Shown: piece by piece, positions 1 through 64,000 of the stretch
Layout: the number at the start of each line of letters is the position of its first letter
Numbering within the stretch: the stretch's first letter is position 1
DNA from: a virus
Lineage: Duplodnaviria > Caudoviricetes
Virus record (IMG/VR): IMGVR_UViG_3300044635_001707
Location: 924 to 64,923 of that record
Strand: one strand, 5' to 3'
Length of the DNA: 64,000 nt
Notes under the pieces: model-generated
What the model was told of the DNA's origin: nothing
What the model saw: the letters and a program-made list of their open reading frames with translations, nothing else
Database searches by the model: none
Translations under genes and position numbers: made by a program

Positions 1-71
1 GTAGCAAAGATACATTAATGACAAAAAAACTCCTGATTTCTCAGGAGTTAGCAATAAATTAAGGTGTTGAT

Positions 72-154
72 ACACGGGGGGAGGAATCGAACTCTCCATT
101 CATTTAACGTCCGCACCTAAGTGACCGACGGTTTTTCCATTAAACTACCCCGCG
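72..154 (-). ncRNA. tRNA-like element with aberrant anticodon arm (pseudo-tRNA or tRNA mimic)
   Basis: Minus strand: acceptor CGCGGGG/CCCCGTG, TA, D-arm GTTT-AATGGAA-AAAC, T-loop GTTCGATTC; anticodon arm CGTCGGTCAC-TTAG-GTGCGGACG is non-canonical. Confidence 0.55.
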
Positions 155-302
155 AAAACGCCATTCCTGTAATTCGCAAGGCATGAAGCCTATATTAGAA
201 TTAACGAGTTCCGGCGTAAAATCATCATAGCACAGTTTTAGTTCAATATTTTTGAACTACCTTGAAAACCCTTGCCAACAATAAATTACAAGATTTTTTC
301 TA

Positions 303-348
303 CCGCCTTCTAAGCGGACGGTCACAGGTTCGAGTCCTGTCGTACCCG
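303..348 (+). mobile_element. att core: 3' part of tRNA-Arg(UCU)
   Basis: CCGC-CTTCTAA-GCGG anticodon arm, ACAGG-TTCGAGT-CCTGT T-arm, 3' acceptor strand; 5' half absent; 125 bp upstream of integrase. Confidence 0.85.
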
Positions 349-473
349 TTCTTTAAAGTCCTGGTTTTCCAAGGCTTTTTATTTTATCCGTGGCACTTGT
401 GCGCGCTTGGAATATTGCTTTATATGATTTTATATTGCATCTTAAATAAATATTTTAGTTCAGGAATAGTTCA

Positions 474-1550
474 ATGAAATGGACTTTGGAATCTGTTAAC
501 GAACGGCTCAAGGCTGGCAGGATTGGGGTTACAGTTTGCCAACGCGGCGATCGCCTTTCCCTTCGCGCTACCCTGCCACCAAAGCCCGGTTCTGATAAAC
601 GCGCTCCCTATCAGCAATACCTAGCACTGGGAATTTATGCCAACCCCGCAGGACTACAACGGGCTGAAGCCGAAGCCAAAATCATTGGCGGACTTCTAGT
701 GACCGGTGGCTTTGACTGGTCAAAATACTTAGAATCCGAACCAACAAATGTGGGGACGTGCCGATATTGGATTGAGAAATTTAAGACAGAATACTTTGCG
801 ACCAATGGCCGCGAACCAACCAAGCAGCAAACCTGGAAAGACCACTACGAAGTATTTTTTAGCCGCCTACCCCAAGACAAACCCCTAACCCGTGAGGTAT
901 TGATAGCCACAGCCATACAGACCGAAGCAAATACCTGGACTCGTCAACGGATTTGCCAGAAATTTGAGCAATTAGCCAAATTAGCGGGCATTGAATGCAG
1001 CTTAAAGAAATACCAAGGCAATTACAGCAGTGCCAGCCAAATCATCAGGCAACTGCCAACAGAAGATGAGATTATTACCAATAGAGAAAAGATTACGAAC
1101 CCGTCTTGGTTGTGGGTATTTGGCGCAATCGCCACCTACGGACTAAGACCCCACGAAGCGTTATTCTGTGAAATAGAACAAGAGCATCCCCACCGATGCA
1201 AAATATTAGACGGCAAAACAGGTACACGCTTGGCCTATCCATTGCCACTAGAATGGGTAACGGATTGGCAACTGTGGGAGATGCACAAGCCAACAATTAA
1301 AACAGATGACAGAACCTTTAAGGACATAGGCAACGTCATATACAAATCTCTTAAACGCTACAAAGTATCCTTCGCTCCCTACGACTTGCGCCACGCATGG
1401 GCAGTCCGAGCCGCACTAAAATATAAAATCCCCATATCCGTAGCTGCTAAGTGGATGGGACATAGTACAACCGTACATTTACGGGAATATCAACGACATA
1501 TTACCGATGCTGACCATTTAGAAATTTTTAATAAATTTACCAGTACATAA
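474..1550 (+). CDS. int: Tyrosine recombinase / phage integrase
   Basis: TYGLRPHE, K, YDLRHAWAVR, WMGHS..VH..Y catalytic motifs; next to att core. Confidence 0.95.
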   Translation: MKWTLESVNERLKAGRIGVTVCQRGDRLSLRATLPPKPGSDKRAPYQQYLALGIYANPAGLQRAEAEAKIIGGLLVTGGFDWSKYLESEPTNVGTCRYWIEKFKTEYFATNGREPTKQQTWKDHYEVFFSRLPQDKPLTREVLIATAIQTEANTWTRQRICQKFEQLAKLAGIECSLKKYQGNYSSASQIIRQLPTEDEIITNREKITNPSWLWVFGAIATYGLRPHEALFCEIEQEHPHRCKILDGKTGTRLAYPLPLEWVTDWQLWEMHKPTIKTDDRTFKDIGNVIYKSLKRYKVSFAPYDLRHAWAVRAALKYKIPISVAAKWMGHSTTVHLREYQRHITDADHLEIFNKFTST

Positions 1551-1595
1551 GTGTAAAATTAAGAGCGATTTAATTTTACGTTTAATCAGCAGGAT

Positions 1596-2204
1596 ATGAT
1601 TGAGAACCTATCTGTTCTACTGAGTCGCTGCAAACGATTCAGAGTAGGCACGGAAATTTTAATAATTACCGATACTGATAGTACATTAGTACAGTTACTC
1701 AAAAAACAACATCAATTAATTAATTCTTTGATTGAGTCAGGGGAACATTGGGAAAAAATCACACTCAGATCCGACATGGGAGAATACAAATCTACCTTGT
1801 ACTACCCCAAACCCAAGCCTCCAGTTATAGTACAAGCAATGGTAAACGCAAGAACAACCAAAGAAGCGGAAATTATTCATGAAATCATGAAACATCATCA
1901 CCCATCCTCTTTAGTCAGGATGGAAGATGACAAGGGTATATTCGCTAACTCCCATATTAGCGAAAGCTCTGGTATTAATGCCAACAATTGGCTAGGTGCT
2001 AACATGAGCAGCTATTGGATACCAGAAGAGTTGCAACGCTACAAAACCCTATTACTACAAGACAGAGAACTAAGAAATTATACTTACACAGCCTATCTTT
2101 TCACTGGAGAAGCCGCAAAATTCACCGTTGACGCTCAACTAGTCAAATTCAATAATGATTTGTGTCGTTGGGTTCGCGTTCTTGGTTGTGAATTGATTTC
2201 CTAA
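1596..2204 (+). CDS. PAS-like domain protein
   Basis: C-terminal half IFANS..SESSG....WLGANMSSYW..EE..R..Y..Y..TGE..F.VDAQLV resembles a PAS fold pattern. Confidence 0.5.
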   Translation: MIENLSVLLSRCKRFRVGTEILIITDTDSTLVQLLKKQHQLINSLIESGEHWEKITLRSDMGEYKSTLYYPKPKPPVIVQAMVNARTTKEAEIIHEIMKHHHPSSLVRMEDDKGIFANSHISESSGINANNWLGANMSSYWIPEELQRYKTLLLQDRELRNYTYTAYLFTGEAAKFTVDAQLVKFNNDLCRWVRVLGCELIS

Positions 2205-2778
2205 GACGGCAAAACTCAATCAACGCATCCCGCGTATCAAAAGTTTCTTTGGTGTGCGGGTTTTTCAATTGCACGGCCAACACAGACAGCAATCCCTCAA
2301 CATCCTCTACAGATGCAGGTAACACACCGTGCATCAATGCCGTATATTGTTCAATAGACATATAAGCATTTTTAGCGAACCTTTCAGGACTTAGCTTGTT
2401 TGCTTTAAGATGCTGAAGAATTAAAGCTATTAGACAATCTACATCAATCATATTTGATACCATTAAAAACTCAGAATATTTGCCAGCTATAAGCGAAATT
2501 AATCGCTGCTGTTCACAAGCATTTAACGCCAAAACTTGACCCAATACATCCTCCGCAGTACGTGGTTTAGCTCCACCTAATCCCAAATACTGATCCAATT
2601 CAAACCCAGGGCGACACCCCATAGCCAAGCATAAATCTACGTATCGCTCTAATCCTGGAGTGACTTTTTCAGACTGCCATTCACTCAAAGTAGACTGAGC
2701 AATCTTAGATTTTTTAGCAGCTTGATTCATGCTAGAAGCACGGCTACATATACTTTTAATTAGGTTTCCTGCTTTCAT
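2149..2778 (-). CDS. XRE-family HTH repressor (CI-like)
   Basis: N-terminal HTH SMNQAAKKSKIAQSTLSEWQSEKVTPGL; divergent from early operon. Confidence 0.8.
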   Translation of the reverse strand: MKAGNLIKSICSRASSMNQAAKKSKIAQSTLSEWQSEKVTPGLERYVDLCLAMGCRPGFELDQYLGLGGAKPRTAEDVLGQVLALNACEQQRLISLIAGKYSEFLMVSNMIDVDCLIALILQHLKANKLSPERFAKNAYMSIEQYTALMHGVLPASVEDVEGLLSVLAVQLKNPHTKETFDTRDALIEFCRLRKSIHNQEREPNDTNHY

Positions 2779-2823
2779 GTTTGCAAAAATTTACAACTAA
2801 TTTCCATAGTCTCACCGTTCCGC

Positions 2824-2884
2824 TACGATAAAGGTATAGAAAATACGATAAACTACGATAAAGTTCGATAAACGCATATAAAGC
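2824..2884. promoter_or_regulatory. Phased direct repeats in the repressor/Cro intergenic region (putative operators)
   Basis: CGATAAA at 2826, 2846, 2856, 2866 (10-bp register). Confidence 0.6.
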
Positions 2885-2885
2885 T

Positions 2886-3269
2886 ATGCAAAATAACCTT
2901 AGCATCAACGACAGTCCAGACTCTCTATCTAGGGATGGACAAGAAACTGTCATATTGTCCAGACAGGAATTGAATAATGTGATAAACGAAGCCGTAAATG
3001 CGGCCATGACCGAGTTTCAAAACCTTTTCATTGAAGTGATGGGAAGGGAAACAGGCAGGGGCAATCAGTGGCTTAACACCGCAGCCGCAGCCGCAATTCT
3101 AGGCAAAAAACCCGACCAATTGCGCTGTATGGTCAGAGATGGAAGACTGCGACTAAAACACGAAGTCCGCGACGATAGACCCAAGGGCGCGGAGAAGCCT
3201 GTGTATATGTTCCATGTCAACAAGTGCCAACAGCGCTTAATGACACCTCCAGAAAAGAGAGGGAAATGA
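2886..3269 (+). CDS. Excisionase/Cro-like HTH DNA-binding protein
   Basis: WLNTAAAAAILGKKPDQLRCMVRDGRL; first gene of divergent operon. Confidence 0.7.
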   Translation: MQNNLSINDSPDSLSRDGQETVILSRQELNNVINEAVNAAMTEFQNLFIEVMGRETGRGNQWLNTAAAAAILGKKPDQLRCMVRDGRLRLKHEVRDDRPKGAEKPVYMFHVNKCQQRLMTPPEKRGK

Positions 3270-3544
3270 TGAGTTCCTCGTTAATGCCAACGCTAGAATT
3301 TGCCGTGATGCTGCGAATATCCGAGATACATCGCGCCGGATATATCGGTGACAGGCTATTAAAAGAGGCTATTAATACAGCCGAATTAATCGCCCATGAA
3401 GGCGATACTTTACTCTATGGTGGTGAGCCTGGAAAGGCTGGGGAAATATTTAATAGATTAGCCATAGCCATCGCTGTTTTATCCTTTCAGCCTGGCGGTT
3501 TTCACGGATTGGGAATGAAGTTTATATCGGAATTTGCACCATGA
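3266..3544 (+). CDS. Hypothetical phage protein
   Basis: ORF coupled to neighbours (ATGA overlaps). Confidence 0.6.
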   Translation: MMSSSLMPTLEFAVMLRISEIHRAGYIGDRLLKEAINTAELIAHEGDTLLYGGEPGKAGEIFNRLAIAIAVLSFQPGGFHGLGMKFISEFAP

Positions 3545-3762
3545 TTATTGAATTTGAGAAAGAATTAATTGATTGTATCCAAGAAGAAAAATCTTGGAAT
3601 GAAATCTGCACGCAAATCAAACAACCAATGTCGTTGATTGCCGTTGCTCTAAAGAAGTTGAAAGACATTGGTAAGGTGCTAGAAATAGTCAAAAATAACA
3701 ACATTTACTACACAGCAAACGAACATGAATACCAACGAGAAGATAGTGAATCTATTGGTTAG
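3541..3762 (+). CDS. Small winged-HTH-like protein
   Basis: SWNEICTQIKQPMSLIAVALKKLKDIGKV pattern. Confidence 0.5.
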   Translation: MIIEFEKELIDCIQEEKSWNEICTQIKQPMSLIAVALKKLKDIGKVLEIVKNNNIYYTANEHEYQREDSESIG

Positions 3763-3991
3763 GCGCGATTTATTTGCCCATGAGATAAAGAATATTCTGG
3801 GTATTAGCTACGAAGTTCTTTGGGAATCCCTAAAGCAATTAAAAGCAGAAGGAAAAGTTTCCCAATATTTCCGCAACACGCCACCAAGCGCAACCATTTG
3901 TTTCTGTTTATCAGGCAACAAAAAACCGATTTTAGTTAAAGACAAAGGAATAAAACCGTGGACTCCAGAGCAATCAAAAAACTTGTATTAG
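3725..3991 (+). CDS. Small winged-HTH-like protein
   Basis: AHEIKNILGISYEVLWESLKQLKAEGKV pattern. Confidence 0.5.
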   Translation: MNTNEKIVNLLVRRDLFAHEIKNILGISYEVLWESLKQLKAEGKVSQYFRNTPPSATICFCLSGNKKPILVKDKGIKPWTPEQSKNLY

Positions 3992-4241
3992 AAGACATCA
4001 TCAAGATGTTTCCTAATATGAATAACGGACAAATTCAACAAATGGAATCCATATACGCTTATAGCCCTAAATCTGCTATAAGATACTGTCAAGTTATCCA
4101 AGATTACATCAACAGAAAACGTAATGGAAGAAACAATGTCAATAGGAATTTACCTATGGAGACTGGGAATAATAGTCATCACAATTGATGCTTTACTGTT
4201 GTTCTTGTTGGGAATTGTAGCGTTAATTTACAGGAGAAATC

Positions 4242-4541
4242 ATGATTGAAATAGAAGAGTTTAAAACAACAGAATCAATCACAGAGCCAACATTTATTGA
4301 ACAATTAATAGCGACATTAAAATGCTGGCAATGGGGCGCAATGCACAGTCCAAAATTCGACGATTTTTATTGGGGATTAAATCAATCTCCCATAGAATTT
4401 AATGTCATTGGTGGCAATAGATTTACGGTGTTTTCCATGGCATTTTACAGTCGGATTTGGCTAATGACTTGCATTCCATATTCAGCGATTACGGATTACA
4501 GGCAAGCCACACAATCAGATATTTCATTGATTTGGAAATAG
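4242..4541 (+). CDS. Hypothetical protein
   Basis: ATG with AGGAG RBS. Confidence 0.55.
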   Translation: MIEIEEFKTTESITEPTFIEQLIATLKCWQWGAMHSPKFDDFYWGLNQSPIEFNVIGGNRFTVFSMAFYSRIWLMTCIPYSAITDYRQATQSDISLIWK

Positions 4542-4597
4542 CTTTATTTTGTCCATAGCTATCGGTAAAACGATAGCTTTACCACCTTACTAAAACC

Positions 4598-5314
4598 ATG
4601 ATTTACACATCACATTATTCAGGCGAGCAAGTCGGCACGAGCATCTCAATTTCACTACCCACTCCTGAAGGATGCGAGTTTAGTCCATTGCTATTATTTG
4701 CACCATCGGAAGACTTGACAAGGTTCTGGCAATCATCGAATCAAGATGAGATTGCACAACAGAAATACTCTGAAAAATTCAGAGAAGAAATGATAGCAAA
4801 AGACCAGATTATCAACATTTGGATTAGCAAAATTAAGGACGATATAACCCTAAATTGCTATCAAAAACCAGAAGATGCTTGCCGTGTTCAAGTCATTGAG
4901 GAAATCATCAAATCAAAAAAACCAGAGTTATGGGGCGGTACAGTCAGTGACCCAATCACCAAACCAACCACACCATCACGACCTACAAAATCAATCAGGG
5001 AAATGACATGGGGTGAACTTTTCGGGAATGAATACACAGCGGTTTTTGAGGACAAACCACCACTGCCACCTGTCGCAGTCCTCAAACCCTGGAAGGCAAA
5101 TGTGGGACAATACGCATTTTATGAAGGGGACTTGGTAAAGATTGTTGGTGGGGACAGAAAAGGGGAATGGCAATTAGAAAGACCACCTGCTGTTAATCCA
5201 TCCCACGCGCTGCCCGCTCCAAAGCAATGGGTAAAGACTTCAGCGTTGATACAGCCACCAAAGGGACATGATACCTGGACTGACAAAGATTTTAAAAAGG
5301 TAAGGACAGCATGA
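4598..5314 (+). CDS. Hypothetical protein with DUF488-like N-terminus
   Basis: IYTSHY..ISIS..LFAPS..Y.EKFREEM..ITLNCY pattern. Confidence 0.5.
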   Translation: MIYTSHYSGEQVGTSISISLPTPEGCEFSPLLLFAPSEDLTRFWQSSNQDEIAQQKYSEKFREEMIAKDQIINIWISKIKDDITLNCYQKPEDACRVQVIEEIIKSKKPELWGGTVSDPITKPTTPSRPTKSIREMTWGELFGNEYTAVFEDKPPLPPVAVLKPWKANVGQYAFYEGDLVKIVGGDRKGEWQLERPPAVNPSHALPAPKQWVKTSALIQPPKGHDTWTDKDFKKVRTA

Positions 5315-5535
5315 AAAGTTGTACAAACTGCATACATTCAGGATTCCTTATTGAAAAGGACAACGAAATGTATAGCTATGAAGGGGACTGTAACCATCCA
5401 AGTGGAAGCCAAGCACCAACGGACAGAGTATGGGATTATACAGAGGATGATAAAGAATATCTAAAGGAAGCACTTGCACCAATATTTACAGAGACGGCTA
5501 ATAACTGCAAGTATTACAAATCAACGGGAATGTAG
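5311..5535 (+). CDS. Small Cys-rich hypothetical protein
   Basis: CxxC..C..CKYY; coupled start; followed by terminator. Confidence 0.55.
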   Translation: MKSCTNCIHSGFLIEKDNEMYSYEGDCNHPSGSQAPTDRVWDYTEDDKEYLKEALAPIFTETANNCKYYKSTGM

Positions 5536-5542
5536 TCAGCAA

Positions 5543-5566
5543 GCGGGTTTACAGCCCGCTTTTTTG
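5543..5566 (+). terminator. Intrinsic terminator
   Basis: GCGGG-TTTACAG-CCCGC then T-run. Confidence 0.7.
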
Positions 5567-5716
5567 TTGCAAACAAAGTTATCGAAATCTTGATAACTTT
5601 GCCGATAAAATGAAAAGACCCGCAGTTTTTTCAGAAGAAATGAAAACTTTTATTTACTTCCTATTGACTAGTAACCCGTCAATAGGATATGATATTATCA
5701 GTCAATTAGGAGAAAC

Positions 5717-5911
5717 ATGGCAAACCCAAAGCCCGCCCCCGCGCCGCAGGAGGTTTTGTTTAAGCCTGGATGGTTCACAGGTAAAACCAAGGCTGTCAGA
5801 ATCCCGACAGCTTTGGAAAAACAGGTTAAAGATATCGCTAGATGTCTTGACCGCAAGCCAAGCATTGCGGATCAAGTTTTGGCATACGCTCAGTCATTAT
5901 TGGCAGAGTAG
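5717..5911 (+). CDS. Small RHH-like DNA-binding protein
   Basis: GKTKAVRIPTALEKQVKDIAR; AGGAG RBS. Confidence 0.55.
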   Translation: MANPKPAPAPQEVLFKPGWFTGKTKAVRIPTALEKQVKDIARCLDRKPSIADQVLAYAQSLLAE

Positions 5912-6051
5912 TAAAAAATTTTCCCCCGCACTACCGGAAATAGTCGAGGGACGACCCCTAGCCTTAAGTCCACAAGGAGCATCTCAATGATAGGAAATTT
6001 TCAAATGTCTGTCAATCAGACAGATATACCATTGCGTCCAAGGAGGATGTA

Positions 6052-7221
6052 ATGGGAAAAATATGTAAGGGCGGAATGCCCGTGTCAGGGTACACAAAGT
6101 TACCCAATGAATTGATTCGTAATCAAAACATCGGTGATGGGACTTTTCGCTTCATCGCCTGGATACAATCTCATGCGGACGGATTCTCCGTATCTTTTGC
6201 CAGCATCAAGGCAGGGCTGGGATATGGTCGAGAAAAATTGAGAACCATCATCAAAGAAGCAGAAGAAAATGGATATCTGCTTAGACTAAAAATTAAAGAT
6301 TCCCATGGGCGTTACGACTGGGACTATTATGTATTTGCAGATAAAGAGGAATGCAGCCTCTTTAAAGCCACACATCCAGGGGTGGTTTACCCACCGGTGG
6401 ACGAACCACCGACGGGTAAACCAGGGGTGGGTAAACCACCGGTGGACGACCGAGTATATGGTTCATCCGTCGGTGGATGCGACCCCCCACATAAGAAGAA
6501 CATAAATTCAGAAGACAAAAAAGAAGAAGAAAAAGAGAAAGAAGCCCGCGATTGTGATGGGTTTAAATCTAATTCAACAGATATAAATAATCTTTCTGAT
6601 AAAAGGACAGATGTTTGCAACTCACCAATAACCCAATCTAAGGACGGATATTCCGCCGCCGCGCTTCAAAATGCTTACGCACAAGCGGCAAATGTCTATG
6701 AATTAATAGATGCGTTCTTGTTGAGTCCAGATACATCCGACACTGCACCACCATCCGAGATGCTAGGCATTTTTAGGGACCGAGCCAAATGGCAAGGCTG
6801 GGTTTTGCCCTGGCGTTCCAAGCAGATGTCCGCGCAATTCCAGAACTGCAATCCTGAGATAGTCAAAAAATTGGCTATTGACTTGGCAAGAAAGGATAAG
6901 TCAACGCCAGAACAGAAGTATGGCCACGCCATAGCCATTATCAATCAATGGGAACGGACTAAGGGTGGCTGGGTGAACTTGATGAACTTATGCGATCGCC
7001 CAAGCTGCACTCTTCCATCTCCAGACTTATCGAAAGCATCAGAGGAACTATCGGAAATTCCCCAATATTTGAAGGATTGGTATGAAATTCAGCACGAATA
7101 CCACCACCGTACCCAATACCTGAAAAGCCGCTCTTTAGAGGAATTTTTTGCAGGGAAGGATAACCGCGCTTGGTATCGCTATGCCAAAGAAAAATTCCCC
7201 ACATGGGAATGGTCAAAATAA
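6052..7221 (+). CDS. Phage replication initiator (N-terminal HTH)
   Basis: YTKLPNELIRN..IGDGTFR..; internal iteron-like repeats; upstream of DnaB. Confidence 0.75.
   Translation: MGKICKGGMPVSGYTKLPNELIRNQNIGDGTFRFIAWIQSHADGFSVSFASIKAGLGYGREKLRTIIKEAEENGYLLRLKIKDSHGRYDWDYYVFADKEECSLFKATHPGVVYPPVDEPPTGKPGVGKPPVDDRVYGSSVGGCDPPHKKNINSEDKKEEEKEKEARDCDGFKSNSTDINNLSDKRTDVCNSPITQSKDGYSAAALQNAYAQAANVYELIDAFLLSPDTSDTAPPSEMLGIFRDRAKWQGWVLPWRSKQMSAQFQNCNPEIVKKLAIDLARKDKSTPEQKYGHAIAIINQWERTKGGWVNLMNLCDRPSCTLPSPDLSKASEELSEIPQYLKDWYEIQHEYHHRTQYLKSRSLEEFFAGKDNRAWYRYAKEKFPTWEWSK
6376..6480. repeat. 15-bp tandem iteron-like repeats (putative origin)
   Basis: CCAGGGGTGGTTTAC/CCACCGGTGGACGAA/CCACCGACGGGTAAA/CCAGGGGTGGGTAAA/CCACCGGTGGACGAC inside initiator gene, as in lambdoid origins. 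Confidence 0.7.
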
Positions 7222-7252
7222 ATCTTTTTTTAAAAATCCAGGACAAGACATC

Positions 7253-8662
7253 ATGTTTCAGTCAAACAACCTAGACCTAGCATCTGACGGATTAGACCGC
7301 CTCCCGCCCCAAAACGTCGAGGCTGAACAGGTAATTTTAGGGGGAATCCTTCTAGACCCCAGTGCCATAGAGAGAATCCATGGCAGATTGCCGGCCGAGG
7401 CATTTTACGTGCATTGCCACGCCATGATTTACCGCGTCATGGTAGAACTTCATTTAGAGTCCAACCCCACAGATATAGTAAGCGTTGCGTCCCGCTTATC
7501 AGACAAGGTAGACCTGCGCGGTGAAAGCTACCTTAAATTAATCGGTGGCAGAACCAAGCTAAGGGCGTTGCTAGACAGCACCGTCAGCGCGATTAACATA
7601 GATAGCCTCGCTGAAATTGTCTATGAGAAATTCCTCAGACGGGAGCTAATCCGAATCTCCCACCGCAACATCAAACTAGCCTACAGCAGCGAACTGGAAC
7701 TGCCCAAAATCCTGGAAGAGGCACAGAAAAGCATATTTGACTTGACTCAATCCCAATCAGACGACCGACCTGAATTAGCGCACGTATCCACCGCTATGCA
7801 AGAAATGTATGGCGAAATGGAAAAGAAAATATCAGGGGAAATTGTCCCCATTCAATCTGGATTTTACGACCTGGACGCGCTAACAGGCGGCTTTGAGCCG
7901 AACCAATTTGTTGTAATTGGTGGCAGACCCGCCATGGGCAAAACAGCCATAGGATTAGATATAGCTTGGAACATCGCATCTAAGCAGAACGGTCAGCATA
8001 GACCAGTGTTTTTCTTCTCTTTAGAGATGGATAAAATTCAATTGGCTAGACGGCTAACAACGCGATTATCAAATGTTGAAGGCGCAAAGCTCAAAGCACC
8101 TAGGATGATAAGCAGCCATGAATGGACGCAGATATCTATGGCTATGGAAACATCAGAAGAGTCTAAGCTATACATTTGCGATTATTCACAGATGGATGTA
8201 TTGGACATCAACGGCACTATTCGCCGCACCATTGCCCGCACTGGAGAAAGACCAGGCGCGATATTTGTAGACCACATCCATATTTTGGCAAGCACTGAAG
8301 AGAATGCAAGGGATGAGCAAAGTAAGATCAGCCGCGCTAGTCGGCTGCTGAAGAGTTTGTCGTCAGGGTCAACCGGTTTCAGCTGTCCCGTGTTTGCCTT
8401 AGCGCAACTAAACAGGGGCGTTGAAGGACGGCAAAATAACCGCCCAATGCTGTCAGATTTAAGGGCATCAGGAAGCATTGAGCAGGATGCAGACTTTGTG
8501 TTCCTGCTATACCGAGATGAATATTACAATCCCGATACTCCAAACAGAGGTATTGGAGAAGTCATTGTAGCCAAGGGGCGCGATTCGGGAACGGGAACAG
8601 TAAAATTACTTTACGATGCCCCAAGAGCGCAATTCAAAAATTTAGCAAAACCACAATATTAG
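7253..8662 (+). CDS. dnaB: Replicative DNA helicase
   Basis: LPPQNVEAEQ, GRPAMGKT, FFSLEM, LAQLNRGVE, DLRASGSIEQDAD. Confidence 0.95.
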   Translation: MFQSNNLDLASDGLDRLPPQNVEAEQVILGGILLDPSAIERIHGRLPAEAFYVHCHAMIYRVMVELHLESNPTDIVSVASRLSDKVDLRGESYLKLIGGRTKLRALLDSTVSAINIDSLAEIVYEKFLRRELIRISHRNIKLAYSSELELPKILEEAQKSIFDLTQSQSDDRPELAHVSTAMQEMYGEMEKKISGEIVPIQSGFYDLDALTGGFEPNQFVVIGGRPAMGKTAIGLDIAWNIASKQNGQHRPVFFFSLEMDKIQLARRLTTRLSNVEGAKLKAPRMISSHEWTQISMAMETSEESKLYICDYSQMDVLDINGTIRRTIARTGERPGAIFVDHIHILASTEENARDEQSKISRASRLLKSLSSGSTGFSCPVFALAQLNRGVEGRQNNRPMLSDLRASGSIEQDADFVFLLYRDEYYNPDTPNRGIGEVIVAKGRDSGTGTVKLLYDAPRAQFKNLAKPQY

Positions 8663-8664
8663 CC

Positions 8665-8925
8665 ATGAATATTATCAAATTAAATGCACTAAAACTACAC
8701 TTAGAAAAGTTGGAAATGCAGTATTGCCAGCAACTTTCCACAGACGAGTACGAAGTTTTCAAATACTACCAAGAAAAACTTCACGAAGTCAGGAGACGAC
8801 TTTCTCAAGTAAAAATAACGCTGCATGAATTAATGGAAATTGAATCAAATCGCCACCATCTTCTCAATTGTTTGTCTCAAGATTCAACGCTTGGGCATCC
8901 AGATGAATCAGAATCAAATTTATAA
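8665..8925 (+). CDS. Hypothetical protein
   Basis: ORF directly after dnaB. Confidence 0.45.
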   Translation: MNIIKLNALKLHLEKLEMQYCQQLSTDEYEVFKYYQEKLHEVRRRLSQVKITLHELMEIESNRHHLLNCLSQDSTLGHPDESESNL

Positions 8926-10006
8926 GGATACCAGAATGTCTAACGATACATTAGAAATAATTTCTTCCATTCTTAAATGTGAAGATAAGCCACTTCTTCA
9001 AAAGGTTTTAGACGCAATCACGGTTTTTGATTCCTTGGATAAATCCGGGAAGTATCATCTAGCGTTTAGTGGTGGCAAAGACTCTCACGCACTTTTGATC
9101 GTGTTTCTGCTGTGGCAGCGAATTAGGGATGTGGAAACACATAATTTTAGGCTGTTTTTTGCGAATACATTAATTGAAACAAGATTATTGTACGAACTTA
9201 TTTCCGCTATTCAAAACTCATTGGATACAATATCTTTGGAGATATTGTATCCAAAACAAAGCTATTGGTTTTACCAATTTGCTGTAGGATATCCTGTCCC
9301 TGACTGGAAAAACAGATGGTGTACACATTACCTAAAAATCGAACCACAAGATAGAGTAAAAAAAGGAGGAATGGTTATTACAGGACGACACTATGGAGAA
9401 AGTTCTGCGCGAGATTCTAGACTTCGGTCAAAGGAAAAAGGATGTTCCACTGGAGAATGTGGAATAGACAAAATTAAATCCTCTATTGATCCAATAATCA
9501 ATTTCCGGAATTGTGATGTTTGGGATTTAATTTTTTATGCAGATGAAACAATACTTTATAAAGGAGTATTTAATGCTCTAACAGCAACATATAACAACGC
9601 TACCGATGAGAAAGGGAGTTTAAGAATGGGATGCATTATGTGTCCAGTTGTTTCTGTCAATACTTTAAAAGCGGATTTATCTCGTCATTCGTTTGTAGGT
9701 ATAAGAGACATCTTGGAAGAACTACGAAATTCCAAAAGAATAAATAGCGCAAGAACAAAAAAGAAAGGAGCAATTTATATAGGTGATCGCCGCATTATAT
9801 GGCAGAAACTAAACAAAGAATTGCTCTTAGGTTTAGGGTATATCACTCAATCAGAAATTGAGTTAATCAGTGAATGCCTAGAATCTGATTACTCTTATCC
9901 CAAGACATACACAAGAGAGTGGATAGATTCTGAGCATCAGCGGCTAGCAAGGCAAACGATTTACACGGATTTACCACTTTTTAAATACGCGGAGTATGTG
10001 ACATGA
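8840..10006 (+). CDS. PAPS reductase family protein (DndC-like); start probably 8903 or 8936
   Basis: AFSGGKDS, RWCT..LKIEP, GRHYGESSARD, RMGCIMCP. Confidence 0.85.
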   Translation: MNQIATIFSIVCLKIQRLGIQMNQNQIYKDTRMSNDTLEIISSILKCEDKPLLQKVLDAITVFDSLDKSGKYHLAFSGGKDSHALLIVFLLWQRIRDVETHNFRLFFANTLIETRLLYELISAIQNSLDTISLEILYPKQSYWFYQFAVGYPVPDWKNRWCTHYLKIEPQDRVKKGGMVITGRHYGESSARDSRLRSKEKGCSTGECGIDKIKSSIDPIINFRNCDVWDLIFYADETILYKGVFNALTATYNNATDEKGSLRMGCIMCPVVSVNTLKADLSRHSFVGIRDILEELRNSKRINSARTKKKGAIYIGDRRIIWQKLNKELLLGLGYITQSEIELISECLESDYSYPKTYTREWIDSEHQRLARQTIYTDLPLFKYAEYVT

Positions 10007-10092
10007 ACCGCAATCGTCGGATATTGCGAACACCGGGAAATTAGGGAAGATCCAAACAAGCAAACAATGAAAAAACAAAATGAGAATCAAAT

Positions 10093-10443
10093 ATGCACGA
10101 CATCCATTCACTTACACTACCTATATGGGCAAAACCCTATGCTTGTGATTTTCCCTCACTAGCCAAAAAAGCGGAAATAGATAAATGGCGAGTTGAGCGT
10201 TCTTTGTTCATCTGGTCTAAAAATTCCGTTGACTATGTTTGCAGAAATATGGATGATGTTCGCAGGATTGTAAATATGCTTGAAACTACTTGGAATGAAC
10301 ACAAAAATCTAGGCTGGACATTAGAGCAGTCAATAGATGCGGAATTAATGAATCTGAGTGCTGACAAGGAAGAAACCGAAGAAAAATTAAATAGAATTAA
10401 CGCCAGGATTAAAGCACTTAAAACCTGGAAGGAAGGGAGCTAA
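10093..10443 (+). CDS. Hypothetical protein
   Basis: ORF with C-terminal coiled coil. Confidence 0.55.
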   Translation: MHDIHSLTLPIWAKPYACDFPSLAKKAEIDKWRVERSLFIWSKNSVDYVCRNMDDVRRIVNMLETTWNEHKNLGWTLEQSIDAELMNLSADKEETEEKLNRINARIKALKTWKEGS

Positions 10444-10528
10444 ATATTTACAAAATCTAGAAATAAGATTACAATAAAGATGTAATCCAACCTTGTATAG
10501 AAACCTGCCACAAAGCAGGTTTTTTTAT

Positions 10529-11317
10529 TCATTCCCCAAACCATAATTGACGGGAATCATCAATAATCTTCTTGTCTAATTCCTCTAAATAATCTCGCCG
10601 CAATTCCTGATTCTCTCTAATGCTTGGCACGTTTTCCCAAGCATAATCAGGAATATTTAACGAATTAAGGTGTCTATTTAATTTAATATAATCGGGTTTT
10701 CCGTTCTTGGACACAAAGCCATAGCGTCTACATAAAGCAGTCTTGTTAATGGTCGAACCATCATTAATTAAATCCTGCTCATGAATAATGCGATCGCGAT
10801 ACTCCACTTTTTCCACAACAGAGTAACCGAGTATCTTTTGCTGCACAGGTTCAGGGCAAGTAGCAACAATTAAATGACGTGCATCAAGTACGGCTTTTTC
10901 CGCTAAAGCTTTTTGAGTTTCCGCCTGTGCTAATTGCAAACGTAGCTCTAGTTCGCGGATGTGGTCATTTTGTGCAGGAATGACGGTTTTAATTATTTGT
11001 TTGGCTTCTGAAAATGACTTAACCAGTGTTCGCTTGCATTTTCTGACCTGCTCAGTATTTTTTGATAGGGTCATTACGTAAGTAGCTTGATCTTCGTTCA
11101 AGTAGGCAAACAGTGTAATATTTGTTGCCTTGGATGAGCTTACTACAGATGCGTTTTCAAATCGCAGGTGTCCAAATTCCTGTAACTCGGTCTGATACTT
11201 TCTGATAGTCCTGAAAAATGATCTATGCTCAATCCCCAGTTCTTTGGCTATCAGTCGGGAATCAACAACTAGCTCATCATCTTTCTGAATTACATCAATT
11301 TTTGCTAAACTGTTCAT
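10529..11317 (-). CDS. Rha-family phage regulatory/antirepressor protein
   Basis: LVVDSRLIAKELGIEHRS..LNEDQATYVMTLSKNT..KRTLVKSF. Confidence 0.85.
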   Translation of the reverse strand: MNSLAKIDVIQKDDELVVDSRLIAKELGIEHRSFFRTIRKYQTELQEFGHLRFENASVVSSSKATNITLFAYLNEDQATYVMTLSKNTEQVRKCKRTLVKSFSEAKQIIKTVIPAQNDHIRELELRLQLAQAETQKALAEKAVLDARHLIVATCPEPVQQKILGYSVVEKVEYRDRIIHEQDLINDGSTINKTALCRRYGFVSKNGKPDYIKLNRHLNSLNIPDYAWENVPSIRENQELRRDYLEELDKKIIDDSRQLWFGE

Positions 11318-11614
11318 AAGTTCATTTTGGACTGTAATGGACTGTCAACTGGAACGGCGGGAGTATTGCGCGCTCCCTCACCGTGTTGACCTATCTATTA
11401 CATGATAACACTATATTTTTCTCGATATGTGCTAAATTATTCATAGCATTCCTTTGTGTTTAGTAACTTCTGGTAAGCATGAGTAACGCAAGTTACTTTA
11501 CGCTTGCCAGACTACATAAATATTACAGATATCCCTATAACTTCATCTTTTATTCGATAGACGCAAGCATTGAACATCATGCTATGCTCAATTTATCCAC
11601 AATAATAGATATTT

Positions 11615-11821
11615 ATGGCAAGCTTAAAAAATCTCAGGCCACGAGAGCCGCGCTACATCGAAAATAAAGTCAGACACACTATTTGCGTTACCCCGACCGC
11701 GTGGGAGAATTTGCAAAAAGAAGCTCTTCTAAGAGGGACATCTGTATCTGAGTTAATTGAACTTTTTGCACGGAAAGCCTTATCTGTTGAGGATTACAAG
11801 AAATTTCTCAAGAGGGGTTGA
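11615..11821 (+). CDS. Ribbon-helix-helix protein
   Basis: RHTICVTPTAWENLQKEA..GTSVSELIELFAR. Confidence 0.75.
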   Translation: MASLKNLRPREPRYIENKVRHTICVTPTAWENLQKEALLRGTSVSELIELFARKALSVEDYKKFLKRG

Positions 11822-11853
11822 CATATCTCAATTATTGCGTAATAATTGAGATA
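11818..11853 (+). promoter_or_regulatory. Sigma70-type promoter overlapped by a 13-bp inverted repeat operator
   Basis: TTGACA at 11818; TATCTCAATTATT-GCGT-AATAATTGAGATA perfect inverted repeat. Confidence 0.7.
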
Positions 11854-11921
11854 TAAACAAAGCGACCGCCGCACCGTGGAAAGTCAAGCGATCGCCTTCA
11901 ACCTAATAGGTCTAATTAACT

Positions 11922-12713
11922 ATGTCACACCCTATCTACTCTCGTCAACAACTCCTTAACAGAGGAATGGTCAAGGTCAAGAAAGTCGCTGCTGACATGG
12001 GCGTTTTGCCCAGTGGCGACAAGAGGTTGATTAATAATTGGGTAGAGGCTATTCTGGCGCATCAAGCTAAGACTCTAGCGAAAGTAGAGGAAAAATCCGC
12101 CGTCATCGAGTTCGATGGCGATAGCTACGAAGGTTTGACACAGCCTTACATGGTTGTGTCTGAGGGTAAGATTATCCATCGCACAGAAACCTACCTTCAA
12201 GCAGAGAGATTCTGCGTAAACGCAGGACTTATCTTAGTAGAGCCACAAGAGGTGGCACAGGCGGAACTAGAAGCGGAACTAGAGACAGAATTGCAAGTAG
12301 TGGCTATAGATTTTGGCTACCACGAGGTGGTCAAAAATGGCGATGTAGTCGCCACAATAGAAATAGTGTTTGACAGAGACCACGATACGGTCTCATGGGC
12401 TGTCCGCAAAGGCTTGGACAGGTTGCTATTCATAGCCTACGAAGATGCAGAAAATTTTGCGCTCAATGACGAGCGTGGTAGTGGTCGCATAAACCAGCCT
12501 ATCGAAGAGATAGGGTATATTATCGAAGATATGAATTTTGTTGACCTTTGGGGTCAGCAATACTCCGTGAGGTTCAACGGGACTTTAGCCGGATACATCT
12601 GGCTAGATGACCGATGGGGATGGACGTTAGATGGCGAAGACTTCTTCGACGACTGGCGACCAGTTGCCAAGAACTTGGTTAAATTGACCAAGCGAGAATA
12701 CGCCACGGTTTAG
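11922..12713 (+). CDS. Hypothetical phage protein
   Basis: 263-aa ORF after promoter. Confidence 0.7.
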   Translation: MSHPIYSRQQLLNRGMVKVKKVAADMGVLPSGDKRLINNWVEAILAHQAKTLAKVEEKSAVIEFDGDSYEGLTQPYMVVSEGKIIHRTETYLQAERFCVNAGLILVEPQEVAQAELEAELETELQVVAIDFGYHEVVKNGDVVATIEIVFDRDHDTVSWAVRKGLDRLLFIAYEDAENFALNDERGSGRINQPIEEIGYIIEDMNFVDLWGQQYSVRFNGTLAGYIWLDDRWGWTLDGEDFFDDWRPVAKNLVKLTKREYATV

Positions 12714-12781
12714 CACAAAGGCTGGGTGCGATGCCTTATCAAATCCGCGCGAATAACACCAAGGACAAACTAAGGAACAAC

Positions 12782-13936
12782 ATGACCGCACTATTAGATC
12801 AATTCGCAGCACATACAGTAGCATCAAAAGAAATCCCATACTGTCAAATAATTAGTCCACCGAATCTCAAGCCCGCAGAATTAGATAAATGGGTAAAAAG
12901 TGGTGGCATGAGCCAAATAGGCTTTTTTATTAAAGCAGCAGAAGCCGAAAAGGTGGGATTTATCGCAGATGATACCTGGATTCCATATGAAGCCAGCCTT
13001 GGTGATGGAACGGAAATCGGTTTCATTTGCTCTAATCCCAAATTCGTTGTTATCCATAAATCTCAGAGGGAAATCCAGTATCGCACTTCCCAAGACGATA
13101 GATACGGATTTGTTGGGCTGGCCTGGGAAAATGGCAGTGAGACAGAGTTTGCTAAAGCTGCTGCGGCGGACACCAACGAACTGTACAAGATAGTAACTCG
13201 GCATCTTCTCCTGTTCCTGGGAAAAGACGACCAGCCTTTGCACACAACACCAATTCAATACACAGCGAAAGGTGCTTTTGCTGCTAGTTTGTATGCAGAA
13301 ACATCTGAACTATATAAGCAGCTCTCTAAGGTTTATGTTACCCGCAGTAGAATGGCAGGTAAACAAGTCAACGGCGGTATGCTATCGCCTTTCGCGTTGG
13401 CTTTTGCAAAGGTTGATATTAAAATTGGGTTTTCCAGGAACAAGCCTACTGAATCACCTTTCTGTGTTCCCGCTTCTATTGCATTCCCCACGGTTGACAA
13501 CGTGGGAGTTGATATGGAATTTTATCGCAAAAAAGGCAATAGAAATATCATCTTCCATGGCCTTGCATTAGAAGATGCGATGATTGATATGACTTCAGAA
13601 GCGGGCAAATTAATCGCTTCATGGCATTCTGAATACAAGGCTTTCCCTAAGCCACGTCGTGAACTCCCTCGCTACGAAGGTCGTGTAACCTTTTCTGACA
13701 TCACGTACATGGAGAATGGGGAAATTGTAGCCAAGATACTACCTGATGGGAGGAGATGCCGTATCCCTGTTGATTTAGCTCATATTGTTATGGGCGGTGA
13801 ATATGAAATCTCTGGGATTATTGATGGGGAAGTAATTACCATCAAAACAGCCGACCCGTTTGACGACGGGTATAGCCCAAAAGGCAAACCCCGCGATGTC
13901 AGTAGTTATGAGGATGACTTGTATCCTCCCTACTAA
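12782..13936 (+). CDS. Conserved cyanobacterial phage protein (DUF5895-like)
   Basis: IPYCQIISP..GFFI..LH..PIQYTAKGAFAASL pattern; acidic C-tail. Confidence 0.55.
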   Translation: MTALLDQFAAHTVASKEIPYCQIISPPNLKPAELDKWVKSGGMSQIGFFIKAAEAEKVGFIADDTWIPYEASLGDGTEIGFICSNPKFVVIHKSQREIQYRTSQDDRYGFVGLAWENGSETEFAKAAAADTNELYKIVTRHLLLFLGKDDQPLHTTPIQYTAKGAFAASLYAETSELYKQLSKVYVTRSRMAGKQVNGGMLSPFALAFAKVDIKIGFSRNKPTESPFCVPASIAFPTVDNVGVDMEFYRKKGNRNIIFHGLALEDAMIDMTSEAGKLIASWHSEYKAFPKPRRELPRYEGRVTFSDITYMENGEIVAKILPDGRRCRIPVDLAHIVMGGEYEISGIIDGEVITIKTADPFDDGYSPKGKPRDVSSYEDDLYPPY

Positions 13937-13999
13937 TTCAATCGGCACTAAGTGCTAATCCTAAATTAGTGCTTAGTGCCATTATTAAACTAAAAAAAT

Positions 14000-14227
14000 A
14001 TGCAGACTTATCAATTCATTAGCTTGTTTAGCCCGTCCGAGGTTTCTCTCGATGAGAACCTACGATGGGTGGAGGACGGATTCAGTTGGAGTTGGCACGA
14101 CAACGCCAACTGGTGGGCTTATGAGCTCAGTTTCGATCCTGATGCCAACGACGCTCCTTGCGGTATCAACGACATTATCTATAGCTACGGATTTGAATCT
14201 TTCATTAGTAGTCCGCTTGACCACTGA
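14000..14227 (+). CDS. Small acidic hypothetical protein
   Basis: ORF followed by terminator. Confidence 0.5.
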   Translation: MQTYQFISLFSPSEVSLDENLRWVEDGFSWSWHDNANWWAYELSFDPDANDAPCGINDIIYSYGFESFISSPLDH

Positions 14228-14518
14228 CGGATAAATAAGAACAATCAAAAGCCGCTACACAACTTAGTATGTGTAGCGGCTTTTTAATGCAATCAAAACA
14301 ATGATAAAATTATCGGCATATCTATATCAAATTATCTCAAATGTACAGCCCGACACAAAAACTCCAGTCATTGCTTGACGGATTTGGCGGTAAACATAAT
14401 GGCAAAATTGAAAAATCAAGTAGCGGATTTTACTATGTAGACAAAGCACGACGGGAATATTTAGGTAACGATTACTACGCCTGTATGTCAATTGTCAAGC
14501 AACTATTTATTTAGACCC

Positions 14519-15130
14519 ATGATATTAAACGACTCCCAAATTATGCAATATGCCATTGAAGGCATGATTACACCATTTCAGGTGCAATTAATCAGAGAAG
14601 TCAGCATTTGTGGGCATGAGCAAATGTCCAGTCAAATCAGAAAAGCTATCAGTTACGGACTTAGCTCCTATGGCTACGACATCAGATTAAGTAGCAAGGA
14701 ATTTAAGATATTTAGACATATTCCTGGAACAATTGTTAATCCCAAAAACTTCAATTCCCAGAACCTTGAATCGGTAGAATTACAGCAAGATAAATGGGGC
14801 GATTTTTTCATTATTCCTGCACATTCCTATGGACTAGGAGTAGCTATTGAAAAATTACAAATGCCTCCAAACTTAACAGCTATTTGCATAGGAAAATCAA
14901 CCTATGCCCGCGCTGGTTTGATAGCGAACCTAACCCCAGTTGAGGCTTCATGGATTGGGCATTTAACAATAGAAATATCAAATTCATCAAGTGCTGATTG
15001 CCGGGTTTACGCCAATGAAGGCATAGCACAATTATTATTTTTCCAGGGTGAAGAATGCGCCGTCAACTATGAATCTCGCCAGGGAAAATACCAAAATCAA
15101 CCAGAGGAAATCGTATTACCATTAGTGTAA
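14519..15130 (+). CDS. dcd: dCTP deaminase
   Basis: ISYGLSSYGYDIRL, GKSTYARAG, TPVEASW.GHLTIEISN, YANEGIAQLLF. Confidence 0.95.
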   Translation: MILNDSQIMQYAIEGMITPFQVQLIREVSICGHEQMSSQIRKAISYGLSSYGYDIRLSSKEFKIFRHIPGTIVNPKNFNSQNLESVELQQDKWGDFFIIPAHSYGLGVAIEKLQMPPNLTAICIGKSTYARAGLIANLTPVEASWIGHLTIEISNSSSADCRVYANEGIAQLLFFQGEECAVNYESRQGKYQNQPEEIVLPLV

Positions 15131-15522
15131 TGTCTAAGCAGAAAGGTAATAAGAACTGGACAACAAAAGAAATAGAGATAGTAGAAGAAAATGCCGGGTT
15201 TATACCACCTACTAAAATAGTACAGGTATTGAATAAACACGGCTTTTACAGAACAGAAATAGCAATAAAAAATTACTGCATAACTCACAACATTTCTTTT
15301 GCTTGTCAATACGATAATATATCATTGCGTAAACTTGCCAAGATACTAGGAGTCAGTTCGTCTACTTCTTCCTATTGGTACAAGAGCGGGCAATTACCAA
15401 CTCATAAATACAAATCTCGTCAAATAATGGTGAGATTCAAGGATGTACAAAACTTCCTTAAAAGTCGCACCTTTAAAACCAATTTCAATAAAGAGGGTAT
15501 TAATTTTTTCTTAGGAGAATAA
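15130..15522 (+). CDS. HTH DNA-binding protein
   Basis: WTTKEIE Myb-like start; LRKLAKILGVSSSTSSYW HTH. Confidence 0.65.
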   Translation: MSKQKGNKNWTTKEIEIVEENAGFIPPTKIVQVLNKHGFYRTEIAIKNYCITHNISFACQYDNISLRKLAKILGVSSSTSSYWYKSGQLPTHKYKSRQIMVRFKDVQNFLKSRTFKTNFNKEGINFFLGE

Positions 15523-15526
15523 CATT

Positions 15527-15865
15527 ATGGCAAATCGCAATTACACCTATTTATTAATATTAGATATTCTATTTAGTCGCGGTAGATGCACAGCAGAAGA
15601 TATAGCCAAAGATGAGGATTTCTTAAATAAAAAACCAGCTACAATTCGATTATATTTAAGAGAATTAGCCAGCTTAAAACTAATAGATATCCATGCCTGG
15701 GAAGAAGAGGATATTTCTGAATCAGGCAGAAGGCCTCACAATACATATTCTTTAAAATGTAATTGCCCATTGCCTGGCGAGATGGATGAATGTGCGAAAT
15801 GTCCATCAGGGAAGATAATCAAAAGATTAATCGCCAGTCAGGCAACATCCCAGGCGTGTGTGTGA
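15527..15865 (+). CDS. Winged-HTH protein with Cys motif
   Basis: TAEDIA..TIRLYLRELASLKLI..GRRPHNTY; CxC..CxxC. Confidence 0.6.
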   Translation: MANRNYTYLLILDILFSRGRCTAEDIAKDEDFLNKKPATIRLYLRELASLKLIDIHAWEEEDISESGRRPHNTYSLKCNCPLPGEMDECAKCPSGKIIKRLIASQATSQACV

Positions 15866-15883
15866 TGCCGCCAAAAGAATGAT

Positions 15884-16120
15884 ATGATTCTGGCATACAG
15901 ATTGGGATATCTTATGGAAAAACATCACGATACACAGGTGGAAGTCAGGTGTAGACAGGATTTAAAGGAAAGTCTGTCTAGAAAACTCATAGCTTGCGGC
16001 TATGTCTACCCCAAGGGAACGGAAGCACTGCCAAGCTTTGCTAAATTCCTGGAAGCGTTAGACAGCAAGGATTTGAAGTGGTTTAGAAAAAATTTCAGAA
16101 AAGGGGTTGACAATTCCTGA
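15884..16120 (+). CDS. Small putative DNA-binding protein, paralog of 19318-19539
   Basis: Shares SLSRKLIACGY.Y..E.L..FA.FLE.LDSKDL.WF..NF. Confidence 0.65.
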   Translation: MILAYRLGYLMEKHHDTQVEVRCRQDLKESLSRKLIACGYVYPKGTEALPSFAKFLEALDSKDLKWFRKNFRKGVDNS

Positions 16121-16135
16121 CAACTGGGATACAGT
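16107..16135 (+). promoter_or_regulatory. Sigma70-type promoter of accessory operon
   Basis: TTGACA-17 nt-TACAGT. Confidence 0.65.
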
Positions 16136-16183
16136 TTGAATATAGGAGACGAGGCAATCACCACTCACACCTCGGTTAAGTTG

Positions 16184-17326
16184 ATGAAAGATTTGCAAAA
16201 AAGACAACAAACTTTAATCAATTTAATCACCCGTGTAGGTGGTCGTCAAAACATCCAGAAATGGATGGACGAGATTTTGAAAATTGATATTAGGTTGGAG
16301 GCTAGGACGATGTTTACATACAAAGGTTATTCAATTCTTGAAGCTGGAGACGAAGCCGGATTGCATTTCAACGGCAAAAAAGTACAGACAGACCTAGTGG
16401 CTGTCTACCGGATTGATGAGTTCGTAGAATTGTTAGATGAACATGGTTTAAACTGGGCTGCCCGCCTTCGGGCAGAAGAAAAAGATCCAACAAAAGAAAA
16501 ATTAGAACCGACAAATGAAGAGCTGATAATTTATCAACAAAAACGTCAGCATCAACAGATGCTACAAGATAGCTTTGACAACAACGAATGGAAGCTTCAA
16601 TGGCGGGAGGTTTTTGTGGCTCAGACCGGAACAGCCACGGAGCGAATTCCTGTCTACAAGCATCCAGCTTTTAGAGAAAGACACAACCTCACGATAACCC
16701 ACGAAGAAGACGCGCAAGCATGGCTCGCTGCGTCAGTAGCTAGACGTGAAATTCAGCAACTAAATGAATCACGATTTAAATTGTGGGTTGATCACCACTT
16801 CTGTGGTGGTATTTTTGAATCTACAGATGATGAATATTCTTATGAAAAATGGTGTCAAATGGAAGACATCATTAACGAAAACGATTATTATTCTACTTCA
16901 CCTGAAGTAGAGAAAGCCAGAGCCTACCTTACTAAATACAAGCTTCAAGGTGAAGCTGATGAAGAAAAAATTAGACAAGAAAAAGATAGGCAAATAGACG
17001 ATAATTATCGTCTGGCCACAGAAAAAATCTTCGGCATCCCTGGCATGAAGCCAGAATACTTGGAAAGAATGCGATACGGAATATATCTCCTTGGCGGCGA
17101 CAAGGGACGGAAATATCGTTACGCCGACTTTAGTGGTGAATACTGCTACAACCACATTCAAGTGTGGCATCAAAGCAGACCTATTTCTGGTGTTGACGAA
17201 ATAACACCAGAAATGATAAGCAACGCAGCTGATTATTGCAGGGAAAAGGGATATTCAGACTACAAAAAAGCTAGAGAGGGTAAACCTGTTAAATCCTTCG
17301 AGAAATGGCTACAAACCGTAGCCTAG
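16184..17326 (+). CDS. Hypothetical protein
   Basis: Long ORF after promoter; start uncertain. Confidence 0.7.
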   Translation: MKDLQKRQQTLINLITRVGGRQNIQKWMDEILKIDIRLEARTMFTYKGYSILEAGDEAGLHFNGKKVQTDLVAVYRIDEFVELLDEHGLNWAARLRAEEKDPTKEKLEPTNEELIIYQQKRQHQQMLQDSFDNNEWKLQWREVFVAQTGTATERIPVYKHPAFRERHNLTITHEEDAQAWLAASVARREIQQLNESRFKLWVDHHFCGGIFESTDDEYSYEKWCQMEDIINENDYYSTSPEVEKARAYLTKYKLQGEADEEKIRQEKDRQIDDNYRLATEKIFGIPGMKPEYLERMRYGIYLLGGDKGRKYRYADFSGEYCYNHIQVWHQSRPISGVDEITPEMISNAADYCREKGYSDYKKAREGKPVKSFEKWLQTVA

Positions 17327-17382
17327 CCCACCTGATGAGTCCGGCTGGCGACCGGACGAAACACTCCCTTGAGTGTCGTGGG
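17327..17382 (+). ncRNA. Hammerhead ribozyme type I (HH1)
   Basis: Stem I CCCAC/GTGGG, CTGATGA, stem II GTCCGG/CCGGAC, GAAA, stem III CACTC/GAGTG, GTC site (cut after 17377). Confidence 0.95.
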
Positions 17383-17409
17383 AAGCCGTTACATACCCAC
17401 TGGAAATCT

Positions 17410-17655
17410 ATGACCACTTACTCTTTTTTATCCCAAGAATTAAACACACAACTCGGTATCGTTGCCGATGTTATCATCGCCGACGATGAATGCCACGAGA
17501 TCACCCTTACTCAGGGTGATCACGTGATAGCCGCAACGATAGACCCTTTAACTTTGATAGGATTATTTCAAATGGGAGTCAAAGTCTCCCTTTTAGACAC
17601 TGAACTCACGGAAAATCAGAAGGCAGGATTGATGTATTCTTTAGTCTTAGACTAA
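17410..17655 (+). CDS. Small acidic protein flanked by two hammerheads
   Basis: ATG at 17410 just after HH1; the longer ORF-track start runs through the ribozyme. Confidence 0.7.
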   Translation: MTTYSFLSQELNTQLGIVADVIIADDECHEITLTQGDHVIAATIDPLTLIGLFQMGVKVSLLDTELTENQKAGLMYSLVLD

Positions 17656-17670
17656 AGGCAAACTTTGTAG

Positions 17671-17726
17671 CCCACCTGACGAGTCCGGTTGGCAACCGGA
17701 TGAAACTACCACCTGGTAGTAGTGGG
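17671..17726 (+). ncRNA. Hammerhead ribozyme type I (HH2)
   Basis: CCCAC-CTGACGA-GTCCGG..CCGGAT-GAAA-CTACC/GGTAG-TA-GTGGG; stem III covaries with HH1; cut after 17721. Confidence 0.93.
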
Positions 17727-17752
17727 AAGCCGTTACACCCCACTGGAGAAGG

Positions 17753-18049
17753 ATGAACAAAGCCTTAGAGCGTCCGCTTAAATGGCATCAAGAAAAATTC
17801 TATGCCATGAGGGAACAACAAGTAAGATGCTACCTGTTGTTCCAAATGACAGAAGACGGGGAGGAGCATAACCGCTTCTTCCCATACACAAAAGAAGGAC
17901 ATAAAGCCGCTTTAGCCTTAGCCAAGAAGCTAGGGCAAAGACCAGATCGAATTCAAGCCACCACCGAGAAACTGAAATGGATTCTACCCTACGGAGTGCG
18001 CTCCGTAGAAGATTACGAAAAATGGTGTAAAGAGTGGGGTGTCGCCTGA
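17753..18049 (+). CDS. Hypothetical protein
   Basis: GGAG RBS after HH2. Confidence 0.65.
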   Translation: MNKALERPLKWHQEKFYAMREQQVRCYLLFQMTEDGEEHNRFFPYTKEGHKAALALAKKLGQRPDRIQATTEKLKWILPYGVRSVEDYEKWCKEWGVA

Positions 18050-18276
18050 TGTCCTACCGCTTAATGAAATACGCTTACGCGGTAGGCAATAGTATCATAG
18101 GCTACTCTGACAAAAACACAGTCAAAGTAGCTGGGGAAATAAATCCCCAAGGGGCAGACTGGTACACCGTCACAACGCCAGTTACCTGGTGTTGTGACGG
18201 TGACCTGTTTAAGGGTGATGATGGGGAAATCATTGCCCGTCGGGAACTAGAGAAAAGAATGGGATGGAATAAGTAA
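18049..18276 (+). CDS. Hypothetical protein
   Basis: TGATG-coupled to upstream ORF. Confidence 0.6.
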   Translation: MSYRLMKYAYAVGNSIIGYSDKNTVKVAGEINPQGADWYTVTTPVTWCCDGDLFKGDDGEIIARRELEKRMGWNK

Positions 18277-18453
18277 ATCAAAAGCGATCGCCCCTCCGAC
18301 CAAGAAGTAAGCGATCGCCTATCACACCAATCATGATGAGATTAGTGAATTATATCCTAGTTGCCGTCATTTTGATCATATCTGCTAGGGATGATCAGAC
18401 AGGTGATTGCCTGAAACGCGGCGACTGCAAAGCAAACATTACACAAAAAACAA

Positions 18454-18822
18454 ATGAAAGGAATACTATGGGGCGTGCTACAAACGCCCCTGTCCACACC
18501 CCGACGTTACCCATTGGGAACGCCACACCACGTCACACTCCAGTTCGGGGTTGACCGCGACGACTGGAAACACCTAGAGGGTGTTGTTTTCCAAGCTACG
18601 GCTAAATTTGAAGCCTGGAATGACAAAATTCAGGCTGTAGCTCTAACGCTACCAGGTGACATCCCCTGTCAGAACGCTACCCCTCACATCAGTGTAAGCT
18701 GGTGCGAGGGCATCAAGCCCTATGAGTCAAACCTGATGCTTGCGTCGGATTTTCACTCAAAGTCGCTGTCCCAAACACTAGAATTCAAAATCGAATTCCT
18801 AGCCTGGGAACAACCAGAGTAA
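18454..18822 (+). CDS. 2H phosphoesterase (cyclic phosphodiesterase superfamily)
   Basis: Two HxT/S motifs: HHVTL and PHISV, followed by KPYESN. Confidence 0.8.
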   Translation: MKGILWGVLQTPLSTPRRYPLGTPHHVTLQFGVDRDDWKHLEGVVFQATAKFEAWNDKIQAVALTLPGDIPCQNATPHISVSWCEGIKPYESNLMLASDFHSKSLSQTLEFKIEFLAWEQPE

Positions 18823-18864
18823 CACAGGCATCCTGCCTGTCTCATCCACACAAAAGGAATCACA

Positions 18865-19266
18865 ATGAACGTCTACTTCTTCTCCCGACACGAACCCCAC
18901 CCCGAAATGATTGCAGACTTAGGTGCAATCACCCAGCAATTTACAGGAACAATTTCCAGTATTGTCCGCGATGGCAATACTATAAAATTCCTAGAGACCC
19001 CACTAGGTCAGACCGATGCAGTCAGCCACGGCATACCCTCTGACTGCATCGTAGTGGCAGTTGCGCCGCTCCCACTACAAGAAGCATGGCTGAAAGCCGG
19101 GGCGACGTTTCTCGTCCCACAGAACAAGCGAGAAAAAGACCCCGACGGTCAATTTACTTTTAAATATTCAGGACTACTCAGGGTTCTAAAAATCGAAGTA
19201 ATCACGGAACAATGGGCAGGTGCATCGCCCAGTCTAGAAGACAAGCACCGAGAAAGAAGCGCGTAA
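18865..19266 (+). CDS. Csx16/Csx20-like putative ring nuclease
   Basis: N-terminal YFFSRH, D.IVVAVAPLPL...W..AGA.F, C-terminal R....DG...F.Y as recalled for Csx16/Csx20. Confidence 0.5.
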   Translation: MNVYFFSRHEPHPEMIADLGAITQQFTGTISSIVRDGNTIKFLETPLGQTDAVSHGIPSDCIVVAVAPLPLQEAWLKAGATFLVPQNKREKDPDGQFTFKYSGLLRVLKIEVITEQWAGASPSLEDKHRERSA

Positions 19267-19271
19267 TTCAC

Positions 19272-19303
19272 AACCCGGATTCTTCAAAGAGTCCGGGTTT
19301 TTA
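19272..19303 (+). terminator. Intrinsic terminator
   Basis: AACCCGGATTCTT-CA-AAGAGTCCGGGTT plus T-run. Confidence 0.75.
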
Positions 19304-19317
19304 TTTTGAGGAAAAAC

Positions 19318-19539
19318 ATGGCAAACATCAAAAAGAATCGCACAGTAAAAATCAAGGGAAGATGTAGTTCTGAATTGAAAGCATCTCTGTCACGCAAATT
19401 AATTGCTTGTGGCTATATTTATCGCAAAGATACAGAAGTCCTGTGCAACTTTGCGGAATTTCTAGAGGATTTGGATAGCAAAGATTTAGAATGGTTTGAG
19501 GAAAATTTCACAAATCAAGATGGGTCTAATATTTCATAA
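19318..19539 (+). CDS. Small putative DNA-binding protein, paralog of 15884-16120
   Basis: GAGG RBS; shared SLSRKLIACGY motif. Confidence 0.65.
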   Translation: MANIKKNRTVKIKGRCSSELKASLSRKLIACGYIYRKDTEVLCNFAEFLEDLDSKDLEWFEENFTNQDGSNIS

Positions 19540-20057
19540 CCTTCCCTTTGCAGCTTGTCCGCAGCCGCATTAATATCAGCGAAATATTTAATCCCTCTCA
19601 TATCATTAATGGCATCAGTGGAACGTCTCAACATTTGACTCCACTGATTCATTTCCGCTGCATTATGATTTGATAACGCCTTCTTCTTATCATCCCCAGT
19701 TAATCTCAAATCTTCCACTAATTGTCTCGCCTTAGCTTCAATAATTTTTGCAGCATAATCCCTCGCCAGCTTATGCACAGTATAGCCTTCAGTTACAATT
19801 TCTGATAATTCATCAGAAATTTTATCAGAGGTTTTTTCAATAGTTTTTTCCTGAATTGTTGTCCGCAGAACCTCGCGGTATTCATAGCGTTGAGCTAACC
19901 ACAATTCAGCTTTTACCCATCGTTCAATACTTCCTTTACCTTGTCCAGAAACTTTAGACAATCCCCTAATGCCAATGTCGTCCTCACACTCAACATAGCG
20001 ACGACGGCACTGTTCTTTAGTCCAAGGTTTTGGTAACTCGTCCCACTTCAAAGTCAT
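19515..20057 (-). CDS. Putative terminase small subunit / HTH protein
   Basis: N-terminal HTH (RRRYVE..GIRGLSKVSG..SIERW..E.W) then coiled coil. Confidence 0.5.
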   Translation of the reverse strand: MTLKWDELPKPWTKEQCRRRYVECEDDIGIRGLSKVSGQGKGSIERWVKAELWLAQRYEYREVLRTTIQEKTIEKTSDKISDELSEIVTEGYTVHKLARDYAAKIIEAKARQLVEDLRLTGDDKKKALSNHNAAEMNQWSQMLRRSTDAINDMRGIKYFADINAAADKLQREGYEILDPS

Positions 20058-20232
20058 TCCTCCATTTTTAATTATTAATAATTATATTATTAACACTTTG
20101 TGCTATACTTTATATATTATCTAATTAGATTGCACCTAGCAATCATTATACTGAATTTTTAATAACTCCTCTTACTCTCCTTTCTTGGTTTTGTCTCCTA
20201 CCCGTCCCCTTGGACGGGTTTTGTCGTTTTAG

Positions 20233-23200
20233 CTATCTACCGTAGGGATTACCGCGATTAATCGAGCCACCAACTCGCATTTCCCGACGGATGCCATCAG
20301 ATACCATTGCCTGTACAGCCTGGGATAATCTGCGAGTATCAACCTCTGAATCACTGCCTACCGCCACACTTACAGGTACATTAATAGTCGTTGTGTTCCC
20401 CATTCTAGAAGCAATAGTGCCGTTGCCACCAGTACCAACAACGCCACCGTTAGCAAATCCGGCAACGCCACCTTGCAACTTGTTCCAAATAGCAGTTTCT
20501 TTGTGATTCAACACACGCTCACCCTCAGATGCAATAATGACGTGAGGTACTCGTCCGGTGAGCGATCGCTCTTTATTCAACGCTCCCACTATACCGCCGT
20601 TGGCAAAAGTTGGCAATTCTCCCACCATGCCACCAGCGAAAGCCATATTAAAAGAAGTATTGGGAAGCACGTCACCAACGAAAGAGCCGCCCGAAGCCAA
20701 CCCCGCTCCCTTGCCACCAAACAGTCCTGCGACCCATCCAAACAAAGAGTCAGTCATTCGCTTAGATGCGATATCAGCCAAAGAATCAATGAGGTTTTTA
20801 GTGATGGAATTAAATAGATCGGTTAAAGATTCACCAAAGCTTTTCGTGCTTAACAAGAACTCTTTAAATCCATTCCTGAAGCCACTCGTGGTATTCTTGA
20901 TGACAGAAGCTAACTCAGAAAATTGCAATTTAATTGCATCTAGTTTGTACTCATTTGTTAACCGCAGATTTTCACGCAATTCATTAATCTGTTCATTGGT
21001 TAATCTATTTGCCTCAGTCGCCAACTTGTTCTTCTCAATAAAATCTTCTAGTTGAATACTAGCCTTATCAAATTCCATTCCTTGGCTGCTGATAGCAGAT
21101 TGCTTATCTAATTTTTCAGCACTGAAATCTAGTCCATAGCTTTTCAGCAGAGAACTTCTGGAGTCAGAAACACCTTTGATTGAATCTTGTAAATACTGCG
21201 CTCTTTCTAAGAGTTTATTTTGGAAACTAGTATTTTCATTTATTTTATCAAGGGATGTTTTGAGCTTTATAGTTTTTTCCGTTAGAAGATATTCTTGTTC
21301 TGCTATCTCTAAACGTTTCTGCATCCTTAATTCGTCTATTTGTTTGGTTCTAAGTAAATCGGCGATAGCAGTTTGTTTTTCCTTGTATTGAATTTCGTTA
21401 TTCTTTAAAGCAATAGCATTTTCATTGTCAGCAATCTTGTTAAACTCAGGATTGAGAGGATCTAATGTTTGCAAAACCTTCAGTTGCTCTATCTTTTTTT
21501 GCTCAATATCAAGAGATGACCTAGCATCTTGTACGTCCAATCCAAACACCCTAATAACTTCGTCTCCCTCGCGTTTATCTTTAAATGCGGCAATCATGGC
21601 TGGGATATTTGCATTTAACCGTATTAAGGCTTTTGTATTAGCAATAAATTGCAGTGCATTAACTTGCGCTGTCTTACTCATCAGTTTACTTACGTCATTC
21701 CTAATTTTAGCATCATCGGGGAACTTCTTAACCAATTCAACATCAATCAAACGTTTAATGACAGGGTTTTGATTTTTAAGAGCATCCCCAGCATCACGAA
21801 TGCTCTTTTCATAGCCTTCCCTTTTTTTCTGAAGGGATCTTTCATAGTCAGCAGCCTCTAGCTCCATTCTTTTCATCGGTGACATATATGGAGACAGCCC
21901 CTCCTCGATGGTCTTTGTGCTATCTAGCTCCAAGTCTGCGATACCACTAAGAGCTTGATATATATTTTCAGTAGTTTGTTGTATTAGACGATAAAGGTCT
22001 AATTGTTGTTGCAGTTTTTCTGTGTTTGCTTGCGCTAAGTAATTAAGATCATTAGCCACATTTTTAACATTTTCTGTTTGTCCATAAAGTTCGGCAGCAT
22101 TGCTTATGATTTCTTGAAGTTTGTCGGGTTCTAAAGCCTTACGATTTATGACAGCATTGTCAAGTTTTTTCGATTCTAATTTGGCATTAGGATTAACAAA
22201 TTCTACTACAACAGGTTTTACTACAACAGGTTTTTTATTTTCATTTCGGTAAATTGGTGATCCATCTGGCGGAGCAGTATTAAACAATGCTTTTTCTTTC
22301 AATCTTCGTGCAGTCAAAGCATCAGCTACATTTTTGCTTACCCGGTCTGCTTTATTTAATTTTGCAAACTCATTAGCTGCCGCAACGTAGTCGCCAGTAT
22401 TCAGTTTAGCTAACAAAGCACTTCTTTTTAAAGCACCTTGTCCAACATTAAAGGTTAAAGAAGTTAAAGCGTCTAATTGATTTACGTTAAGCGGAACTTT
22501 AACTAACCGCTTAACTTGATTTTGTGCATCTAGTAATTCCTGATTCAACCGCTTAGTAGCTTCAGTTCGAGATATTCGTTCACTCTTAGATTTTGCTACA
22601 GTTCCGTAACCAATCGAGTACTGATTGTAGTCAGAATACGCCTTGGAGCTAAAGTTTTCAAACTTCTTCACCATCTCCATTAGTCGAGAAGATAACGCTG
22701 GTGATTTAGTTTTAACTAATGGTTTAGGTTTAGGTTTAACTAATGGTTTAGGTTTAGGTTTACTAGTGGGATTAGGTTTAGGTTTACTAGTGGGATTAGG
22801 TTTAGGTTTACTAGTGGGATTGGGTTTAGGTTTACTAGTGGGATTGGGTGTCACCATTGGTGTAGCAAAAGGTGTTTTACCGGATGGTGACGTAAAAGAT
22901 CCAGTGCCTTTAAAATTACGTTTTGGATCTGTAGATAACTTTTGGAATTGCGCTATTTGAATAGGGAATCCTGGTAAACTTGCAACCTCAACCGAGTTTA
23001 TACGAGATGGTAATTTTATAGATGACTGAGTTGTAGGAGGTGTAGAAGGTGTAGGAGAAAAAGGCACAGGAGGCAAGGTAGGCACTACAAGACGTGGTCG
23101 TGACTGAGGTGAACCCAAAGCAGGTTCAAACCAATCGAGAGAACCTACAGACGAATTTCCTGTAAATAGCCTTGGCGTGGATTGTAATTTAATAGATAAA

Positions 23201-26200
23201 GAGTCAATTTTTTCCCCTATATTGTCTATTGTTTTACCTACAGATACAAAAGAATTATTAAGTGAATTAGTGGCATTAACAGCATCAGTACCTATATTTT
23301 TAGCTACTTTTTGTGTTTGGGAATTGGTGCTGTTAACACGAATATTAACAATTTCTAATTGATTATTAAATCTTTTGACTTTCTCGTCATCAAATGGAAT
23401 TATCTTACCTGGAAGACTTTGCTGTAATTCAGCAGCACGTAATTTAATAGCATCAAGGTTGTTTCTATAATCAATCTGTTGTTTTCTAAAGTCTAGTTCT
23501 CTTTTCTCAATCTCTGTGCTTTTGGAAATTATATTAATAATTCCTTCAACAAACTGAGTATAGATATTATTCCCTGCGCCTATCAATGCCTGTCTTAACC
23601 TATTTTGTATTTTTGATCCTTCAAGAGTAATCCGAGCTTTCTCAAACTCAATACTAGCTGATTGCGCTTCCCTGACCGAGGTTCTGTAATATTCAGCAAC
23701 TTGCTTAGTCTGGTCAATCAAAGCTTGCTTCATATCACGTCGGGCTTTGGCAGTCTCTAGGGCATTTTGAGTTAATGATTCACGGTCTTTCATTATGTCT
23801 TCAGTCAACTTATCGTATTCTGATTGCGCTTCGGCCAAGTTAGTGCCGCCCACCGCAATTACCTGGGCTATCTTATCAAGAGCAATCTGATTAGTTTTAA
23901 GTTTTTCTTCTAATAAAGTTCGGGAATCATTTAATCCTGCAAGTTGAATGTTTGCTAATTCAGGTGCTATTTGTTGTGATGTTCCTGCACTTGAATAGAC
24001 TTTAGATTGACTTAAATTAGACTTGGATCTATTGGCGGAAGAGGCTCTTTCAAACTTAATGTTTGCATCTTTAACAGCGTTTGTCGCTTGAGTGTAGAGC
24101 ATTTCTTCTACTGGTTTTACGTCAAATGGCTTAACTCCTGCTATTTGTTTTTTAAGTTCCTCAATTTGTCTCTGAGTCTCTTGAACAGCAGGAGTAATTA
24201 ATGCCCCTTGAATACCTTCAACTTCTCCTAAAGTTAATTGTTCTTTATATTTTTCTAGCTTTTTAAGTTGATTTTCAAGTATAGGCAATGGTGAGCCAAA
24301 ACTATCAACTAATTCTTGCCGTCTTTTGTAGAGTTGTTGAATTAATTGCTTAACTTCGCCCTGTTCTTTGCGAACTTTATCGCTAGGTAATGCCTTGCTT
24401 AATTCCACTCCTTTTTTAGTGGCATTAATTAGCTGCTTGTCAACGTCTTTTATCTCTTGAAAATTGAATGCCCGTTGCACAGAAGCTTTGATTAGTTTTT
24501 GCTGATTCTTTTTCTGAGCCTCTAAAACTTTTAGCTCATCTTCAAGTTTAATTGTACCTGCGTCAGAACCGTCACCCATGCTTAACGCAAAAGCATCAGT
24601 GGAAGATGCAGCCATGAGATTTCTAGATGCAGAAACAGCCGCCCTTCTCTCATCAATCTCTGCTTGTTTCTTCTTGATTTTCCCATCAAGTTCTTTATCT
24701 ATTCGCTGATTTTCTGGAGTATTCTCTATTTGGAAACTAGCAGCAGCTAGAGCTACAACATTCCTCATCTGTTTAGATTTGTTTTCTAGCTCTTTAAACC
24801 CAGGTGAGTTTTGTAAATCTTTAATTTCTTGGGGACTAGCACCACTGTTTTTCTTGTCTGCTATGGCCGCTAGTCTTCTTTTGTTATTGTCTTTAATTTC
24901 CTGATTAAGCTTAGATATCGCTGGGGTATTATTAAACGTATTTTGCTGTTCCGATGTTAACGGTTTTATATCAGCCATAAAGTCGCCAGGCTTACCTGTA
25001 AAGCCTTGACTAGCACCAAATTCTTTTAAGTTCTGAATATTCTTCTTCTGGTCTTCAAAATATTTTAGGATTTGTTGCTGGGCATTGGTTAAACGCGCGT
25101 TTTCCCCAAGGTCAAAATAACCTTCTAATTTATTATCTGCGATTAGTTGCTTTTGCTTCCCTGTCAGTTTAGGAGCAAACAAATCAAGAGCTTTTGTAGC
25201 GAGAACTATGGCAGCAATAAAACCACCTATTGAAACGACAATAAGACCAAGCGGACTCATTATAGCGGTAATCAATGGAGTTACCGCCATAGCAAGTCTA
25301 CCAAAAATAGAAACGGGGGCAACCGGACCCGCTATAAGAGCCTTGTTTGCGGCTATGGTTGCAGCCGTGGATACAGCAGAATTTAGAATTGAACTTAGAA
25401 CTGATATCCCAGAAGCAAAAGCCGCACCCGCACCAGCAGCACCCAAAGCACCAACTCCCACCGCATCCATGAGAGAGCCGCTCGCAGAATCGCGTTTATT
25501 CCTCTCTTTAATTGCATCATCCCACTTAAAGTCGCCACCGCCCCAAAAGCTTCTGATATCCAGTTGTATGCCTTTAGAGGGTAATGTATCCGCTAACGTA
25601 CCACCTAGCTTAGTGACACTATTCGTAGCTTTATCAAAGGAATCGGCAGTTTTTTGAACATTAGCCCGTATTTCAGTTAGTCCATTGTTTAATTCCTTGG
25701 TAGTTTTTGACAACGAATCACCCATGGGATTACTGAAGTCACCTTTAGAGAACATCAAAATACCAAAAGCTACAGCCACATGAGTTAATGCTGTTCGCAA
25801 AAATCCCATGGTTGCAGAAAATATTTTTATTCTCGCTTCACTAGCAGCCATAGCAGAACTCATGGAGGTCATCATTAGTTCAGTAGCGATTTTCATTGAA
25901 GTCATGACGCCCACAAAAGCTTTAGCTGCGCCGCCAAACATTCCTGTAACTGCACCTATGAACCCTTTAAATGCAGGAGCTAAGGCCATGACCATTAGCC
26001 CTGTACCCTGCTCAAACATGAAGACCATCGCCAGTAATTCTACAAAACCGGGAGGAATAATCTTAAAGAATCCAGAAAATACACCTTTAAGCCAATCAAT
26101 AATATTACCAGCCTGTTCTGCACCTTGAACCAAACCACCAAACATTGATGAGAAACTAAAGTTACCACCACTCATTGAGCGCATCACTGAGTCAACCGTA

Positions 26201-29200
26201 CTAAATGTGGCTACAACTGCATTCGTGACACCATCCATCATGTTTGTGATTAGGTCTTTTTCTGCACCCAGCCAATTATCGGCCACGTCCGCAGTTACAC
26301 CGATAATCATCGGCATCATGTTGGTGGCAACGGCTGTAAAGGTTGCCATTAGAAGGTTCTGCAACGAACCAAACAACACAACCAAGGGTTTTACCTTAGT
26401 CATAATCGTAGTTAGTCCAATGGCTATGGTTGCCGCAAAACCAATGGCAAATGCTTGTCCTAAAGGTATCAACGCGCCAAGTGTATTACTGAACAACGCC
26501 AAACCGTCCGCAAACGTGCCAACAAACCAGCCTAAAGTGCTACCAAGTTTGTCAGTAAATATAGTTGTAATTTCAAAACCAACATTACCCAATTTATTTA
26601 AAGCTACAACCAAGCCTCCAGCTTGATTAGCAGCAGATGCACCATAATCTTGATTCAGGACTTTAGCTACATTAGGCAAGATATCTTGAGATAAAATGCT
26701 ACCAGATGCTACTAATGCATTCATTTCAGGAACAGACACGCCCATAGACTTAGCAAATACACCCATGGCAGGCGGGAATTTCTCACCTAATTGCTGTCTT
26801 AGTTCTTCCATTGACAGCTTACCTTTTGCCAAGATTTGTGTATACGCCATGAACACCAAACTAGCATCTTGTCCACTAATGCCTAATGCACTTAAAGATG
26901 CCGTAATACCCTCAAACAAATCCTTGACACCCTGTCCTTCCATCTTGCTACCTCTAGCCGCAATAGCTAATTGAGAGTAGGAGTTGGCAGCAACTTCAGA
27001 AGGGACATTCATTTTGGCGGCTACGTCTTTAGCATACTTAAATTCCGCTTCACCACCAGCCTTTGAACCACCCAAGAAAGTAAAGCGTCGCTGTAAAACT
27101 TCTACTCGCTGGATACCATCTAGCATCTTGGATATGTGAGGCATCACCATACTCACAGCCGCACCTATACCACCAATAATCGGAGCTAAGGGTAAGAATA
27201 GGGGCGATAGAGAAGCGAATAAACTTGTCACGGGGGCTAAAGTTGTGGCAAGAGACCCCATGAATTGCAGCATATTGGGGAACATTGCATCAGCTTCTTT
27301 TGAACTGCTAAACAGAGCTTTTTTTACTCCTGTTCCCATCTGGTTGTACATTTCCTTAAACTGGTCTTGGGTAGCAATTGTACCGCGAGTCATTCTTCTG
27401 AAAATCAAGCCGACAGCATCGCCAAAGTTAGCTTGTCCTATTGCTTTCTTAGCGTTGTATTCTAAATCATCCTTGGCATTAGCAAGATTACGCACTGAAT
27501 CTTTAAATCCTTGAGTCAGTGCCTTACCCATATCAAAGCCCTTTTCCTTAAACTTAGCTTGTAATCCGGTCAGGGTAGCCATTAGTCCTGCTGTGGCTGT
27601 GTTTAAAAGTTTAGGGTCTATGTTCTGGAGTTGCTCCGACGACATCCCAGCTTTTTTCAAGCCTTGCATCAATAAACCTTTCAGTGCTTCTTGGTCATTG
27701 GTTGCATAAGCTTGTGTGAGTCTACCAACAACTCCGGTAGTATTAGGATTAGCAGCTAAATCACGGCGTGTTTCCTCTAGTTTTCCCGACTGCTTCATAG
27801 AGGTGTAATCTGAGAAAGTTACACCGCGCTCTTTTAATACCTTGGCTGTCAGGTAGTCTAGTCGCCTTTGCGCTCTGGGAACACCAAGCTTAAACCTGGA
27901 GCGTTCAATATCACCCATTGCAAACATGAGGTTTCGTTCATTTTCAGAGATTGCAAGGGGTTTACCGATAATATCTTGCCGTGCCTTCTCCAGTTCCTCC
28001 CTTGACATGGCTTCACGAGTAGTAGTATCAACGCCACGTCTTCTTAATGCGGCTTTAGTTAATGCATCTAATCTTTCTGGTGATATTGTTCCAGACTTCA
28101 TAGCACGCTCTAAGGCTTTTTCTGTCTTACTTCTTTGTACACCAATGGAACTAATAACATCTGCTATTTTCCCTGATTGCTTGTTGATACTACGTCCTGT
28201 CATTCCTTGAATTACAGAAGTAGGAATCATGGGAATATTGAGATTTTCTAAAACACTATCTACCGCAGTGTTACCTAAATTTTCAATCAATTCTCTACTA
28301 GCTTGACCGCCTTTTGCATTGGACAATCCCGCTTTTTTCCTATTAGCTAAAGTCTGTTCTTGCAGGACTCTTTCAACAGTAGGTGCTTGATTCTTGGGGT
28401 TAGATCGTGTAGATGGGTCTAGTCCCAAGATTCCACTAAAGGTATTCATCAATGGACCGAATAACCCCATAGCAAGAGAAAGTGGACCACCAATACCCGC
28501 AGTACCTACAAGATTAGGTACAGGATTCATTATTTTAGAAATTGCGCCCAATATTCCGTGAGCTTTCCCACCAGATAAAGAAGTTAAGTTAATCCTGGTA
28601 ACAGAACTTAATAGCTTTGTTAAAAACCCACCTGGTTTTAAAACATCATTATTGAGTAGATTCTTAACAATAGAATTACCCAGTCCTAACGTTAATCCCC
28701 CAATTATGGGCATCAATGGCTTCAGCATGGGGATTAGCTGCATTGTTTTAGGAATAAACTTCATAAACCAAGGCAATGCAGACTGAGCTTGAGACAGCAA
28801 TCCTTTGTAAAGCGGTTGTTTTAAGGTATCAGCGAGGGAAAATAGAGCGGCGTTTACAGCATTACGCATTACCTGCCCTAATGAAGCATAGCCGGATAAT
28901 GTACTTTGCCGAATACTATCACCAACTGCGGTAAATAAATTGGTGACTAAGTCCTTACCTAGTTGTAAGTATTGATTCGTTGCGTTTTGTGGCGTACGAA
29001 CTCTTATTGGTAAAAATCCGTCTGCGGGTGGTGGTGGTGGCGACGATAGGGATGGTGGTGCTGGTGGTATTGGTGGTGGTGGTGGTGATGTTGGGGCAAA
29101 GGGAGAAGGAGTGACAGCGGGAGGTTTGGCTGGTGATGCAAGTATTGGGAAAAACCCAAGCCCAGTAGGTAAACTAGGTTTGATTGTGGTAGATTTAAAT

Positions 29201-32200
29201 GGTTCAGGAACAAGAGAGGTAGAGACCGTTGGTGGCAAAACAACGGGAAGTCTCGCCCCTACTTGTCGAGTGAGCGATCGCACTACAGAAGAGCGCGGCG
29301 CGTTCATAAGGTCATCCAAAACAGTTGCAAACCCGGTCAAACTCGCAGTCATGCTCCTATTGAGCAGAGCATTTAGATTAACCAGTAAGTCTTTGTTTTT
29401 ATTAATCAACGCTTGTGTGTTGACTTCTTGTTGTGTAATAGTTGCCCTTGCCGCAGTGCTAGGTCTGGACGGCAATATCAGTCGCGCGTCTGGATTTGCG
29501 GTAGTGCTGTTTGGCAATATTAACCGTGCATTTGGATTTACGGTAGTGCTGTTTGGTAATACTAATCGTGCATTTGGGTTGGGCGCGAAACTGCGGGGCG
29601 TAATTATTGTGCTAACAGGCTGTGGTACAACATTTTCCGTAACAGGTGAAGATTTTACATCCCTTCTTGCTTGCTGTAAAATTCCTGGTATTTCTGCCAT
29701 AGAAGCTCCAGTAATTCTAGCCATAACTTTACTAACTGTCGTGCTACTTGCTAGAATTTCCATTGCCTTAGAGGCGTTTAAGTCATTATATTTACCTTCT
29801 CTAAACCCTTTGGCAATCCTTTGATTTTGAGATTCTACTGTATTGGCGAAATGTTCAACTCTAGCTTTTTCTGATTCCGTCGCTGTAGCACTTTCATTGA
29901 CAGTTTTAAGCATTAATTCAGCAATTCTTTTATTGGCCAAAACCAAAGCTGCAACCGCACCATTTTCAAAGCCTTCGCCAAAATTCAATCCGATAGACTC
30001 CATTACCTTTGATGGTGATGCAATGCCAAATACTTTTTTGACTGCGCCTAAAACACCCTTAGCAAAACCAATTACTATCCCCAATACACCGCCGTTAGCG
30101 GATAAAAAGCCTTGCCCAAAAGAAGAGATTAGATTAATACCTACCTCTTTAAGCCCACCACCCTTACTAAATGCAGACTTAGCATTGTTGAATAAATTCC
30201 CTAAGAGGTTATTATTTCCCGTTGGCTGCTGGGATTCTTGCCCGTTGCCTAAAACGTATTCTTGGATTTTGGGATGATTTAAGAATTGCCCAAAATTACC
30301 TTTAGATGCAATATAAGGATTTGCTGCCAAATCTGTTAAATCGTCCAAACCCTTTCTGTCTAAGCGGTGTGTCTGAATATATGGATTGCCACCGATTAAT
30401 TCAGAATGAACTGAATGCCCTAATTGAAAATCATTGCCAGACTGTGTATTAAGAAAAGAAAAAAGCTCACGCCCTGTTTTTTTGTTGTATTTAGTAAATG
30501 CCTTGGTGTTACCAAATAAATTCTCTTCAATGCCTAATAAGCCTCGTAGCCATTTCTTTGACTCCAAAAATTTATATATCTTACTGCCTAAATTTTTAGG
30601 TAACTTAAACGGTGTATTTTTATCCGTATCGGTGTCTTGATGCCAGTCGTAGACATCGTTAATTTGCAAACCTCCGTCTTTGGTTTGTGTGTAATTGAAT
30701 CCCCCTAGTGTATGAGCCAGCGTGGGCAATGTCTTGTGTTTAACCATGCCCACCACGCCACCGTCAGGAAAATAACCATCACCTTTTTCGGCTGATTGCA
30801 TCATATTGAAAATAGTTGCAATTTCAGCCTCTCTAGCCAATTGTGGATTCAGCTTATGAACCTGGGTTGTACCTTGATAAAATGCCCCTAAATGCCTCAA
30901 GGGTGTTCGGATTGATTTTGGAACTAAATTAGTGTCTGCAACACCCATCATCGCAGTCCCTAGAATCATTCCTGGGATTGTCGCTTTACTTGCTTTCTTA
31001 GCATTATCAAAAACTTTTTTTGTAGTTTCTGAATTACTAGATACGGCATTTTTAATTGCCTGATCGTAAGATTCTATTCCTTCTGATGGTATTGATTTGA
31101 TATTTTTTAAACCATTGCCAACAACATCAGTTAGTAAATCACTAGCACCGGAAACATCAATTACACCTTTTTTGATTCCAATAGCCAATCCCGATGCAAT
31201 CATCAACCCCAATGCAATCATCACTTTAGATGGTGATTGAATTTCCATCTTGGCTTTAACAGCCTTAATCAAGTCGTCCAACATGGCGCGGGCAGCATCG
31301 GATACACCACCAGCAGCGTGTTGAATACCTTTCTTTAGTCCTGCATCTACTTCTATACCCAGACTTTCCGCTTGGGCGACATAGCCTTTTAATTGCTGGT
31401 CAAACAGTTTTTTGTCTGCAAGGTTTAGCTTGCCCAGACTCTTTTCTGCGGTGCTTGTATTTCTGGAAATACTAGACTTACCACTGCTATGAATCCTAGA
31501 TAATTCACTGTTAATATCTTTACTGAAACCCGCGTCTTGTCCAGTTTTTACATATCTATCAATAGTAGAAATTGCTTCTTTTGACCTGGATACAAAATTA
31601 GAAACCTCAGACCTTGCGGCACTGATATCTTCTTTTGTACCAGCATCACTGATGGCATATTTAACCTTTGCCTGAATCCTCTTGTACTCATCGCTGAAAT
31701 ATTTGTTTATTGCTATCAGCGACTGTTCAATACTATCCAAAGAAACCTGAGTATATTTCTTGGTATTTTTAGACGATGGAATAGAAGGTAATGGTGTTAA
31801 ATTATTTTCTGATTTTGTGGCGTTTTTATAGCCTTCAGATATATCAATATTTTTATGTATTTCAGATTGAATTGTTTTAAATAATGGCTTAATTTGCTCA
31901 GGAATATTTACAGGAATAGGCTCTAATTCCCGTTTTTGTTGAGGTGGTGGTAATGGAGATTTGTTTGCTTTAGGTGGCAGTTGCTTAGGTAGGGGTGCCG
32001 CATCTTGCCAAGGGTCTGAGATTGTTTTAGCAACAAAAGGTTTACTGGTTTTTGCCGTAGGCTCTGTTGACTTAACACTAACAGCAGCATCGCTCAACGC
32101 TTTAGCCGCATTTTTTAAATCTGATGCGGCTTCCTTGAGAATATCTGAAGAAGATTTAGCGATTGGTTCTACTGGTTTTGCCGACACTCCAGTCTTTAGA

Positions 32201-33579
32201 AAATCTTTAATAACTGGAGAAGCATTAGGCAATAATCTATTAAAAATAGACTCTACTGCTTTTTTTGATTGTGAAGCTATCCCTTCTCCAATATATTTAT
32301 TAACTGCACCTTTATCGCTACTTTCAGCAGCATCGAAGAATCCACTAATAGCATTTTGAACCCCAGGTGCAGAATTTTGAGTGACCGCTTTAGCGGATTG
32401 TCTAGCTTGTCTAATGGTTGCTAATTTAGCATTTTGAGCAACGCTTTCAATAGTGACATTAATGCTGTCAGAGAACGCCTTGTTTATCTCCGAAAATGTA
32501 CTAGAAATAACTCCGGAATTACTTTGTTTTATTGAACTGCCAGAATACTCCTTAATAGCATCCTCAATGATTGCCTTAACCCTAGCCTGCTCATTTTTGG
32601 GGTCTGATTGTGCTTTTTTGCCAACTCCAAAATATCTTAACGCACTGCTACTAGCTATCCTACTAGCACTTTCAAAGTCTACACCTATATCATCATTAGC
32701 GGCACTCCTGGTGGCTCTTCTACCCCTAGTGCCTTTTTCTACCCTACTATCATGAGTTCTAATGAACGCATCCATTCCATCTTTGAAAATAGCCTCAATG
32801 CGCTTCTGTTCATTCTTAGGGTCTGATTGTGCTTTTTTGCCAACTCCAAAATACCGTAAAAGCATATTTCCAGACATTCTAGTCATGTCATCCATGCTTA
32901 CACCAATAGTATCCTCAATGCTGCTATTGATACCTTTAGTCAGTCTTTTCCCCACATTCTCGAAAGCACCATCAATAATGGAACGCATGGGACTAGCAAC
33001 CACATCTACCCGTTGAGCTTTACTAGAAGATGCGCTGTCTTTTTGTGCTTGCTGTTGAGATGATGCAACGGAAGACTCACTTACAGCATCTCTAACAGCA
33101 CTTTGAACAGCATCGGTTAAGCTCTTTTCTAACTGTTTGCTTAACTCAGATTCAACGGTAATAGTAATAGTTTTATTTGATAATTTCCCTAATCTTTCTT
33201 CTAGTTCATCTAGTTTAGTAACATCAGTATTAACAACAATAGGATTATTATTAAAATATTTGTTAACCTCTTTAAGGTGTTGTACTTTAAGATTTAAATG
33301 TTTGTTTAAATCTGTTAAACTATCGTCGTCAACGTTAACAACAATAGGATTATTATTAAAATATTTGTTAACCTCTTTAAGGTGTTGTACTTTAAGGTTT
33401 AAATGTTTGTTTAAATCTGTTAAACTGTCATCGTCTACATTAATTTCTAAATTAATCTTCTCAAAAGTTTTTTCAATAGAACTTGCAGCCTCATAGGCTT
33501 TCTTCTTAGCTTGTTCCAAGGATTTTTCTAGCTGTGCAGTATCAGCACACAACTCAACAATTAATTCACCTAAATTCAT
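20233..33579 (-). CDS. Giant tail tape measure protein with GH24 lysozyme domain
   Basis: Tape-measure motif QILAKGKLSMEELRQQLGE, IASPSKVM motifs, lysozyme FENF..AY.D..SIGYG..NQLDALTSLTFNVG..LTARR..EKALF, C-terminal FANGG; follows tail chaperone. Confidence 0.9.
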   Translation of the reverse strand: MNLGELIVELCADTAQLEKSLEQAKKKAYEAASSIEKTFEKINLEINVDDDSLTDLNKHLNLKVQHLKEVNKYFNNNPIVVNVDDDSLTDLNKHLNLKVQHLKEVNKYFNNNPIVVNTDVTKLDELEERLGKLSNKTITITVESELSKQLEKSLTDAVQSAVRDAVSESSVASSQQQAQKDSASSSKAQRVDVVASPMRSIIDGAFENVGKRLTKGINSSIEDTIGVSMDDMTRMSGNMLLRYFGVGKKAQSDPKNEQKRIEAIFKDGMDAFIRTHDSRVEKGTRGRRATRSAANDDIGVDFESASRIASSSALRYFGVGKKAQSDPKNEQARVKAIIEDAIKEYSGSSIKQSNSGVISSTFSEINKAFSDSINVTIESVAQNAKLATIRQARQSAKAVTQNSAPGVQNAISGFFDAAESSDKGAVNKYIGEGIASQSKKAVESIFNRLLPNASPVIKDFLKTGVSAKPVEPIAKSSSDILKEAASDLKNAAKALSDAAVSVKSTEPTAKTSKPFVAKTISDPWQDAAPLPKQLPPKANKSPLPPPQQKRELEPIPVNIPEQIKPLFKTIQSEIHKNIDISEGYKNATKSENNLTPLPSIPSSKNTKKYTQVSLDSIEQSLIAINKYFSDEYKRIQAKVKYAISDAGTKEDISAARSEVSNFVSRSKEAISTIDRYVKTGQDAGFSKDINSELSRIHSSGKSSISRNTSTAEKSLGKLNLADKKLFDQQLKGYVAQAESLGIEVDAGLKKGIQHAAGGVSDAARAMLDDLIKAVKAKMEIQSPSKVMIALGLMIASGLAIGIKKGVIDVSGASDLLTDVVGNGLKNIKSIPSEGIESYDQAIKNAVSSNSETTKKVFDNAKKASKATIPGMILGTAMMGVADTNLVPKSIRTPLRHLGAFYQGTTQVHKLNPQLAREAEIATIFNMMQSAEKGDGYFPDGGVVGMVKHKTLPTLAHTLGGFNYTQTKDGGLQINDVYDWHQDTDTDKNTPFKLPKNLGSKIYKFLESKKWLRGLLGIEENLFGNTKAFTKYNKKTGRELFSFLNTQSGNDFQLGHSVHSELIGGNPYIQTHRLDRKGLDDLTDLAANPYIASKGNFGQFLNHPKIQEYVLGNGQESQQPTGNNNLLGNLFNNAKSAFSKGGGLKEVGINLISSFGQGFLSANGGVLGIVIGFAKGVLGAVKKVFGIASPSKVMESIGLNFGEGFENGAVAALVLANKRIAELMLKTVNESATATESEKARVEHFANTVESQNQRIAKGFREGKYNDLNASKAMEILASSTTVSKVMARITGASMAEIPGILQQARRDVKSSPVTENVVPQPVSTIITPRSFAPNPNARLVLPNSTTVNPNARLILPNSTTANPDARLILPSRPSTAARATITQQEVNTQALINKNKDLLVNLNALLNRSMTASLTGFATVLDDLMNAPRSSVVRSLTRQVGARLPVVLPPTVSTSLVPEPFKSTTIKPSLPTGLGFFPILASPAKPPAVTPSPFAPTSPPPPPIPPAPPSLSSPPPPPADGFLPIRVRTPQNATNQYLQLGKDLVTNLFTAVGDSIRQSTLSGYASLGQVMRNAVNAALFSLADTLKQPLYKGLLSQAQSALPWFMKFIPKTMQLIPMLKPLMPIIGGLTLGLGNSIVKNLLNNDVLKPGGFLTKLLSSVTRINLTSLSGGKAHGILGAISKIMNPVPNLVGTAGIGGPLSLAMGLFGPLMNTFSGILGLDPSTRSNPKNQAPTVERVLQEQTLANRKKAGLSNAKGGQASRELIENLGNTAVDSVLENLNIPMIPTSVIQGMTGRSINKQSGKIADVISSIGVQRSKTEKALERAMKSGTISPERLDALTKAALRRRGVDTTTREAMSREELEKARQDIIGKPLAISENERNLMFAMGDIERSRFKLGVPRAQRRLDYLTAKVLKERGVTFSDYTSMKQSGKLEETRRDLAANPNTTGVVGRLTQAYATNDQEALKGLLMQGLKKAGMSSEQLQNIDPKLLNTATAGLMATLTGLQAKFKEKGFDMGKALTQGFKDSVRNLANAKDDLEYNAKKAIGQANFGDAVGLIFRRMTRGTIATQDQFKEMYNQMGTGVKKALFSSSKEADAMFPNMLQFMGSLATTLAPVTSLFASLSPLFLPLAPIIGGIGAAVSMVMPHISKMLDGIQRVEVLQRRFTFLGGSKAGGEAEFKYAKDVAAKMNVPSEVAANSYSQLAIAARGSKMEGQGVKDLFEGITASLSALGISGQDASLVFMAYTQILAKGKLSMEELRQQLGEKFPPAMGVFAKSMGVSVPEMNALVASGSILSQDILPNVAKVLNQDYGASAANQAGGLVVALNKLGNVGFEITTIFTDKLGSTLGWFVGTFADGLALFSNTLGALIPLGQAFAIGFAATIAIGLTTIMTKVKPLVVLFGSLQNLLMATFTAVATNMMPMIIGVTADVADNWLGAEKDLITNMMDGVTNAVVATFSTVDSVMRSMSGGNFSFSSMFGGLVQGAEQAGNIIDWLKGVFSGFFKIIPPGFVELLAMVFMFEQGTGLMVMALAPAFKGFIGAVTGMFGGAAKAFVGVMTSMKIATELMMTSMSSAMAASEARIKIFSATMGFLRTALTHVAVAFGILMFSKGDFSNPMGDSLSKTTKELNNGLTEIRANVQKTADSFDKATNSVTKLGGTLADTLPSKGIQLDIRSFWGGGDFKWDDAIKERNKRDSASGSLMDAVGVGALGAAGAGAAFASGISVLSSILNSAVSTAATIAANKALIAGPVAPVSIFGRLAMAVTPLITAIMSPLGLIVVSIGGFIAAIVLATKALDLFAPKLTGKQKQLIADNKLEGYFDLGENARLTNAQQQILKYFEDQKKNIQNLKEFGASQGFTGKPGDFMADIKPLTSEQQNTFNNTPAISKLNQEIKDNNKRRLAAIADKKNSGASPQEIKDLQNSPGFKELENKSKQMRNVVALAAASFQIENTPENQRIDKELDGKIKKKQAEIDERRAAVSASRNLMAASSTDAFALSMGDGSDAGTIKLEDELKVLEAQKKNQQKLIKASVQRAFNFQEIKDVDKQLINATKKGVELSKALPSDKVRKEQGEVKQLIQQLYKRRQELVDSFGSPLPILENQLKKLEKYKEQLTLGEVEGIQGALITPAVQETQRQIEELKKQIAGVKPFDVKPVEEMLYTQATNAVKDANIKFERASSANRSKSNLSQSKVYSSAGTSQQIAPELANIQLAGLNDSRTLLEEKLKTNQIALDKIAQVIAVGGTNLAEAQSEYDKLTEDIMKDRESLTQNALETAKARRDMKQALIDQTKQVAEYYRTSVREAQSASIEFEKARITLEGSKIQNRLRQALIGAGNNIYTQFVEGIINIISKSTEIEKRELDFRKQQIDYRNNLDAIKLRAAELQQSLPGKIIPFDDEKVKRFNNQLEIVNIRVNSTNSQTQKVAKNIGTDAVNATNSLNNSFVSVGKTIDNIGEKIDSLSIKLQSTPRLFTGNSSVGSLDWFEPALGSPQSRPRLVVPTLPPVPFSPTPSTPPTTQSSIKLPSRINSVEVASLPGFPIQIAQFQKLSTDPKRNFKGTGSFTSPSGKTPFATPMVTPNPTSKPKPNPTSKPKPNPTSKPKPNPTSKPKPKPLVKPKPKPLVKTKSPALSSRLMEMVKKFENFSSKAYSDYNQYSIGYGTVAKSKSERISRTEATKRLNQELLDAQNQVKRLVKVPLNVNQLDALTSLTFNVGQGALKRSALLAKLNTGDYVAAANEFAKLNKADRVSKNVADALTARRLKEKALFNTAPPDGSPIYRNENKKPVVVKPVVVEFVNPNAKLESKKLDNAVINRKALEPDKLQEIISNAAELYGQTENVKNVANDLNYLAQANTEKLQQQLDLYRLIQQTTENIYQALSGIADLELDSTKTIEEGLSPYMSPMKRMELEAADYERSLQKKREGYEKSIRDAGDALKNQNPVIKRLIDVELVKKFPDDAKIRNDVSKLMSKTAQVNALQFIANTKALIRLNANIPAMIAAFKDKREGDEVIRVFGLDVQDARSSLDIEQKKIEQLKVLQTLDPLNPEFNKIADNENAIALKNNEIQYKEKQTAIADLLRTKQIDELRMQKRLEIAEQEYLLTEKTIKLKTSLDKINENTSFQNKLLERAQYLQDSIKGVSDSRSSLLKSYGLDFSAEKLDKQSAISSQGMEFDKASIQLEDFIEKNKLATEANRLTNEQINELRENLRLTNEYKLDAIKLQFSELASVIKNTTSGFRNGFKEFLLSTKSFGESLTDLFNSITKNLIDSLADIASKRMTDSLFGWVAGLFGGKGAGLASGGSFVGDVLPNTSFNMAFAGGMVGELPTFANGGIVGALNKERSLTGRVPHVIIASEGERVLNHKETAIWNKLQGGVAGFANGGVVGTGGNGTIASRMGNTTTINVPVSVAVGSDSEVDTRRLSQAVQAMVSDGIRREMRVGGSINRGNPYGR
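22715..22850 (-). repeat. Tandem 24/21-bp repeats encoding PNPTSKPK / PKPLVK linker
   Basis: Directly visible repeats N-terminal to the lysozyme domain. Confidence 0.9.
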
Positions 33580-33634
33580 AATAAATATCTCCTCTTATAA
33601 AAAAGACTACAGATTAAAAATTATTAACCCGTAG

Positions 33635-34030
33635 TCAAGGCAATAGCAGACTCAACGCAGATAGAACAGGAGCGGGCAAGCCATTGGTTTTGATTAACTC
33701 AGAAATAATCATTTCAGTAGATTGGCCAATCTTGCGATTATTCTCTTTAATCTCATCTGCAAACGGCAACAAATCCACAAAATCAATACTAGGGTCAGTC
33801 TCTTTTTTAAAGCCATTGAACAACCCAGACCAGCCGATAGCGTGAACCCTTGCCTCAATGTTTGCCTGCTCTTTCCTGTTCTTTTCAAGTGCTTCGATGC
33901 ACTCAAAAACTATATGAATTGGCTGATCAAGAAATGACTCCCAATCAGCAAATCTAGGGTCTAATATTCTGTAAGACTGGATTCTCCAGTAGATGCTACT
34001 CCAGTCAATTGGACCGGTGGCTGCTCCCCC
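33635..34030 (-). CDS. Tail assembly chaperone C-terminal (T) frame reached by -1 frameshift
   Basis: Open -1 frame GGAATGPIDWSSIYWRIQ..LLP without ATG; slippery G-GGG-GAG at 34024-34030. Confidence 0.7.
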   Translation of the reverse strand, partial: GGAATGPIDWSSIYWRIQSYRILDPRFADWESFLDQPIHIVFECIEALEKNRKEQANIEARVHAIGWSGLFNGFKKETDPSIDFVDLLPFADEIKENNRKIGQSTEMIISELIKTNGLPAPVLSALSLLLP

Positions 34031-34788
34031 TGGACTGCATTGGAAACAGGAGATTCAATCTGCCAACGACTACGCTCGTTTTCATAGAACTTGTAGATAG
34101 CCACCACAAATTCATTGCTACACCCCTTGGTGTCTTCTTCAGTCCAATCTTCTGTACCAACTTGATATTTTTTCTCACCTTTGCTGTACAAGAAACCTGT
34201 TGTAGCTTCCAGGTTTTCAGACACAGGGAAAACATTAATAATCAAATAATCTTCTTCAACAGCGGGTTCATGATTACCATTAACAATTACCAGGCAATCA
34301 CCAAACTTAATTACCTGTTTATCCTTGAGATAAAAGCTGATGGGCGCAATTTTGATAGAAGTAGCATTAAACGCCACAGGGGCTAATAATTCGACCGGGA
34401 ATGCCACCCGTTTTTGAATCATCAGAGTAGTAATGGCAATAGAGACCGATGCACTATCAATGGCACTCAAAGAATTTAACTCGGTAAAATCCTCAATGTA
34501 GTCATAAATGACAGCCGAATTATCTACCTCCACGCCAGCATCAGCACTGCGAGTAGGTGACAACATTTCCTGGGCTTCGGCGATAGTAACGCCACGGTCA
34601 ACAGAAATTTTCTTGACTAATTTAGATGCGATAATTGCAGCCTTTTGGCGTTTAGAATCAATTAAATCAACCGCACTTGCCTCACCAACCGTGAGAGAGC
34701 CGCGTTTTTCTAGATAGATTACACCAGATAGTTCATCACCAACCGGCATAATTTCATATTTAGGCTTCTTATTAATGACTGGACGCAT
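33961..34788 (-). CDS. Tail assembly chaperone (G)
   Basis: Lies between tail tube and tape measure genes; overlaps T frame. Confidence 0.7.
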   Translation of the reverse strand: MRPVINKKPKYEIMPVGDELSGVIYLEKRGSLTVGEASAVDLIDSKRQKAAIIASKLVKKISVDRGVTIAEAQEMLSPTRSADAGVEVDNSAVIYDYIEDFTELNSLSAIDSASVSIAITTLMIQKRVAFPVELLAPVAFNATSIKIAPISFYLKDKQVIKFGDCLVIVNGNHEPAVEEDYLIINVFPVSENLEATTGFLYSKGEKKYQVGTEDWTEEDTKGCSNEFVVAIYKFYENERSRWQIESPVSNAVQGEQPPVQLTGVASTGESSLTEY

Positions 34789-35014
34789 ATTCAATCTCCA
34801 AATTATCTTCTGAGTCTGCAAAAACTTGATAGGTTGCTATTTGTTGAACCGATTCAGGAATCTTGATTTTACAGGTGGTTCTGCCATTAGAAACGCTGAT
34901 TTCTCCAGACAAACCACCTCTAAAAACAGCCGCACCACATAGCAACCTATCGTGATGGATGCGGCAATTAATCAAGATAGCTAGTAAACCCGTACTATCT
35001 TTAAGAACCTTCAT
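34772..35014 (-). CDS. Hypothetical tail-region protein
   Basis: Coupled to tail tube gene. Confidence 0.55.
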   Translation of the reverse strand: MKVLKDSTGLLAILINCRIHHDRLLCGAAVFRGGLSGEISVSNGRTTCKIKIPESVQQIATYQVFADSEDNLEIEYASSH

Positions 35015-35772
35015 TAGAGGTTATAGGAAGGGAATCCATTAGCTAAACCACCAGTAGCGTAGTACGCAGGTGTCCAAATCCAATCGTCTTGGAACTCTAG
35101 GGTAAAGGTATACTTCATTACTTCCATTGGTGTACCTGTCAAGTTCAAAGCAGTGGATTTAGCTGCACCCTCAAACTTTGAACCATTGGGATAGGTAGCA
35201 ATGGCGTATAATTCGCGGTTCATGTACACGGGGTCAAAGTGTGTACGTTTGATGAACTGCTCTAATGCGATATCACCAACATACTCAATACCCTCTACAG
35301 ATATTTCTCGCTTAGAACGGATAATGGCGGAGCTAGTGCCTGAACCAGATTGAGAGTGTGTGGTGTCTACTACAGTGGGACTAGGCTGTAAACCAAAGCT
35401 GGTAATACCTAGCAGGGGAAACATATCCTGTACCAAGCGGGCGGTAGAGTTGGCGGCGATCGCATCCAGTAGAGGAGCAACGGTAAGGGTTACGGTAGTT
35501 GTACCGCTCAAAGTTGCGTTGGCTAAAACTAAGGCTTGTTGTCTGATTGTGGGACTAGAAGGGGCAACAAAGCTCAAAGAAGTACCAGCAGCAATGGTGT
35601 AGTTAATACCCGCGGTGGTAGCCACACTGATAGTAGTAGATCCTTCAGCGGCCAAGGATGTCACGGTAATAGTTGCGGCGGTAACGCTACGGGTATTTTC
35701 GGGTAGCAACTTCAAATCTAAGGTGTAGTTTTGAAGGATTACGGTTTGGACTGGACGGTTAGCAACTGCCAT
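35014..35772 (-). CDS. Major tail tube protein
   Basis: Synteny; VDTT..SG, YPNGSKFEGAA..T...G...EVMKYTFTLEF pattern. Confidence 0.7.
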   Translation of the reverse strand: MAVANRPVQTVILQNYTLDLKLLPENTRSVTAATITVTSLAAEGSTTISVATTAGINYTIAAGTSLSFVAPSSPTIRQQALVLANATLSGTTTVTLTVAPLLDAIAANSTARLVQDMFPLLGITSFGLQPSPTVVDTTHSQSGSGTSSAIIRSKREISVEGIEYVGDIALEQFIKRTHFDPVYMNRELYAIATYPNGSKFEGAAKSTALNLTGTPMEVMKYTFTLEFQDDWIWTPAYYATGGLANGFPSYNL

Positions 35773-35811
35773 ATACTAATAAATTCCTAAACTAATTTAA
35801 CAAAACACAGA

Positions 35812-36423
35812 TTAAGCACTTCGGGAAACTCGAATGCTGTTATAGAAAGCATCTAGGTCAACACTAGGCACATTACCTTGAGGGTCTACCAAGTTAATAG
35901 AAACACTAGCGTTAGCGGCTGTACCCGCAGTACCGCCCAAGCTACCGTCATACAAGAACAAGGTTGGGCGAATTGTCACCACAGATCCAGACTTGACATA
36001 AGTCAAGCGCACACCCCAGGTAGTAGGTGCAATAGCAGGTGGTGTAACGGTAATAACGGTACTGTTAGTGGTTGTACTACTAACAGTCGGGGCAACGCTC
36101 ACGGTAATAGAAGTAGTGCTGTTAATTGCGGTTACGGTATTCGCCGCAATAGTACCACCACCGCTACTCACGGTAATCACGTCCCCAACCCTAACGGAAG
36201 CAAAGCCGTTAGGTGTGGTAGTAGTGATAGTAGTATTGGTTGCTACCAAGTTACAGTTAGAGACATTAAAAGTAGGTGGTGTAATTGATGCGTGAGTAAA
36301 CGGGAGAAAGTAGGACTCCTCTAGTCCTGTATCCACTTCTACCGCCGTACCAGCGTTGATAGTAGCATTGGTGGCGTTTGTAGTTGTGGACTTTGGGCGG
36401 TTAAAATCTAATGTGATGGGCAT
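35812..36423 (-). CDS. Thr-rich beta-sandwich structural protein
   Basis: T/V/S-rich, VRVGDVITV; in structural operon. Confidence 0.6.
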   Translation of the reverse strand: MPITLDFNRPKSTTTNATNATINAGTAVEVDTGLEESYFLPFTHASITPPTFNVSNCNLVATNTTITTTTPNGFASVRVGDVITVSSGGGTIAANTVTAINSTTSITVSVAPTVSSTTTNSTVITVTPPAIAPTTWGVRLTYVKSGSVVTIRPTLFLYDGSLGGTAGTAANASVSINLVDPQGNVPSVDLDAFYNSIRVSRSA

Positions 36424-36427
36424 GGTT

Positions 36428-36796
36428 TTAAATAACAATAGGGTCAAAAATCAAAATCCTGCTTTGCTCTAAGGTGTCCGAAGCTGCGGGTAGATGAGTA
36501 TAACGAGACACCGTAAAACGCTTTTCAATCTTGGCAAGGGCTAAGGGTAAATTAGAGTTTTTTGCCCAATTCCTCAAAGTCACCTCCCACAACTGCGGTT
36601 TATACTTATACCCGGCACTGGTAGCACGAGCCACGGTATCAGGCGTTTCCTTAATCAAGCACTCCAGTCCATTACTAGAGGATGGTGGTTGTGAGGAGCT
36701 ACCGTATACCCACACAGAGGGTGTACCGTTGGTATAAGTACCTAACTCAGTCGCCAACAAAGCCGTTAAAATTCTTCTTAAATCAGCTACCTTCAT
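36428..36796 (-). CDS. Putative tail terminator
   Basis: Size and synteny. Confidence 0.5.
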   Translation of the reverse strand: MKVADLRRILTALLATELGTYTNGTPSVWVYGSSSQPPSSSNGLECLIKETPDTVARATSAGYKYKPQLWEVTLRNWAKNSNLPLALAKIEKRFTVSRYTHLPAASDTLEQSRILIFDPIVI

Positions 36797-37178
36797 ACTG
36801 CACCTGATAAGAGTTTTTCAACGCACCTGTATCAACGATATCTCTAGGAGAATCAACAACAGCACCACTTTTTCTAACAGTAGTGCGCGGCCATTGCCAC
36901 CTAGTATCGCTAATATTTGATTGACAATTTTCTCCAAATCCCTCAGACATTTCTAGGAACGCCTGCTTGAAGTTATGGGACTGGGAAAAACTGTCAGCAT
37001 ATTTATTTAAAAAATCATATTCTTTGATAGCAACATCTACCCAGGGTCTGGCAGGTTTTTCGCTGCCATTAACAGAGGTAGAGCCTTCGTGAACAGCAGC
37101 CGCATAGGGTGTATTCCAGGAATGAATAGCCTTGAGTTTTTTAGGAATATTCAATTTAATCCAATTAGCTTCTACCAT
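36783..37178 (-). CDS. Tail completion protein (HK97 gp10-like)
   Basis: PYAAAVHEG..PARPW, RDIVDTGALKNS. Confidence 0.7.
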   Translation of the reverse strand: MVEANWIKLNIPKKLKAIHSWNTPYAAAVHEGSTSVNGSEKPARPWVDVAIKEYDFLNKYADSFSQSHNFKQAFLEMSEGFGENCQSNISDTRWQWPRTTVRKSGAVVDSPRDIVDTGALKNSYQVQYEGS

Positions 37179-37182
37179 TTGT

Positions 37183-37608
37183 TTACACCTTGCTTGCTAT
37201 CGTTAGAGTGCCTTTAATAAATTTATTTCTAACATTTAGATAACTAGAAACTCTATTTTGAACCACTGGAGTGAATCGCCATACTCCTGTTATTTGCGCT
37301 CCTTGAGAGTCGGTCAAGATTGCATTAGCTATAGACTCGTAACCTATACCTGATGGTAAGTTTGACGTTAATCTACCCTTGAGTCGCATTACCTGTTGTC
37401 CAATTTCCGCTACTTCTGGAATAAGCCTAGACTGAGAATCATCACTCACCGTAGCGGTAACAATAACAGTAGTCACGTTCTCAATCAAATTACCTACAGC
37501 ATCTTCAACAAACTGACCGTTTCCAGATTTAAAAGCTAAACTTAAATTAGCCGCAAAATGTGGCTTACTCAAGTAACCAATTGTCTGTGAAACATAGGAG
37601 TCAATCAT
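37183..37608 (-). CDS. Putative head-closure protein
   Basis: Synteny; ED..GN motif. Confidence 0.5.
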   Translation of the reverse strand: MIDSYVSQTIGYLSKPHFAANLSLAFKSGNGQFVEDAVGNLIENVTTVIVTATVSDDSQSRLIPEVAEIGQQVMRLKGRLTSNLPSGIGYESIANAILTDSQGAQITGVWRFTPVVQNRVSSYLNVRNKFIKGTLTIASKV

Positions 37609-38020
37609 GATTTTATTCAGTAATTTTATTGCCAAATTTCCAGAATTTACAAACGAACAAACCAAGTTTAATTTATTTATGCCTGATGTTGAATCAGAGA
37701 TAAATATTTATAATTGGGGAACTTTGAGAAACACAGCGACGGAACTGTTATTAGCTCACAGAATCTCAATTACCAAACCCAGTCAAAACAGCGATTACAC
37801 AACAGGAACTTTGAGAATTTTAGAGGTAGAAGACGACTCCTACCGAGTAGAATTACAACCGCTATCTGACAACAACTACGCTTTGAGTAAGTATGGATTG
37901 GAATACCAAAGACTACTAAAGATAGTCACCCATTCCAGTGATGAGAAATCATCTTTTACAAAAGGAACTTCTATCACCGGAACGACAGGAGCTAGTAAAA
38001 TCAAGTGGTCGCAGCATTAA
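37607..38020 (+). CDS. Head-tail adaptor (DUF4054-like), inverted relative to operon
   Basis: FIAKFPEF, ELLLAH, SKYGLEYQRL. Confidence 0.75.
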   Translation: MILFSNFIAKFPEFTNEQTKFNLFMPDVESEINIYNWGTLRNTATELLLAHRISITKPSQNSDYTTGTLRILEVEDDSYRVELQPLSDNNYALSKYGLEYQRLLKIVTHSSDEKSSFTKGTSITGTTGASKIKWSQH

Positions 38021-39174
38021 ACATCCACTTTTCTAGCACCAATAAACCGAGGATCAGGTACTAATGGAAATCCACGGCCAGCTACAGTAATTTTTTCCTG
38101 GGGTGGCTCTTTGCTGACTATTTCAGTAGTTGTGACTAGACCACCTGCGAAATTATTAGAAGCAGTAGGTACAATCGCTCGCTCGATGAAATTGTCAGTA
38201 GCAAAGAAATAGTAGTTTGCCGGAATATAAGAAAGGGTTTGTGTGCCTGTAACATTTGCGCCGCGCTGATAGTAGAACGCATCAGACACAATGATTTGTG
38301 TTGTCCCCATCTGCCCACCACCAGCAATAATGCGCTGGTTGATAGCATCACTTACGGCTTCCAAAGAAGGCGGAGGCAATTGCCCAATGGCAGCCGCGTC
38401 AGGTGTTCCTACTTCCATCAATACGCCTGTATTACGTGCAACAATCGCTTTAGTGCTACTTTGATTACGTAAGTCATTAGCTGTCTTACGGGACATAACA
38501 ATAAAAGGCGGGAACTTCTTCAAGTTGTCGTAATAAGCATTCATGTGACCGACAATATCGTTGATACCGGTAGCGTTTGCCCAGTTCGACCATACGGATG
38601 TACCTGTGAGTGCAGATGGTAGGTTGCCGTTTGGTATTTGACTGGCATAACTCAAGTTAGCTGTAATACCAGAGGTGGGGTCTGCATAGTTGCAAATACC
38701 CGTACAAGCCACCTGCAACGACATAACCGTATGCAAGTTGATTAATGACTGCGTCAACATCGCAGGAACAGCTAGGAACATATTCCTGATTGCTTCGGCT
38801 GCTTGACCATTGCCACTCATGGCTAGTTGCTCCGCTTGACGAGCAACAATGAAGTCCTCTTCAGTAATTAGCCGTGATTTAGCAAGTTTAAAGTTACCAA
38901 AAGTCTCCTGAGTAACTGTCAATCGCTCGCTATCCTGGGGAATATCACCGTCAGTTGCCACGACGTACCCCACAGTAGGAGTGTAAGAGCGCATTTTTAG
39001 TAACGCCAGAATAGGGTCTGAATACTGCACAAAAGGCAAGAATCTATTCAAAGCGGGGTCAGGATAACCATCTCTGTAGACTTCCCCCGTACTAGACACT
39101 GTAGACAGTTGCAAGTCAATGGCACGCTGCACTACACCGGGCTGATTGTTGACTAATTCGATAATAGAAGGCAT
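38017..39174 (-). CDS. Major capsid protein (lambda gpE-like)
   Basis: 385 aa after decoration and protease genes; W.N..A..I.DI, IVMSR, EPP..K..V.GRGFP. Confidence 0.8.
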   Translation of the reverse strand: MPSIIELVNNQPGVVQRAIDLQLSTVSSTGEVYRDGYPDPALNRFLPFVQYSDPILALLKMRSYTPTVGYVVATDGDIPQDSERLTVTQETFGNFKLAKSRLITEEDFIVARQAEQLAMSGNGQAAEAIRNMFLAVPAMLTQSLINLHTVMSLQVACTGICNYADPTSGITANLSYASQIPNGNLPSALTGTSVWSNWANATGINDIVGHMNAYYDNLKKFPPFIVMSRKTANDLRNQSSTKAIVARNTGVLMEVGTPDAAAIGQLPPPSLEAVSDAINQRIIAGGGQMGTTQIIVSDAFYYQRGANVTGTQTLSYIPANYYFFATDNFIERAIVPTASNNFAGGLVTTTEIVSKEPPQEKITVAGRGFPLVPDPRFIGARKVDV

Positions 39175-39185
39175 CTAATCACCAC

Positions 39186-40118
39186 CTAAACTAAATTAAT
39201 TTGTGGATACAACGCTGTTAACTGACCATCAATGTAGGGAAGACGGCTTAGATACACGTCCGTATCCACATATAGTCCGTAATTCTGACTTTCTCTGTAT
39301 AGCAAATCAATTGCTAAAGCAGGGGAAAGCATACCTAAATTATCAGGCAAGCTTGTTGCCACACCCAAAGGCATACCCAAGGGTACGGATACAGCAGCCG
39401 CACCGATTGTTACAACATCAGTGGTGGTATTTACGGCGGATATAGTCCCCACGGTGGTATTAGGAGCAAGGTTGGCAGCCGACGCGGTGGCTGTTCCGTT
39501 GGTAGCTGTATCAGCAACGGTTAAACTATACAGACTGGTAAAGTCCTTAGCCCACAGAACTATATCTGTACTAGTTCCAGAACCAGCCACGGCTAAATCA
39601 CTTACAAGCTTAGACAAGTATGGATTAGCGTTAATAGCAGCAATAATTTTATTTGCTACGTTTAAGTTAGTAGCGGTCAAAGATGCGCCAACATCGCCAG
39701 ACACCACGGTATAAACCAACGCCTGACCATTAATAGTAACGGTGACAGTATCACCCGCAGCCCAGCCACCACTAGCAGATGCAACGTTTACCCGTGCAGA
39801 TGGTGGGATGATTGAAAGCACATCACCAACAACAAAAATACCAGCAGTTCCAGGCTTAAAAGTAACACTTGTACCACTAGCAGCCGTAGCAGCAACCGTA
39901 GTCATCCGTGGTAGAATCCGAGCCTTTGCAGAACCAGGAATGCTACCAGCAAAAAAACCAGGGGCGAATATTTTGACAAGCTTTCTAATAGCTCCTTCTT
40001 TCCCGGTGGCATAATCAGAATCTAGTGATTGGTATCGAGTTGCGATCGCTTCAGACCTTGCCAAAACAGGTAAAAAACCTGACAACTCATCATCGTAAAC
40101 ATAGGTTTCATGTCTCAT
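39186..40118 (-). CDS. Head decoration protein with Ig-like insertion
   Basis: Between protease and capsid; A/T/V-rich; SRLP..D..L...YPQI end. Confidence 0.6.
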   Translation of the reverse strand: MRHETYVYDDELSGFLPVLARSEAIATRYQSLDSDYATGKEGAIRKLVKIFAPGFFAGSIPGSAKARILPRMTTVAATAASGTSVTFKPGTAGIFVVGDVLSIIPPSARVNVASASGGWAAGDTVTVTINGQALVYTVVSGDVGASLTATNLNVANKIIAAINANPYLSKLVSDLAVAGSGTSTDIVLWAKDFTSLYSLTVADTATNGTATASAANLAPNTTVGTISAVNTTTDVVTIGAAAVSVPLGMPLGVATSLPDNLGMLSPALAIDLLYRESQNYGLYVDTDVYLSRLPYIDGQLTALYPQINLV

Positions 40119-40129
40119 TATTTATCCCC

Positions 40130-41269
40130 TTACATAAAGATGGGTGATTGATTTAAAGTCTTGAGCAGTTCCGCCGCGTGAGATTCAACCTCTTTAGAGT
40201 CAGGCTGTGAAGGGTTCACAACAGGTTCTTTAATTGATTGCTCCAAGTTAATAAGAGGCTTTGCTCTTTTTTCAATCAATTCCAAGTGAAACTCAATGTG
40301 TCCAAGTTTGTCCGATTGGGACTTAGTGTGAAAAGCGATATCTTCACTAGGAACAGCAGAAAATAGCTCATTAAATTCACTATTTGATAACTTAGCTTCA
40401 GATACTAAATCTTCTGCTTTCTGGCGTAAATCATAATAGCGACTAGCAACTATTTCTTTCTTTTCAAAGTTAGCGATTAGAGCAGATTTTTCAGTTAATG
40501 CTGACTCCAGATGCTTAACCTGACCAGCTAATTTGTCGTTTTCAGAAGTGAGGATTTGCTGCTTGCTAAGAGCATCAGACAAAGCAGTTTTAGCAGATGC
40601 TAATTCTACTTCCAGGGTTTTATTGTCTAATTCATTCATACTATTTGTTGGTGAATTAAGGTAAAAATTGGGATTACCATTGATAGCTACATTTTTCAAT
40701 TCCACAAAAGATTTACCATAACCGACACTAGGATCTGCGGGTATATCCTCAGAGGAAATTTCAAATAAAACTATCTTTGTAGCCTCTAACAAAGCCTTTT
40801 TTGTTAGCTCCCTATAACCATCGTTGTCAGAATATTCAGCAGGTGTAACTACTCGATATTCCTCAACTGAATAACCAAAGCTGATACCGCCAGATGTCCC
40901 GTCCTCAATATCAGACATAAACTGATCTGCCAGGGCATTTTTAGATAACTTAGCCATAGCAAAACCCTTTTCGCCATCCAAAATCACATTCTTGATAATG
41001 CCGATTTTTTGACCGCGAGTATGGTTTTTCAAGAACGGACAAGTACCACTAGCCACCCTAGACAAATCCCAGGCATTGGGGGCATGGGATAAATACTCAT
41101 CAAATACCACACTAGCTCCGTCGGGAAGCTCAGATAAATAACCGTATCTTTCACAGATATTCCCTTTAGAGGAAAAGGAAAAACCAACGGTTCTTTCCTC
41201 TCGGTTCAACTGTAAATCCGTAGACAGAAACTTGGTTAATATAGTTTTATTTTTGATTGCTGTGGGCAT
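40130..41269 (-). CDS. Prohead protease / scaffold fusion
   Basis: PFLKNH..IG, GISFGYSV, LFEISS..IPADPSVG; coiled-coil C-terminus. Confidence 0.85.
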   Translation of the reverse strand: MPTAIKNKTILTKFLSTDLQLNREERTVGFSFSSKGNICERYGYLSELPDGASVVFDEYLSHAPNAWDLSRVASGTCPFLKNHTRGQKIGIIKNVILDGEKGFAMAKLSKNALADQFMSDIEDGTSGGISFGYSVEEYRVVTPAEYSDNDGYRELTKKALLEATKIVLFEISSEDIPADPSVGYGKSFVELKNVAINGNPNFYLNSPTNSMNELDNKTLEVELASAKTALSDALSKQQILTSENDKLAGQVKHLESALTEKSALIANFEKKEIVASRYYDLRQKAEDLVSEAKLSNSEFNELFSAVPSEDIAFHTKSQSDKLGHIEFHLELIEKRAKPLINLEQSIKEPVVNPSQPDSKEVESHAAELLKTLNQSPIFM

Positions 41270-41414
41270 GAATAAAACTTCAATTTAAACTATCAACATT
41301 TTAGCAATAGCCATTTATAATATAATTAGATAATCAATGGAAGTCGCACATAGTAGCGATTTTCACCAATATTAATGTATAATATTAAAAATAATTTACG
41401 CTATAAATAAACCA

Positions 41415-41672
41415 GTGATTGACCATCCTAACTCTTACGAAAATCTCACAACAGAGGAAAAAATAGGAATCCTTGTTTTTATCTGTAGAGAATCAAAAAA
41501 CATTTCTAGAAAGCAATTAGCATCTAAAACAGGAAAGACTGTAGAAGTTATCAGTGCTATTGAAAACCTGTTTCAACATCGAGAAGGTAAAAGGCAATCA
41601 ATAGCTTATAGTGAAATAGAAATGATTGCCCAAGCGTTAGAAGTTCCCATATCCCATATACTCCCTAAATAG
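41415..41672 (+). CDS. XRE HTH protein
   Basis: RESKNISRKQLASKTG..ISAIEN..IAQALEVP. Confidence 0.75.
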   Translation: MIDHPNSYENLTTEEKIGILVFICRESKNISRKQLASKTGKTVEVISAIENLFQHREGKRQSIAYSEIEMIAQALEVPISHILPK

Positions 41673-41674
41673 TT

Positions 41675-42004
41675 ATGCCAGCCACAGCACCAAGTTCTCT
41701 AAAACTAAGCTGGGAAAATGCCCTCAGTTTTGAATCATCCTTAGTCGCTCAGAACTACTACGGTGGTGTAGACGAGAAAGGCAATAGAAATCAGATTAAT
41801 CAAGTGACTCAAACTCAAGCACTATCCCTAGTCGTTCCCACCTTTGCAGATTACACGGAGATAGATAATTTTTTGGTAGCCAATCTAGGCAAACCATTCT
41901 ATTTTGGCAACGTCCTATATCTTTGTGAATCGTTTAAATGGACTTGTCAAAACATGGAAGTTTTCAGTTTAGACCTTAGTCTAGTACAGGTTTTCCGTCC
42001 ATAA
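41675..42004 (+). CDS. Minor tail protein-like (lambda gpM-like)
   Basis: EIDNFL..NLGKPFY..YLCESFKW..LVQVF pattern. Confidence 0.55.
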   Translation: MPATAPSSLKLSWENALSFESSLVAQNYYGGVDEKGNRNQINQVTQTQALSLVVPTFADYTEIDNFLVANLGKPFYFGNVLYLCESFKWTCQNMEVFSLDLSLVQVFRP

Positions 42005-42055
42005 CCATGTAACACAAGCATCCTGCTTGTACTAACATTGTACTATACAGCCAAC

Positions 42056-43534
42056 CTAACCAAAAGGATTGTAAATTTTCCCACCCACAAAACTACTACG
42101 GGGCGTGGAGTCTTGTAACTCACTGAAAGCACCATCAGCACTATCCACAATGTCATTAGTTAGCGGCTTCTTACTCCCATCAAATTCATGTAAAGCCGCC
42201 AAAAACTGGTCGTTCCAAGCACCCCTAAACAATTTAACTTTTCCATCTTTAGCAGCCACAGCCAAGGGCATGGCACGGGTAACTTTATCTCCCAGTGGTT
42301 TAACACCCTTAGCATCGTAACCTACCAACTGGCGTTTAAGTGCCGACTCATACCGTTTACCAGCACTACCACCCTCTAATTCCCAGCGCACCTTACAAGA
42401 CACCCCATCTTGTTGTGCTATCCGTAATACTGAGTTATCCCCATCGTCTGCTGATACCTGCTCCCAATAGCAATCAAGCACATAGTAGATGCCTTCATGA
42501 AACTTGATTTTAGTCCGCACACTGTAAAAACTACTCTTGGATGCGGTAGCTGAAGATGTGGCCGCAAAGTCCCAAAATGCCACAGTTTGACCACCACTGG
42601 GAACAGCGTTGACGACTTCAAACCAATGGCGATTAAAGATAGTTCCCGACTCATATTTAATCTTCCAGTTTCCTTTGAGTAGTCGTTCCATTTCCACAGG
42701 ATGCAACGATAAAAGATTCTGAAGATATTGGGGATTTGATTCCAATAAATGGGGATTATCATAGACAGTTCCCTTGATAAAAGTAAAGCTTTTCGGTGGT
42801 GCAATTGCAGCCATATCAGGAAACTTATCCATTAATTCCTGCTCCGAATCACCCCAGTGCATCTCACTATTTATTCTGTAAAAATATCTCAAAACTCCAG
42901 ACCGTTCCTCAATGGGATAACCAGTATCCTGGTTAATATACCAATTAATTAATTTAGCTACCCATGAGTCAGCGTCAGGGTTACAGGTTGCATCTATGCG
43001 CGGTCTCACTCCACAAGTTGACCTATTTCTGGAGAATAAAAACCAGAATTGACGCTCGGTAAATTTAGTCAACTCATCAAAGCCAAGATGACAAATCTGT
43101 GAACCGGGATACTTGTCCTCTACATCTTTTTCGTATTGGGCATGACCAAAACTAATCGCACTACCAGTAGGGAAAGTCCAGTCCAATTGATATTCCCTAG
43201 ACTGGGCATTAGGGATTAACTTATACAAATTTCTAGACTCATCCCACAAACCACCTTCATTAGTTATTTCTGGTCGAGTCCGCCGCAAAATCACCGAACC
43301 ATATCCAGGAACTTCCAAATGTTTAGCCGCTTTTAAAAGCATGGAATAAGACTTCCCGCTTCCGGCTGCTCCTCCATATATGCACACATCAGCAGGAGTA
43401 TTGTAAAAAAGTTCTTGCGCTCCTGGTGATGGTGCAGGCAAATCTACCACAAACTCAGTTAAATCAACGACATCTCTTGAAGCTTCTTTAATTTTATGTT
43501 TATTTCTAGGATTAAGTTGCCCAAACTTTATCAT
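42056..43534 (-). CDS. terL: Terminase large subunit
   Basis: YGGAAGSGKS, GFDELT, ATCNP, DNPHL, WDFAA, DIVDS. Confidence 0.93.
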   Translation of the reverse strand: MIKFGQLNPRNKHKIKEASRDVVDLTEFVVDLPAPSPGAQELFYNTPADVCIYGGAAGSGKSYSMLLKAAKHLEVPGYGSVILRRTRPEITNEGGLWDESRNLYKLIPNAQSREYQLDWTFPTGSAISFGHAQYEKDVEDKYPGSQICHLGFDELTKFTERQFWFLFSRNRSTCGVRPRIDATCNPDADSWVAKLINWYINQDTGYPIEERSGVLRYFYRINSEMHWGDSEQELMDKFPDMAAIAPPKSFTFIKGTVYDNPHLLESNPQYLQNLLSLHPVEMERLLKGNWKIKYESGTIFNRHWFEVVNAVPSGGQTVAFWDFAATSSATASKSSFYSVRTKIKFHEGIYYVLDCYWEQVSADDGDNSVLRIAQQDGVSCKVRWELEGGSAGKRYESALKRQLVGYDAKGVKPLGDKVTRAMPLAVAAKDGKVKLFRGAWNDQFLAALHEFDGSKKPLTNDIVDSADGAFSELQDSTPRSSFVGGKIYNPFG

Positions 43535-43645
43535 TATATTTATGTTTATTTTATTAACCAAGTTTAATATAAAATCATTGCATTTATTCTGACAAATTAA
43601 ACGCAAGGATGCAATAATATTATTAGATAATAATGACTTTCAACG

Positions 43646-44380
43646 ATGCAATTAATCAAAGATTCTCGTTTTCAGGTAATAATTGACAAAGATGCGAGTT
43701 CACCAAATCCCCAGGTCGCTATATGGAAAGGACAACATAGATGTGTTGCTGAAAAGTTCCCTCCCAGTGATGAAACACCTTCGCCAGAGAAGTGTGGAGA
43801 AACCATCACCAAGCACCAATTAGCGGGCGATAGAGGGCATTATTCAGTTTTACGGAAAGCATTTGTTAGCTTCCATTGTCTAGGGTTTCCCCATAGTGTT
43901 GTCAGCCAAATTACCAGGCATCAAGACTCATCTTTCCTGGTTCAATCAATGCGATATACAGGAAAAAGAATAATTGATTGTGTTAATTTGGATATCCCTG
44001 TTGAAGATGTATTTTATTTTCGTCCAATAGGAAATTACAGCGATCGCCAGGGCAACAAGTACGAATATACTAATCCCGACTTAATGGACGACAAAGCCGC
44101 GTCTTATCGGTCAGCAGTCTTGTATGGGGAAAAGATTGCTGACGGGCATTCAGAGGAACACGCCAGGGATTTGCTGACATACAACTTCCGTCAGGACTTC
44201 GACCTTGGTGGCGACCTACAGGCAATCTGGCACTTGTTAGATCAGCGTACCAAGTCCGACTCTCAGATTGAGGTCAGAACACTAGCATGGATGATGCTAG
44301 ATTGCCTCAAAGAATTTACCCCAGAACTTACAGAATGGTATCTGGAGAATAGAGCAGGGAAAGCTAGACTAGCACCGTGA
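43646..44380 (+). CDS. thyX: Flavin-dependent thymidylate synthase
   Basis: GHYSVL, QITRHQ..SF.VQSMRY, EEHARDLL, LDQR..DSQIEVR. Confidence 0.92.
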   Translation: MQLIKDSRFQVIIDKDASSPNPQVAIWKGQHRCVAEKFPPSDETPSPEKCGETITKHQLAGDRGHYSVLRKAFVSFHCLGFPHSVVSQITRHQDSSFLVQSMRYTGKRIIDCVNLDIPVEDVFYFRPIGNYSDRQGNKYEYTNPDLMDDKAASYRSAVLYGEKIADGHSEEHARDLLTYNFRQDFDLGGDLQAIWHLLDQRTKSDSQIEVRTLAWMMLDCLKEFTPELTEWYLENRAGKARLAP

Positions 44381-44447
44381 GGATACGTACGGCAAAGCCC
44401 GCTACTCGTGAGATTAAGTAGCGGGCTTTATGCTATTTGCTTCCAAT

Positions 44448-44930
44448 TTAAATTGTCACAATCCATCCGCAGGTGCGGACTCCGTAGGGGAATCCGTCAA
44501 CGTCGACGGGGTTGGATTGACCAACCGTAAACTTAAACTCGATAGGTTTGCAGCCATTAGCCTTGGCTACAAACTTTACCTCAGACCCCACGGGAATCTC
44601 GTACTCCGCAACGCACCATTTCCCGTGATTTCCTTTATTCCCGATAAGTTCCCATTCGGGTTTTTCTAGAGGCTTCAAAGCCTCCCAGATGGGTTTGCCG
44701 TTTACGGTGACGGTTGCTGATCTCCACTCGGTTGTATGGCTCTCTGAACCAGTCTTTGTTTGCACCACCATTGCCTTGCATTCCTTTGTTTTTGCTACTA
44801 GTTTGTCTAGTTCTCCTTCCAGGATAACAAGACGGTCAATGAACCACTTCACGCCTCTTTCAATCTCGCGTAAGCAAGCAGCGATTTGGTTTTTGATTAC
44901 GCGAATTTGAAAAGAAAGTGTAGTAGTCAT
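44448..44930 (-). CDS. Hypothetical protein (cassette 1)
   Basis: ORF downstream of repeated promoter/RBS. Confidence 0.7.
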   Translation of the reverse strand: MTTTLSFQIRVIKNQIAACLREIERGVKWFIDRLVILEGELDKLVAKTKECKAMVVQTKTGSESHTTEWRSATVTVNGKPIWEALKPLEKPEWELIGNKGNHGKWCVAEYEIPVGSEVKFVAKANGCKPIEFKFTVGQSNPVDVDGFPYGVRTCGWIVTI

Positions 44931-45119
44931 TGCCTTATCCCTTGTGTTTTTGTGTATATGAATAATATAGTCTATCCATTAATAATATGTCAACTACTTT
45001 TTTCTTAATTTTATACTGAATTTTAGGATATTTATTTATACGGGTTAGCTGACTACTCACAATAAAAAATCCGTCGTGCAGGTGACGGATTGTATTGGAA
45101 TTAATATTTAATTTTTACC

Positions 45120-45578
45120 TTATACTTCTCTTAATACTATTGTATATTCTTCCCATCCGTCCATCTCTATTGAGATGACTTCAAACCCGGTTAAGGGTTT
45201 GAAGATGACTTCTTTCTCCTCTGGATACTGAGAGAATCTAGAAACGTCTCTCCCGGTTTTTGACTCAATCACCAGAGTAATTGCTCTGTTGTCAGTCCTA
45301 GACAACGGAACACCCAAAGCATTAAACTTTTGGCTTATTGTGTAGTCTTTAGATGTGGACATAAAGCCCATGTCACGGTAGATTCTACCCACCACGAAAG
45401 TCAGTTTTATTTCCGATTTGTCCAGAGTTAAGCCCCGGTAAACAGTTCCGGTGAATCTTCTAACTTGTTCTAACTCTTCTACTATTTGTGATACTAGTGA
45501 GTCAGTTTTACCGTATCTGAGTTTTCTATTAATTGCGCCGTAATCTTGTTGTGTATATTGATTTATTGTAGTAGTCAT
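45120..45578 (-). CDS. ADP-ribosyltransferase (R-S-E clade, VIP2/Alt-like)
   Basis: YGAINRKLR, VYRG, GFMSTS, PEEKEVIF. Confidence 0.85.
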   Translation of the reverse strand: MTTTINQYTQQDYGAINRKLRYGKTDSLVSQIVEELEQVRRFTGTVYRGLTLDKSEIKLTFVVGRIYRDMGFMSTSKDYTISQKFNALGVPLSRTDNRAITLVIESKTGRDVSRFSQYPEEKEVIFKPLTGFEVISIEMDGWEEYTIVLREV

Positions 45579-45701
45579 TGCCTTGTCCCTTGTGTTTTCT
45601 GTATGTAATCAATATAGTCTATCCATTAATAATATGTCAAGGGTTTTAAAAAATATTTTTTGGCATTAAAAAACCCTGAGTTAATCAGGGTTTTAGCTTT
45701 A

Positions 45702-46136
45702 TTAGAATTTTATATTATCTGGCTTGAACAATCCGCTCTCTACAGCCTTACCTAATGCTATTAGGTTTTCTCCGGTAAATTTTTCTAAAAAAACTTCAAT
45801 CTCTTTAGGGTAAAACCCCGCGTTAAGCATTAACTTTTGTACTGCGCGCCTGTTGCTCATATGAAATGAGATGACAACTCGATTTTGGCTACTGCGGTAA
45901 TTTCCTGTTTTAAAATGAACTACCCAAACACCATCATCGTATCTGTGCTGGTTAAAGTATTCGTCAAGCACTTCTCTTTCGTACCAGGGTATAGTACCCA
46001 TAAAACTTTTTATAATGTCGTCGCCTTGTGCTATTTTTTCGTATCTTTTTATTATGCTGATTGCTTGTTTTATTCTTTTTTCGCTCAATAATTCATGTTG
46101 CTGTAACAGTTTTCCGTTTACATTTACTAATGCCAT
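45702..46136 (-). CDS. Hypothetical protein (cassette 3)
   Basis: ATG after repeated leader. Confidence 0.7.
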   Translation of the reverse strand: MALVNVNGKLLQQHELLSEKRIKQAISIIKRYEKIAQGDDIIKSFMGTIPWYEREVLDEYFNQHRYDDGVWVVHFKTGNYRSSQNRVVISFHMSNRRAVQKLMLNAGFYPKEIEVFLEKFTGENLIALGKAVESGLFKPDNIKF

Positions 46137-46303
46137 TGCCTTGTTTCCTTTGTGTTTTCTGTATGTAATCAATATAGTCTATCCATTAATAATATGTCAA
46201 CTACTTTTTTATTAATTTTATACTGAATTTTAAAATATTTATTTGGTACAGAGTGGCTAGCTACTTACAATAAAAAACATCCAGTTGTCTGGATGCTTAT
46301 TTT

Positions 46304-46762
46304 TTAGAAGGGTAGATTTTCTGGGGTTATTGACTGTTTATCTTTTTTCATTTGCCTTAACCAAGGTCTTAAGTATCGGCAATTTGTTATTTTTCGTTCC
46401 TCTTCGTCAGAGAAACCTTCTAGCCAACATTTTATGTCTTGACCTTCTTTCCAAAAAGACCTGCGGCAAACCTCCGCTATCGCCTCGTCTAAATCACTCG
46501 TCTCTATCAAGTTCCTATTCATTGTCTCGTAGCTGTAGCCTTTTTTTATTAAGACTTCATCTACAGAAGTGCCGTCAAGACATAATAAATAATTTGAATG
46601 CTTGATAGAAAAATCTAATAATTTAACGTCTTTTTTGTCTTTATAAATCTCCTTTATTTCGTATCCGTGTTCCTTTAATTTTATCTGTACTAGCTTTGCT
46701 ACAAATTTTTGGTATGCTGTGAGTTCCTCTTTACACCATGCCAGGTTAAAATTTGTAACCAT
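46304..46762 (-). CDS. Hypothetical protein (cassette 4)
   Basis: AGGAG RBS after repeated promoter. Confidence 0.7.
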   Translation of the reverse strand: MVTNFNLAWCKEELTAYQKFVAKLVQIKLKEHGYEIKEIYKDKKDVKLLDFSIKHSNYLLCLDGTSVDEVLIKKGYSYETMNRNLIETSDLDEAIAEVCRRSFWKEGQDIKCWLEGFSDEEERKITNCRYLRPWLRQMKKDKQSITPENLPF

Positions 46763-46941
46763 TGTCTGTGTCTCCTGTTGTTTATTTGTTTTTCCCTACA
46801 TAATTAATATAGTCTATCCATTAATAATATGTCAACTACTTTTTTATTAATTTTATACTGAATTTTAGGATATTTATTTATACGGATTAATCAATTACTG
46901 ATAATAAAAAACCCGCTATTAATGTAGCGGGTTATATAGAA

Positions 46942-47499
46942 TTAAAATTTAACTAGTTTTCTTCTGCCCTCGTCGGGCTTTCTTCTTTTCTTATATGCAA
47001 TACGATTCATTATATGGGAACTAAATTTGTCCCCAGGTTTAAACGCTGGGTGGCAACTATAATATACTTTCTTATCCCACACAATTATCTTATCGTGTAC
47101 TGTGTCGCCTATATATTCTGACGGTTCAAACTCAAACCACTTTCTAGCTTTCGCTAATTTATTTTTATAGTCATTGTAGGCGTTTTGCAAGCCTACATCA
47201 GATGTAATTGTCTCCTCTACTGTGTTTTCTTCACGTTCAACTTCTACTACTTCTTCTACTACTACTACTTCTTCTACTACTTCTTCTACCAAAGCAAACT
47301 GTTGCCCTGGTAACTGAACTATTAACCCGGATAATTCAAACTCTAACAATATATCTGATACTACAAAATCAAATTTAGATCGTATTTCACCATAAGACAG
47401 CCTTTTGTTTTCACAAAACATAATTGCTATCTCATTCATTGCATTTTCTCTTTCGTCTTGTGTTGGTAATCTTAATTCGTTCTTTTTCTTAGTAGCCAT
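46942..47499 (-). CDS. Hypothetical protein with E/V-rich linker (cassette 5)
   Basis: ATG after repeated leader; EEVV repeats. Confidence 0.7.
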   Translation of the reverse strand: MATKKKNELRLPTQDERENAMNEIAIMFCENKRLSYGEIRSKFDFVVSDILLEFELSGLIVQLPGQQFALVEEVVEEVVVVEEVVEVEREENTVEETITSDVGLQNAYNDYKNKLAKARKWFEFEPSEYIGDTVHDKIIVWDKKVYYSCHPAFKPGDKFSSHIMNRIAYKKRRKPDEGRRKLVKF

Positions 47500-47623
47500 T
47501 GCCTTGTTTCCTTTGTGTTTTTGTGTATATGAATAATATAGTCTATCCATTAATAATATGTCAAGGGTTTTAAAAAATATTTTTTTGACATTAAAAAACC
47601 CTGACCTAGTCAGGGTTTCAGGC

Positions 47624-47791
47624 TTATTCCGCTTGTTTCTTTTCGGCATATTTACGCCGCATATACTCCCGCTTGGCTTCTCGTTGCTTCTCCAGTTGCT
47701 CTGGAGTCATACTTTGCTGCCACTTCCTTTTGCGGGCTTTCCCTTTTTCTGTGGCGTCGTATCGTGCTTGGGTTTCTGGATCGTAACTCAT
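47624..47791 (-). CDS. Small basic helical protein (possible regulator)
   Basis: AAGGA RBS; degenerate copy of array promoter at 47820-47846. Confidence 0.55.
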   Translation of the reverse strand: MSYDPETQARYDATEKGKARKRKWQQSMTPEQLEKQREAKREYMRRKYAEKKQAE

Positions 47792-47933
47792 GGCAGTCCT
47801 TTGATAATTATATATTTTATATAGTCTATCTAGCACTCCTTGTCAATGAATAGCGTATACAGAAATACTAGGAAATATTTTTAAATTAAGTATAGACTAT
47901 ATTAATTATATAAAAGACAAAGGAAACACAACA

Positions 47934-48311
47934 ATGACTACCTATAAAGAGTATTTGACTTGGAATTATGACAAACTAGAAGCAGAGTATACAAGACAAG
48001 GCTTCTATTCTCTGACCGCTTTTCTGTTGGCACAGAAGAACAAAACTAATGTAATTAAAAAATCTAATAAACATAAAGTAAAAGTTTCAGATATCAAATC
48101 TGGGCATTGTGTGGGATTCACAAAGGAAGGACATTCCATAATTGCTGGCAAGAAACAAACTAAGGGTATTATTAAAATTTACTATGCAATATATGATCCT
48201 AAACTGTATACACCTCTTGTTACCAAGAATTTTTCATCGGTAAAACTGATGGTTGATGAAATAAACACGATATTAGATGAAGAGAAAACGGAAGAACTTG
48301 CTTGGTGGTGA
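47934..48311 (+). CDS. Hypothetical protein (divergent cassette)
   Basis: Preceded by TATAGACTATATT and ACAAAGGAAACA leader. Confidence 0.65.
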   Translation: MTTYKEYLTWNYDKLEAEYTRQGFYSLTAFLLAQKNKTNVIKKSNKHKVKVSDIKSGHCVGFTKEGHSIIAGKKQTKGIIKIYYAIYDPKLYTPLVTKNFSSVKLMVDEINTILDEEKTEELAWW

Positions 48312-48441
48312 GTATCTATCCACAACACAAAAACCGCTTAGATTGGTGTCTAAGCGGTTTTTGTGTTATATTAGTAATATTCCTGTTGAACTCTCACAAA
48401 TTCACAGAGAATGTAAAACGCCCCATTGGGGCGTTTTTGGT

Positions 48442-48705
48442 TTATATCATCAATTGATGAATCGCATTCTTAGCGTATGAGAAAAACACATCAATACCCT
48501 CACAAGGGTCTATGTGATCAGCCGCAATGCTGTAATAATGTCCGGCATTGTCCGCTATATCTACGGCTAAAATGCCACCATTGGGGCATAAATATTTTAT
48601 TGTCCAATTATTGTAAGTATCTGTTCTTCTAGCGTAACCCAAATCAGAATCAAACTCTGATTTAGAGATTGCAACTATGCAAAAATCTGACGCAATTAAA
48701 CTCAT
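48442..48705 (-). CDS. Hypothetical protein
   Basis: ORF with RBS. Confidence 0.5.
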   Translation of the reverse strand: MSLIASDFCIVAISKSEFDSDLGYARRTDTYNNWTIKYLCPNGGILAVDIADNAGHYYSIAADHIDPCEGIDVFFSYAKNAIHQLMI

Positions 48706-48774
48706 ATTCTCATCCTTAAACTCTCACTTTTATATAATACATTAATAACCCAAGAATGTCATTAAAATTATTTT

Positions 48775-49107
48775 ATGCCTAACTACAAAGTACGATATGG
48801 CAACATCAAAAAATACAAGAAACGTTGCCACAAAGCACACCTCAGAACTCATGGGATTTGTGCTGTATGCTTAATTAATAAATCCGAACAAATCCATCAC
48901 TCCAGTTATCGCAAGTCGGGAGATAGGTACGGGATTAACATTTTCCCAACGTGCAAACATTGTCACCTTAATGTCTGTCATAGTTCTAAAAACTGGATTA
49001 TTCACCCTACAGAACCGGAGTGGAAAAATCACAACACTCCGGCATTTACCAAGATGCTACAGAGGAATTATAAGAAAATTCAGAGATATTATGCGGAAAA
49101 TTCCTAG
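48775..49107 (+). CDS. HNH endonuclease
   Basis: CAVC..QIHH..Y..N..PTCKHCH...H. Confidence 0.8.
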   Translation: MPNYKVRYGNIKKYKKRCHKAHLRTHGICAVCLINKSEQIHHSSYRKSGDRYGINIFPTCKHCHLNVCHSSKNWIIHPTEPEWKNHNTPAFTKMLQRNYKKIQRYYAENS

Positions 49108-49136
49108 CGTATTAATAGGCTAGAAATTTAATAAAA

Positions 49137-49852
49137 TTACAAGACTTTAACTAAACCAGGATACTTAGATTCTAGATACTGAGGGAGTAAAGCGGGCTTA
49201 TATTTTTGCTCCAAAAAATACCTAAAATGTTCCAATTCTCTCATCTGATAGCACCAAGGATTACAGTATCTACCATCGGGAAAACGGTATTTAAACTTGA
49301 TGCGATCGCCACTCCAGTCTTTATCTTTGCGGTGGTTAGACCAGTGAATACCGATAGAACCATCTAATAAGTCAGCCTTATCAACAGGATATCTGAGCTT
49401 TTGTTCTACCCATATAAGCAGATTTGCGGATTCATGCAATACGCACCAATAACCAATGGGTATTTTATTAGCGTCATCAAACATTGATTCTACTCGTTGA
49501 GTAACGCGCCCAATCTCTGGGGTTGCTTAGTTGCTATCTTGGCTATTCGTTCGCATTCAAGGAAGTATTTTCTGATAGATTTACCCTGCTCCGTACCAGC
49601 CATCATTCCAAAAGACTTAAAACACTCTACTGTTAACATGATGGATTCAGTAGGACGACCATTTGATGAGGTTTTCCTCGTTTCTGAGGAAAAGTCTACT
49701 CCGTGCTGAAATTCTGAAACGAGTATCCGTTTTGCATTGTCTTTTCTTGTGTAGCCTAACCACTGCCAAGCAAAATCAAAATCTACAGGAAATTCATCGT
49801 CAGATTCATAAAGCGTAATTGCAATTTCCTGATTAAATGCTAAATTATTCAT
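49137..49852 (-). pseudogene. AntA/AntB-type antirepressor split by a frameshift
   Basis: FPVDFDFAWQWLGYTRKDNAKR..GKSIRKYFLECE N-half; C-half continues in another frame near 49490-49510. Confidence 0.65.
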
Positions 49853-49982
49853 GTGACCTCTTACTAGGTTACTTTCCCTGCGGACTCGGTGTTAGTCGCA
49901 CCATCCGGCGAGGGGATTACATGATAATTATAACACACTTATAGGTATTTCGGATAGTTGCGTTATGGTTTCGATAAGTAGA

Positions 49983-50978
49983 CTATAACCACTGCTCAAT
50001 AACAGCTTTTGCGACTTGTTCGGTCATGCGTGGTGGCACACTCATTCCTATCATGTATTTGCCTATCTTATCGGTTTTAGCTTGGTAATCGTCAGGGAAT
50101 GAGCCAAGACGTTTATATTCGCGGTAGGTGAAATCGCTGAATTTCATATCCTTAGAGACTAATTCTTTAGATCCGCCAGCCGTAAGCGTGGGAGATGGAC
50201 AATCCATAGACCAATCCCATGAATGATTAGGTTTAGCTTTTGCCCAGTCTTTCATTAAATGACGATGATTTGTAGCGGTAACTAATCGAAAGCTTGATAA
50301 ATCCCTTAAATCACTTGTAGCCTCACCTGCACTAATCCATCTAGACTTGGGAGCTAAAAGTAATTTAGGTTTATTAATATCATTACGTAAAGCGATAAAA
50401 AATACCCGTTCTCGTTTTTGTGGCACTCCACAATCAGCGGCATTAACTAGAAACAACTGAGGTTTATATCCAATATCTCTAAACCTATCAATTACCATTT
50501 TGCAGTAACCTTTAGCGTTACCTTGCAACATACCTTTAACATTTTCAGCTATAGCAACTCTAGGTTTTAAATATTCAACTAAGTTTAGATAATCAAAGAA
50601 TAAATCATCTAAAACTTGTTCGGCTTGACCTTCCCTAAAATGCTTCTTTTTACCCCATGCCTTTTCTCTGCTACCTGCCATACTGAACGTAGAGCATGGC
50701 GGGCTACCATCCAATATATCTAAATGGTAAAGTTCATCAGGCAATTCTTTCTTCAACAAATCTTTAATAGGACACAGAAAATAATGTTTAGGTTTGAGGT
50801 TTAGTTTGTAATGATAAGCCATTTCAGAGTCAATATCATTAGCGGCAATTACGTCACAACCTGCTAATTTATAACCCATAGAACTCCCACCACCACAACT
50901 AAAAGTTGACATAACTTTTAATCCGTTCTGTGGGATGTCTTTTAAATCTTTTAAGTACCACGCTATAGGATTGCTCAT
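49983..50978 (-). CDS. DNA (cytosine-5) methyltransferase
   Basis: FSCGGGSSMG, GSPPCSTFS, ENVKG, QKRERVF, IGMSVPP. Confidence 0.93.
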   Translation of the reverse strand: MSNPIAWYLKDLKDIPQNGLKVMSTFSCGGGSSMGYKLAGCDVIAANDIDSEMAYHYKLNLKPKHYFLCPIKDLLKKELPDELYHLDILDGSPPCSTFSMAGSREKAWGKKKHFREGQAEQVLDDLFFDYLNLVEYLKPRVAIAENVKGMLQGNAKGYCKMVIDRFRDIGYKPQLFLVNAADCGVPQKRERVFFIALRNDINKPKLLLAPKSRWISAGEATSDLRDLSSFRLVTATNHRHLMKDWAKAKPNHSWDWSMDCPSPTLTAGGSKELVSKDMKFSDFTYREYKRLGSFPDDYQAKTDKIGKYMIGMSVPPRMTEQVAKAVIEQWL

Positions 50979-51529
50979 TCTTTACTATTAAATTCAAAAC
51001 CACATTTAGGACATTTATGCTCAAAGTCAAATTCATCTACATCAACCTCTTTGGATGATGATTCTGGTATATTTCCATCCCCACCACTGCCACATTCACC
51101 ATCCCCATCATCCTTCTGCACATCATCCAAAAAACTCAACTCCAGTTCCCCAAACCCAGTCAAACTTAACTCAAAATCATCATCCTGCAAAAACTCAAAA
51201 TCAATCTTCAGTAGTTCCGGGTCAAACCCCGTATTCATTGTCAGCTTATTATGCGCTAACCGATAGGCCACCTTCTGAGCATCGGTCAACCCCGTCACCT
51301 GAATTACGGGAATAGTTTTGTCACCGCGTTTTTTAGCTGCCAATAGCCGACCATGGCCTTCTAGTAATTCACCCTTCTCATCCACTGCCACCGGGTCGAG
51401 AAACGTAAACTCTTCTATAGAATTAGCTATCTGTTCCACATGGGAATCAGGATGTAGCTTTGCGTTATTCGCATAAGGGCTTAAACGCTCAATATCCCAC
51501 TCTTCTACTTGGCTTCGTTTAATAGTCAT
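50975..51529 (-). CDS. ParB-like N-terminal domain protein
   Basis: LSPYANNAKLH..QIANSIEEF..EGHGRLLAA..AYRLAHNKL; C-terminal CPKCG. Confidence 0.85.
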   Translation of the reverse strand: MTIKRSQVEEWDIERLSPYANNAKLHPDSHVEQIANSIEEFTFLDPVAVDEKGELLEGHGRLLAAKKRGDKTIPVIQVTGLTDAQKVAYRLAHNKLTMNTGFDPELLKIDFEFLQDDDFELSLTGFGELELSFLDDVQKDDGDGECGSGGDGNIPESSSKEVDVDEFDFEHKCPKCGFEFNSKE

Positions 51530-51634
51530 GCAATTACAGGTAAAATTTAATGCAATTTTAGCATGAGAAAAATATTTTAAAAATACGGACAATTTTCTCT
51601 TGACACGGACAAAACACTATGGCATTATATAAAT

Positions 51635-52010
51635 ATAGAGGCAAGGGAAGCACCCCAAGCCTCTAAATCAAACAAGCATAGCGTTAAGGAAATTATATCA
51701 TGGTTATCAACTATTACTGTTTTGACAAAATCGAGAAAGACGACCTAGGTTGTCTTTGGGGCTACAAAGGAAACAATTTCTGTGAGGTGTTTCCTTTATC
51801 TGACGATGATACGGAGGCAGATTTAGTTAAAAACGGATTTGCTAAATGCGATTCGGAAAATACGGAGACTTTCCTCGTGGAGGAAAGCTCTATATTGAAG
51901 AACCAAGATGGTTCTTGGGAGCTAAGATAAAAACCACAATAATAGAGGCAAGGGAAGCACCCCAAGCCTCTAAATCAAACAAGCATAGCGTTAAGGAAAT
52001 TATATCATGG
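51635..52010 (+). repeat. 69-bp exact direct repeat of a leader (51635-51703, 51942-52010)
   Basis: ATAGAGGCAAGGGAAGCACCCCAAGCCTCTAAATC...AAGGAAATTATATCATGG twice, each ending at a start codon. Confidence 0.9.
51700..51930 (+). CDS. Small acidic hypothetical protein
   Basis: After leader copy 1. Confidence 0.7.
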   Translation: MVINYYCFDKIEKDDLGCLWGYKGNNFCEVFPLSDDDTEADLVKNGFAKCDSENTETFLVEESSILKNQDGSWELR

Positions 52011-52306
52011 CTTATTCATCAACAGTAATAGGTAATCTATATGCGGCGTTTGTCGTAACAGACGCATGGAATAACCACCTTGAAAAAATCAGCAATATTT
52101 CCGCAGCCGTAGCGGATGCAATCGCTAAATACGGCATCGGAGAAGAAGTCTGCGATGATGGACAGTATGATTTCGAGTCCGGACAGTTGTTAGGTTGCGT
52201 CCCTAGCTCCATCAAGCGTGAGTTAGAGGAAGAGATTGAGTCTTGCTACGACTCAATCTGTAACTTAGCGAAAGCATACGCCGAGTATGTTGTGGAAAAT
52301 TCATAA
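52007..52306 (+). CDS. Small acidic hypothetical protein
   Basis: After leader copy 2. Confidence 0.7.
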   Translation: MAYSSTVIGNLYAAFVVTDAWNNHLEKISNISAAVADAIAKYGIGEEVCDDGQYDFESGQLLGCVPSSIKRELEEEIESCYDSICNLAKAYAEYVVENS

Positions 52307-52492
52307 AAACAATCACAAATCCCCTCGTAGAGGGGACAATGATTGGGAATTGGAGGATAGTGAAATTTGTTGCTTCTGACTCCGATTCCAAGCACTCTTA
52401 ATAAAGACTCGCGGAGTCAAATTAAGCGAAACAAGGAAAGCTGAAAAGCTTCGCAACTTAGAAGAATTGAAATAACCAAGAAAGGAGATCCA

Positions 52493-52747
52493 ATGTCAAA
52501 CAAATCAAATGCGTGCAAAACAGACGGCACCCTAAAAGGATGCTTTGTCATCCAAAACGAAAAAAAATGGGAGTTTACGATTGTAGACCCCTGGAACAGA
52601 GGGTTTTACCGCACACCAGACCCAAAAAGATTTGCTTCTCTTGAAGAGGCAGAAAAGTTTGTTAAAGAAAACAACATAAAAGGCACTATTGTGAAGGGCT
52701 GGTGCGACCCTTCCCAGGGATTTTTCCCAGGGGAGTTCCCTGGATAA
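52493..52747 (+). CDS. Hypothetical protein
   Basis: AAGGAG RBS. Confidence 0.65.
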   Translation: MSNKSNACKTDGTLKGCFVIQNEKKWEFTIVDPWNRGFYRTPDPKRFASLEEAEKFVKENNIKGTIVKGWCDPSQGFFPGEFPG

Positions 52748-52998
52748 TGACTAGAAAACAGGAGAGTATAACGCTCTCCCTTTCATTGGAACAGAAAGCC
52801 GAACTCGAAAACATAGCCTTAGAGTTCGGTTATTTGTGGGGTGAAAAACCCAATATATCAGCATTAATCAAAGCAATAGCAAAAGGCGAGCTATTGCTGA
52901 TAAAACCCGAATCATCTGGAAAGCAAAATCGGGTATTAGCCAAGGATGCGATCGCCAGCATCCAAGATGCGATTACATTGTTGGAGTTAATAGCCTGA
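52747..52998 (+). CDS. RHH-like protein resembling the N-terminus of cyanobacterial WYL regulators
   Basis: MTRKQESITLSLSLEQKAELENIALEFGYLWGEKPNISALIKAIA. Confidence 0.65.
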   Translation: MTRKQESITLSLSLEQKAELENIALEFGYLWGEKPNISALIKAIAKGELLLIKPESSGKQNRVLAKDAIASIQDAITLLELIA

Positions 52999-53039
52999 CC
53001 TTAGCAAGTCGTTAAACTGCTGTGTCATAATGTAGCCAA

Positions 53040-53369
53040 TCAAGTTACCTGGTATGTAACTTGATTGGCTTTCTTATTGCTACAGACTACCTGCTCAACG
53101 CTGTTTACTTGAGAAATAATGAACGCCACCACATAGGACAAGCACAAAGCAAGAGGGATATTTTCTTCATCAGGAGTGCAGTATATTCTGCATTTGCCAA
53201 CTTTAATATATCCCGTGCAACCAGCAGGAGTCTCCTTTATCTCTGCGTTGAAGCATCCAATTTTAATCAGTGCAATATTTTGATTTGCCCCAAGAAATAT
53301 TTCTATTTCACTAGTTTTAAACCAGCTTTCAATTGTGTCTTTAAAAGATTTCTTGCACATCATTGTCAT
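53040..53369 (-). CDS. Hypothetical protein
   Basis: ORF track. Confidence 0.45.
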   Translation of the reverse strand: MTMMCKKSFKDTIESWFKTSEIEIFLGANQNIALIKIGCFNAEIKETPAGCTGYIKVGKCRIYCTPDEENIPLALCLSYVVAFIISQVNSVEQVVCSNKKANQVTYQVT

Positions 53370-53380
53370 TGTTTTTTAGA

Positions 53381-53932
53381 TTATCTAAACTGAATAACGC
53401 CATTTTCATCAGGCTCAAAATAACAACAAGTCCCACAATTACCCGAAGGATTAACAGCGCATTTTAAATATACCCTAACATCTTTTGGACTCAAAAACTT
53501 ACACCGCAATCCCATGTTTTTACTAATACGGTCAAACAATAATGGATGCAAATTTGATTTTATAGATGCGCTATTTATGTATATTCTGTCTATGTTTTTG
53601 TGGTCACTAAATAAATAAAACCGCACATCAAACTTACCAGTCTTTTTGTTTTTGGTGTAGCTAATCGCTGCTAAATTAAAAAGTATATTAAATCCAGTGC
53701 CTTCATCAGCAATATCTAAAAATACCTCCTCGCTTTTTTGAATTTTAAAGCCATTATCATATTTATATCCAATCAACTGAAAATCACATCTTTGGAGAAA
53801 TTCAGTTACCACAGCCTTATTTTGCAAAAGAGCAAAACTAGCTGCAATCGAAACGTAATTCTGTACTTTCTTGTCCTCACAAACAAATTGCGAGCCATCC
53901 CAGGTTAATTCAATTTCGGTTGTTATATTCAT
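53381..53932 (-). CDS. Hypothetical protein with C-terminal CAVNP..C..C motif
   Basis: C.F..YLKCAVNPSGNCGTCCYFE. Confidence 0.55.
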   Translation of the reverse strand: MNITTEIELTWDGSQFVCEDKKVQNYVSIAASFALLQNKAVVTEFLQRCDFQLIGYKYDNGFKIQKSEEVFLDIADEGTGFNILFNLAAISYTKNKKTGKFDVRFYLFSDHKNIDRIYINSASIKSNLHPLLFDRISKNMGLRCKFLSPKDVRVYLKCAVNPSGNCGTCCYFEPDENGVIQFR

Positions 53933-54096
53933 TCTTTTGCATACAACAAGTGTAATATTAATTCGCATTTTCAACATCAATTTATCATTGCAAATACATC
54001 TGTAAAATGTTAAAATATACAAAAATAAAGTAGTGAATCTGTTGACGCAGATTCACTATTGCCACAACCTCTACACAGGCTGATGACACCAATATT

Positions 54097-55665
54097 ATGA
54101 CACAATTAGAGCTAATCAAGAAAGAAATTCAACAACCCAAACTCAGAGATTATCAGATTGACTTTATCAGAGATATTTACAATGAAATTCGTAAAGGTGA
54201 GAAGCGAATTTTAGGAGTATCCGGCACCGGATCAGGTAAAACAGTTATTGCATCCAGGATGGTAGCTGATGCTGTTAGTCGTGGGCGCAAAGTATTGTTT
54301 ATTGTCCATTTAGATGTATTAGTGGGACAAACTTATGAGAAATTTTCCGCATTTGGGCTAGAATGTGGATTCATTAAATCAGGATGGAGTGAAAATCAAA
54401 ACGCTTTAGTACAAATTGCATCGGCTCAAACATTGCACCGCCGGAATTGGTGGCGAGATGGATTTGTACCAGATATAATTATCTGCGATGAAGCACACGA
54501 GACCGCATGGATATCCGTAGTATCCGAGTTGCTTGAAGAGAACGAAAACGCCATAAAAATCGGGCTGACCGCTACACCTTACCGATTATCAAAGAAGCAG
54601 GGCATGGCTGACAAGTTTGATGTGCTAGTAGCTGCACCCACGCCAGGAGAACTAATGAACAAAGGTTTTCTTGTTCCTGCCACTTACTACGGCATCAAGC
54701 AGCCTGATTTATCCAAAGTCAAAACCATAGCTGGAGACTATTCCGAAAGCGGACTAAGCGAAGTTATGAACGATAGCGACGTTCTAGACTCAATGCTACG
54801 CAACTGGCAACGACTAGCTAGTAACAGAAAGACCATCGCTTTTGCGGTTGATGTCAAGCATTCAAAAGCGATCGCACAAAAATTCAATGACAACGGAATA
54901 GTCGCAGAACACCTGGACGGAGACACCCCAGGGCATATCAGAAAACAAATGTTTGAGCGGTTAGCAATAGGTAAGACTCAGGTATTGTCATCCTGCAAAG
55001 CACTCCAGATAGGGTTTGACTGCCCACCCGCCGACTGCGTGCTGATGTGTCGTCCTACTAAGTCCAAGTCAATTTACTTTCAACAATTGGGGCGTGGCTT
55101 GCGTCCATCTCCAGGTAAAAAAGATTGCATGGTGCTAGACCAGGCTGGCAATGTCGCCAGATTTGGTTTTGTGGAAGATATCAAGAAATTTAGTCTAACC
55201 AAGGGCAAAGAATCACAAGGTGAAGCACCAGTTAAATGTTGTCCCGATTGCCAAAAAATTCTCTATTGCTTTGTGATGAAATGCCCACAATGCAGCCATG
55301 TTTTCCCCAGGCAGGATGTAGAAAAACCAACTGGCGAGATGTTTGCATTAAAGTCAAAAGCCAAAAAATCAAAAGCTAAATCAAGCGATGACTCGCTACT
55401 TGAAGAGAAGATTAACTTTGTAAAAGAATCGCTTCAAAAAGTCTGGAAATACAAAATAAAACCAGGCTGGGTGTATTTCCAATTTAAAGAAAAGTTTGGA
55501 ACAACGCCCCATAGACAAATGTTCTTGCATGGAATTTTTGGGGAAAATCCAACAGAAGAAGACAAGCAAAATTACTGGACTTTTCTGATGGCTAAATCTG
55601 AAAACGACATCACTTATTCCCAAAGGTATTACTCATGGGAATTCGGGGAAAATAGAACAGCATGA
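54097..55665 (+). CDS. SF2 DEAD/DEAH-box helicase with Zn ribbon
   Basis: LRDYQ, GTGSGKT, DEAH, GLTATP, QQLGRGLR, CPDC..CPQC. Confidence 0.92.
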   Translation: MTQLELIKKEIQQPKLRDYQIDFIRDIYNEIRKGEKRILGVSGTGSGKTVIASRMVADAVSRGRKVLFIVHLDVLVGQTYEKFSAFGLECGFIKSGWSENQNALVQIASAQTLHRRNWWRDGFVPDIIICDEAHETAWISVVSELLEENENAIKIGLTATPYRLSKKQGMADKFDVLVAAPTPGELMNKGFLVPATYYGIKQPDLSKVKTIAGDYSESGLSEVMNDSDVLDSMLRNWQRLASNRKTIAFAVDVKHSKAIAQKFNDNGIVAEHLDGDTPGHIRKQMFERLAIGKTQVLSSCKALQIGFDCPPADCVLMCRPTKSKSIYFQQLGRGLRPSPGKKDCMVLDQAGNVARFGFVEDIKKFSLTKGKESQGEAPVKCCPDCQKILYCFVMKCPQCSHVFPRQDVEKPTGEMFALKSKAKKSKAKSSDDSLLEEKINFVKESLQKVWKYKIKPGWVYFQFKEKFGTTPHRQMFLHGIFGENPTEEDKQNYWTFLMAKSENDITYSQRYYSWEFGENRTA

Positions 55666-55719
55666 TTTCCCAGTAAATATTCACGACAAGCGCTCGCCAT
55701 TGGCGGGCTTTTTTGTGCA

Positions 55720-56564
55720 TCAATACGGCACTTCCGCCATATTCCCCAATGGGTCTACCTTGATATCAGTGACAATCTTCCTGGCTTGTGTAGCAACAAA
55801 GCCAGCTTTCTTGACCATACGCTCCCACAAAGAACGGAACAGTCCTTTGCGTCTTTTCCAGTGGAAAATAACCGCTTTGACGGCTGGTATGCAGGGGGCT
55901 TCAACCACAATATCCCCAATACCGTAGTATGTACCCCGGAAATCATGCAGGGCAAAGAACAGCGCATTGTACAACTCAACCATCAGCATACCACCGTGGT
56001 CGGGCATACAATTAAATGCCGTAATGTCTTCAGAGTGCTTGAGGCTTTCGTTAATCCTATCCCGACGCACCTGATCAAATACCTGATAGAAGATGAGCAT
56101 CTTAGCAATATCAACTCGCTCTAGAACCGGTGGTGTGGCCACGCCGTGACCAGGTACACCAGCGCGTTTACCCCACGCCGCACCCTTGGGGCGATTCTCC
56201 AAATCATACCAAAATAGTCCCCAGGATATCTGGAGTTTTCGGTATGTGAGCAGCGTCTTAGTGTTGTGATACGCTCCAGCCCAGCAATGCTGAAGATATC
56301 CTTCCGTAAAGTCTAGGGGTACTGTAATCTGCACATTGCCCTGGGCAGAGCAGGCAAGCAGGTTGTTCCAATTCTCAGGGACTACCCTGTCTATGCCCTC
56401 TTCTCGTCTGATTGCCTGGTAATCCGTGGCTGCACGCCACACCAGGGAATTAAGGATGCCCATGTGAGTAAATAGCTGGCGGTCGGTCAAGGTCTCCGAT
56501 GCCGCAAAAGCCAACTCTTTAATTTCTAGGATTTGATTTTTTGAGAGAATTGTGTTATTATTCA
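55720..56564 (-). CDS. Hypothetical protein
   Basis: Long ORF; start uncertain. Confidence 0.6.
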
Positions 56565-57093
56565 TATAGATGATGAATAAAGTTTGCATTGCAAGAATCT
56601 TGTAATGTGCGCGCACTGGCATTAGTCAGTGCGTTTTGCTTTTACCCGACCACCGCAACATCACGATTATAACACCATATCCAATATTATGCAAGCGGCT
56701 GAAACCCTTGCTGTATCTACATCTCTACTTTTACTTACAGTATCCTTCTCATCCAGTGGAGACTGCTCATTTGGATTTTTTCTTTTGGAAATTCCTTTCT
56801 TTGAACTTAATTCCCATAATCTCTGCATCATGAGAAGGATACTGTAAGTAAAACGCCAAATCCTTGCAGGGTAAGCGGTTCACCGTCAAGCTAGTTAAAG
56901 CTGTTGCGATGATTGTACTGATACAGGCGTCAAGATTGTGACTTTTGTAAAATTCAGTATAAATCTAAGATAAAATCTATTGACAATTAATCTGAGATAA
57001 ATTACATTGATTACATGAGAGGCAAAACACTAATCCCAAAACAACCCGCAAGCCTCACGGGGTGCAGATGGTAGGGACTCTGTATTAAGGAGT

Positions 57094-57372
57094 ATGTCTG
57101 AAAACAAACAAGAACTTTCTCCCGTTCTAAAAGGATTTCTTAATATTGTTATTAAGGAAGACGGAATAGTACAAATGTACCGCAATCAAGAGCTAATTTT
57201 AGAGTCTTGTAATTATTCGGATGATGTGGATATTTTGGGAGGCATAACCGGACTCCCAAGTGTCTACGAACAATTAAATGCATACTCCATTGCCAATCCT
57301 TTGGCAACTAAAGAAGCCCTCATCATAAAGGCTAAAGAGTTCATCCTTTATGAACAAATGCATGGAGAATAA
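57094..57372 (+). CDS. Hypothetical protein
   Basis: AAGGAG RBS; promoter TTGACA-17-TACATT at 56980. Confidence 0.7.
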   Translation: MSENKQELSPVLKGFLNIVIKEDGIVQMYRNQELILESCNYSDDVDILGGITGLPSVYEQLNAYSIANPLATKEALIIKAKEFILYEQMHGE

Positions 57373-57495
57373 TTTTGATGCAAAAATTTAATATCGCCTA
57401 AGTATGCCGAATGCCGAAAGGTAGGCTTGCATCTCAGGTTCGATGCCTGAGACGATCATTCCCCGAAACCGTTATTCAATAGGGGAGTCAATAAA

Positions 57496-57804
57496 ATGCA
57501 GATAAAGATAACCGAAAAAAACAGCTTCGCGCTGATAGAAATTCTTGCAGAAAATGGCAACCCTGCCAGCCCCCAAAATCCACTCGATGAGCAATCAGAA
57601 TTGGGGAAAGTCAATTTCCCCGAAGCCAACGGACAGTTGGCTGTCATTAGCGGGATGCCAGTCAGTGCGGTCGCACTAGTGGCACTGCACTACAAAAATC
57701 TCTTTGGCGCGACTGCTATCGCCAATCCCCGTCTTGGGGTGGCACTGGTGGTTCACTCCACCAACCCAGCCTACCCACTGGGTGCGTCAATCCCTTTGGC
57801 GTAA
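57496..57804 (+). CDS. Csx3/Crn3-like protein
   Basis: AVISG.P......HY......ANPRLG..LVVHS resembles Csx3 VISGRGP..H..YDPRLG.VVV.SH; similar length. Confidence 0.7.
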   Translation: MQIKITEKNSFALIEILAENGNPASPQNPLDEQSELGKVNFPEANGQLAVISGMPVSAVALVALHYKNLFGATAIANPRLGVALVVHSTNPAYPLGASIPLA

Positions 57805-58059
57805 TTGACCTGTGGCAGAACCGCACCGTTAAAAAGCGCGGTAGACCTGCCACAGGCCAGGGTGAATCAAGGTATATTCCTCTTGAGCTATTGCCTGCCG
57901 TGGACAAGCTTCTAGAGGAATACAGAAAGTAATAAAAATCCCTAGTCAATGGCTGGGGATTTTTATTTTGAAAATATTTTATTTTAGTATTGACATTATA
58001 GAGAAATTATTCTATAGTGTAAGAAGTTCAGGGAAACAAAAAATAAAGGAGTCAGGGAA

Positions 58060-58398
58060 ATGACAAATATTACAGCAATTAAAGTGGACGATTTTGATTC
58101 AACTAGCCTATCCTCCTCTATTAGGAGAGTAGGCGCAGAAAATTTTTCTGAAAATTTTCAAGAAGGCGATTGTTGGGTTGCGTGTCCCCAACAACTGTTG
58201 GCGAAAGACATCAAAAAAATAACAGTCATTTCGAGAAAGTTAGAGGATATAGTTTTGATAGAGTTTGGAAATAAGGACAAAATCAGAATAAAAAAATTTG
58301 AGGGAGGGAATCCGAGGGAGTGTATCGAGGAGGCGAATTTAGACTTTGAACACTTCGATTTAGATATATCAAACTTAAACAACTGGCTAATTGATTAA
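58060..58398 (+). CDS. Hypothetical protein
   Basis: After repeated promoter. Confidence 0.7.
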   Translation: MTNITAIKVDDFDSTSLSSSIRRVGAENFSENFQEGDCWVACPQQLLAKDIKKITVISRKLEDIVLIEFGNKDKIRIKKFEGGNPRECIEEANLDFEHFDLDISNLNNWLID

Positions 58399-58490
58399 CT
58401 AGCAACGTTAATCAATTAGCCAAGTTAACGAGTAACTGTAGTTTATTATTGCAGTTACTTTTTCTATCTCTTAACTAAGGAAATGAAACA

Positions 58491-58688
58491 ATGACTACAT
58501 ACCATATTGTATACGCAGAAAGAGAGTTTGCGAGAGAGATGGGCGACCCGATACTATGCATAATAGATGCTTCTTCAGAGCAAGAAGCATTAAAAAATTG
58601 CGCTGTCAGAAGCGGGATTATGGAGGTGAAAGCAATTCTCGCTAAAACGAAAGTTCAAAATACAGACCACCACACGGAAACAGAATAA
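58491..58688 (+). CDS. Small hypothetical protein
   Basis: AAGGA RBS. Confidence 0.55.
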   Translation: MTTYHIVYAEREFAREMGDPILCIIDASSEQEALKNCAVRSGIMEVKAILAKTKVQNTDHHTETE

Positions 58689-58946
58689 TTATCTTAATTA
58701 CCAGGTCTGCTGAACCATATTTTTAAACTGAGTATATTCAGCATCGAACAGGAACTTCACAGTTCCTGTTAGTCCATTTCTGTGTTTAGCAATTATAGTC
58801 TCTGAAACCCGGCTTCTAGAGGAATACAGAAAGTAAAAGAAATCCCTAGTTAATAGCTGGGGATTTTTATTTTAAAAATATTTTATTTTAGTATTGACAT
58901 TATAGAGAAATTATTCTATAGTGTAAGAAATTAAGGAAAAAGAAAG

Positions 58947-59498
58947 ATGCTATTAACAAAAACTGAACTGTATCCGCAATTTGAGCAAATAAAATTCAAG
59001 GTTGAAAGATTTTTCAACCTATTTGCTCAAATCGAAATAGTCAGACGTTCCTCCTGTGATATCGGATCTCTCCCCGAAGATATCGCATTAATCGTTTATG
59101 TCCCATACATAAACGCATGGTATGAGTCTAAACCTGACTCTAGAGGTAAAACCGCTAAATGTAAAAAAGAATTTTTTGATTTATCTTCTACCGAAAGCTT
59201 AGAAGATAAATACCATAAATATTTCAAAACCTCTGAGACTCTAGAGTTCCAAAAGGTCACTTTCTTACGTCCTTATGATTTTGAAAGGAAAAATCATGAA
59301 AAGCTATACGCTTCATCAAGAGATGCAAAAAAAACGAATAAAGAAGGTTATTACTTTGAATTTGAGCTTGCTGAATTAGATTCAGTAATTCAAATTCCTG
59401 AAAAATTATTGTATCCCAATAATTTAAAAAAGAAATTGTTTTCTTTTGCCACAGACAGCTTTGAAAACTGTCTGCTGTCAAAAACGATTCGATTTTAA
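58947..59498 (+). CDS. Hypothetical protein
   Basis: After repeated promoter. Confidence 0.7.
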   Translation: MLLTKTELYPQFEQIKFKVERFFNLFAQIEIVRRSSCDIGSLPEDIALIVYVPYINAWYESKPDSRGKTAKCKKEFFDLSSTESLEDKYHKYFKTSETLEFQKVTFLRPYDFERKNHEKLYASSRDAKKTNKEGYYFEFELAELDSVIQIPEKLLYPNNLKKKLFSFATDSFENCLLSKTIRF

Positions 59499-59500
59499 AG

Positions 59501-59944
59501 ATGAACCTCTCTCAAGTCCTCCACAAAATCTTGAGCAATTACAAAAGCATCTATGATGCTGCTCAGGAAATCTCGCTGCAAACAGGCGAGAAATTAGACA
59601 CAGTACACCACCGATTGTCCAAGTGGTGTAAAAAAGACCCTGAAACATGGGTCAAAATCAACCAAGCTTTAAACTTGCTTGGTTATGAAATCCAAATCAA
59701 GAAGCGAGGCAATATGAAAGCAATGTTAACTTCCAAAACACTGGCAGGGTCTGGTGGACTTGTCTCTGTAATCTATGAGGTCGTAGATTACGACGAAAGA
59801 GAGAATGCTATTTACGGCATCATTGATACCAATTTCAGGGGCATTGCCCTTGTAATTGAAGAAACTCCAGCCTCAAGAAAGGTTGAGGTTTACGCGACAG
59901 AATTACCTGTGCTTTCTCTTTTGAGAGAGTACGTGGACTTTTAA
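59501..59944 (+). CDS. HTH-containing protein
   Basis: SIYDAAQEIS..VHHRLSKW..P..ALNLLGYEIQI. Confidence 0.55.
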   Translation: MNLSQVLHKILSNYKSIYDAAQEISLQTGEKLDTVHHRLSKWCKKDPETWVKINQALNLLGYEIQIKKRGNMKAMLTSKTLAGSGGLVSVIYEVVDYDERENAIYGIIDTNFRGIALVIEETPASRKVEVYATELPVLSLLREYVDF

Positions 59945-60004
59945 GTATTTGCGGAACTCCTTAGTTCCGCGAATACCCTGTCCAATAACTGGAGATTTTT
60001 AAAC

Positions 60005-60412
60005 ATGATTATTGACTTTGGTAAATACAAAGGAAAAAATATTGGGGAAGTCCCCACTCAATATCTCGCATGGGGCGCAGTTTACCTCTCCAATCGATGG
60101 AGAGATGTTTTTGAACAGGAATACGACTCTCGGTTACATTCGAGATTGTATAGGTTTCAGGTGTTTTTAAACACCACAGAACCTGAAGAATGCCTGTCCC
60201 TTCCACAGGACTTACTGCGCTCTCTACGCCTCTACAAGAGGTTCTGGGGAAACAAGAAGATAGCTTACATAGAGAATGATGGTGATTTCATCATTCTTCC
60301 ACAAGAACTGGATGAGCGGCAAAAAGATACACTTGACTTTTACTTAAAAAGTACAAGTACCATGATGGAATATTGTTGTGAACTTAATCACAACAATTAC
60401 CGACAGTTCTAA
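60005..60412 (+). CDS. DUF3820-like protein
   Basis: FGKYKGKNIGEVPTQYLAW. Confidence 0.65.
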   Translation: MIIDFGKYKGKNIGEVPTQYLAWGAVYLSNRWRDVFEQEYDSRLHSRLYRFQVFLNTTEPEECLSLPQDLLRSLRLYKRFWGNKKIAYIENDGDFIILPQELDERQKDTLDFYLKSTSTMMEYCCELNHNNYRQF

Positions 60413-60536
60413 AAAAAAAGAAACCCCTGGTCAACGACTGGGGATTTTTTATTTTAAAAATATTTTATTTTACTAGTTGACATTGTAGAGAAATTATTCT
60501 ATAGTGTTAAACATGAGACAAAAGGAGATAAAGAGT

Positions 60537-60953
60537 ATGACTTTTGTGAAACCAACACTACCAAATAAAACAGTTAAAAAATACGATAAAGTCCTATTCG
60601 GTAGTGGGTCTAGCCGCCCCTACAGTCCGTATACTCTACTTACCAACGTAACTGTCACCACAAAGGATACACGCAGTACAGGAACAGTTAAATTCAATAT
60701 TTCTGGCACGTTGCCAGATGGTAGAACAATACAAACAGAAGGATTTTTCTACAAGAAAGGGCGCAGTCCTTGGAAGTTCAGCGGTGCTGGTCTAGCACCA
60801 TTGGAATATTCCGGTGGTATGTTAAGTCACTGCCAGGATGCAGTGCATTTTATGTTTGAGCCTGGAGAATGGGATAGGTCTTATCGCTACAAATTCCCTG
60901 AAACGCTTGTAACGGATACATGGTCTGCCAAGCAGACGTGGCAAGAATGGTAA
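60537..60953 (+). CDS. Hypothetical protein, first gene of ribozyme-punctuated operon
   Basis: AAGGAG RBS after promoter at 60477. Confidence 0.7.
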   Translation: MTFVKPTLPNKTVKKYDKVLFGSGSSRPYSPYTLLTNVTVTTKDTRSTGTVKFNISGTLPDGRTIQTEGFFYKKGRSPWKFSGAGLAPLEYSGGMLSHCQDAVHFMFEPGEWDRSYRYKFPETLVTDTWSAKQTWQEW

Positions 60954-61009
60954 GCCGAAACGGGAGCAATCCCGTCCGCACAGGATGACAACCTGCGCGC
61001 TGACGAGGC
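60954..61009 (+). ncRNA. Hammerhead ribozyme type II (HH3)
   Basis: GCC-GAAA-CGGGA-GCAA-TCCCG-TC-stem I (CGCACAGG..CCTGCGCG)-CTGACGA-GGC; cut after 60976. Confidence 0.88.
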
Positions 61010-61028
61010 AAGTTAAAGGAAGGAGAAT

Positions 61029-61256
61029 ATGAAAGCACTAGAAAGACCTGCGTACATAGAGTACGCACGACTAAAAGCCTCCCAGCTGGGAGAAGAAGGT
61101 CGCGTCAAAAGACAGATCAAGTCCAATCCAAAACTTGCGAAGTTCTGGAACTTGGGACACAGTGCCGTTGTCCCCAAGTCATTCCCCTCACGGGAATGCG
61201 AAATAGCCTTTTTACTTGGGCAAAGAAACGCCCAAGCATCCGACATGGATGAATAA
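61029..61256 (+). CDS. Small protein between HH3 and HH4
   Basis: AAGGAG RBS. Confidence 0.7.
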   Translation: MKALERPAYIEYARLKASQLGEEGRVKRQIKSNPKLAKFWNLGHSAVVPKSFPSRECEIAFLLGQRNAQASDMDE

Positions 61257-61257
61257 C

Positions 61258-61313
61258 TCCACCTGATGAGTCCGGCTGGCAACCGGACGAAACACTCTCT
61301 TGAGTGTCGTGGG
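61258..61313 (+). ncRNA. Hammerhead ribozyme type I (HH4)
   Basis: TCCAC-CTGATGA-GTCCGG/CCGGAC-GAAA-CACTC/GAGTG-TC-GTGGG; cut after 61308. Confidence 0.95.
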
Positions 61314-61340
61314 CAGCCGTTACATCCCACTGGAGAATTT

Positions 61341-61640
61341 ATGATTTATTCTGTTGGTTTTGATGAACAGGAATTGAGCAAGGTCGGGCTGGAAGCCGAC
61401 AAACTCTTGTCCGGACAAGAGTTGACCTATGACAAAAAATTAATAACATTTACCTCTTTCTCCTCCTATGAGGGGGAGGAAGAGTGTGACAGAGAGGAGA
61501 CCGACCTCCTCCCTGGAGATACGGTGATTGTGTCCTGGTGGACTCCCTTTGCCTACATCGAAAGGATGAGTCAGGACAAAATAAAAGTCATTGTTCTGGA
61601 AACAGAACACGGAGGTATTATCAGGGTAATTTCATCTTAG
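61341..61640 (+). CDS. Small acidic protein between HH4 and HH5
   Basis: GGAG RBS and ATG at 61341. Confidence 0.7.
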   Translation: MIYSVGFDEQELSKVGLEADKLLSGQELTYDKKLITFTSFSSYEGEEECDREETDLLPGDTVIVSWWTPFAYIERMSQDKIKVIVLETEHGGIIRVISS

Positions 61641-61641
61641 T

Positions 61642-61697
61642 CCCACCTGATGAGTCCGGCTGGCAACCGTCCGAAACGCTCCACTGAGTGTCGTGGG
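61642..61697 (+). ncRNA. Hammerhead ribozyme type I (HH5), two mismatches in stem II
   Basis: CCCAC-CTGATGA-GTCCGG/CCGTCC-GAAA-CGCTC/GAGTG-TC-GTGGG; cut after 61692. Confidence 0.8.
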
Positions 61698-61730
61698 CAG
61701 CCGTATAATTACACTGGATAAACTAAATTA

Positions 61731-61756
61731 AACCCGTCAGAAATGACGGGTTTTTT
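61731..61756 (+). terminator. Intrinsic terminator
   Basis: AACCCGTCA-GAAA-TGACGGGTT plus T-run. Confidence 0.8.
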
Positions 61757-62071
61757 ATTGCCCATTCTCTAATAGTTCCGCTAAAGTCTCCAGAAGCCAC
61801 ACCAAATCCTCTCTAGGCATCCATCCCAGCTTGTTAAATCTGTCCAGAATTTGCCGGAATCGCTCTTGCTTGTCGTCCATGATTAAAATATGCCGTTCGT
61901 GTGTCCCTACCTCAAACAATTGTATGTGAATAATTGTAGAGATAAATTTAATCCAATTAGCAAACCAATCGGCATAGTCTATTAATTGTGCAATCAATAT
62001 TAGGCATAAATAAACCCGCTAAAACTGTATTGATTTTAGCGGGTTTTAGTCATTGGTGCAATTCAAAAAGG

Positions 62072-62605
62072 TCACGCTATTCTCAAAAAAGTATCCAGCG
62101 TTTTTGGCGGTACGGGTAAGTGGGATGAGAACTCCAGATTGTATTTTTTTGCCCATCGCCTCAAGGTTTTAATCGTGGGAGATTTACCAATTTGACGGCC
62201 TAACCACGCAGGAACTTCCGAACCCTTGATGCCCTCAATGGCAATTCCGTCGCCCAATGCTTTATCAAGTTCCGTCTTCAATACCGGACTTGAATTTAAC
62301 CGCTTAACAATTTGAGGTAAAGTCACCCCTGTGTTGCACCCTACCGGTCTTTTAGTTCCGTTTTCTCTCTTCTGCTCAAATCGGATATATGCCAGCATCA
62401 TCAGCCATTGACAATGAGTTTTGCTGATAATCGGCTCTTCTCCTTTCTTTAATTTACGAAAATCGGGAACTTGGCAAATCTGCTTGTATTTCCGCCAAGT
62501 GCGATCGCTTATGGGGTCATTGTAAATATGAGCGCAAGCAGCCCACACCCAGCGTTCCGGATATCCTTGGGGTTCATTATTTTTCATTTCTCCACTCCTT
62601 CGCAT
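62072..62605 (-). CDS. Hypothetical DNA-binding protein
   Basis: Two HTH-like segments (ISDRTWRKY; PTIKTLRRWAK). Confidence 0.55.
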   Translation of the reverse strand: MRRSGEMKNNEPQGYPERWVWAACAHIYNDPISDRTWRKYKQICQVPDFRKLKKGEEPIISKTHCQWLMMLAYIRFEQKRENGTKRPVGCNTGVTLPQIVKRLNSSPVLKTELDKALGDGIAIEGIKGSEVPAWLGRQIGKSPTIKTLRRWAKKYNLEFSSHLPVPPKTLDTFLRIA

Positions 62606-63089
62606 TAATAAAATTAATATTGGCCGCTACTGCCGCTTGTCTGTCCTCTTCCCTATCTCCCACCATCAAATACTCGTGTCCAGGATACAAACTAATCCCA
62701 AAATTCAACATTCCTGGATTAGGTTTTCTAAAGTTGCCAAAATCTTCCCAGCGATTTGATAGTAGTGGACTCTGTCCGACTTCCCTGGCAAATTTAGATA
62801 GTCGGTAAAAAGTCTCACCCCCATCAGTGCAGAAGAAAATCATCTGCATTTCAGGGATTAAATCAAGGGTGATTTTCTGTTCTTGAAAACAATCTTCAAG
62901 GGACTTAAACCCTGCTTTCACGCCACCTTGATTGGTGACACCAATGATTTTGTAATCGTGATAGCGAGCGATCGCATCCTCAACTCCAGGAATCATCTCC
63001 TGGTCATAGGGGTCATTGATGAACGTCGCCCCTGACTTACTGCGGCGCACCGTTCCATCCAAATCCAAAAACAATACTTTACTGCTCAT
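62577..63089 (-). CDS. HAD-superfamily IIIA phosphatase (GmhB / polynucleotide 3'-phosphatase-like)
   Basis: LFLDLDGTV, VTNQGG, RKPNPGM, MVGDREED..AA. Confidence 0.9.
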   Translation of the reverse strand: MSSKVLFLDLDGTVRRSKSGATFINDPYDQEMIPGVEDAIARYHDYKIIGVTNQGGVKAGFKSLEDCFQEQKITLDLIPEMQMIFFCTDGGETFYRLSKFAREVGQSPLLSNRWEDFGNFRKPNPGMLNFGISLYPGHEYLMVGDREEDRQAAVAANINFINAKEWRNEK

Positions 63090-63465
63090 TTTGCTTTTCT
63101 AGGTTTAGCCGTTTTTTCCTACCGCGATTCTTGTAATGCCCAAATTCCTTTATCTGAATTTGCGTTTCCGTCACTCCAAACTCTAACGCTTTCTCCCGCT
63201 CATGCGTCCTAACGCTATCCTGTTCTTGTCGCCACAAAGCCGCTACAGCCATTTGCAGTCCGGTTGTAATATCTACTCCGTAGCAGGCAATGACTCTTAA
63301 AAATTTACGCTTAGATTCCGCCGGAACTTTACCCCGGATTTCTCGCATAGCATCGCCTACTACGGGCTTGCCGTCAATCATCCCTCGGTCAGGATGATTG
63401 CTGATATCTTCTTCTAGTTCTTGTTTAGTCTGTGGTTTCCGTCGTTCGGTCATGATATTCATCAA
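63079..63465 (-). CDS. Hypothetical protein
   Basis: ORF overlapping HAD start. Confidence 0.55.
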   Translation of the reverse strand: MMNIMTERRKPQTKQELEEDISNHPDRGMIDGKPVVGDAMREIRGKVPAESKRKFLRVIACYGVDITTGLQMAVAALWRQEQDSVRTHEREKALEFGVTETQIQIKEFGHYKNRGRKKRLNLEKQNEQ

Positions 63466-63590
63466 AGTTATTTTCTACTATTAGCACACTATTAGCGGAA
63501 AATGATATGCTATAAAAAATAGTCCCTATTTTGCTGAAACCAAAATAGGGACACACCCCACTAGCCGTTACCTAATGGAGTACCCCAATC

Positions 63591-63824
63591 ATGGCACAAA
63601 CCACAACAAGAATCCAAGAAATTGCAGACAAATTAATGAAAGATGGGCGCATATACCCTGGAGAATACGGGTATATATCAAGATGTATTCAGGCGATTTA
63701 TTACCAGCTAGAGAAATTTTATAATGGCACTGGTGTTGAACCACCTAGTAGAAAAACTATAGAAAAATGGTTTGAAAGAGATTGTCCTGATTGGGCGATC
63801 GCTATTTTAAATAAAGCAATTTAA
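63591..63824 (+). CDS. Small HTH-like protein
   Basis: GGAG RBS; PPSRKTIEKWF. Confidence 0.55.
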   Translation: MAQTTTRIQEIADKLMKDGRIYPGEYGYISRCIQAIYYQLEKFYNGTGVEPPSRKTIEKWFERDCPDWAIAILNKAI

Positions 63825-64000
63825 AACAGATAACCTACATTTGTCGGTAAACCTATAGCCACCCCACAAGGGTGGTTTTATATTGGTGACATAACCCAGA
63901 CATGACCCAGACATCACAAATTTACCACCATGGAAAAAACCAAAACTCGCGCATATTTTGAAGCACTGGTAAAGGACGGCGTTTCGTCTCAAACAGCAAG

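What the first reader, a model, noticed from the sequence alone, without database searches (positions are those of the whole stretch)
17327..17752. Second ribozyme-bracketed ORF cassette 44 kb away, using the same hammerhead+RBS module
Seen: HH1 and HH2 flank an 81-aa ORF, giving a predicted 344-nt product (17378-17721). The roughly 80-nt unit (hammerhead + AGCCGTTACA..CCCACTGGA + start) is nearly identical to HH4, yet every cargo ORF is unrelated. Stem III shows compensatory change (CACTC/GAGTG vs CTACC/GGTAG) and the site varies (GTC vs GTA). Inference: the ribozyme works as a repeat unit in a gene-cassette system where ORFs are the variable spacers, exchanged by recombination or a retrozyme-like RNA route. 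HH5, with no ORF behind it, looks like an empty slot.
Basis: partly seen in the sequence, partly recalled or inferred. Interest (0 to 1): 0.85.

Follow-up and report, generated by a model that had tools for sequence, protein, structure and literature searches.

The report
Hammerhead-flanked small genes in a cyanophage
Two real self-cleaving hammerhead RNA motifs flank a small gene in a phage operon, a known arrangement in which related phages gain, lose and reorder whole ribozyme-plus-gene units at the ribozyme repeats.

Summary
HH1 (17326-17387) and HH2 (17670-17731) are type I hammerheads with complete cores. Their three stems and a loop II/3'-tail pseudoknot covary across 19 copies. They flank an 81-aa ORF, and the predicted product is 344 nt.

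The claim that the cargo ORFs are unrelated is wrong. The HH1 and HH4 ORFs are distant paralogues (hhalign 96.6%). The HH2 and HH3 ORFs share an invariant N-terminal ALERP motif.

The cassette idea is partly supported. Between conserved anchor genes, related contigs carry 1 to 4 hammerhead-ORF units. L012 has exactly one unit more than the window. L107 has exactly one unit fewer, with a hybrid hammerhead at the junction. L064 has an ORF behind the HH5 equivalent. L007 and L091 carry the units in different orders.

Recombination between the DNA repeats explains all of this. I found no reverse transcriptase, no RtcB and no circular junction.

The most likely role is processing of a polycistronic mRNA, leaving each ORF a 5' hairpin next to its ribosome-binding site. 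Clustered hammerheads flanking variable prophage genes were described in 2011 (PMC3088659). Cleavage was not tested.

The parts
16107..16135 (+). promoter-like site (TTGACA-17-TACAGT) just upstream of the operon that contains HH1 and HH2
   Evidence: Consensus scan. This is a match to a consensus only. The number of promoter-like sites in the region does not exceed the shuffles.
16136..17326 (+). 396-aa ORF; conserved upstream anchor gene of the variable array; its stop codon abuts HH1
   Evidence: ORF list. No Pfam or PHROG family. Homologues of 360-431 aa precede the hammerhead array in 14 of the related loci tabulated.
17326..17387 (+). HH1: type I hammerhead including the pseudoknot partner; predicted cleavage between 17377 and 17378 (GUC|G)
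   Evidence: R1 model 86.2 bits. Rfam RF00163 24.0 bits, below the gathering score of 34. Covariation of stems and pseudoknot.
17378..17409 (+). Leader of the 3' product: GUGGG (17378-17382) can pair with CCCAC (17396-17400); AGCC (17384-17387) is the pseudoknot partner of loop II; UGGA (17401-17404) is Shine-Dalgarno-like
   Evidence: The minimum-free-energy fold is this hairpin at -6.4 kcal/mol with the SD-like bases unpaired; the z-score is not significant. A 5'-terminal helix of 5 bp or more occurs in 50 of 111 unique products, against 9.8% of shuffled leaders.
17410..17655 (+). 81-aa ORF: a short (internally deleted) member of the 'YSFL' family of about 120-aa phage proteins of unknown function
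   Evidence: The family has 118 clusters, none with a name or Pfam domain. No Pfam or PHROG hit.
17670..17731 (+). HH2: type I hammerhead; predicted cleavage between 17721 and 17722 (GUA|G); G10.1-U11.1 wobble
   Evidence: R1 model 81.7 bits. Not listed by Rfam at E up to 10. The same wobble is present in the orthologues L005 and L012.
17722..17752 (+). Leader 2: GUGGG (17722-17726) / CCCAC (17739-17743) hairpin, then GGAG (17745-17748) before the ATG at 17753
   Evidence: Fold at -6.9 kcal/mol with the SD free.
17753..18049 (+). 98-aa ORF with the N-terminal motif KALERP
   Evidence: Only one homologous cluster was found. No Pfam or PHROG hit.
18454..18822 (+). 122-aa ORF with a weak 2',3'-cyclic phosphodiesterase-domain match; conserved downstream anchor of the array
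   Evidence: Pfam tRNA_lig_CPD, E 7.8e-7, 29.3 bits, cut-off 23. Homologues follow the array in 10 loci.
19272..19299 (+). terminator-like hairpin (12 pairs plus a T run) that ends the operon
60953..61017 (+). HH3: type II hammerhead of the second cluster
   Evidence: Rfam RF02276 30.6 bits, gathering score 37, E 4.8e-4. Conserved in L107, L010, L058, L059 and L066; in L107 the A-C mismatch of stem I is a G-C pair.
61029..61256 (+). 75-aa ORF beginning MKALERP
   Evidence: Replaced by a roughly 192-aa ORF in L010, L058, L059 and L066.
61257..61318 (+). HH4: type I hammerhead
   Evidence: R1 84.1 bits. Rfam RF00163 26.9 bits, gathering score 34.
61341..61640 (+). 99-aa ORF (MIYSVGFD...), a distant paralogue of the 81-aa ORF
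   Evidence: hhalign 96.6%, E 4.8e-10.
61641..61702 (+). HH5: type I hammerhead with two mismatches in stem II, followed by no ORF
   Evidence: R1 74.2 bits. The orthologues in L010, L058 and L107 have an intact stem II. L064 has a 133-aa ORF behind the equivalent copy.
61730..61757 (+). terminator hairpin with a T run behind HH5
   Evidence: Read from the sequence.

Best explanation
HH1 and HH2 are cis-acting type I hammerhead ribozymes inside a polycistronic accessory-gene operon (about 16.1-19.3 kb) of an uncultured phage, probably a cyanophage.

How it most likely works:
- Each ribozyme sits between the stop codon of one gene and the ribosome-binding site of the next. It probably cuts the transcript there.
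- The downstream mRNA would then begin with 5'-OH-GUGGG. This can fold back on a conserved CCCAC to give a short 5'-terminal hairpin directly in front of an unpaired Shine-Dalgarno sequence.
- The upstream mRNA would end in the folded ribozyme with a 2',3'-cyclic phosphate.
- Each small ORF would thus get its own defined mRNA ends, independent of its neighbours. The engineered RiboJ insulator achieves the same effect.

How the cassettes arise:
- The ribozyme plus leader is held constant by selection on the RNA, so the copies are 62-150-bp direct DNA repeats.
- Homologous recombination between these repeats adds, deletes, replaces and reorders whole ribozyme-ORF units among related phages. This produces the cassette-like picture.

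Shown: the motifs, their covariation, their position relative to stop and start codons, and the unit-level differences between relatives.
Inferred: cleavage itself, the hairpin's effect on stability and translation, and recombination as the cause of the differences.
For: - Motif and structure. There are four hits at 74-86 bits against 13.7 for the next best. Paired cells are 96.7%, and 12 of 21 pairs show double changes, including the loop II/tail pseudoknot; 0 of 500 shuffles reach this, and slid controls reach at most 45% paired.
- Operon context. A promoter-like site lies at 16107 and a terminator at 19272. HH1 begins at the stop codon of the 396-aa ORF. The ATG follows the cleavage site by 32 nt (HH1) and 31 nt (HH2).
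- Leader. A Watson-Crick helix of 5 bp or more starts at nt 1-2 of the 3' product in 50 of 111 unique products. The rate is 9.8% in shuffled leaders and 4 of 111 when the partner is sought inside the ORF. The hairpins fold at -6.4 to -6.9 kcal/mol and leave the SD free.
- Tight coupling to one gene family. All 18 of the 18 YSFL-family members (out of 118 clusters) whose called ORF runs 8 or more residues upstream carry the in-frame peptide encoded by GUGGGAAG.
- Unit-level differences among relatives. One to four units lie between conserved anchors. L012 has one unit more and L107 one unit fewer, with a hybrid hammerhead. L064 has a filled HH5 slot. L007 and L091 differ in unit order.
- Breakpoints. 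HSP end points fall in ribozyme units 81 of 438 times against 21.5 expected; 0 of 2000 random placements reach this.
- Published precedent. Clustered hammerheads flank individual genes of varying identity in prophages; three tandem arrangements cleaved in vitro, and processing of long phage transcripts was proposed (PMC3088659, passages).
- RiboJ comparison. RiboJ is a ribozyme plus hairpin upstream of the RBS and raises mRNA and protein levels (PMC6206723, passages).
Against: - No cleavage data exist for these copies.
- The three RNA-library runs are held as contigs only, so they cannot show RNA ends. DNA carry-over in them is not excluded.
- No copy reaches the Rfam gathering score.
- HH2 carries a G-U wobble at 10.1-11.1, next to the core. 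HH5 has two stem II mismatches. Either may be slow or inactive.
- The hairpin energies are not better than those of shuffles (z -0.04 to -0.27).
- In the uncleaved 90-mers, the minimum-free-energy fold prefers the downstream hairpin over stem I. That would inhibit cleavage unless folding is co-transcriptional. The pseudoknot is not modelled in that fold.
- The hairpin is absent from other hammerhead subfamilies in the same scans (one search list).
- A terminal ribozyme with no ORF behind it (HH5, L009, L011 and others) is not needed for a 5'-UTR role.
- The enrichment of HSP ends at ribozymes is partly expected for any conserved island between fast-evolving genes.
Confidence: 0.6

Rival explanations
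1. RNA-circle or retrozyme-like route. Double cleavage releases the 344-nt RNA, whose own ends rebuild a hammerhead. The RNA is ligated into a circle by the ribozyme's reverse reaction or by a host RtcB. The circle is then translated or copied back into DNA, and this moves the cassettes.
For: - Every ORF in both clusters is bracketed, including a terminal ribozyme with no ORF behind it.
- Stem I (CCCAC/GUGGG) and the pseudoknot bases are the same in all four window copies. The 3' end of one unit can therefore pair with its own 5' end.
- Hammerhead products carry the 5'-OH and 2',3'-cyclic phosphate ends that RtcB joins (established knowledge; also stated in PMC8782182, passages).
Against: - No RVT_1 and no RtcB match in the 64.9-kb record, which is only 67% complete by CheckV.
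- No joint of any kind in three RNA runs and one DNA run. These are contigs only, so this is weak evidence.
- The repeat that bounds the extra unit in L012 runs about 60 nt into the ORF. L107 keeps a hybrid hammerhead. Both are as expected for DNA crossing-over.
- Perreault et al. looked for circular or spliced products of tandem prophage hammerheads and detected none (PMC3088659).
- Retrozyme cargo is non-coding, as I recall; here every unit codes for a protein.
Confidence: 0.06
2. Regulated switch. The downstream CCCAC competes with the upstream CCCAC for GUGGG, so that cleavage, and with it expression of each ORF, is tuned or conditional rather than constitutive.
For: - The minimum-free-energy fold of the uncleaved 90-mers pairs GUGGG with the downstream CCCAC.
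- CCCAC is kept at a variable distance in many copies.
- HH5, which has no ORF, has lost it (TACAC).
- Perreault et al. suggest regulated cleavage for some phage hammerheads.
Against: - No ligand-binding or sensor element is evident.
- The two helices have the same five base pairs, so no covariation can separate them.
- The upstream strand is transcribed first, which favours the active fold.
- L010's HH4 equivalent has TACAC yet is followed by an SD and an ORF.
Confidence: 0.15
3. Site-specific cassette system of the integron type. The hammerhead DNA would be an attachment site used by a recombinase.
For: Whole units are gained and lost at the repeat. The phage has a tyrosine-integrase-like gene at 474-1550 (PHROG phrog_1, E 6.5e-7).
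Against: - The integrase lies 16 kb away. It is the kind expected for prophage integration.
- The junctions lie anywhere within 79-150 nt of shared sequence rather than at a fixed point.
- The repeats are under RNA-level covariation.
- L064 differs by a deletion between two leader copies, not between two ribozymes.
Confidence: 0.03
4. Decaying or selfish repeats with no use to the phage, so the hammerhead-like sequences no longer cleave.
For: Scores below the Rfam threshold. A wobble next to the core in HH2, mismatches in HH5, and a shortened stem III in L009.
Against: - Complete cores and compensatory changes in all three stems and the pseudoknot.
- A constant position between stop codon and SD in many contigs.
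- HH5's defects are not shared by its orthologues.
Confidence: 0.05

Closest known systems
Clustered type I/II hammerhead ribozymes of prophages (Perreault et al. 2011, PLoS Comput Biol, PMC3088659; passages read)
   Same: Several hammerheads lie close together and flank single genes or short blocks in phage DNA. Gene identities vary. Types I and II are mixed. Pseudoknots stabilise the fold. The proposed role is cutting long phage transcripts into gene-length mRNAs.
   Different: Here the leader behind the ribozyme (hairpin plus SD) is conserved with it. The units recur with the same few protein families. Related contigs differ by whole units at the ribozyme. I found none of these points in the passages I read; the supplements are closed.
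PeSL regulatory cassettes of T4-type phages (Arbiol et al. 2010, PMC2839356; abstract read)
   Same: A short conserved regulatory repeat flanks small non-essential genes in a hyperplastic region. Insertions, deletions and replacements between close relatives are bounded by the repeat.
   Different: The PeSL repeat is a promoter plus terminator stem-loop acting on transcription. Here the repeat is a self-cleaving RNA plus translation leader inside one transcript. DNA mini-circles were shown for PeSLs and not here.
RiboJ synthetic insulator (described in PMC6206723; passages read)
   Same: A hammerhead-class ribozyme is followed by a hairpin directly upstream of the RBS. After cleavage, every insulated gene has the same hairpin-bearing 5' end.
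   Different: RiboJ is engineered from the sTRSV ribozyme with a separate 23-nt hairpin. Here the hairpin reuses the 3' strand of stem I, so the active ribozyme and the hairpin are mutually exclusive folds. The effect on expression is untested.
Retrozymes (Cervera et al. 2016, PMC4918200; search listing and abstract start only)
   Same: Hammerheads bracket a unit that can be released as an RNA with ligatable ends.
   Different: Retrozymes are eukaryotic, non-coding and non-autonomous retroelements. They propagate through circular RNA and need a reverse transcriptase. Here the units are protein-coding, lie in a phage operon, and no reverse transcriptase or circle was found.

Membership tests
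Hammerhead ribozyme, type I (Rfam RF00163) | Conserved core C3-U4-G5-A6-N7-G8-A9 ... G12-A13-A14, the A15.1-U16.1 pair, and cleavage after H17 | tested here: met
   All four copies have CUGA(U/C)GA ... GAAA and a GU(C/A) site. The core list follows Perreault 2011, methods passage.
Hammerhead ribozyme, type I (Rfam RF00163) | Three helices around the core, with helix I open (5' and 3' ends leave through helix I) | tested here: met
   Helices I, II and III are 98-99% paired over 16 distinct copies. Double changes occur in 2, 3 and 4 of their pairs.
Hammerhead ribozyme, type I (Rfam RF00163) | Score at or above the curated gathering score (34 bits) | tested here: not met
   No hits at gathering. 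HH1 scores 24.0 and HH4 26.9 bits. HH2 and HH5 are not listed at E up to 10. The longer stems and loops than in the 45-position model cost score.
Hammerhead ribozyme, type I (Rfam RF00163) | No mispair directly next to the core (10.1-11.1, 1.1-2.1, 15.1-16.1), the acceptance rule of Perreault 2011 | tested here: inconclusive
   HH1, HH4 and HH5 have G-C at 10.1-11.1. HH2 has a G-U wobble there. HH5 has mismatches at 10.2 and 10.3.
Hammerhead ribozyme, type I (Rfam RF00163) | Tertiary contact between helices I and II (here a pseudoknot of loop II with the 3' tail) | tested here: met
   Helix 3: GGC(U)/(A)GCC changes to GAC/GUC and GGU/ACC. Three of 4 pairs show double changes.
Hammerhead ribozyme, type I (Rfam RF00163) | Self-cleavage | not testable with these tools
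   RNA runs were available as contigs only.
Hammerhead ribozyme, type II (Rfam RF02276), for HH3 | Permuted topology with helix II open, complete core, and a score at gathering (37 bits) | tested here: inconclusive
   Full-length match with all core bases, but 30.6 bits, E 4.8e-4. Conserved in 5 related loci, with one compensating change in helix I.
Clustered prophage hammerheads (Perreault 2011) | Several hammerheads within a few kb flanking single genes or short gene blocks of a phage or prophage | tested here: met
   Phage hallmark genes are present. Two clusters hold 2 and 3 ribozymes.
Retrozyme | Non-coding unit bounded by hammerhead-bearing repeats and mobilised by reverse transcription of a circular RNA (features recalled, apart from the abstract start) | tested here: not met
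   The units encode proteins. No RVT_1 in the record. No circular junction in contigs (weak).
Integron gene cassettes | Adjacent integron integrase with recombination at a fixed point in attC sites (recalled) | tested here: not met
   The only integrase-like gene is at 474-1550, 16 kb away. Junctions lie within long shared stretches.
PeSL-type modular shuffling | Indels and replacements between close relatives bounded by a repeated regulatory motif | tested here: met
PeSL-type modular shuffling | The motif is an early promoter plus terminator stem-loop | tested here: not met
   The repeat is a ribozyme plus translation leader inside an operon.

The most novel reading that the evidence does not exclude
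The hammerhead-plus-leader may be a selected, portable boundary for gene cassettes in cyanophage accessory regions. Any ORF that lands behind a resident ribozyme is at once cut free and given a working 5' end. Units would travel between co-infecting phages as circles, either DNA mini-circles formed by recombination between two ribozyme copies or ribozyme-ligated RNA circles, and dock at any other copy. The cargo may be anti-defence proteins. The main cargo family has a fold whose nearest solved matches are Cas1 N-terminal domains, and the array is followed by a 2H-phosphoesterase-like gene.
Probability: 0.12. Interest if true: 0.8.

Novelty: new variant of a known kind. Interest (0 to 1): 0.5.

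Why it matters
What self-cleaving ribozymes do in bacteria and phages is still called largely elusive (PMC6765202, passages). This locus adds three things.

- **A comparative series.** The ribozyme, a 5' hairpin and the ribosome-binding site travel together as one expression module. That gives a concrete, testable mechanism resembling a natural RiboJ.
- **Clean cases of genome plasticity at the ribozyme.** Relatives differ by exactly one ribozyme-ORF unit. One junction is a hybrid ribozyme. This shows that an RNA element kept constant by selection can also act as the homology that shuffles phage accessory genes.
- **A cultured test system.** The isolated phage vB_AphaS-CL131 carries two matches to the model, one of them of this subfamily. 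Its genome paper does not contain the words ribozyme or hammerhead in the main text.

Tried and rejected
- Rfam at gathering threshold found nothing in the window.
- RNA evidence. Three metatranscriptome runs (X18-X20) and one DNA run (X5) were laid. They are contigs, with no joints and no start or end tables. Contigs break at the repeated ribozymes, as assembly graphs do, so nothing can be said about cleavage or circles. The runs hold contigs over parts of 17376-17680 and 17768-18313. This shows presence in RNA libraries, not transcription.
- First hairpin test, allowing G-U pairs, had no power: 69% observed against 56% in shuffles. I replaced it with a Watson-Crick-only test.
- Pseudoknot test. 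I asked whether each ribozyme's loop II fits its own tail better than the tail of the preceding unit, which would argue against circularisation. It was uninformative: of 38 pairs with different tails, 5 fitted their own tail better, 23 were equal and 10 fitted it worse. The loop parsing was crude.
- Two scripts gave nothing because of my own regex errors.
- The 81-aa and 98-aa ORFs have no Pfam or PHROG family. There is no tblastn match of the 120-aa family member in 50,697 phage records. There is no blastn match of the 100-nt HH1 unit there either. The ESM Atlas gave only unnamed clusters below 0.9.
- Fold of the 120-aa family member (pLDDT 93). Foldseek found no PDB match at E 1e-3 or better. 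The nine best VIA-align rows are all Cas1 N-terminal domains, but at Z 5.7-6.4. That is below the level the tool calls specific, so I do not assign a function.
- TerL gave no close cultured relative; the best match is 45%.
- Literature. Searches for hammerheads as recombination or cassette boundaries in phages, or in cyanophages, found no such paper. Supplements of PMC3088659 (alignments and gene-context figures) are closed and may contain similar loci.
Full report
**1. What is at the coordinates**

- The stretch 17327-17752 runs from the first base after the stop codon of a 396-aa ORF to the base before the ATG of a 98-aa ORF.
- It holds two hammerhead motifs. The strict core pattern CTGAYGAG..GAAAC occurs four times in the window, all on the + strand, at 17332, 17676, 61263 and 61647. 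The expectation is 0.04, and 0 of 100 shuffles reach four.
- HH1 reads CCCAC-CUGAUGAG-UCCGG-CUGGCGA-CCGGA-CGAAAC-ACUC-CCUU-GAGU-GUC|GUGGG.
- HH2 has the same plan, with stem III UACC/GGUA and the site GUA.
- The ORF between them is 17410-17655, 81 aa.

**2. Are the motifs real?**

- Rfam gives nothing at its gathering scores.
- With the E-value threshold, HH1 scores 24.0 and HH4 26.9 bits for Hammerhead_1 (gathering 34). HH2 and HH5 are not listed. A type II hammerhead (HH3, 60953-61017) scores 30.6 bits (gathering 37).
- To test structure I collected relatives by pattern scans. These gave 2 loci in genome contigs, 10 and then 44 in viral contigs, and 63 in metagenome contigs.
- On 19 close copies (16 distinct), 96.7% of cells pair and 12 of 21 pairs carry double changes. 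None of 500 shuffles reaches any of the five measures. Sliding the partner by 1-3 columns drops pairing to 26-45%.
- The fourth helix in that count is a pseudoknot between loop II (GGCU) and the bases just 3' of stem I (AGCC). It changes to GAC/GUC and GGU/ACC in other copies.
- Perreault et al. describe this kind of contact for all three hammerhead types (PMC3088659). It explains why the conserved 'unit' is longer than a minimal hammerhead.
- A covariance model built from these copies finds exactly four sites in the window (74-86 bits; next best 13.7).
- Weak points. HH2 has a G-U wobble at 10.1-11.1, shared by its orthologues. HH5 has two mismatches in stem II that its orthologues lack.

**3. 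Context**

- The record is one 64,923-bp IMG/VR virus contig, 67% complete by CheckV.
- It has an integrase, a DnaB-like helicase, a large terminase and a head protein.
- The octamer GCGATCGC occurs 17 times against 0.24 expected. From recall, this is the HIP1 palindrome typical of cyanobacteria.
- The only DNA match among cultured phages is Aphanizomenon phage vB_AphaS-CL131.
- The holders among sequencing runs are labelled lake or freshwater metagenomes.
- A cyanobacterial host is therefore likely but inferred. TerL has no close cultured relative.
- HH1 and HH2 lie inside an operon bounded by a promoter-like site at 16107-16135 and a strong terminator at 19272-19299.

**4. The cargo is not unrelated**

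- The 81-aa ORF belongs to a family that starts M(T)IYSFL and is normally 118-123 aa long. The window's copy lacks about 33 internal residues.
- The family has 118 clusters at 90% identity. None has a name or Pfam domain.
- The ORF behind HH4 (MIYSVGFD..., 99 aa) is a distant paralogue. The profile-profile probability is 96.6%, E 4.8e-10, over 89 columns. Plain BLASTP gave only 36% over 44 residues.
- The ORFs behind HH2 (98 aa) and behind the type II HH3 (75 aa) both begin (N)KALERP. ALERP is invariant in 8 of 8 aligned relatives. The codons differ between the two window copies, so the motif is conserved at the protein level.
- So both clusters of the window encode one member of each of the same two families, in opposite order.
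- Among 59 ribozyme units of the close subfamily, cargo falls into a few recurring families. Contigs present in two collections were not removed from this count.
  - YSFL: 16.
  - YSVGFD: 5.
  - KALERP types: 4+3+1.
  - A FIIxNW family: 4.
  - Three families with 2 members each.
  - Six singletons.
  - Fifteen units had no ORF by my filter. Two of these are false negatives with a weak SD (L012 and L070 at 5342). One runs off its contig.
- The link between ribozyme and YSFL gene also holds when ascertained by protein. All 18 of the 18 family members whose called ORF runs 8 or more residues upstream carry the peptide that GUGGGAAG encodes in frame.

**5. Do relatives differ by whole units?** Yes.

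- The array lies between conserved anchors: a gene of about 400 aa upstream, and a 2H-phosphoesterase-like gene plus a 133-aa gene downstream.
- Between these anchors the number of units varies:
  - One unit in L003, L098 and L006.
  - Two units in the window.
  - Three units in L012, and in L112 from a second contig.
  - Four units in L007 and L091.
- L012 has exactly 457 nt more than the window: a ribozyme plus a full-length YSFL gene. The window's unit aligns to both L012 copies over about 150 nt (ribozyme, leader and the first roughly 60 nt of the ORF).
- L107 lacks exactly the unit between HH4 and HH5. The two alignment blocks overlap on a single ribozyme whose 5' part matches HH4 and whose leader matches HH5.
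- L064 carries a 133-aa ORF behind the HH5 equivalent. It rejoins the window's sequence at 61703, immediately 3' of the ribozyme.
- In L010, L058, L059 and L066 the 75-aa ORF between HH3 and HH4 is replaced by one of about 192 aa. Similarity ends right after HH3 and resumes 12 nt before HH4.
- L007 and L091 hold the same four units, but the full-length YSFL unit lies before the KALERP unit in one and after it in the other.
- Over 78 locus pairs, the ends of HSPs of 150 nt or more fall within ribozyme units 81 of 438 times, against 21.5 expected. None of 2000 random placements reaches this. Part of this enrichment is expected for any conserved island between fast-evolving genes.

**6. Mechanism of the rearrangements**

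- All cases fit homologous recombination between direct DNA repeats. The evidence is the long ambiguous junctions, a hybrid ribozyme, a tandem paralogue, and one deletion between two leader copies.
- The closest described parallel is the PeSL cassette of T4-type phages. There, a promoter-terminator repeat bounds indels and replacements and forms DNA mini-circles (PMC2839356, abstract).
- For an RNA route I found no reverse transcriptase and no RtcB in the record. No joint appeared in the runs laid.
- Perreault et al. report that they could not detect circular or spliced products of tandem prophage hammerheads.
- The route is not excluded. The record is incomplete, the runs are contigs, and identical stem I and pseudoknot bases in all window copies would let a unit's ends rebuild a ribozyme.

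**7. What the ribozyme probably does**

- In nearly all copies of the close subfamily, a Shine-Dalgarno sequence and a start codon follow the cut by 20-35 nt.
- The 3' product starts with GUGGG, and a CCCAC follows at a variable distance.
- A Watson-Crick helix of 5 bp or more from nt 1-2 occurs in 50 of 111 unique products. The rate is 9.8% for shuffled leaders and 4 of 111 when the partner is sought in the ORF. The copies are not phylogenetically independent.
- The hairpins of HH1, HH2 and HH4 fold at -6.4 to -6.9 kcal/mol and leave the SD unpaired. HH5 has none.
- This is the design of the engineered insulator RiboJ: a ribozyme, then a hairpin, then the RBS. RiboJ raises mRNA and protein levels (PMC6206723).
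- Here the hairpin reuses the 3' strand of stem I. The active ribozyme and the hairpin therefore exclude each other, and the thermodynamic fold of the uncleaved RNA even prefers the hairpin. Cleavage would have to be co-transcriptional, or the competition could be regulatory.
- Terminal ribozymes without an ORF occur in two settings. Some lie before a terminator (HH5, L010, L058, L107). Others lie before a promoter/operator-like palindrome (L009, L011, L017, L020, L027, L048, L088).
- These terminal copies suggest that the folded ribozyme left at the 3' end of the upstream mRNA also matters. That is inference.

**8. Novelty**

- The kind is known. Perreault et al. [quoted passage not shown] They noted that the gene identities are not constant and proposed processing of long transcripts.
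- A 2019 review still calls the bacterial roles largely elusive.
- Three things were absent from the papers my four searches returned and from the passages I read:
  - The conserved ribozyme-hairpin-SD module.
  - Its tight link with a few protein families.
  - Whole-unit gains, losses and permutations at the ribozyme.
- The supplements were closed, so similar loci may be shown there.

**9. A cultured system**

- vB_AphaS-CL131 (MG209611) has two model hits.
  - The first, at 105173-105233, scores 57.6 bits and has the same GUGGGAAGCC...CCCAC leader.
  - The second, at 98381-98440, scores 38.2 bits and overlaps an annotated 24-aa 'gp130'.
- Each hit lies within a few bases of the end of the upstream annotated CDS.
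- The CL131 genome paper has no occurrence of 'ribozyme' or 'hammerhead' in its main text.

**10. Verdict**

Cassette-like unit turnover at the ribozyme is real. Its likely cause is DNA recombination between repeats, and the RNA route has no support.
- Interest is moderate. This is a well-documented new variant of a known arrangement, with a testable mechanism and a cultured system.

Noticed in passing
window 18454-18822: The 122-aa ORF matches the 2',3'-cyclic phosphodiesterase domain of fungal tRNA ligase (Pfam tRNA_lig_CPD, E 7.8e-7). Homologues follow the hammerhead array in 10 related loci and in phage CL131 (gp125). An enzyme of a family that opens 2',3'-cyclic phosphates, next to ribozymes that make such ends, may be more than coincidence.
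   Followed up: partly
L012:4622-4981 (family of window 17410-17655): The 120-aa YSFL family member gives a confident AlphaFold model (pLDDT 93, pTM 0.80). The nine best VIA-align rows are all Cas1 N-terminal domains (Z 5.7-6.4, rmsd 2.5-3.2 over 70-76 residues). Foldseek's top rows are a casposase and Synechocystis Cas1 at E 0.05-0.08. This is too weak to assign, but a stand-alone Cas1-N-domain-like phage protein would be a candidate inhibitor of CRISPR adaptation.
   Followed up: partly
L113:3671-3730 and L116:1874-1934 (MG209611 98381-98440 and 105173-105233, minus strand): The cultured Aphanizomenon phage vB_AphaS-CL131 has two hammerhead model hits (38.2 and 57.6 bits). The first overlaps the annotated 24-aa CDS gp130, which is probably not a gene.
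   Followed up: partly
L009, L011, L017, L020, L027, L048, L088 (downstream of a hammerhead): In seven loci a hammerhead is followed not by an ORF but by a conserved AT-rich stretch with the inverted repeat TTGTCAAA ... TTGACAAT. A KALERP-type ORF starts about 100 nt later. This looks like a promoter with an operator placed directly behind the ribozyme.
   Followed up: no
window 18284-18318: Two GCGATCGC palindromes lie 27 nt apart in an intergenic spacer. This 40-nt piece is identical to part of a Calothrix plasmid. Contigs of four runs have loose ends on both sides of it, so it is a short repeat shared with other DNA. GCGATCGC occurs 17 times in the window against 0.24 expected.
   Followed up: partly
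window 20233-33579 (minus strand): A single open reading frame of 4448 aa takes up a fifth of the window. It was not examined.
   Followed up: no
P0001 (199 aa): One database member of the YSFL family is two copies fused head to tail in one ORF, with no ribozyme between them. A unit boundary has evidently been lost.
   Followed up: no
L066:54-83: A second, partial copy of the 5' half of the type II hammerhead HH3 lies about 490 nt upstream of the complete one. This suggests that type II copies are also duplicated with their units.
   Followed up: no
window 17408 (run X18): An RNA-library contig of depth 44 matches the start of the 81-aa ORF but has a different 29-nt sequence before it (a CCCCA...UGGGG hairpin, no hammerhead leader). 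Some relatives therefore express this family from another leader.
   Followed up: no

What the first reader, a model, noticed from the sequence alone, without database searches (positions are those of the whole stretch)
17378..17400. Conserved downstream CCCAC that can displace stem I: a built-in off-switch
Seen: the 3' strand of stem I (GTGGG) is followed 12-13 nt later by a second CCCAC in HH1, HH2 and HH4; it is degenerate (TACAC) in HH5, the copy with no downstream ORF. A GCC just 3' of stem I could also pair with loop II GGC (pseudoknot). Inference: after cleavage, GTGGG-N12/13-CCCAC forms a 5'-terminal hairpin next to the RBS. This would speed product release, protect the 5' end and, in a ligated circle, disable the regenerated hammerhead. 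Ribosome termination at the adjacent stop codon could also gate folding.
Basis: partly seen in the sequence, partly recalled or inferred. Interest (0 to 1): 0.75.

Follow-up and report, generated by a model that had tools for sequence, protein, structure and literature searches.

The report
Decoy strand after phage hammerhead ribozymes
Three self-cutting hammerhead RNAs in this lake-phage genome are each followed by a short sequence that can fold the freshly cut RNA end into a hairpin; related phages keep this feature, which gives a testable idea of how the cut messages are released and protected.

Summary
GTGGG (17378-17382), the 3' strand of stem I of a type I hammerhead, is followed 13 nt later by CCCAC (17396-17400). 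HH2 and HH4 have the same layout with a 12-nt gap. HH5 has TACAC instead.

Within the window this is not distinguishable from chance or shared ancestry: the copies are paralogs, and fold z-scores are -0.09 to -0.62. The support comes from relatives.

- In the closest clade, 34 of 37 distinct copies keep CCCAC across 18 different spacers of 12-20 nt.
- On one other phage contig, 7 of 7 paralogs have a downstream word that matches their own stem I strand. None matches a paralog's different strand (0 of 22).
- Across the wider pseudoknot-type family the feature is not universal: 54 of 147 distinct copies, on 29 of 88 contigs. It is still enriched (P about 0.01 or lower in four tests).

Best reading (confidence 0.5): after cleavage, the decoy captures the new 5' end in a flush terminal hairpin that holds the pseudoknot partner in its loop. 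This would make cleavage irreversible and shield the downstream message.

The loop II/AAGCC pseudoknot is supported, and that class is already published. The link between HH5's loss of the decoy and the absence of an ORF does not hold in homologs. Circles and ribosome gating remain untested. An earlier scan note on other DNA reported a related upstream alternative hairpin.

The parts
17327..17382 (+). HH1, a type I hammerhead with a pseudoknot. Stem I strands are at 17327-31 and 17378-82; cleavage is after C17377.
   Evidence: Rfam Hammerhead_1 scores 24.0 bits, below the gathering score of 34. The custom model R1 scores 79.2 bits. All three stems covary.
17346..17349 (+). Loop II bases TGGC, which pair with 17385-17388 to form the pseudoknot.
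   Evidence: all 5 pseudoknot pairs show changes on both sides, and 86.7% of cells are paired.
17383..17395 (+). Spacer that becomes the loop of the product hairpin. It contains the pseudoknot partner AGCCG.
   Evidence: 18 distinct spacers of 12-20 nt in the clade.
17396..17400 (+). P', the second CCCAC. It is a perfect complement of GTGGG at 17378-82.
   Evidence: Kept in 34 of 37 distinct clade copies. In the predicted 3' product, bases 1-5 are paired with probability 0.97-1.0.
17401..17412 (+). Weak Shine-Dalgarno-like TGGA and the ATG (17410) of an 81-aa ORF, directly after the hairpin.
   Evidence: no Pfam family.
17671..17726 (+). HH2, type I. Cleavage is after A17721; Q is at 17722-26.
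   Evidence: R1 scores 74.2 bits.
17739..17743 (+). P' of HH2 (CCCAC), 12 nt after Q. GGAG and the ATG at 17753 follow.
60953..61017 (+). HH3, a type II hammerhead. Its 3' product (from 60977) begins with the closed stem I hairpin.
   Evidence: 30.6 bits, gathering score 37; the fold is paired from base 1.
61258..61313 (+). HH4, type I. P is TCCAC (one U-G wobble); Q is at 61309-13.
   Evidence: R1 scores 75.6 bits.
61326..61330 (+). P' of HH4 (CCCAC), followed by TGGAG and the ATG at 61341.
61642..61697 (+). HH5, type I with a weakened stem II. It is the last element before the terminator.
   Evidence: R1 scores 64.1 bits.
61710..61714 (+). TACAC, the degenerate counterpart of P' in HH5.
   Evidence: The first 5 product bases are paired with probability 0.02-0.45.

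Best explanation
P' (the second CCCAC) is a selected decoy copy of stem I's 5' strand that acts after cleavage.

Proposed sequence of events:
1. The hammerhead folds as it is transcribed: P pairs with Q, and loop II pairs with AAGCC.
2. It cuts after C17377.
3. The 5-bp stem I opens, and the new 5'-OH end GUGGG pairs with P'.

The result is a hairpin that starts at base 1 of the downstream message, holds the pseudoknot partner in its loop, and ends just before the ribosome-binding site.

Shown here:
- complementarity;
- conservation across variable spacers;
- co-variation with stem I in other lineages;
- enrichment at this position.

Inferred:
- The hairpin stops the product from re-pairing and re-ligating, including joining to the next hammerhead, which has the same stem I.
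- It gives a type I product the flush 5'-terminal hairpin that type II and III products have by design.
- That hairpin would shield the message from 5'-end-dependent RNases (established for ompA-type leaders; recalled).
- It sets a fixed context for the ribosome-binding site.
For: 1. Closest clade: 34 of 37 distinct copies keep CCCAC across 18 distinct spacers of 12-20 nt. Q never varies. P carries a G-U wobble in 9 of 37, whereas P' is perfect in 34, wobbled in 0 and broken in 3.
2. Paralog co-variation: on the contig of L048/L276/L277, 7 of 7 hammerheads (Q = GTGGG, GCGAG or GCAGG) have a downstream word that pairs with their own Q. None pairs with a paralog's different Q (0 of 22). L272 gives 2 of 2 against 0 of 2, and L273 gives 2 of 3 against 0 of 4.
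3. Within-contig permutation over 14 contigs and 47 hammerheads: 15 own matches against a mean of 9.71; 176 of 20000 permutations reach 15.
4. Cluster level: 7 of 36 clusters are majority-positive (10 have any positive), against a swap-null rate of 6.5%. Binomial P is 0.008 (8e-5 for any).
5. Position control: 53 of 141 in the window +3..+34, against 15 of 141 upstream and 13 of 141 far downstream.
6. Predicted pairing of product bases 1-5 exceeds shuffles that keep the pseudoknot partner fixed in 28 clusters and falls below in 9, out of 47 (sign test P 0.0026).
7. In this operon, the type II HH3 product starts with its own hairpin at base 1.
8. P' is kept in clade copies that have no nearby ORF. 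It therefore belongs to the ribozyme rather than to the ribosome-binding site.
Against: - Single-sequence folding gives no signal: z is -0.09 to -0.62.
- The feature is missing from most of the family. 93 of 147 distinct copies lack a 5-bp match, and only 1 of 30 in the largest other cluster has one.
- On L191, own matches (2 of 5) are no better than cross matches (8 of 18) once G-U pairs are allowed.
- Within the closest clade there is no co-variation at all, because Q is invariant.
- HH5 and two L007 copies lack P', and one of those copies precedes an ORF.
- A nested energy model puts the decoy fold at or below the active fold in the uncut precursor: -24.8 against -23.8 for HH1, -28.0 against -26.6 for HH2, and -30.2 against -23.3 kcal/mol for HH4. 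It could therefore act before cleavage.
- No experiment or raw RNA read was available.
Confidence: 0.5

Rival explanations
1. Attenuator acting before cleavage. In the uncut transcript, P' competes with P for Q and so sets the fraction cleaved. A ribosome stopping at the abutting stop codon may cover P and tip the balance. This does not exclude the best explanation.
For: - The decoy fold is equal to or more stable than the active fold in a nested model.
- P' is always a perfect complement, while P is wobbled in 9 of 37 clade copies.
- A stop codon ends 0-3 nt before P in 96 of 147 copies, against 35 of 147 at a control position.
- In HH4, the strand before the ribozyme (CUCCA) pairs with the UGGAG ribosome-binding site in the decoy fold.
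Against: - P' is transcribed last, so the active fold forms first.
- The energy model leaves out the pseudoknot and tertiary contacts that favour the active fold.
- A constitutive inhibitor would make four ribozymes per genome pointless.
- There is no evidence of a regulatory input.
Confidence: 0.2
2. No function. CCCAC is inherited with the duplicated hammerhead-plus-leader module, or is a relic direct repeat of P. The matches in other lineages are chance pairings of G-rich ends with C-rich leaders.
For: - Window copies are paralogs and fold z-scores are not significant.
- The feature is absent from most family members.
- The statistics are moderate, with P about 0.01.
- L191 shows no advantage of own over cross matches.
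Against: - Five invariant bases are flanked by 18 different spacers.
- P' differs from P in 9 clade copies, so it is not a simple repeat.
- 7 of 7 own against 0 of 22 cross matches on one contig.
- A 3.5- to 4-fold excess at this position only.
Confidence: 0.15
3. CCCAC is kept for a reason other than pairing with Q. Examples are a protein or ribosome standby site within an A/C-rich unstructured leader, or part of the translation-initiation region.
For: - It lies 1-3 nt before the GGAG-type ribosome-binding site in most clade copies.
- The spacers are G-poor.
Against: - It is kept where no ORF follows.
- In other lineages the word changes to match Q (CTCGC, CTGC, CCCGC, GCCGC). A fixed binding motif would not do this.
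Confidence: 0.1

Closest known systems
Clustered type I/II hammerheads that flank single genes in prophages, many stabilised by a pseudoknot (Perreault et al. 2011, PMC3088659; passages read)
   Same: Hammerheads sit between small genes. A pseudoknot joins loop II to the bases just 3' of stem I. The proposed role is cutting long phage transcripts into gene-length messages.
   Different: In the passages my term searches returned (alternative, misfold, ligation, downstream of stem I, Shine-Dalgarno), no downstream complement of stem I's 3' strand is described. Its supplements could not be opened. That paper also reports finding no circular or spliced products.
Alternative folds that switch off hammerheads in viroid and satellite RNAs (recalled; no paper on this was read here)
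   Same: A mutually exclusive pairing removes one strand of a hammerhead helix after processing.
   Different: There the switch is a global refolding of a circular replicon. Here it is a 5-nt decoy in a DNA-phage messenger, next to a ribosome-binding site.
RiboJ synthetic insulator: a hammerhead followed by a hairpin ahead of the ribosome-binding site (recalled; seen only as hits in the search listing)
   Same: The order is the same: ribozyme, then hairpin, then ribosome-binding site. The message gets a defined 5' end.
   Different: RiboJ's hairpin is a separate added element. Here the hairpin reuses the ribozyme's own stem I strand and encloses the pseudoknot partner.
5'-terminal stem-loops that stabilise bacterial mRNAs, such as the ompA leader (recalled)
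   Same: The hairpin is flush with the 5' end.
   Different: Here the end is made by a ribozyme (5'-OH), and the stabilising effect is untested.
   Same: Phage hammerheads abut stop codons and have a covarying alternative pairing.
   Different: That hairpin lies upstream and hides the cut site. This one lies downstream and captures the product end.

Membership tests
Type I hammerhead ribozyme (Rfam RF00163, clan CL00010) | Conserved core CUGANGA ... GAAA ... UH, followed by the cut site | tested here: met
   The strict pattern gives 3 matches against 0.01 expected by chance.
Type I hammerhead ribozyme (Rfam RF00163, clan CL00010) | Three helices around the core, with stem I open, supported by co-variation | tested here: met
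   94.1% of cells paired, and 0 of 500 shuffles reach the observed value; stems I, II and III each have 5 pairs with changes on both sides.
Type I hammerhead ribozyme (Rfam RF00163, clan CL00010) | Score at or above the Rfam gathering threshold | tested here: not met
   no hit at gathering; 24.0 and 26.9 bits against a threshold of 34. HH5 scores 12.1 bits. A subfamily model scores 64-79 bits, so standard annotation misses these copies.
Type I hammerhead ribozyme (Rfam RF00163, clan CL00010) | Self-cleavage | not testable with these tools
   Only contigs of RNA runs were available. They are inconclusive.
Pseudoknot-stabilised hammerheads (Perreault 2011) | [quoted passage not shown] | tested here: met
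   5 of 5 pairs change on both sides, and 86.7% of cells are paired. The pseudoknot columns were not part of the model's structure.
5'-terminal stem-loop mRNA stabiliser | The hairpin starts within about 0-2 nt of the 5' end | tested here: met
   Prediction only. The minimum-free-energy hairpin starts at base 1 for HH1, HH2 and HH4 (-6.4, -6.9 and -6.7 kcal/mol). HH5 has none.
5'-terminal stem-loop mRNA stabiliser | Lengthens mRNA half-life | not testable with these tools
   This needs an experiment.
Alternative-fold control of hammerheads (viroid-like) | A pairing mutually exclusive with a hammerhead helix | tested here: met
   Q pairs with either P or P'.
Alternative-fold control of hammerheads (viroid-like) | A circular or religated RNA form exists | tested here: inconclusive
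   No joints in 3 RNA runs and 1 DNA run. These were contigs, which drop rare forms.

The most novel reading that the evidence does not exclude
Phage type I hammerheads carry a programmed two-state switch: cut first, then trap. A decoy of stem I's 5' strand converts the cut end into a nuclease-resistant, insulating 5' hairpin and makes cleavage irreversible. On this view, the need for a flush 5'-terminal hairpin on the downstream message is a design rule. It would explain why type II and III permutations, or type I plus a decoy, are used between phage genes: a natural counterpart of the synthetic RiboJ insulator.
Probability: 0.35. Interest if true: 0.7.

Novelty: new variant of a known kind. 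Interest (0 to 1): 0.55.

Why it matters
What bacterial and phage hammerheads do is still open. A 2019 review (PMC6765202, passages read) says additional work is needed to define their purpose. A conserved, covarying accessory strand that acts on the cleavage product points to what selection cares about, namely the fate of the downstream message. It also turns that idea into simple mutational tests. It could yield compact natural insulator parts. Finally, these ribozymes score below Rfam's threshold, so routine annotation overlooks them.

Tried and rejected
- **Rfam at gathering threshold** found nothing.
- **Isolate phages.** A blastn search of 17300-18100 against the phage collection gave no match, so no cultured relative or host could be named.
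- **Flanking ORFs.** Pfam and PHROGs gave no family for the 10 ORFs submitted, apart from the 2H phosphoesterase.
- **RNA evidence.** Three metatranscriptome runs, kept as contigs, hold relatives of 17388-17680 and 17768-19215. Of the 25 pieces listed, no RNA piece bridges 17377/8 or 17721/2. However, 13 pieces were not shown, and a loose end at 17291 in X19 may belong to a contig that crosses HH1. I draw no conclusion from this. No joints were seen, so there is no support for circles and no evidence against them.
- **Target-site duplication.** P' differs from P in 9 of 37 clade copies and tracks Q instead, so I rejected this idea.
- **P' as the real stem I partner of a permuted ribozyme.** Rejected, because no CUGANGA core follows P'.
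- **Exact 4-mer matches.** These were at chance level: 10-11 of 28 clusters against 5-6 for a composition control. That control (the complement word) overlaps the ACACCCAC motif and is flawed for GTGGG. I therefore moved to 5-bp helices with swap nulls.
- **First energy test.** The test with full shuffles was weak: 2 of 28 clusters reached P of 0.05 or less.
- **MAFFT alignment of 17 product leaders.** It did not bring the P' columns into register, so the count of structure pairs was not applied to the decoy helix.
- **Parser versions.** Two earlier versions lost true hammerheads with internal loops in stem III.

**Rows left out**
- searched 200 of about 266 loci then held. The omitted loci were mostly ones whose pattern match failed the stem II pairing check, but they were not individually audited.
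- skipped 7 of 162 rows (truncated, gapped or containing N).
- One search dropped the hits of L159, L232, L260, L266 and L269 (37 bits or less, no credible stems).

**Literature searches** for a described downstream competitor were. None showed one. Supplements of PMC3088659 could not be opened and may list these ribozymes.

Full report
**What is there.** The window is a 64.9-kb virus record. It carries five hammerheads on the + strand.

- Four are type I: HH1 17327-17382, HH2 17671-17726, HH4 61258-61313 and HH5 61642-61697.
- One is type II: HH3 60953-61017.

Rfam finds nothing at its gathering threshold. In E-value mode it gives 24.0, 26.9 and 30.6 bits.

The finding's coordinates are exact. 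Cleavage falls after C17377. GTGGG occupies 17378-82, a 13-nt spacer follows, and CCCAC occupies 17396-400, ten bases before the ATG at 17410. HH2 and HH4 have the same layout with 12-nt spacers. HH5 has TACAC and is followed by a terminator.

**Chance within the window.** The copies are paralogs of one module, so their agreement is not independent. The product hairpins are the minimum-free-energy folds (-6.4 to -6.9 kcal/mol), but they are no better than dinucleotide shuffles (z -0.09 to -0.62). The window alone therefore proves nothing.

**Gathering relatives without bias towards the feature.**
- I scanned public collections with patterns that fix only the catalytic core and loop II, never stem I or its downstream flank.
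- From 53 parsed sequences I built alignment A1. On it, all three stems covary: 94.1% of cells are paired, and 0 of 500 shuffles reach that.
- I built covariance model R1 from A1.
- Searching 222 loci with R1 gave 140, 22 and 31 matches. These include copies with other loop II sequences.
- After removing duplicates, truncated rows and five weak loci, 147 distinct hammerhead-plus-flank sequences on 88 contigs remained.

**The pseudoknot.** Loop II pairs with the AAGCC just after stem I. All 5 pairs show changes on both sides and 86.7% of cells are paired, although these columns were not part of the model's structure. Perreault et al. 2011 describe such pseudoknots in all three hammerhead types, and clusters of hammerheads that flank prophage genes (PMC3088659, passages read). 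This part of the finding is right, but already known.

**The decoy in the closest clade.** Thirty-seven distinct copies from lake-type viral contigs share Q = GTGGG.
- 34 keep CCCAC, after 18 different spacers of 12-20 nt.
- Q never varies.
- P carries a G-U wobble in 9 of 37 copies.
- P' is perfect in 34 copies, wobbled in none and broken in 3.

The three broken copies (HH5 and two in L007) share one variant spacer. One of them precedes an ORF. Ten of the 34 intact copies have no ORF start that my filter recognised within 60 nt, although at least two of those ten look like filter misses (L009:5341 and L115:1358 have an ATG close by). P' goes with the ribozyme, not with the ribosome-binding site.

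**Co-variation elsewhere.**
- On one contig (L048/L276/L277), seven paralogs share the downstream context but have Q = GTGGG, GCGAG or GCAGG. Each is followed 5-9 nt later by a word that pairs with its own Q. This holds for 7 of 7 own pairings and 0 of 22 cross pairings.
- L272 gives 2 of 2 own against 0 of 2 cross. L273 gives 2 of 3 own against 0 of 4 cross.
- L191 is ambiguous: 2 of 5 own against 8 of 18 cross, because G-U pairs allow cross matches.
- Shuffling flanks within each of 14 contigs gives 15 own matches against a mean of 9.71. 176 of 20000 permutations reach 15. With Watson-Crick pairs only the figures are 9 against 5.0, reached by 386 of 20000.
- At cluster level, 7 of 36 clusters are majority-positive against a swap-null rate of 6.5% (P 0.008).
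- The excess is local: 53 of 141 just downstream, against 15 of 141 upstream and 13 of 141 further downstream.
- Predicted pairing of the first five product bases beats shuffles that keep the pseudoknot partner fixed in 28 clusters and loses in 9, out of 47 (P 0.0026).

**Limits.**
- The feature is not family-wide. Only 54 of 147 distinct copies have a 5-bp match, and the largest other cluster has 1 of 30.
- Exact 4-mers are at chance level.
- The P values are moderate and only partly corrected for relatedness.
- Within the closest clade the argument rests on conservation, not co-variation.

**Mechanism.** I favour a cut-then-trap switch (confidence 0.5). Transcription order lets P:Q and the pseudoknot form first. 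After cleavage, the 5-bp stem I opens and P' captures the 5'-OH end in a hairpin that starts at base 1 and encloses the pseudoknot partner.

The inferred benefits are:
- no re-pairing or re-ligation, including to the next hammerhead, which shares the same stem I;
- a 5'-terminal hairpin like the one HH3's type II product has by construction;
- a fixed setting for the ribosome-binding site.

A nested energy model rates the decoy fold equal to or better than the active fold in the precursor. Attenuation before cleavage, perhaps gated by the ribosome, therefore remains a live rival (0.2). Stop codons abut P in 96 of 147 copies, against 35 of 147 at a control position. No function (0.15) and a role other than pairing (0.1) are less likely.

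**Literature and novelty.** Six searches and the passages read in two papers showed no description of a downstream decoy of stem I. A 2019 review states that the purpose of bacterial hammerheads is still undefined (PMC6765202). Supplements were closed. I class the feature as a new variant of a known kind.

Noticed in passing
window 18454-18822 (+): A 122-aa ORF in the same block, downstream of HH1 and HH2, matches the 2H cyclic phosphodiesterase domain of tRNA ligase (PF08302, E 7.8e-7). This enzyme family acts on 2',3'-cyclic phosphate ends, which are the ends that hammerhead cleavage leaves.
   Followed up: partly
all 147 distinct hammerheads; window 17324-26, 60951-53, 61254-56, 61638-40: A stop codon ends 0-3 nt before stem I in 96 of 147 copies, against 35 of 147 at a control position 8 nt upstream. 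In the window, 4 of 5 ribozymes start 0-1 nt after the stop codon of the upstream ORF.
   Followed up: partly
window 61255-61262 with 61331-61336: In HH4, the strand just before the ribozyme (CUCCA) is complementary to the downstream ribosome-binding site UGGAG. In the decoy fold of the uncut RNA the two pair, which could mask the site until cleavage (-30.2 against -23.3 kcal/mol).
   Followed up: partly
L284 (five hammerheads); clusters with Q = GGCGA or GGCGG, e.g. L055, L081, L168: Where no separate decoy exists, the first 3-4 product bases can pair with the pseudoknot partner itself across a 4-nt GNRA-like loop (for example GGC-GAAA-GCC). In L284 this pairing changes together with Q. It may be a compact version of the same 5'-end hairpin.
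   Followed up: partly
window 17307-17323 (+): A perfect 6-bp inverted repeat (GGCTAC ... GTAGCC) ends one base before the TAG stop codon that abuts HH1. It recalls the upstream stop-codon hairpins of scan note e1-3481804.
   Followed up: no
L006:2573, L021:175, L031:2645, L008:5744, L063:958, L115:1753, L032:2512, L102:802: In these clade copies the hammerhead plus decoy is followed not by an ORF but by AT-rich sequence with TATAAT or TTGACA-like words. The ribozyme may mark the end of one transcription unit just before the next promoter.
   Followed up: no
window 17408, run X18: One metatranscriptome contig joins the 81-aa ORF to a different leader that ends in its own small hairpin instead of the hammerhead module (loose end).
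   Followed up: no
window 20233-33579 (-): A single open reading frame of 4448 aa.
   Followed up: no
window 72-154 (-): A tRNA-Val (anticodon CAC) lies near the window start. Rfam scores it 27.9 bits, just under the threshold. It may be an attachment site or a phage tRNA.
   Followed up: no

Follow-up and report, generated by a model that had tools for sequence, protein, structure and literature searches.

Cellular Crn3 removes cyclic tetra-adenylate (cA4), switching off type III CRISPR effectors. The question raised by the locus described here is what a relative of this protein would do in a phage. A preliminary description of a stretch of viral DNA had singled out one open reading frame (ORF) as encoding a Csx3/Crn3-like protein with an altered catalytic motif, lying outside any CRISPR locus, and had proposed that it is a type III anti-CRISPR, either an active variant or a cA4 sponge. 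We refer to the whole stretch that was analyzed (64,000 nucleotides) as the window and to the product of this ORF as the window protein. The ORF (57496..57804, plus strand, from an ATG and with the stop codon included) encodes 102 amino acids (aa), and its translation contains the motifs that had been described, which read V50-I51-S52-G53-M54-P55, N77-P78-R79-L80-G81, and V85-V86-H87-S88.

The window corresponds to bases 924 to 64923 of a 64,923-bp IMG/VR virus record, which is linear and has a CheckV completeness of 67%. Its genes include those for a terminase large subunit (PHROG E value, 2.5e-139), which had at most 45% identity to any cultured-phage terminase, a major head protein, a prohead protease, and a tape measure protein of 4,447 aa with a lysozyme domain. 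Genes for a DnaB-like helicase, a DNA helicase, ParB-like proteins, a dCTP deaminase, the thymidylate synthase ThyX, and C5 methyltransferases were also found. At the left end of the window, an integrase-like gene with a weak PHROG integrase match (E value, 6.5e-7) lies beside tRNA-Val. The DNA helicase gene (54097-55665) precedes the Csx3-like gene, and the small ORFs surrounding the latter had no family match; judging from this gene neighborhood, a place among early cassettes is plausible.

We searched the record for signs of a CRISPR locus. The profiles for RAMPs (PF03787) and Cas1 (PF01867), which respond in 5 and 7 of 14 control genomes, respectively, had no matches across the whole 64,923-bp record, and no 16-mer repeat array with CRISPR-like spacing was found. 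A PADLOC scan of eight window proteins around the ORF matched only the 102-aa ORF and only with Csx3 models. The gene is thus phage-borne and outside a CRISPR locus, as had been claimed, and the earlier statement that the window holds no cas genes stands for RAMPs, Cas1, a repeat array, and the PADLOC neighbors. The octamer GCGATCGC occurred 17 times in comparison to 0.24 expected occurrences. We take this palindrome to be HIP1, a cyanobacterial marker, and from its enrichment a cyanobacterial host is likely. Cyanobacteria commonly carry Crn3 and type III systems (PMC9676260 and PMC7371418).

The 102-aa ORF is a real gene under purifying selection. A search of 5.8 billion proteins recovered 27 homologs of the window protein (53 to 90% identity; 100 to 121 aa), and 26 of them were 100 to 103 aa long. 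The alignment of these proteins with the window protein (28 sequences, down to 53% identity; here called the clade) contained 19 invariant columns. Using the Nei-Gojobori method, we compared the window gene with 13 copies from fetched loci; the 7 pairs with unsaturated synonymous sites had dN/dS values of 0.09 to 0.18, and the other 6 pairs were saturated at synonymous sites. The missing Csx3 catalytic residues, described below, could be taken to mean that the ORF is a chance frame or that it is a pseudogene, left by the decay of a csx3 captured from a host. We regard that reading as extremely improbable in light of the dN/dS values, the 19 invariant columns, and the near-constant length, and also because the replacement residues are themselves conserved and the AF2 model of the protein has a pLDDT of 94.9.

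Sequence profiles, profile-profile comparison, and predicted fold agree in identifying the window protein as a Csx3/Crn3-fold homolog, and the claim of Csx3/Crn3 likeness was therefore upheld. Cas_csx3 (PF09620) was the sole Pfam match of the window protein at an E value of ≤10, spanning residues 33 to 99 and model positions 10 to 77 of 78. In this profile search, which had been suggested as a check, the E value was 8.9e-4 and the score was 19.5 bits, just under the Pfam cut-off of 21. Across the clade, 27 of the 28 members matched Cas_csx3 at an E value of ≤0.1 (best, 1e-6), and PF09620 was already present in the precomputed annotation of 3 of the 27 homologs. Four PADLOC models of Csx3 matched the window protein (E values, 1.5e-4 to 2.1e-3). 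When the clade was compared with seven canonical Csx3 sequences in hhalign, the probability was 95.8%, with an E value of 7.2e-9 over 103 columns. A match to the NCBIfam model SCO3933 (E value, 0.048; 13.8 bits, with a cut-off of 80) was set aside as chance.

Further, the clade profile found 33 proteins at an E value of ≤0.001 among 1.84 billion representatives, and these grade into canonical Csx3 (represented by P0058) and Csx3-AAA fusions of 436 to 467 aa. P0058 matches Archaeoglobus fulgidus Csx3 (AfCsx3) chains with an E value of 1e-12. Sequence searches of the PDB with the window protein and with the 28-sequence profile returned no match at an E value of ≤10, which suggests that the clade is strongly divergent; the link to AfCsx3 was found only by way of the fold and of the canonical intermediate P0058. 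For the fold, we searched the AF2 model against the PDB with Foldseek. The best 11 matches listed were all AfCsx3 chains (E values, 2e-5 to 1.7e-4), with TM scores of 0.68 to 0.78 and 25 to 27% identity. Cat1 chains came next among the matches listed (E value, 3.5e-3; TMq, 0.53 to 0.58). STAS structures also appeared among the matches listed, all of them weak (E value, >1). The preliminary description had further set the protein apart from AcrIII-1, and this distinction was correct, as DUF1874 was absent from the Pfam matches at an E value of ≤10 and the structural matches were to Csx3. As leads only, the nearest ESM Atlas clusters were Csx3 clusters (scores, 0.83 to 0.86, under the 0.9 level), and in one cluster named "Csx3 family protein," the commonest phylum was Uroviricota.

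The basic unit of the window protein is predicted to be a homodimer. Three prediction runs gave an ipSAE of 0.86, in comparison to 0.00 for the best control, with contact agreement of at least 97% and partner pLDDT of at least 93. Among proteins with solved structures, 20 of 30 one-chain pairs and 1 of 23 single chains reached the mark used for calling a dimer. Because the AfCsx3 dimer has already been solved, this result may reflect the likeness of the window protein to AfCsx3.

To place individual residues, we mapped the window protein onto AfCsx3 by way of P0058, a MAFFT alignment, and hhalign, and counted residues over the 28 clade sequences. According to the AfCsx3 study (PMC7371418), cA4 binds mainly to a "D69 face" made up of I22, S44, G45, R46, I49, and R71, and the H60 face of another dimer completes a sandwich around it. 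The same text describes the "H60 face" as Mn-related and formed by the absolutely conserved H57, H60, and H80, with H57 and H60 placed at the dimer two-fold interface. In its mutational data, H60A and D69A were inactive and R71A and H80A were strongly reduced. The three His residues were invariant in all seven of the canonical Csx3 sequences that we aligned.

By alignment, the S-G and R residues of the cA4-binding face are kept in the window protein (S52, G53, P55, and R79). The codons for S52-G53-M54-P55 (57649..57660, plus strand) correspond to the AfCsx3 cA4-binding loop S44-G45-R46-G47-P48 and are invariant in the clade at the protein level (28 of 28). Thus, S44, G45, and P48 of AfCsx3 correspond to S52, G53, and P55, each found in 28 of 28 sequences, and I49 is aligned with V56. 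R46 has no counterpart, so the loop is one residue shorter than that of AfCsx3, and with this side-chain contact to cA4 missing, the affinity or the ligand may differ. The codons for N77-P78-R79 (57724..57732, plus strand) fall in the hhalign columns of D69-P70-R71. R71 is thereby matched to R79, with R in 26 of 28 sequences and K in the other 2.

The remainder of the site is changed. Codons for H65-Y66-K67-N68 (57688..57699, plus strand) replace the Mn-site H57-x-x-H60 in the alignments. H57 aligns with L64 or with H65, the latter a variable position; H60 corresponds to N68 (N in 25 of 28 sequences and G in 3), and between them Y66 and K67 are invariant in all 28. D69 corresponds to N77, with N in 26 clade members, V in 1, T in 1, and D in none, which confirms the replacement of D by N that had been noticed earlier. 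The accompanying suggestion that the His is shifted by one residue did not hold. The codons for H87-S88-T89 (57754..57762, plus strand) align with Q78-S79-H80 of AfCsx3, such that H87 falls on Q78, two positions before the H80 column, and the raw His-Arg spacing differs by one only because the AfCsx3 loop is one residue shorter. At these three positions, H is found in 25 of 28 sequences (G or T in the other 3), S in 28 of 28, and, in the H80 column, where the window protein has T89, His in none of the 28. The larger changes had gone unmentioned, namely, the loss of the H57/H60 pair, the deletion of R46, and the invariance of Y66-K67. Given that H60 is replaced by N68, D69 by N77, and H80 by T89, and that H57 is not conserved, canonical Mn-dependent cleavage by the window protein is unlikely, as judged from its sequence.

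One alternative is that the active site has been rebuilt rather than lost. The window protein would then be an active ring nuclease in which the His/Mn site has given way to a probably metal-independent site made up of K67, Y66, S88, and H87. These residues would cluster close to the two-fold axis of the dimer, on the side facing cA4 in the stacked tetramer, and the phage would break down cA4 catalytically in the manner of AcrIII-1 and AcrIII-2. The conservation of Y66, K67, and S88 (28 of 28), N77 (26 of 28), and H87 (25 of 28) fits this proposal, and the dimer model puts residues 64, 65, 67, and 87 at the two-fold interface, which is where the AfCsx3 study locates H57 and H60 (PMC7371418). 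H87, however, is replaced by G or T in three members, which would be less expected of an essential catalytic residue than of one with a part in binding or structure, and in the dimer model it touches residues 60, 61, 64, and 65 of the partner helix, again suggesting a structural role. Moreover, the residues proven necessary in the only characterized family members are absent. Our literature search found no Csx3-fold enzyme with such a site, and we know of no Csx3-fold enzyme with a metal-independent K/Y/S/H site. There is precedent in another fold for such chemistry, as AcrIII-2 is a metal-independent viral ring nuclease with an Arg/Lys/His/Ser site (R96, K99, H128, and S194; PMC12751052), and viruses are reported to use nucleases rather than sponges against type III systems (PMC13148439). 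On balance, we consider a rebuilt nuclease unlikely.

The same changes could instead mean that the Csx3 fold was reused, whether for another nucleotide signal (cA3, cA6, or a CBASS-type product), for RNA binding, or for a protein-protein role. The deletion of R46, the remodeling of the whole H60 face, and the Pfam score under the gathering threshold would all be in keeping with such a change. The Csx3 fold is described as distantly STAS-like in PMC12409355, which can be set beside the weak STAS matches noted above, and Csx15, a related ring-nuclease family, is reported to accept several cyclic nucleotides (preprint 10.64898/2026.10.26.761840). Against this, the cA4 face varies little or not at all at S52, G53, P55, and R79, and Csx3 is the only family matched in Pfam (E value, <0.01) and PADLOC. 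Further, cA4 binding has been described for both characterized kinds of Csx3-type domain, that of AfCsx3 and that of the Cat1 sensor. We therefore consider a different function for the fold clearly unlikely, and from the conserved face we expect that the window protein probably binds cA4.

The history of these residues was examined in a quick IQ-TREE analysis (61 rows and 103 columns) that is weakly resolved and was rooted on canonical Csx3. A branch with an SH-aLRT of 96 parts the clade with the HxxH, DPR, and SH residues (7 rows) from a clade that carries the signature "K-N/H-S" (54 rows). Within the latter, members with D-P-K/R (D type) are basal, and members with Asn at the position of residue 77 (N type) nest within a group of 44 rows with an SH-aLRT of 89. 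The label at residue 77 changed 8 times on the tree, in comparison to 22.7 times when shuffled. From this topology, the loss of the His set seems to be older than the D-to-N change.

D-type relatives are found in cellular and viral settings. P0034, for instance, comes from a Desertifilum MAG and bears the name "CRISPR-associated protein Csx3." Cellular D-type variants such as P0034 share ∼45 to 60% identity and the same signature with the window protein (SGMP, K-N for HxxH, and H-S for S-H) but keep the Asp of D-P-K/R where the window protein has Asn. Two D-type relatives with the K-N/H-S signature sit on 188-kb viral records, one of which, L018, is classed as a provirus; there, a BstA-like gene for abortive infection (E value, 9.2e-46) lies ∼600 bp away from the D-type gene. 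We considered the D-to-N change as a mark of phage copies and rejected it, because D-type K-N/H-S copies also occur on viral records.

N-type genes were recovered at three further loci on viral contigs (92, 70, and 54% identity) and at 12 loci on metagenome contigs, most of which are short. A viral scan with a distant N-type sub-alignment found nothing. The plasmid collection contained no relative of the window protein or of P0034, a tblastn search of the cultured-phage collection gave no match to the window protein, and the viral structures in BFVD gave no match at an E value of ≤0.001. Across the five related viral records, neither RAMPs nor Terminase_6N had any matches. The phage nature of three loci (L004, L014, and L018) was judged from PHROG matches; at a fourth (L003), none of the three neighbors examined had a PHROG match.

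The N-type gene occupies different neighborhoods. It follows a helicase gene in the window and in L002, lies between an endolysin gene (E value, 2.8e-56) and a head-morphogenesis gene in L004, and is near genes for a DNA polymerase, a clamp loader, and a helicase in L014. These three neighborhoods suggest that it behaves as a small mobile accessory cassette. Upstream of the gene in the window, RNA folding placed a leader hairpin with a 7-bp stem and a 17-nt loop (57458..57488, plus strand), the 3' arm of which contains a Shine-Dalgarno-like GGGGAG ending 8 nt before the ATG. The fold of 57385-57500 had a minimum free energy of −32.9 kcal/mol (z, −2.66). A leader core was common to 11 of the 15 other loci aligned, and in comparison with L014, its 30 nt differed by two substitutions and one indel, with coding DNA that was 63% identical. 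From this pattern we infer a regulatory role for the hairpin. No Rfam family was found at gathering score in the window, and the leader had no Rfam match at an E value of ≤1. Rfam matches at 57832-57985 were weak, far under the gathering score, and terminator-like in appearance. A promoter scan returned 5 sites, in comparison to 4.8 expected.

These contexts bear on whether the protein would serve the phage or the phage-host pair. As a cOA binder in a prophage, it could act as a lysogen dampener against self-targeting or leaky type III signaling, or as a cOA regulator. The integrase-like gene beside tRNA-Val and the D-type relative next to the BstA-like gene of the L018 provirus are consistent with such a role, and a similar dampener role has been suggested for cellular Csx15 (PMC13148439). 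Two scans of 185,579 species-representative genomes with short conserved peptide patterns, however, found no relative, which argues against widespread resident prophages, and the L004 and L014 contexts are lytic-type (endolysin and head genes in the former and replication genes in the latter). The proposed mechanism also overlaps with the reading that we prefer. We consider a role for the prophage-host pair highly improbable. Independently of this, it is worth noting for any scheme of escape during lytic growth that a prophage gene could serve the lysogen and that the window carries an integrase-like gene.

Our preferred reading is that the window protein is a cA4 interceptor: a small homodimeric Csx3-fold protein, encoded by a mobile accessory cassette of tailed phages that have a cyanobacterial signature in their DNA. 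The face formed by S52, G53, P55, and R79 would hold cA4, which would be sandwiched between dimers stacked head-to-tail and cleaved slowly at most, and the protein would thereby intercept the cA4 alarm signal of the host type III CRISPR system as phage counter-defense. This reading is the most economical, since Crn3 removes cA4 and cOA-handling proteins captured by phages serve them as anti-CRISPRs. By analogy with those proteins, we lean slightly toward an anti-CRISPR role for the window protein. That such an interceptor would act mainly by sequestration rather than by fast cleavage of cA4 we put somewhat short of an even chance, on sequence and analogy. Sequestration is favored by the loss of the canonical chemistry, by the dispensability of H87 in 3 of 28 members, and by the existence of a non-cleaving Csx3-type domain in Cat1. 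Other points speak against it. The authors of PMC13148439 argue that second-messenger production by type III systems is so high that sponging "could be a fruitless approach." In addition, R46 is lost, and Y66, K67, and S88 are kept in every member and H87 and N77 in nearly all, which gives the site the look of a preserved functional one.

Comparison with characterized proteins shows how far the likeness extends. Csx3/Crn3 of A. fulgidus (AF_1864; PDB 6YUD, 3WZG, and 6VJG) shares with the window protein the fold, a length of ∼100 aa, a stand-alone architecture, and a homodimeric state (predicted for the window protein), and both keep the S-G...P loop and the P-R of the D69 face. Where AfCsx3 has H57, H60, H80, D69, and R46, however, the window protein has Y66-K67, N68, H87, and S88 instead, and while Csx3/Crn3 associates with type III (or type I) CRISPR-cas loci, the window gene is on phage DNA without cas genes. 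With the His triad, the Asp, and the CRISPR linkage all missing, we do not class the window protein as Crn3 in the enzymatic sense.

The sensor domain of the TIR effector Cat1 (PDB 9MUD and 9MUE), which formed the second-best structural group among the matches listed, has been assigned to the Csx3 family (preprint 10.64898/2026.10.26.761840). In the report on Cat1 (PMC12162218), cA4 lies sandwiched between dimers, the protein assembles into filaments, and ring-nuclease activity was not detected. Cat1 is a host defense effector with a fused TIR domain, whereas the window protein consists of the domain alone and is encoded by a phage. A bolder version of the sequestration proposal is that the phage protein is a dead Csx3 acting as a "filament sponge," in which dimers would polymerize head-to-tail around cA4, and that it represents a new sequestration-type family of anti-CRISPRs. 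The face formed by Y66-K67, N68, and H87-S88 would then have evolved for tight capping of cA4 and not for hydrolysis. We offer this version only tentatively, as somewhat unlikely.

AcrIII-1 (DUF1874/Crn2), AcrIII-2 (viral SAVED), Crn4b, and viral Csx16, Csx20, and Csx15 ("AcrIII-3") all have other folds. These viral ring nucleases and candidates share the logic proposed here, in which a small phage protein of host cOA-handling origin removes cA4. The characterized viral ring nucleases cleave cA4 with intact active sites, whereas in the window protein the Csx3 site is lost. A full-text literature search turned up no viral Csx3/Crn3. Among 28,114 phage genomes surveyed in one study, AcrIII-1 was present in 36, Csx20 in 4, and Csx16 in 2, and the accessible text of that study names no Crn3 (PMC12409355). 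As described there, the survey removed hits without conserved residues, so a phage Crn3 hit may have been discarded at that step.

Viral interference with type III signaling is known for few folds (DUF1874, SAVED, Crn4b, and Csx15/16/20-like proteins), and a Csx3-fold family, so far seen on phage and metagenome contigs, would add a case in which a host off-switch was captured. The known catalytic set is wholly lost in this phage Csx3-like family, yet strong purifying selection persists. The family thus allows a clean test of sequestration alone against type III signaling, a strategy that is doubted in the field (PMC13148439). Should cleavage of cA4 be found instead, the Csx3 scaffold would have a second way to catalyze the reaction. 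Ring-nuclease activity should not be presumed across the K-N/H-S sub-clade, including the proteins annotated as Csx3 in cyanobacterial MAGs.

The leader of the Csx3-like gene in the window (57373-57495) has counterparts upstream of the gene in 11 other viral or metagenome loci (L002 and L005 to L014). A conserved hairpin that includes the ribosome-binding site lies 5' of the gene (window 57458-57488), and this leader core was more conserved than the coding DNA of the gene itself. Upstream of the hairpin, the loci differed in which of two alternative structured modules they carried, with the first type found in the window, L005, L007, L008, and L009 and the second in L002, L006, L010, L012, and L014. 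No Rfam match to the leader region was found.

The region 3' of the gene also varied. Between the Csx3-like gene and a conserved gene of 147/149 amino acids (aa), the window encodes three ORFs of 112, 65, and 183 aa (58060-59498), while the corresponding interval of L002 (6552-7103), a phage fragment near-identical to the window outside this interval, encodes a single, different 183-aa ORF. This is an exchange of small cassettes. None of the ORFs in the swapped cassettes of either phage had a family match.

Among more distant relatives, three proteins of 436 to 467 aa (P0051, P0054, and P0056) each carry a pair of Csx3-like domains in tandem, with an ATPase-like region after them, and they resemble the cyanobacterial Csx3-AAA proteins described previously (PMC6546367). 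By eye, the HxxH/SH set is likewise incomplete in the Csx3 domains of these proteins. A relative that retains the Asp (motifs D-P-K, V-K-N, and H-S) is encoded on L018, a 188,942-bp record classed as a provirus. A BstA-like abortive-infection gene (6631-7425, minus strand; PHROG E value, 9.2e-46) is located ∼600 bp from this gene (8001-8306, plus strand), and a candidate counter-defence gene therefore adjoins a defence gene here.

Across the whole window, GCGATCGC occurred at 17 sites (for example, 547, 6992, 54868, and 63795), compared to 0.24 expected from shuffles. This octamer is the HIP1 palindrome of cyanobacteria, so its enrichment points to a cyanobacterial host for the window phage. 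At the start of the window, a tRNA-Val (anticodon CAC; 72-154, minus strand) neighbors a gene for a 358-aa protein with a weak integrase match (474-1550, plus strand; PHROG E value, 6.5e-7). The pair is a possible integration module and a hint that the phage may be temperate.

Approximately one-fifth of the record is occupied by a single 4,447-aa ORF (20233-33579, minus strand) with a TMP_3 tape measure domain (residues 2157-2331; Pfam E value, 1.6e-23), a phage lysozyme domain (residues 3637-3761; Pfam E value, 4.6e-29), and internal tandem repeats (22705-22849 and 33229-33443). This ORF is a tape measure protein of unusual length, from which a very long tail would be expected.

What the first reader, a model, noticed from the sequence alone, without database searches (positions are those of the whole stretch)
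60477..61757. Operon in which every ORF is cut out by a hammerhead ribozyme
Seen: promoter (60477), ORF, type II hammerhead, ORF, type I hammerhead, ORF, type I hammerhead, terminator. Each ribozyme starts 0-1 nt after the upstream stop codon. Established: hammerheads leave 5'-OH and 2',3'-cyclic phosphate ends, the substrates of RtcB-type ligases. Inference: the transcript self-processes into monocistronic RNAs (60977-61308, 332 nt; 61309-61692, 384 nt) that could be stabilised or circularised mRNAs for early or anti-defence proteins. Two different hammerhead topologies serve the same role, which suggests selection for function rather than simple duplication.
Basis: partly seen in the sequence, partly recalled or inferred. 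Interest (0 to 1): 0.92.

Follow-up and report, generated by a model that had tools for sequence, protein, structure and literature searches.

The report
Hammerhead ribozymes flanking small phage genes
A small operon of a lake phage carries self-cutting hammerhead RNA motifs between its genes, an arrangement known in phages since 2011 whose purpose is still open; the third motif looks damaged in this genome.

Summary
The layout is real. It reads: consensus-like promoter (60477-60505), ORF1, type II hammerhead (cut after 60976), ORF2, type I hammerhead (cut after 61308), ORF3, a third type I copy (cut site 61692), terminator (61730-61753). All three motifs have a full catalytic core and start right after a stop codon.

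Rfam finds HH1 and HH2 only below its gathering scores and does not report HH3. HH3 has two mispairs in stem II and is predicted not to adopt the hammerhead fold. Its counterparts in two relatives are intact.

The type I unit is an 86-nt repeat that runs on to the ribosome-binding site. It has four copies in this 65-kb phage record and further copies in nine other fetched contigs (six IMG/VR, two metagenome, one MAG). Stems covary: 7 pairs have compensatory changes.

Close relatives keep the ribozymes but carry different or extra genes between them.

This matches the clustered phage hammerheads of Perreault et al. 2011, who proposed processing into single-gene mRNAs and looked for circles without finding any. 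This scan had already followed up the second cluster at 17.3 kb.

No ligase gene, junction or other evidence supports circular mRNAs or an anti-defence role. Verdict: a new member of a known kind.

The parts
60477..60505 (+). Sigma-70-like promoter TTGACA-17-TATAGT. It is the third copy of a repeated terminator-plus-promoter module (the others are at 57926-58040 and 58830-58943).
   Evidence: 11 of 12 consensus matches; repeat families D5 and D7, 3 copies each.
60537..60953 (+). ORF1, 138 aa, no known family. The ribosome-binding site AAGGAG lies upstream.
   Evidence: 3 homologue clusters at 57-96% identity, all hypothetical.
60954..61009 (+). HH1, a type II hammerhead. Stem II is GCC/GGC. 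GAAA is at 60957-60960. Stem III has a GCAA loop. C17 is at 60976, so the cut falls between 60976 and 60977. Stem I hairpin is 60977-60999, with one A.C mismatch. The core CUGACGA is at 61000-61006.
   Evidence: RF02276, 30.6 bits, below the gathering score of 37; MFE is the hammerhead fold; the same ribozyme is present in L004 and L129.
61029..61256 (+). ORF2, 75 aa, no known family. It is a replaceable cargo gene: L004 carries an unrelated 191-aa ORF at this position.
61257..61314 (+). HH2, a type I hammerhead. Stem I is UCCAC/GUGGG. The core CUGAUGA is at 61263-61269. Stem II is 61270-61288 and stem III 61292-61307. C17 is at 61308, so the cut falls between 61308 and 61309.
   Evidence: RF00163, 26.9 bits, below the gathering score of 34; (model R1, 102.7 bits); covariation.
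61315..61340 (+). Conserved 3' tail of the type I repeat. AGCCG (61315-61319) can pair with loop II UGGC (61277-61280) as a pseudoknot. It is followed by CCCAC and the ribosome-binding site UGGAGA of ORF3.
   Evidence: the repeat runs on to the ATG; pseudoknot helix 84% paired, one compensatory pair, from L007.
61341..61640 (+). ORF3, 99 aa, no known family. Weakly similar to the ORF at 17410-17655, which follows another copy of the same ribozyme.
   Evidence: (36% identity over 45 aa, E 1e-4 for the single comparison).
61641..61698 (+). HH3, a type I copy with an intact core, stem I and stem III, but two mispairs in stem II (U61670, C61671). The nominal cut is between 61692 and 61693. It is predicted to be impaired here.
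   Evidence: not reported by Rfam; the counterparts in L004 and L130 are intact.
61730..61759 (+). Intrinsic terminator: 10-pair stem plus a T run.
17326..17383 (+). Further type I copy of the same repeat, placed after the stop of the 396-aa ORF and before the ORF at 17410-17655. The cut falls after 17377.
   Evidence: (RF00163, 24.0 bits).
17670..17727 (+). Further type I copy, with compensatory changes in stem III and a GUA cut site. It lies before the ORF at 17753-18049.

Best explanation
This is a short accessory operon of a temperate, probably cyanobacterial, lake phage, in which hammerhead self-cleaving ribozymes sit in the gaps between genes.

Proposed mechanism (inferred from the anatomy; no cleavage was measured here):

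- Transcription starts near 60512 and ends at the terminator near 61760.
- HH1 (type II) and HH2 (type I) fold and cut after 60976 and 61308.
- ORF1 mRNA is left with a GNRA-capped stem III hairpin and a 2',3'-cyclic phosphate at its 3' end.
- ORF2 mRNA starts with a 5'-OH and the stem I hairpin.
- ORF3 mRNA starts with a 5'-OH, followed by the conserved tail and ribosome-binding site that belong to the ribozyme repeat itself.

Each gene would thus get standard ends that do not depend on its neighbours. That fits the observation that relatives swap, add or drop genes exactly between the ribozymes.

HH3, which would remove the terminator piece, carries two stem II mispairs in this genome and probably cuts poorly or not at all. 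It is intact in relatives.

The array is a new member of the clustered phage hammerheads described in 2011.
For: Core and helices: read directly and found by a descriptor that hits once in 100 simulated windows. Sub-threshold Rfam matches with E 6e-4 to 8e-4 in the 1.6-kb scan.

Type I family: 20 matches (19 distinct rows) from 10 sources. 95.4% of cells are paired and 7 of 22 pairs change on both sides; 0 of 500 shuffles reach this, and slid controls pair at 25-46%. The alignment was fitted to the model, so it leans towards the structure.

Type II family: in 118 distinct IMG/VR sequences that share HH1's stem III and core, stem I closes with 6 or more contiguous pairs in 102 of 118. Shuffled controls reach this in 10 of 2360. 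There are 72 different 5' strands.

Same layout in relatives:
- L004: ORF1, type II, a different 191-aa ORF, type I, ORF3, intact type I, terminator.
- L129: ORF1, type II, an extra ORF, type II, ORF, type I, ORF3.
- L130: type I, ORF3 homologue at 56% identity, type I, another ORF.

The repeat includes the ribosome-binding site and runs up to the ATG.

Precedent: Perreault et al. 2011 (PMC3088659, passages) describe clusters that flank single genes of non-constant identity in prophages. Three arrays cleaved in vitro and one in E. coli. D. vulgaris type II hammerheads near phage-like genes were captured from cells (PMC8782182, passages).
Against: No match reaches Rfam's gathering score.

No cleavage data exist for these sequences.

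HH1 has an A.C mismatch in stem I and only a 3-bp stem II. A 3-4 bp stem II is, however, the usual form in the 118 relatives.

HH3 fails the published screening rule against multiple mispairs in a short stem, and it is predicted to misfold.

Two neighbouring operons behind the same promoter repeat (57990-58830 and 58894-60443) pack several ORFs without any ribozyme. Ribozymes are therefore not needed for expressing such operons in this phage.

The stability or insulation benefit is inference only.
Confidence: 0.75

Rival explanations
1. The ribozyme repeats matter mainly as DNA. They act as shared homology blocks at which related phages recombine and exchange gene cassettes, or as selfish hitch-hiking units. 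On this view RNA cleavage brings little or no benefit to expression.
For: The window and L004 are 96% identical up to the end of HH1 and 93.5% identical from 12 nt before HH2, with unrelated DNA in between (228 nt against 577 nt). L129 has one extra unit of ribozyme plus ORF. Sister operons in this phage work without ribozymes. HH3 has decayed here without loss of the locus.
Against: Cores are intact, and stems keep pairing through compensatory changes in 7 pairs. This points to selection on the RNA fold rather than on DNA identity alone. Plain recombination hot spots would not need a conserved catalytic core.
Confidence: 0.15
2. The excised units, above all ORF3 between two type I copies of one family, are joined head to tail into circular mRNAs, either by a host RtcB-type ligase or by hammerhead self-ligation.
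For: HH2 and HH3 are of one family, so the joined ends of the 384-nt unit would rebuild a complete hammerhead, as in viroid or retrozyme monomers. Cleavage ends are the substrates of such ligases (general knowledge; review PMC6765202, passages).
Against: RtcB, RNA_ligase and 2'-5' RNA ligase families have no match in the record, which CheckV rates 67% complete. HH3 is impaired here. No reading frame of either unit is free of stops around a circle. Perreault et al. state that they could not detect circular or spliced products for comparable arrays.
Confidence: 0.06
3. The motifs are chance look-alikes or dead relics with no activity.
For: All Rfam scores lie below the gathering thresholds. HH3 is damaged.
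Against: One descriptor hit in 100 simulated windows against 4 observed. The motifs are conserved, with covariation, across ten sources. Their placement at gene boundaries is the same in relatives.
Confidence: 0.04

Closest known systems
Clustered type I/II/III hammerheads that flank single genes in prophages (Perreault et al. 2011, PLoS Comput Biol, PMC3088659). Examples are the triple arrays of Agrobacterium tumefaciens (around ardA), Clostridium scindens and Azorhizobium caulinodans.
   Same: Several hammerheads lie within about 1-2 kb of a phage genome. They sit between genes, mix topologies and flank genes whose identity is not constant. A pseudoknot serves as the tertiary contact. The proposed role is processing of a polycistronic RNA into single-gene mRNAs.
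   Different: The host and phage lineage differ: an uncultured lake phage rich in the HIP1 octamer. Here the type I unit is a repeat that also carries the ribosome-binding site of the next gene and occurs four times in one genome. No activity has been measured. I could not see that paper's supplementary alignments, so this family may already be listed there.
Type II hammerheads of Desulfovibrio vulgaris near phage-like genes, captured from cells by cyPhyRNA-seq (Olzog et al. 2021, PMC8782182)
   Same: Type II topology, with phage-like and hypothetical genes next to them.
   Different: Those are single ribozymes at three separate places rather than an array, and their cleavage was tested in cells.
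Tandem hammerheads of viroids, satellite RNAs and retrozymes
   Same: Two ribozymes of the same type bracket a unit whose joined ends would rebuild the ribozyme.
   Different: Those units are replicating or retrotransposing circular RNAs. Here the unit is an mRNA of a DNA phage, and no circle, replicase or reverse transcriptase is in evidence.
Synthetic ribozyme insulators such as RiboJ (recalled from memory; no call supports this)
   Same: A hammerhead upstream of a ribosome-binding site cuts away the upstream context and leaves a defined 5' end.
   Different: RiboJ is an engineered part. Whether the natural units insulate expression has not been tested.

Membership tests
Hammerhead ribozyme (Rfam clan CL00010: RF02276 type II, RF00163 type I) | Conserved core CUGANGA ... 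GAAA, with the A15.1-U16.1 pair and H17 at the cut site | tested here: met
   All three motifs: CUGACGA/GAAA/GUC in HH1 and CUGAUGA/GAAA/GUC in HH2 and HH3 (alignments).
Hammerhead ribozyme | HH1 and HH2: three helices around the core, with standard pairs next to the core and no multiple mispairs in a short stem (screening rule in the methods of PMC3088659) | tested here: met
   The MFE equals the hammerhead fold for both, and both pass the descriptor. HH1 has one A.C mismatch at the fourth pair of an 8-pair stem I.
Hammerhead ribozyme | HH3: the same helix rule | tested here: not met
   Stem II has two adjacent mispairs. HH3 is the only one of 13 aligned copies with unpaired cells at those two pairs. 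Its canonical fold lies 4.1 kcal/mol above the MFE, and it fails the descriptor.
Hammerhead ribozyme | Score at or above Rfam's gathering threshold | tested here: not met
   No matches at gathering. Scores are 30.6 against 37 and 26.9 against 34 bits; HH3 is not listed.
Hammerhead ribozyme | Helices supported by covariation among relatives | tested here: met
   Type I: 7 of 22 pairs change on both sides, and 0 of 500 shuffles reach this. Type II: stem I has 6 or more closing pairs in 102 of 118 distinct sequences, with 72 different strands.
Hammerhead ribozyme | Site-specific self-cleavage that leaves 2',3'-cyclic phosphate and 5'-OH ends | not testable with these tools
   Only Logan contigs were available for the RNA runs, and these cannot show RNA ends.
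Clustered phage hammerheads (Perreault et al. 2011) | Several hammerheads close together that flank single genes or short gene blocks in a phage genome | tested here: met
   Three motifs lie within 750 nt around ORF2 and ORF3. The record has an integrase, a DnaB helicase, a large terminase and a major head protein.
Clustered phage hammerheads (Perreault et al. 2011) | The identity of the flanked genes is not constant among relatives | tested here: met
   ORF2 is replaced in L004. L129 has an extra unit. L130 has a different downstream gene.
Clustered phage hammerheads (Perreault et al. 2011) | Pseudoknot tertiary contact: loop II with the 3' tail in type I, loop I with the tail after stem II in type II | tested here: inconclusive
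   Type I: the 5-pair helix is 84% paired, with one compensatory pair that comes from the single distant member L007. HH1 can form only UGAC/GUUA, 4 pairs including one G.U (read). Among 108 type II relatives, 37 have a Watson-Crick run of 4 or more, against 10% with shuffled tails; HH1 itself was filtered out of that count.
Viroid- or retrozyme-like circular RNA | A ligase is available to join the ends | tested here: not met
   PF01139 (RtcB), PF09414 and PF13563 have no match in the record, which is rated 67% complete. The host genome is unknown.
Viroid- or retrozyme-like circular RNA | Head-to-tail junction in RNA | not testable with these tools
   No raw RNA reads of this phage were on offer.

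The most novel reading that the evidence does not exclude
In phages of this group whose two type I ribozymes are both intact (L004, L130), the 384-nt ORF3 unit is excised. Because its ends rebuild a complete hammerhead, it is re-joined into a circular, translatable mRNA by self-ligation or a host RtcB-type ligase. That would make it a viroid-like processing cycle used by a DNA phage to make a long-lived message. In this window the damaged HH3 would have switched that cycle off.
Probability: 0.05. Interest if true: 0.85.

Novelty: new member of a known kind. Interest (0 to 1): 0.35.

Why it matters
What hammerhead arrays do in phages has been an open question since 2011. Reviews from 2017 and 2019 still call it open (PMC6155905; PMC6765202).

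This locus is a compact test case with several useful properties:

- It has one promoter, three genes, two ribozyme topologies and one terminator within 1.3 kb.
- It offers a natural comparison between an impaired ribozyme (HH3 here) and an intact one (L004).
- Close relatives differ only in the cargo gene between the ribozymes.

It could be used to ask whether cleavage sets mRNA stability, insulates each gene from its neighbours, or only marks recombination joints.

It also gives a practical warning. Gene callers read the ribozyme as a coding N-terminal extension: the 124-aa call P0002 and the 124-aa ORF at 61266-61640.

Tried and rejected
RNA evidence. The look-up of sequencing runs listed 24 runs from 22 studies. 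Nineteen DNA-type lake or freshwater runs hold half or more of the sampled words; three of them are marked as possible sources, and runs of one year may belong to one campaign. The RNA-type runs hold only small shares. I laid X20-X23; all are Logan contigs. Pieces cover 61007-61262 (ORF2) in all four runs, plus parts of 59900-60762. No joints were listed. The pieces stop at 61207-61262, close to the start of the four-copy repeat (61259), where an assembler would break anyway, and not at the predicted cut at 61308. This says nothing for or against cleavage, circles or expression level.

Extended stem I. I tested whether the last codons of the upstream ORF pair with the tail. The cognate duplex energy averages -8.64 kcal/mol over 15 copies, against -7.9 (sd 3.2) for 194 non-cognate combinations. 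Not supported.

Link to RNA end-healing genes. The phage encodes a PNK3P-type phosphatase (62577-63089, E 3.8e-8) and a 2H/CPD-type phosphoesterase (18454-18822, E 7.8e-7). Both act on the kind of ends that ribozymes leave. However, PNK3P occurs in only 3 of 38 hammerhead-bearing virus records of 30 kb or more, and two of those three are relatives of this phage. There is no general association.

Protein function. Pfam and PHROGs give nothing for ORF1-3 or for the two ORFs at 17.4-18.0 kb. The AlphaFold models of ORF3 (pLDDT 38.1) and ORF1 (pLDDT 50.2) are too poor to search with, so I ran no fold search.

ORF2 against the ORF at 17753-18049. They share only the first six residues, KALERP.

Phage collection. 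A blastn search of 60400-61800 found no match.

Endless ORF on a circle. None: every frame of both units contains stops.

Literature. Searches for hammerhead plus cyanophage returned 8 papers, none about this by title. Searches for hammerhead/prophage/circular RNA/RtcB found no report of circular mRNAs from phage hammerhead arrays.
Full report
WHAT THE RECORD IS.
The window is nearly all of a single 64,923-nt virus record, rated 67% complete. It encodes an integrase, a DnaB-type helicase, a large terminase and a head protein/protease. It also encodes a Rha regulator, a dCTP deaminase-like protein, ThyX and a C5 methylase. GC content is 40.7%. The octamer GCGATCGC occurs 17 times; from base composition I estimate about 0.4 by chance. 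From my own knowledge, this HIP1 excess is typical of cyanobacteria. DNA of the stretch is held by many lake-water metagenome runs. I read the record as a temperate phage of a freshwater cyanobacterium. The host is an inference.

THE OBSERVATION.
- A terminator at 60425-60443 ends the previous operon.
- A promoter TTGACA-17-TATAGT lies at 60477-60505, matching 11 of 12 consensus positions. Terminator and promoter together are the third copy of a repeated module (families D5 and D7).
- ORF1 (60537-60953) is followed directly by GCC-GAAAC-GGGA-GCAA-UCCC-GUC, then a hairpin, then CUGACGA-GGC. That is a type II hammerhead with C17 at 60976.
- ORF2 (61029-61256) is followed directly by CUCCAC-CUGAUGA-stem II-GAAAC-stem III-GUC-GUGGG. 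That is a type I hammerhead with C17 at 61308.
- ORF3 (61341-61640) is followed by a second copy of the same type I unit, with C17 at 61692.
- A terminator follows at 61730-61753.
- The units are 332 and 384 nt long.

IS IT MORE THAN CHANCE?
Rfam's gathering thresholds are not reached anywhere in the window. In a scan of 1.6 kb, HH1 scores 30.6 bits for RF02276 (E 8e-4) and HH2 scores 26.9 bits for RF00163 (E 6e-4). HH3 is not listed among 20 matches up to E 10. Over the whole window the E-values are 0.032 and 0.024. A further type I match appears at 17326-17383 (24.0 bits, E 0.23). No other ribozyme class appears. A descriptor that I wrote myself (core, three helices, H17) finds four hammerheads in the window and one in total in 100 simulated windows.

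THE TYPE I UNIT IS A REPEAT FAMILY.
The repeat finder gives four copies of an 86-nt unit, at 17328, 17672, 61259 and 61643. The unit runs from stem I through the ribozyme, then a conserved tail (GUGGG-N-AGCCG-UUACA-Y-CCCAC-UGGAGA), up to the ATG of the next gene. An exact pattern taken from it matches 6 IMG/VR contigs at 11 places and 2 MAG contigs. A covariance model (R1) finds exactly the four copies in the window, and further copies in loci reached through ORF3 homologues.

On 20 matches (19 distinct rows) from 10 sources, 95.4% of cells are paired. Seven of 22 pairs change on both sides. None of 500 shuffles reaches these values, and slid controls pair at 25-46%. That alignment was fitted to the model's structure, so it leans towards it. 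The MAFFT alignment of 13 copies gave 95.8% paired and three compensatory pairs.

A pseudoknot between loop II (UGGC) and the tail (GCCG/A) is 84% paired. Its one compensatory pair comes from the single distant member L007 (GGAUA with UAUCC). It is therefore plausible but thinly supported.

HH1.
Among 118 distinct sequences:
- Stem I closes with six or more contiguous pairs in 102, against 10 of 2360 shuffles, using 72 different 5' strands.
- Stem II has 2-3 pairs beyond G10.1-C11.1 in 107.

HH1 has the usual short stem II. It has one A.C mismatch in stem I, which puts it among the 3 of 118 with only three contiguous closing pairs. Its MFE is still the hammerhead fold. In L129 a sister ribozyme after the same ORF1 has a fully different, fully paired stem I (UAUCCAAG/CUUGGGUA).

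HH3 IS PROBABLY IMPAIRED HERE.
Its stem II reads GUCCGG...CCGUCC instead of CCGGAC, which gives two adjacent mispairs. It is the only one of 13 aligned copies with unpaired cells at those pairs. Its MFE is not the hammerhead fold (z +0.08). The canonical fold costs -13.1 against -17.2 kcal/mol. The competing fold uses G12 of the core. The Boltzmann weight is 0.0002, against 0.24 for HH2. The counterparts in L004 and L130 are intact. By the screening rule of Perreault et al. (multiple mispairs in a short stem) HH3 would be set aside unless shown to be active.

RELATIVES KEEP THE RIBOZYMES AND CHANGE THE CARGO.
- L004 is 96.5% identical to the window from 59501 to 61016 (ORF1 and HH1). It is 93.5% identical from 61245 to 61844 (HH2, ORF3, HH3, terminator). 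Between these blocks it has 577 nt encoding an unrelated 191-aa ORF, in place of the 228 nt of ORF2.
- L129 reads: end of ORF1, type II, an extra ORF, type II, the L004-type ORF, type I, ORF3.
- L130 has an ORF3 homologue of 56% identity, flanked by two type I copies and followed by yet another ORF. One of those copies has an extra A after CUGAUGA.
- Some copies end an operon, as HH3 does (L003, L005).
- ORF3 is weakly similar to the ORF that follows the 17328 copy, so ribozyme and gene may have duplicated together.
- Two sister operons behind the same promoter repeat have no ribozymes.

WHAT IS KNOWN.
Perreault et al. 2011 (PMC3088659; I read the passages returned, not the whole text or supplements) state several points:
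- Multiple hammerheads often flank individual genes or short gene blocks in prophages.
- The genes are not constant.
- Spliced or circular products were considered but not detected.
- Three triple arrays cleaved in vitro, and one cleaved in E. coli.
- Pseudoknots commonly give the tertiary contact.

Reviews of 2017 and 2019 (passages) still call the role open. This scan had already followed up the 17.3-kb cluster and the CCCAC tail in this same genome. My results agree with those notes, but the notes are not independent evidence.

MECHANISM.
- Shown here: sequence, predicted fold, covariation and synteny.
- Inferred: cleavage at 60976 and 61308, which gives ORF1 a hairpin-capped 2',3'-cyclic-phosphate 3' end and gives ORF2 and ORF3 5'-OH ends with a standard leader.
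- Inferred: this makes each gene's expression independent of its neighbours, which would suit units that are exchanged between phages.
- Not supported: circular mRNAs. The record has no ligase, no endless frame exists, HH3 is damaged, and I have no junction data.
- Not supported: an early or anti-defence role. There are no family matches, the few homologues are hypothetical, and the structure models are unusable.

VERDICT.
The feature is real and neatly organised, but it is of a known kind. One of the three ribozymes is probably defective in this genome. Interest 0.35.

Noticed in passing
window 57926-58040, 58830-58943, 60411-60526: There are three copies of a module of about 115 nt, made of an intrinsic terminator directly followed by the same TTGACA-17-TATAGT promoter. 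The module cuts this region into small, equally driven operons. Only the last operon carries ribozymes.
   Followed up: partly
window 18454-18822 (+) and 62577-63089 (-): A 2H/CPD-type phosphoesterase (Pfam tRNA_lig_CPD, E 7.8e-7) lies about 700 nt downstream of the 17.3-kb hammerheads. A PNK3P-type HAD phosphatase (E 3.8e-8) lies about 800 nt from the 61-kb array. Both enzyme types act on 2',3'-cyclic or 3'-phosphate ends. PNK3P is not generally linked to hammerhead-bearing phages (3 of 38 records). An anti-defence role for the 2H protein is at least as likely.
   Followed up: partly
window 61266-61640 and 17305-17655; protein P0002: The AUG inside the CUGAUGA core is in frame with ORF3, and likewise with the ORF at 17410. 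ORF lists and public gene calls therefore read the ribozyme as an N-terminal extension of 25 residues (MSPAG(N/D)RTKHS...). This is an annotation trap.
   Followed up: partly
window 61626-61640; alignment A2: The last residues (VISS) and the first residues (IYSVGF) of ORF3 are invariant even in homologues of 56-63% identity. The ribozyme repeats that abut or overlap both ends may constrain them, but my test for pairing between the ORF end and the ribozyme tail was negative.
   Followed up: partly
L130 2426-2523; L005 5737-5834; L003 2135-2227: Three natural variants of the type I unit: an extra A after CUGAUGA (L130); an extra U there together with a fully compensated stem II, GGGCGG/CCGCCC (L005); and a copy with a shortened stem III (L003).
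   Followed up: no
window 45120-45578 (-): A 152-aa stand-alone ADP-ribosyltransferase domain (Pfam ADPrib_exo_Tox E 1.2e-9, ART E 6.3e-9). It sits within a set of five repeated promoter-leader units (44.9-47.6 kb; repeat families D1, D2 and D9).
   Followed up: no
window 57496-57804 (+): A weak Csx3-like match, below Pfam's cut-off (19.5 bits against 21, E 9e-4), in a 102-aa ORF.
   Followed up: no
window 20233-33579 (-): A single ORF of 4448 aa with internal tandem repeats (periods of 24, 42 and 105 nt). It lies downstream of the structural genes on the minus strand.
   Followed up: no
window 72-154 (-): A tRNA-like match just under Rfam's threshold (27.9 bits against 29), next to the integrase gene (474-1550). 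It may be an attachment-site remnant.
   Followed up: no
protein P0007: An ORF1 homologue of 85% identity is filed under a Candidatus Nanopelagicaceae MAG on a 2.6-kb contig. Given the HIP1 excess in the phage, this looks more like a binning artefact than a host assignment.
   Followed up: no
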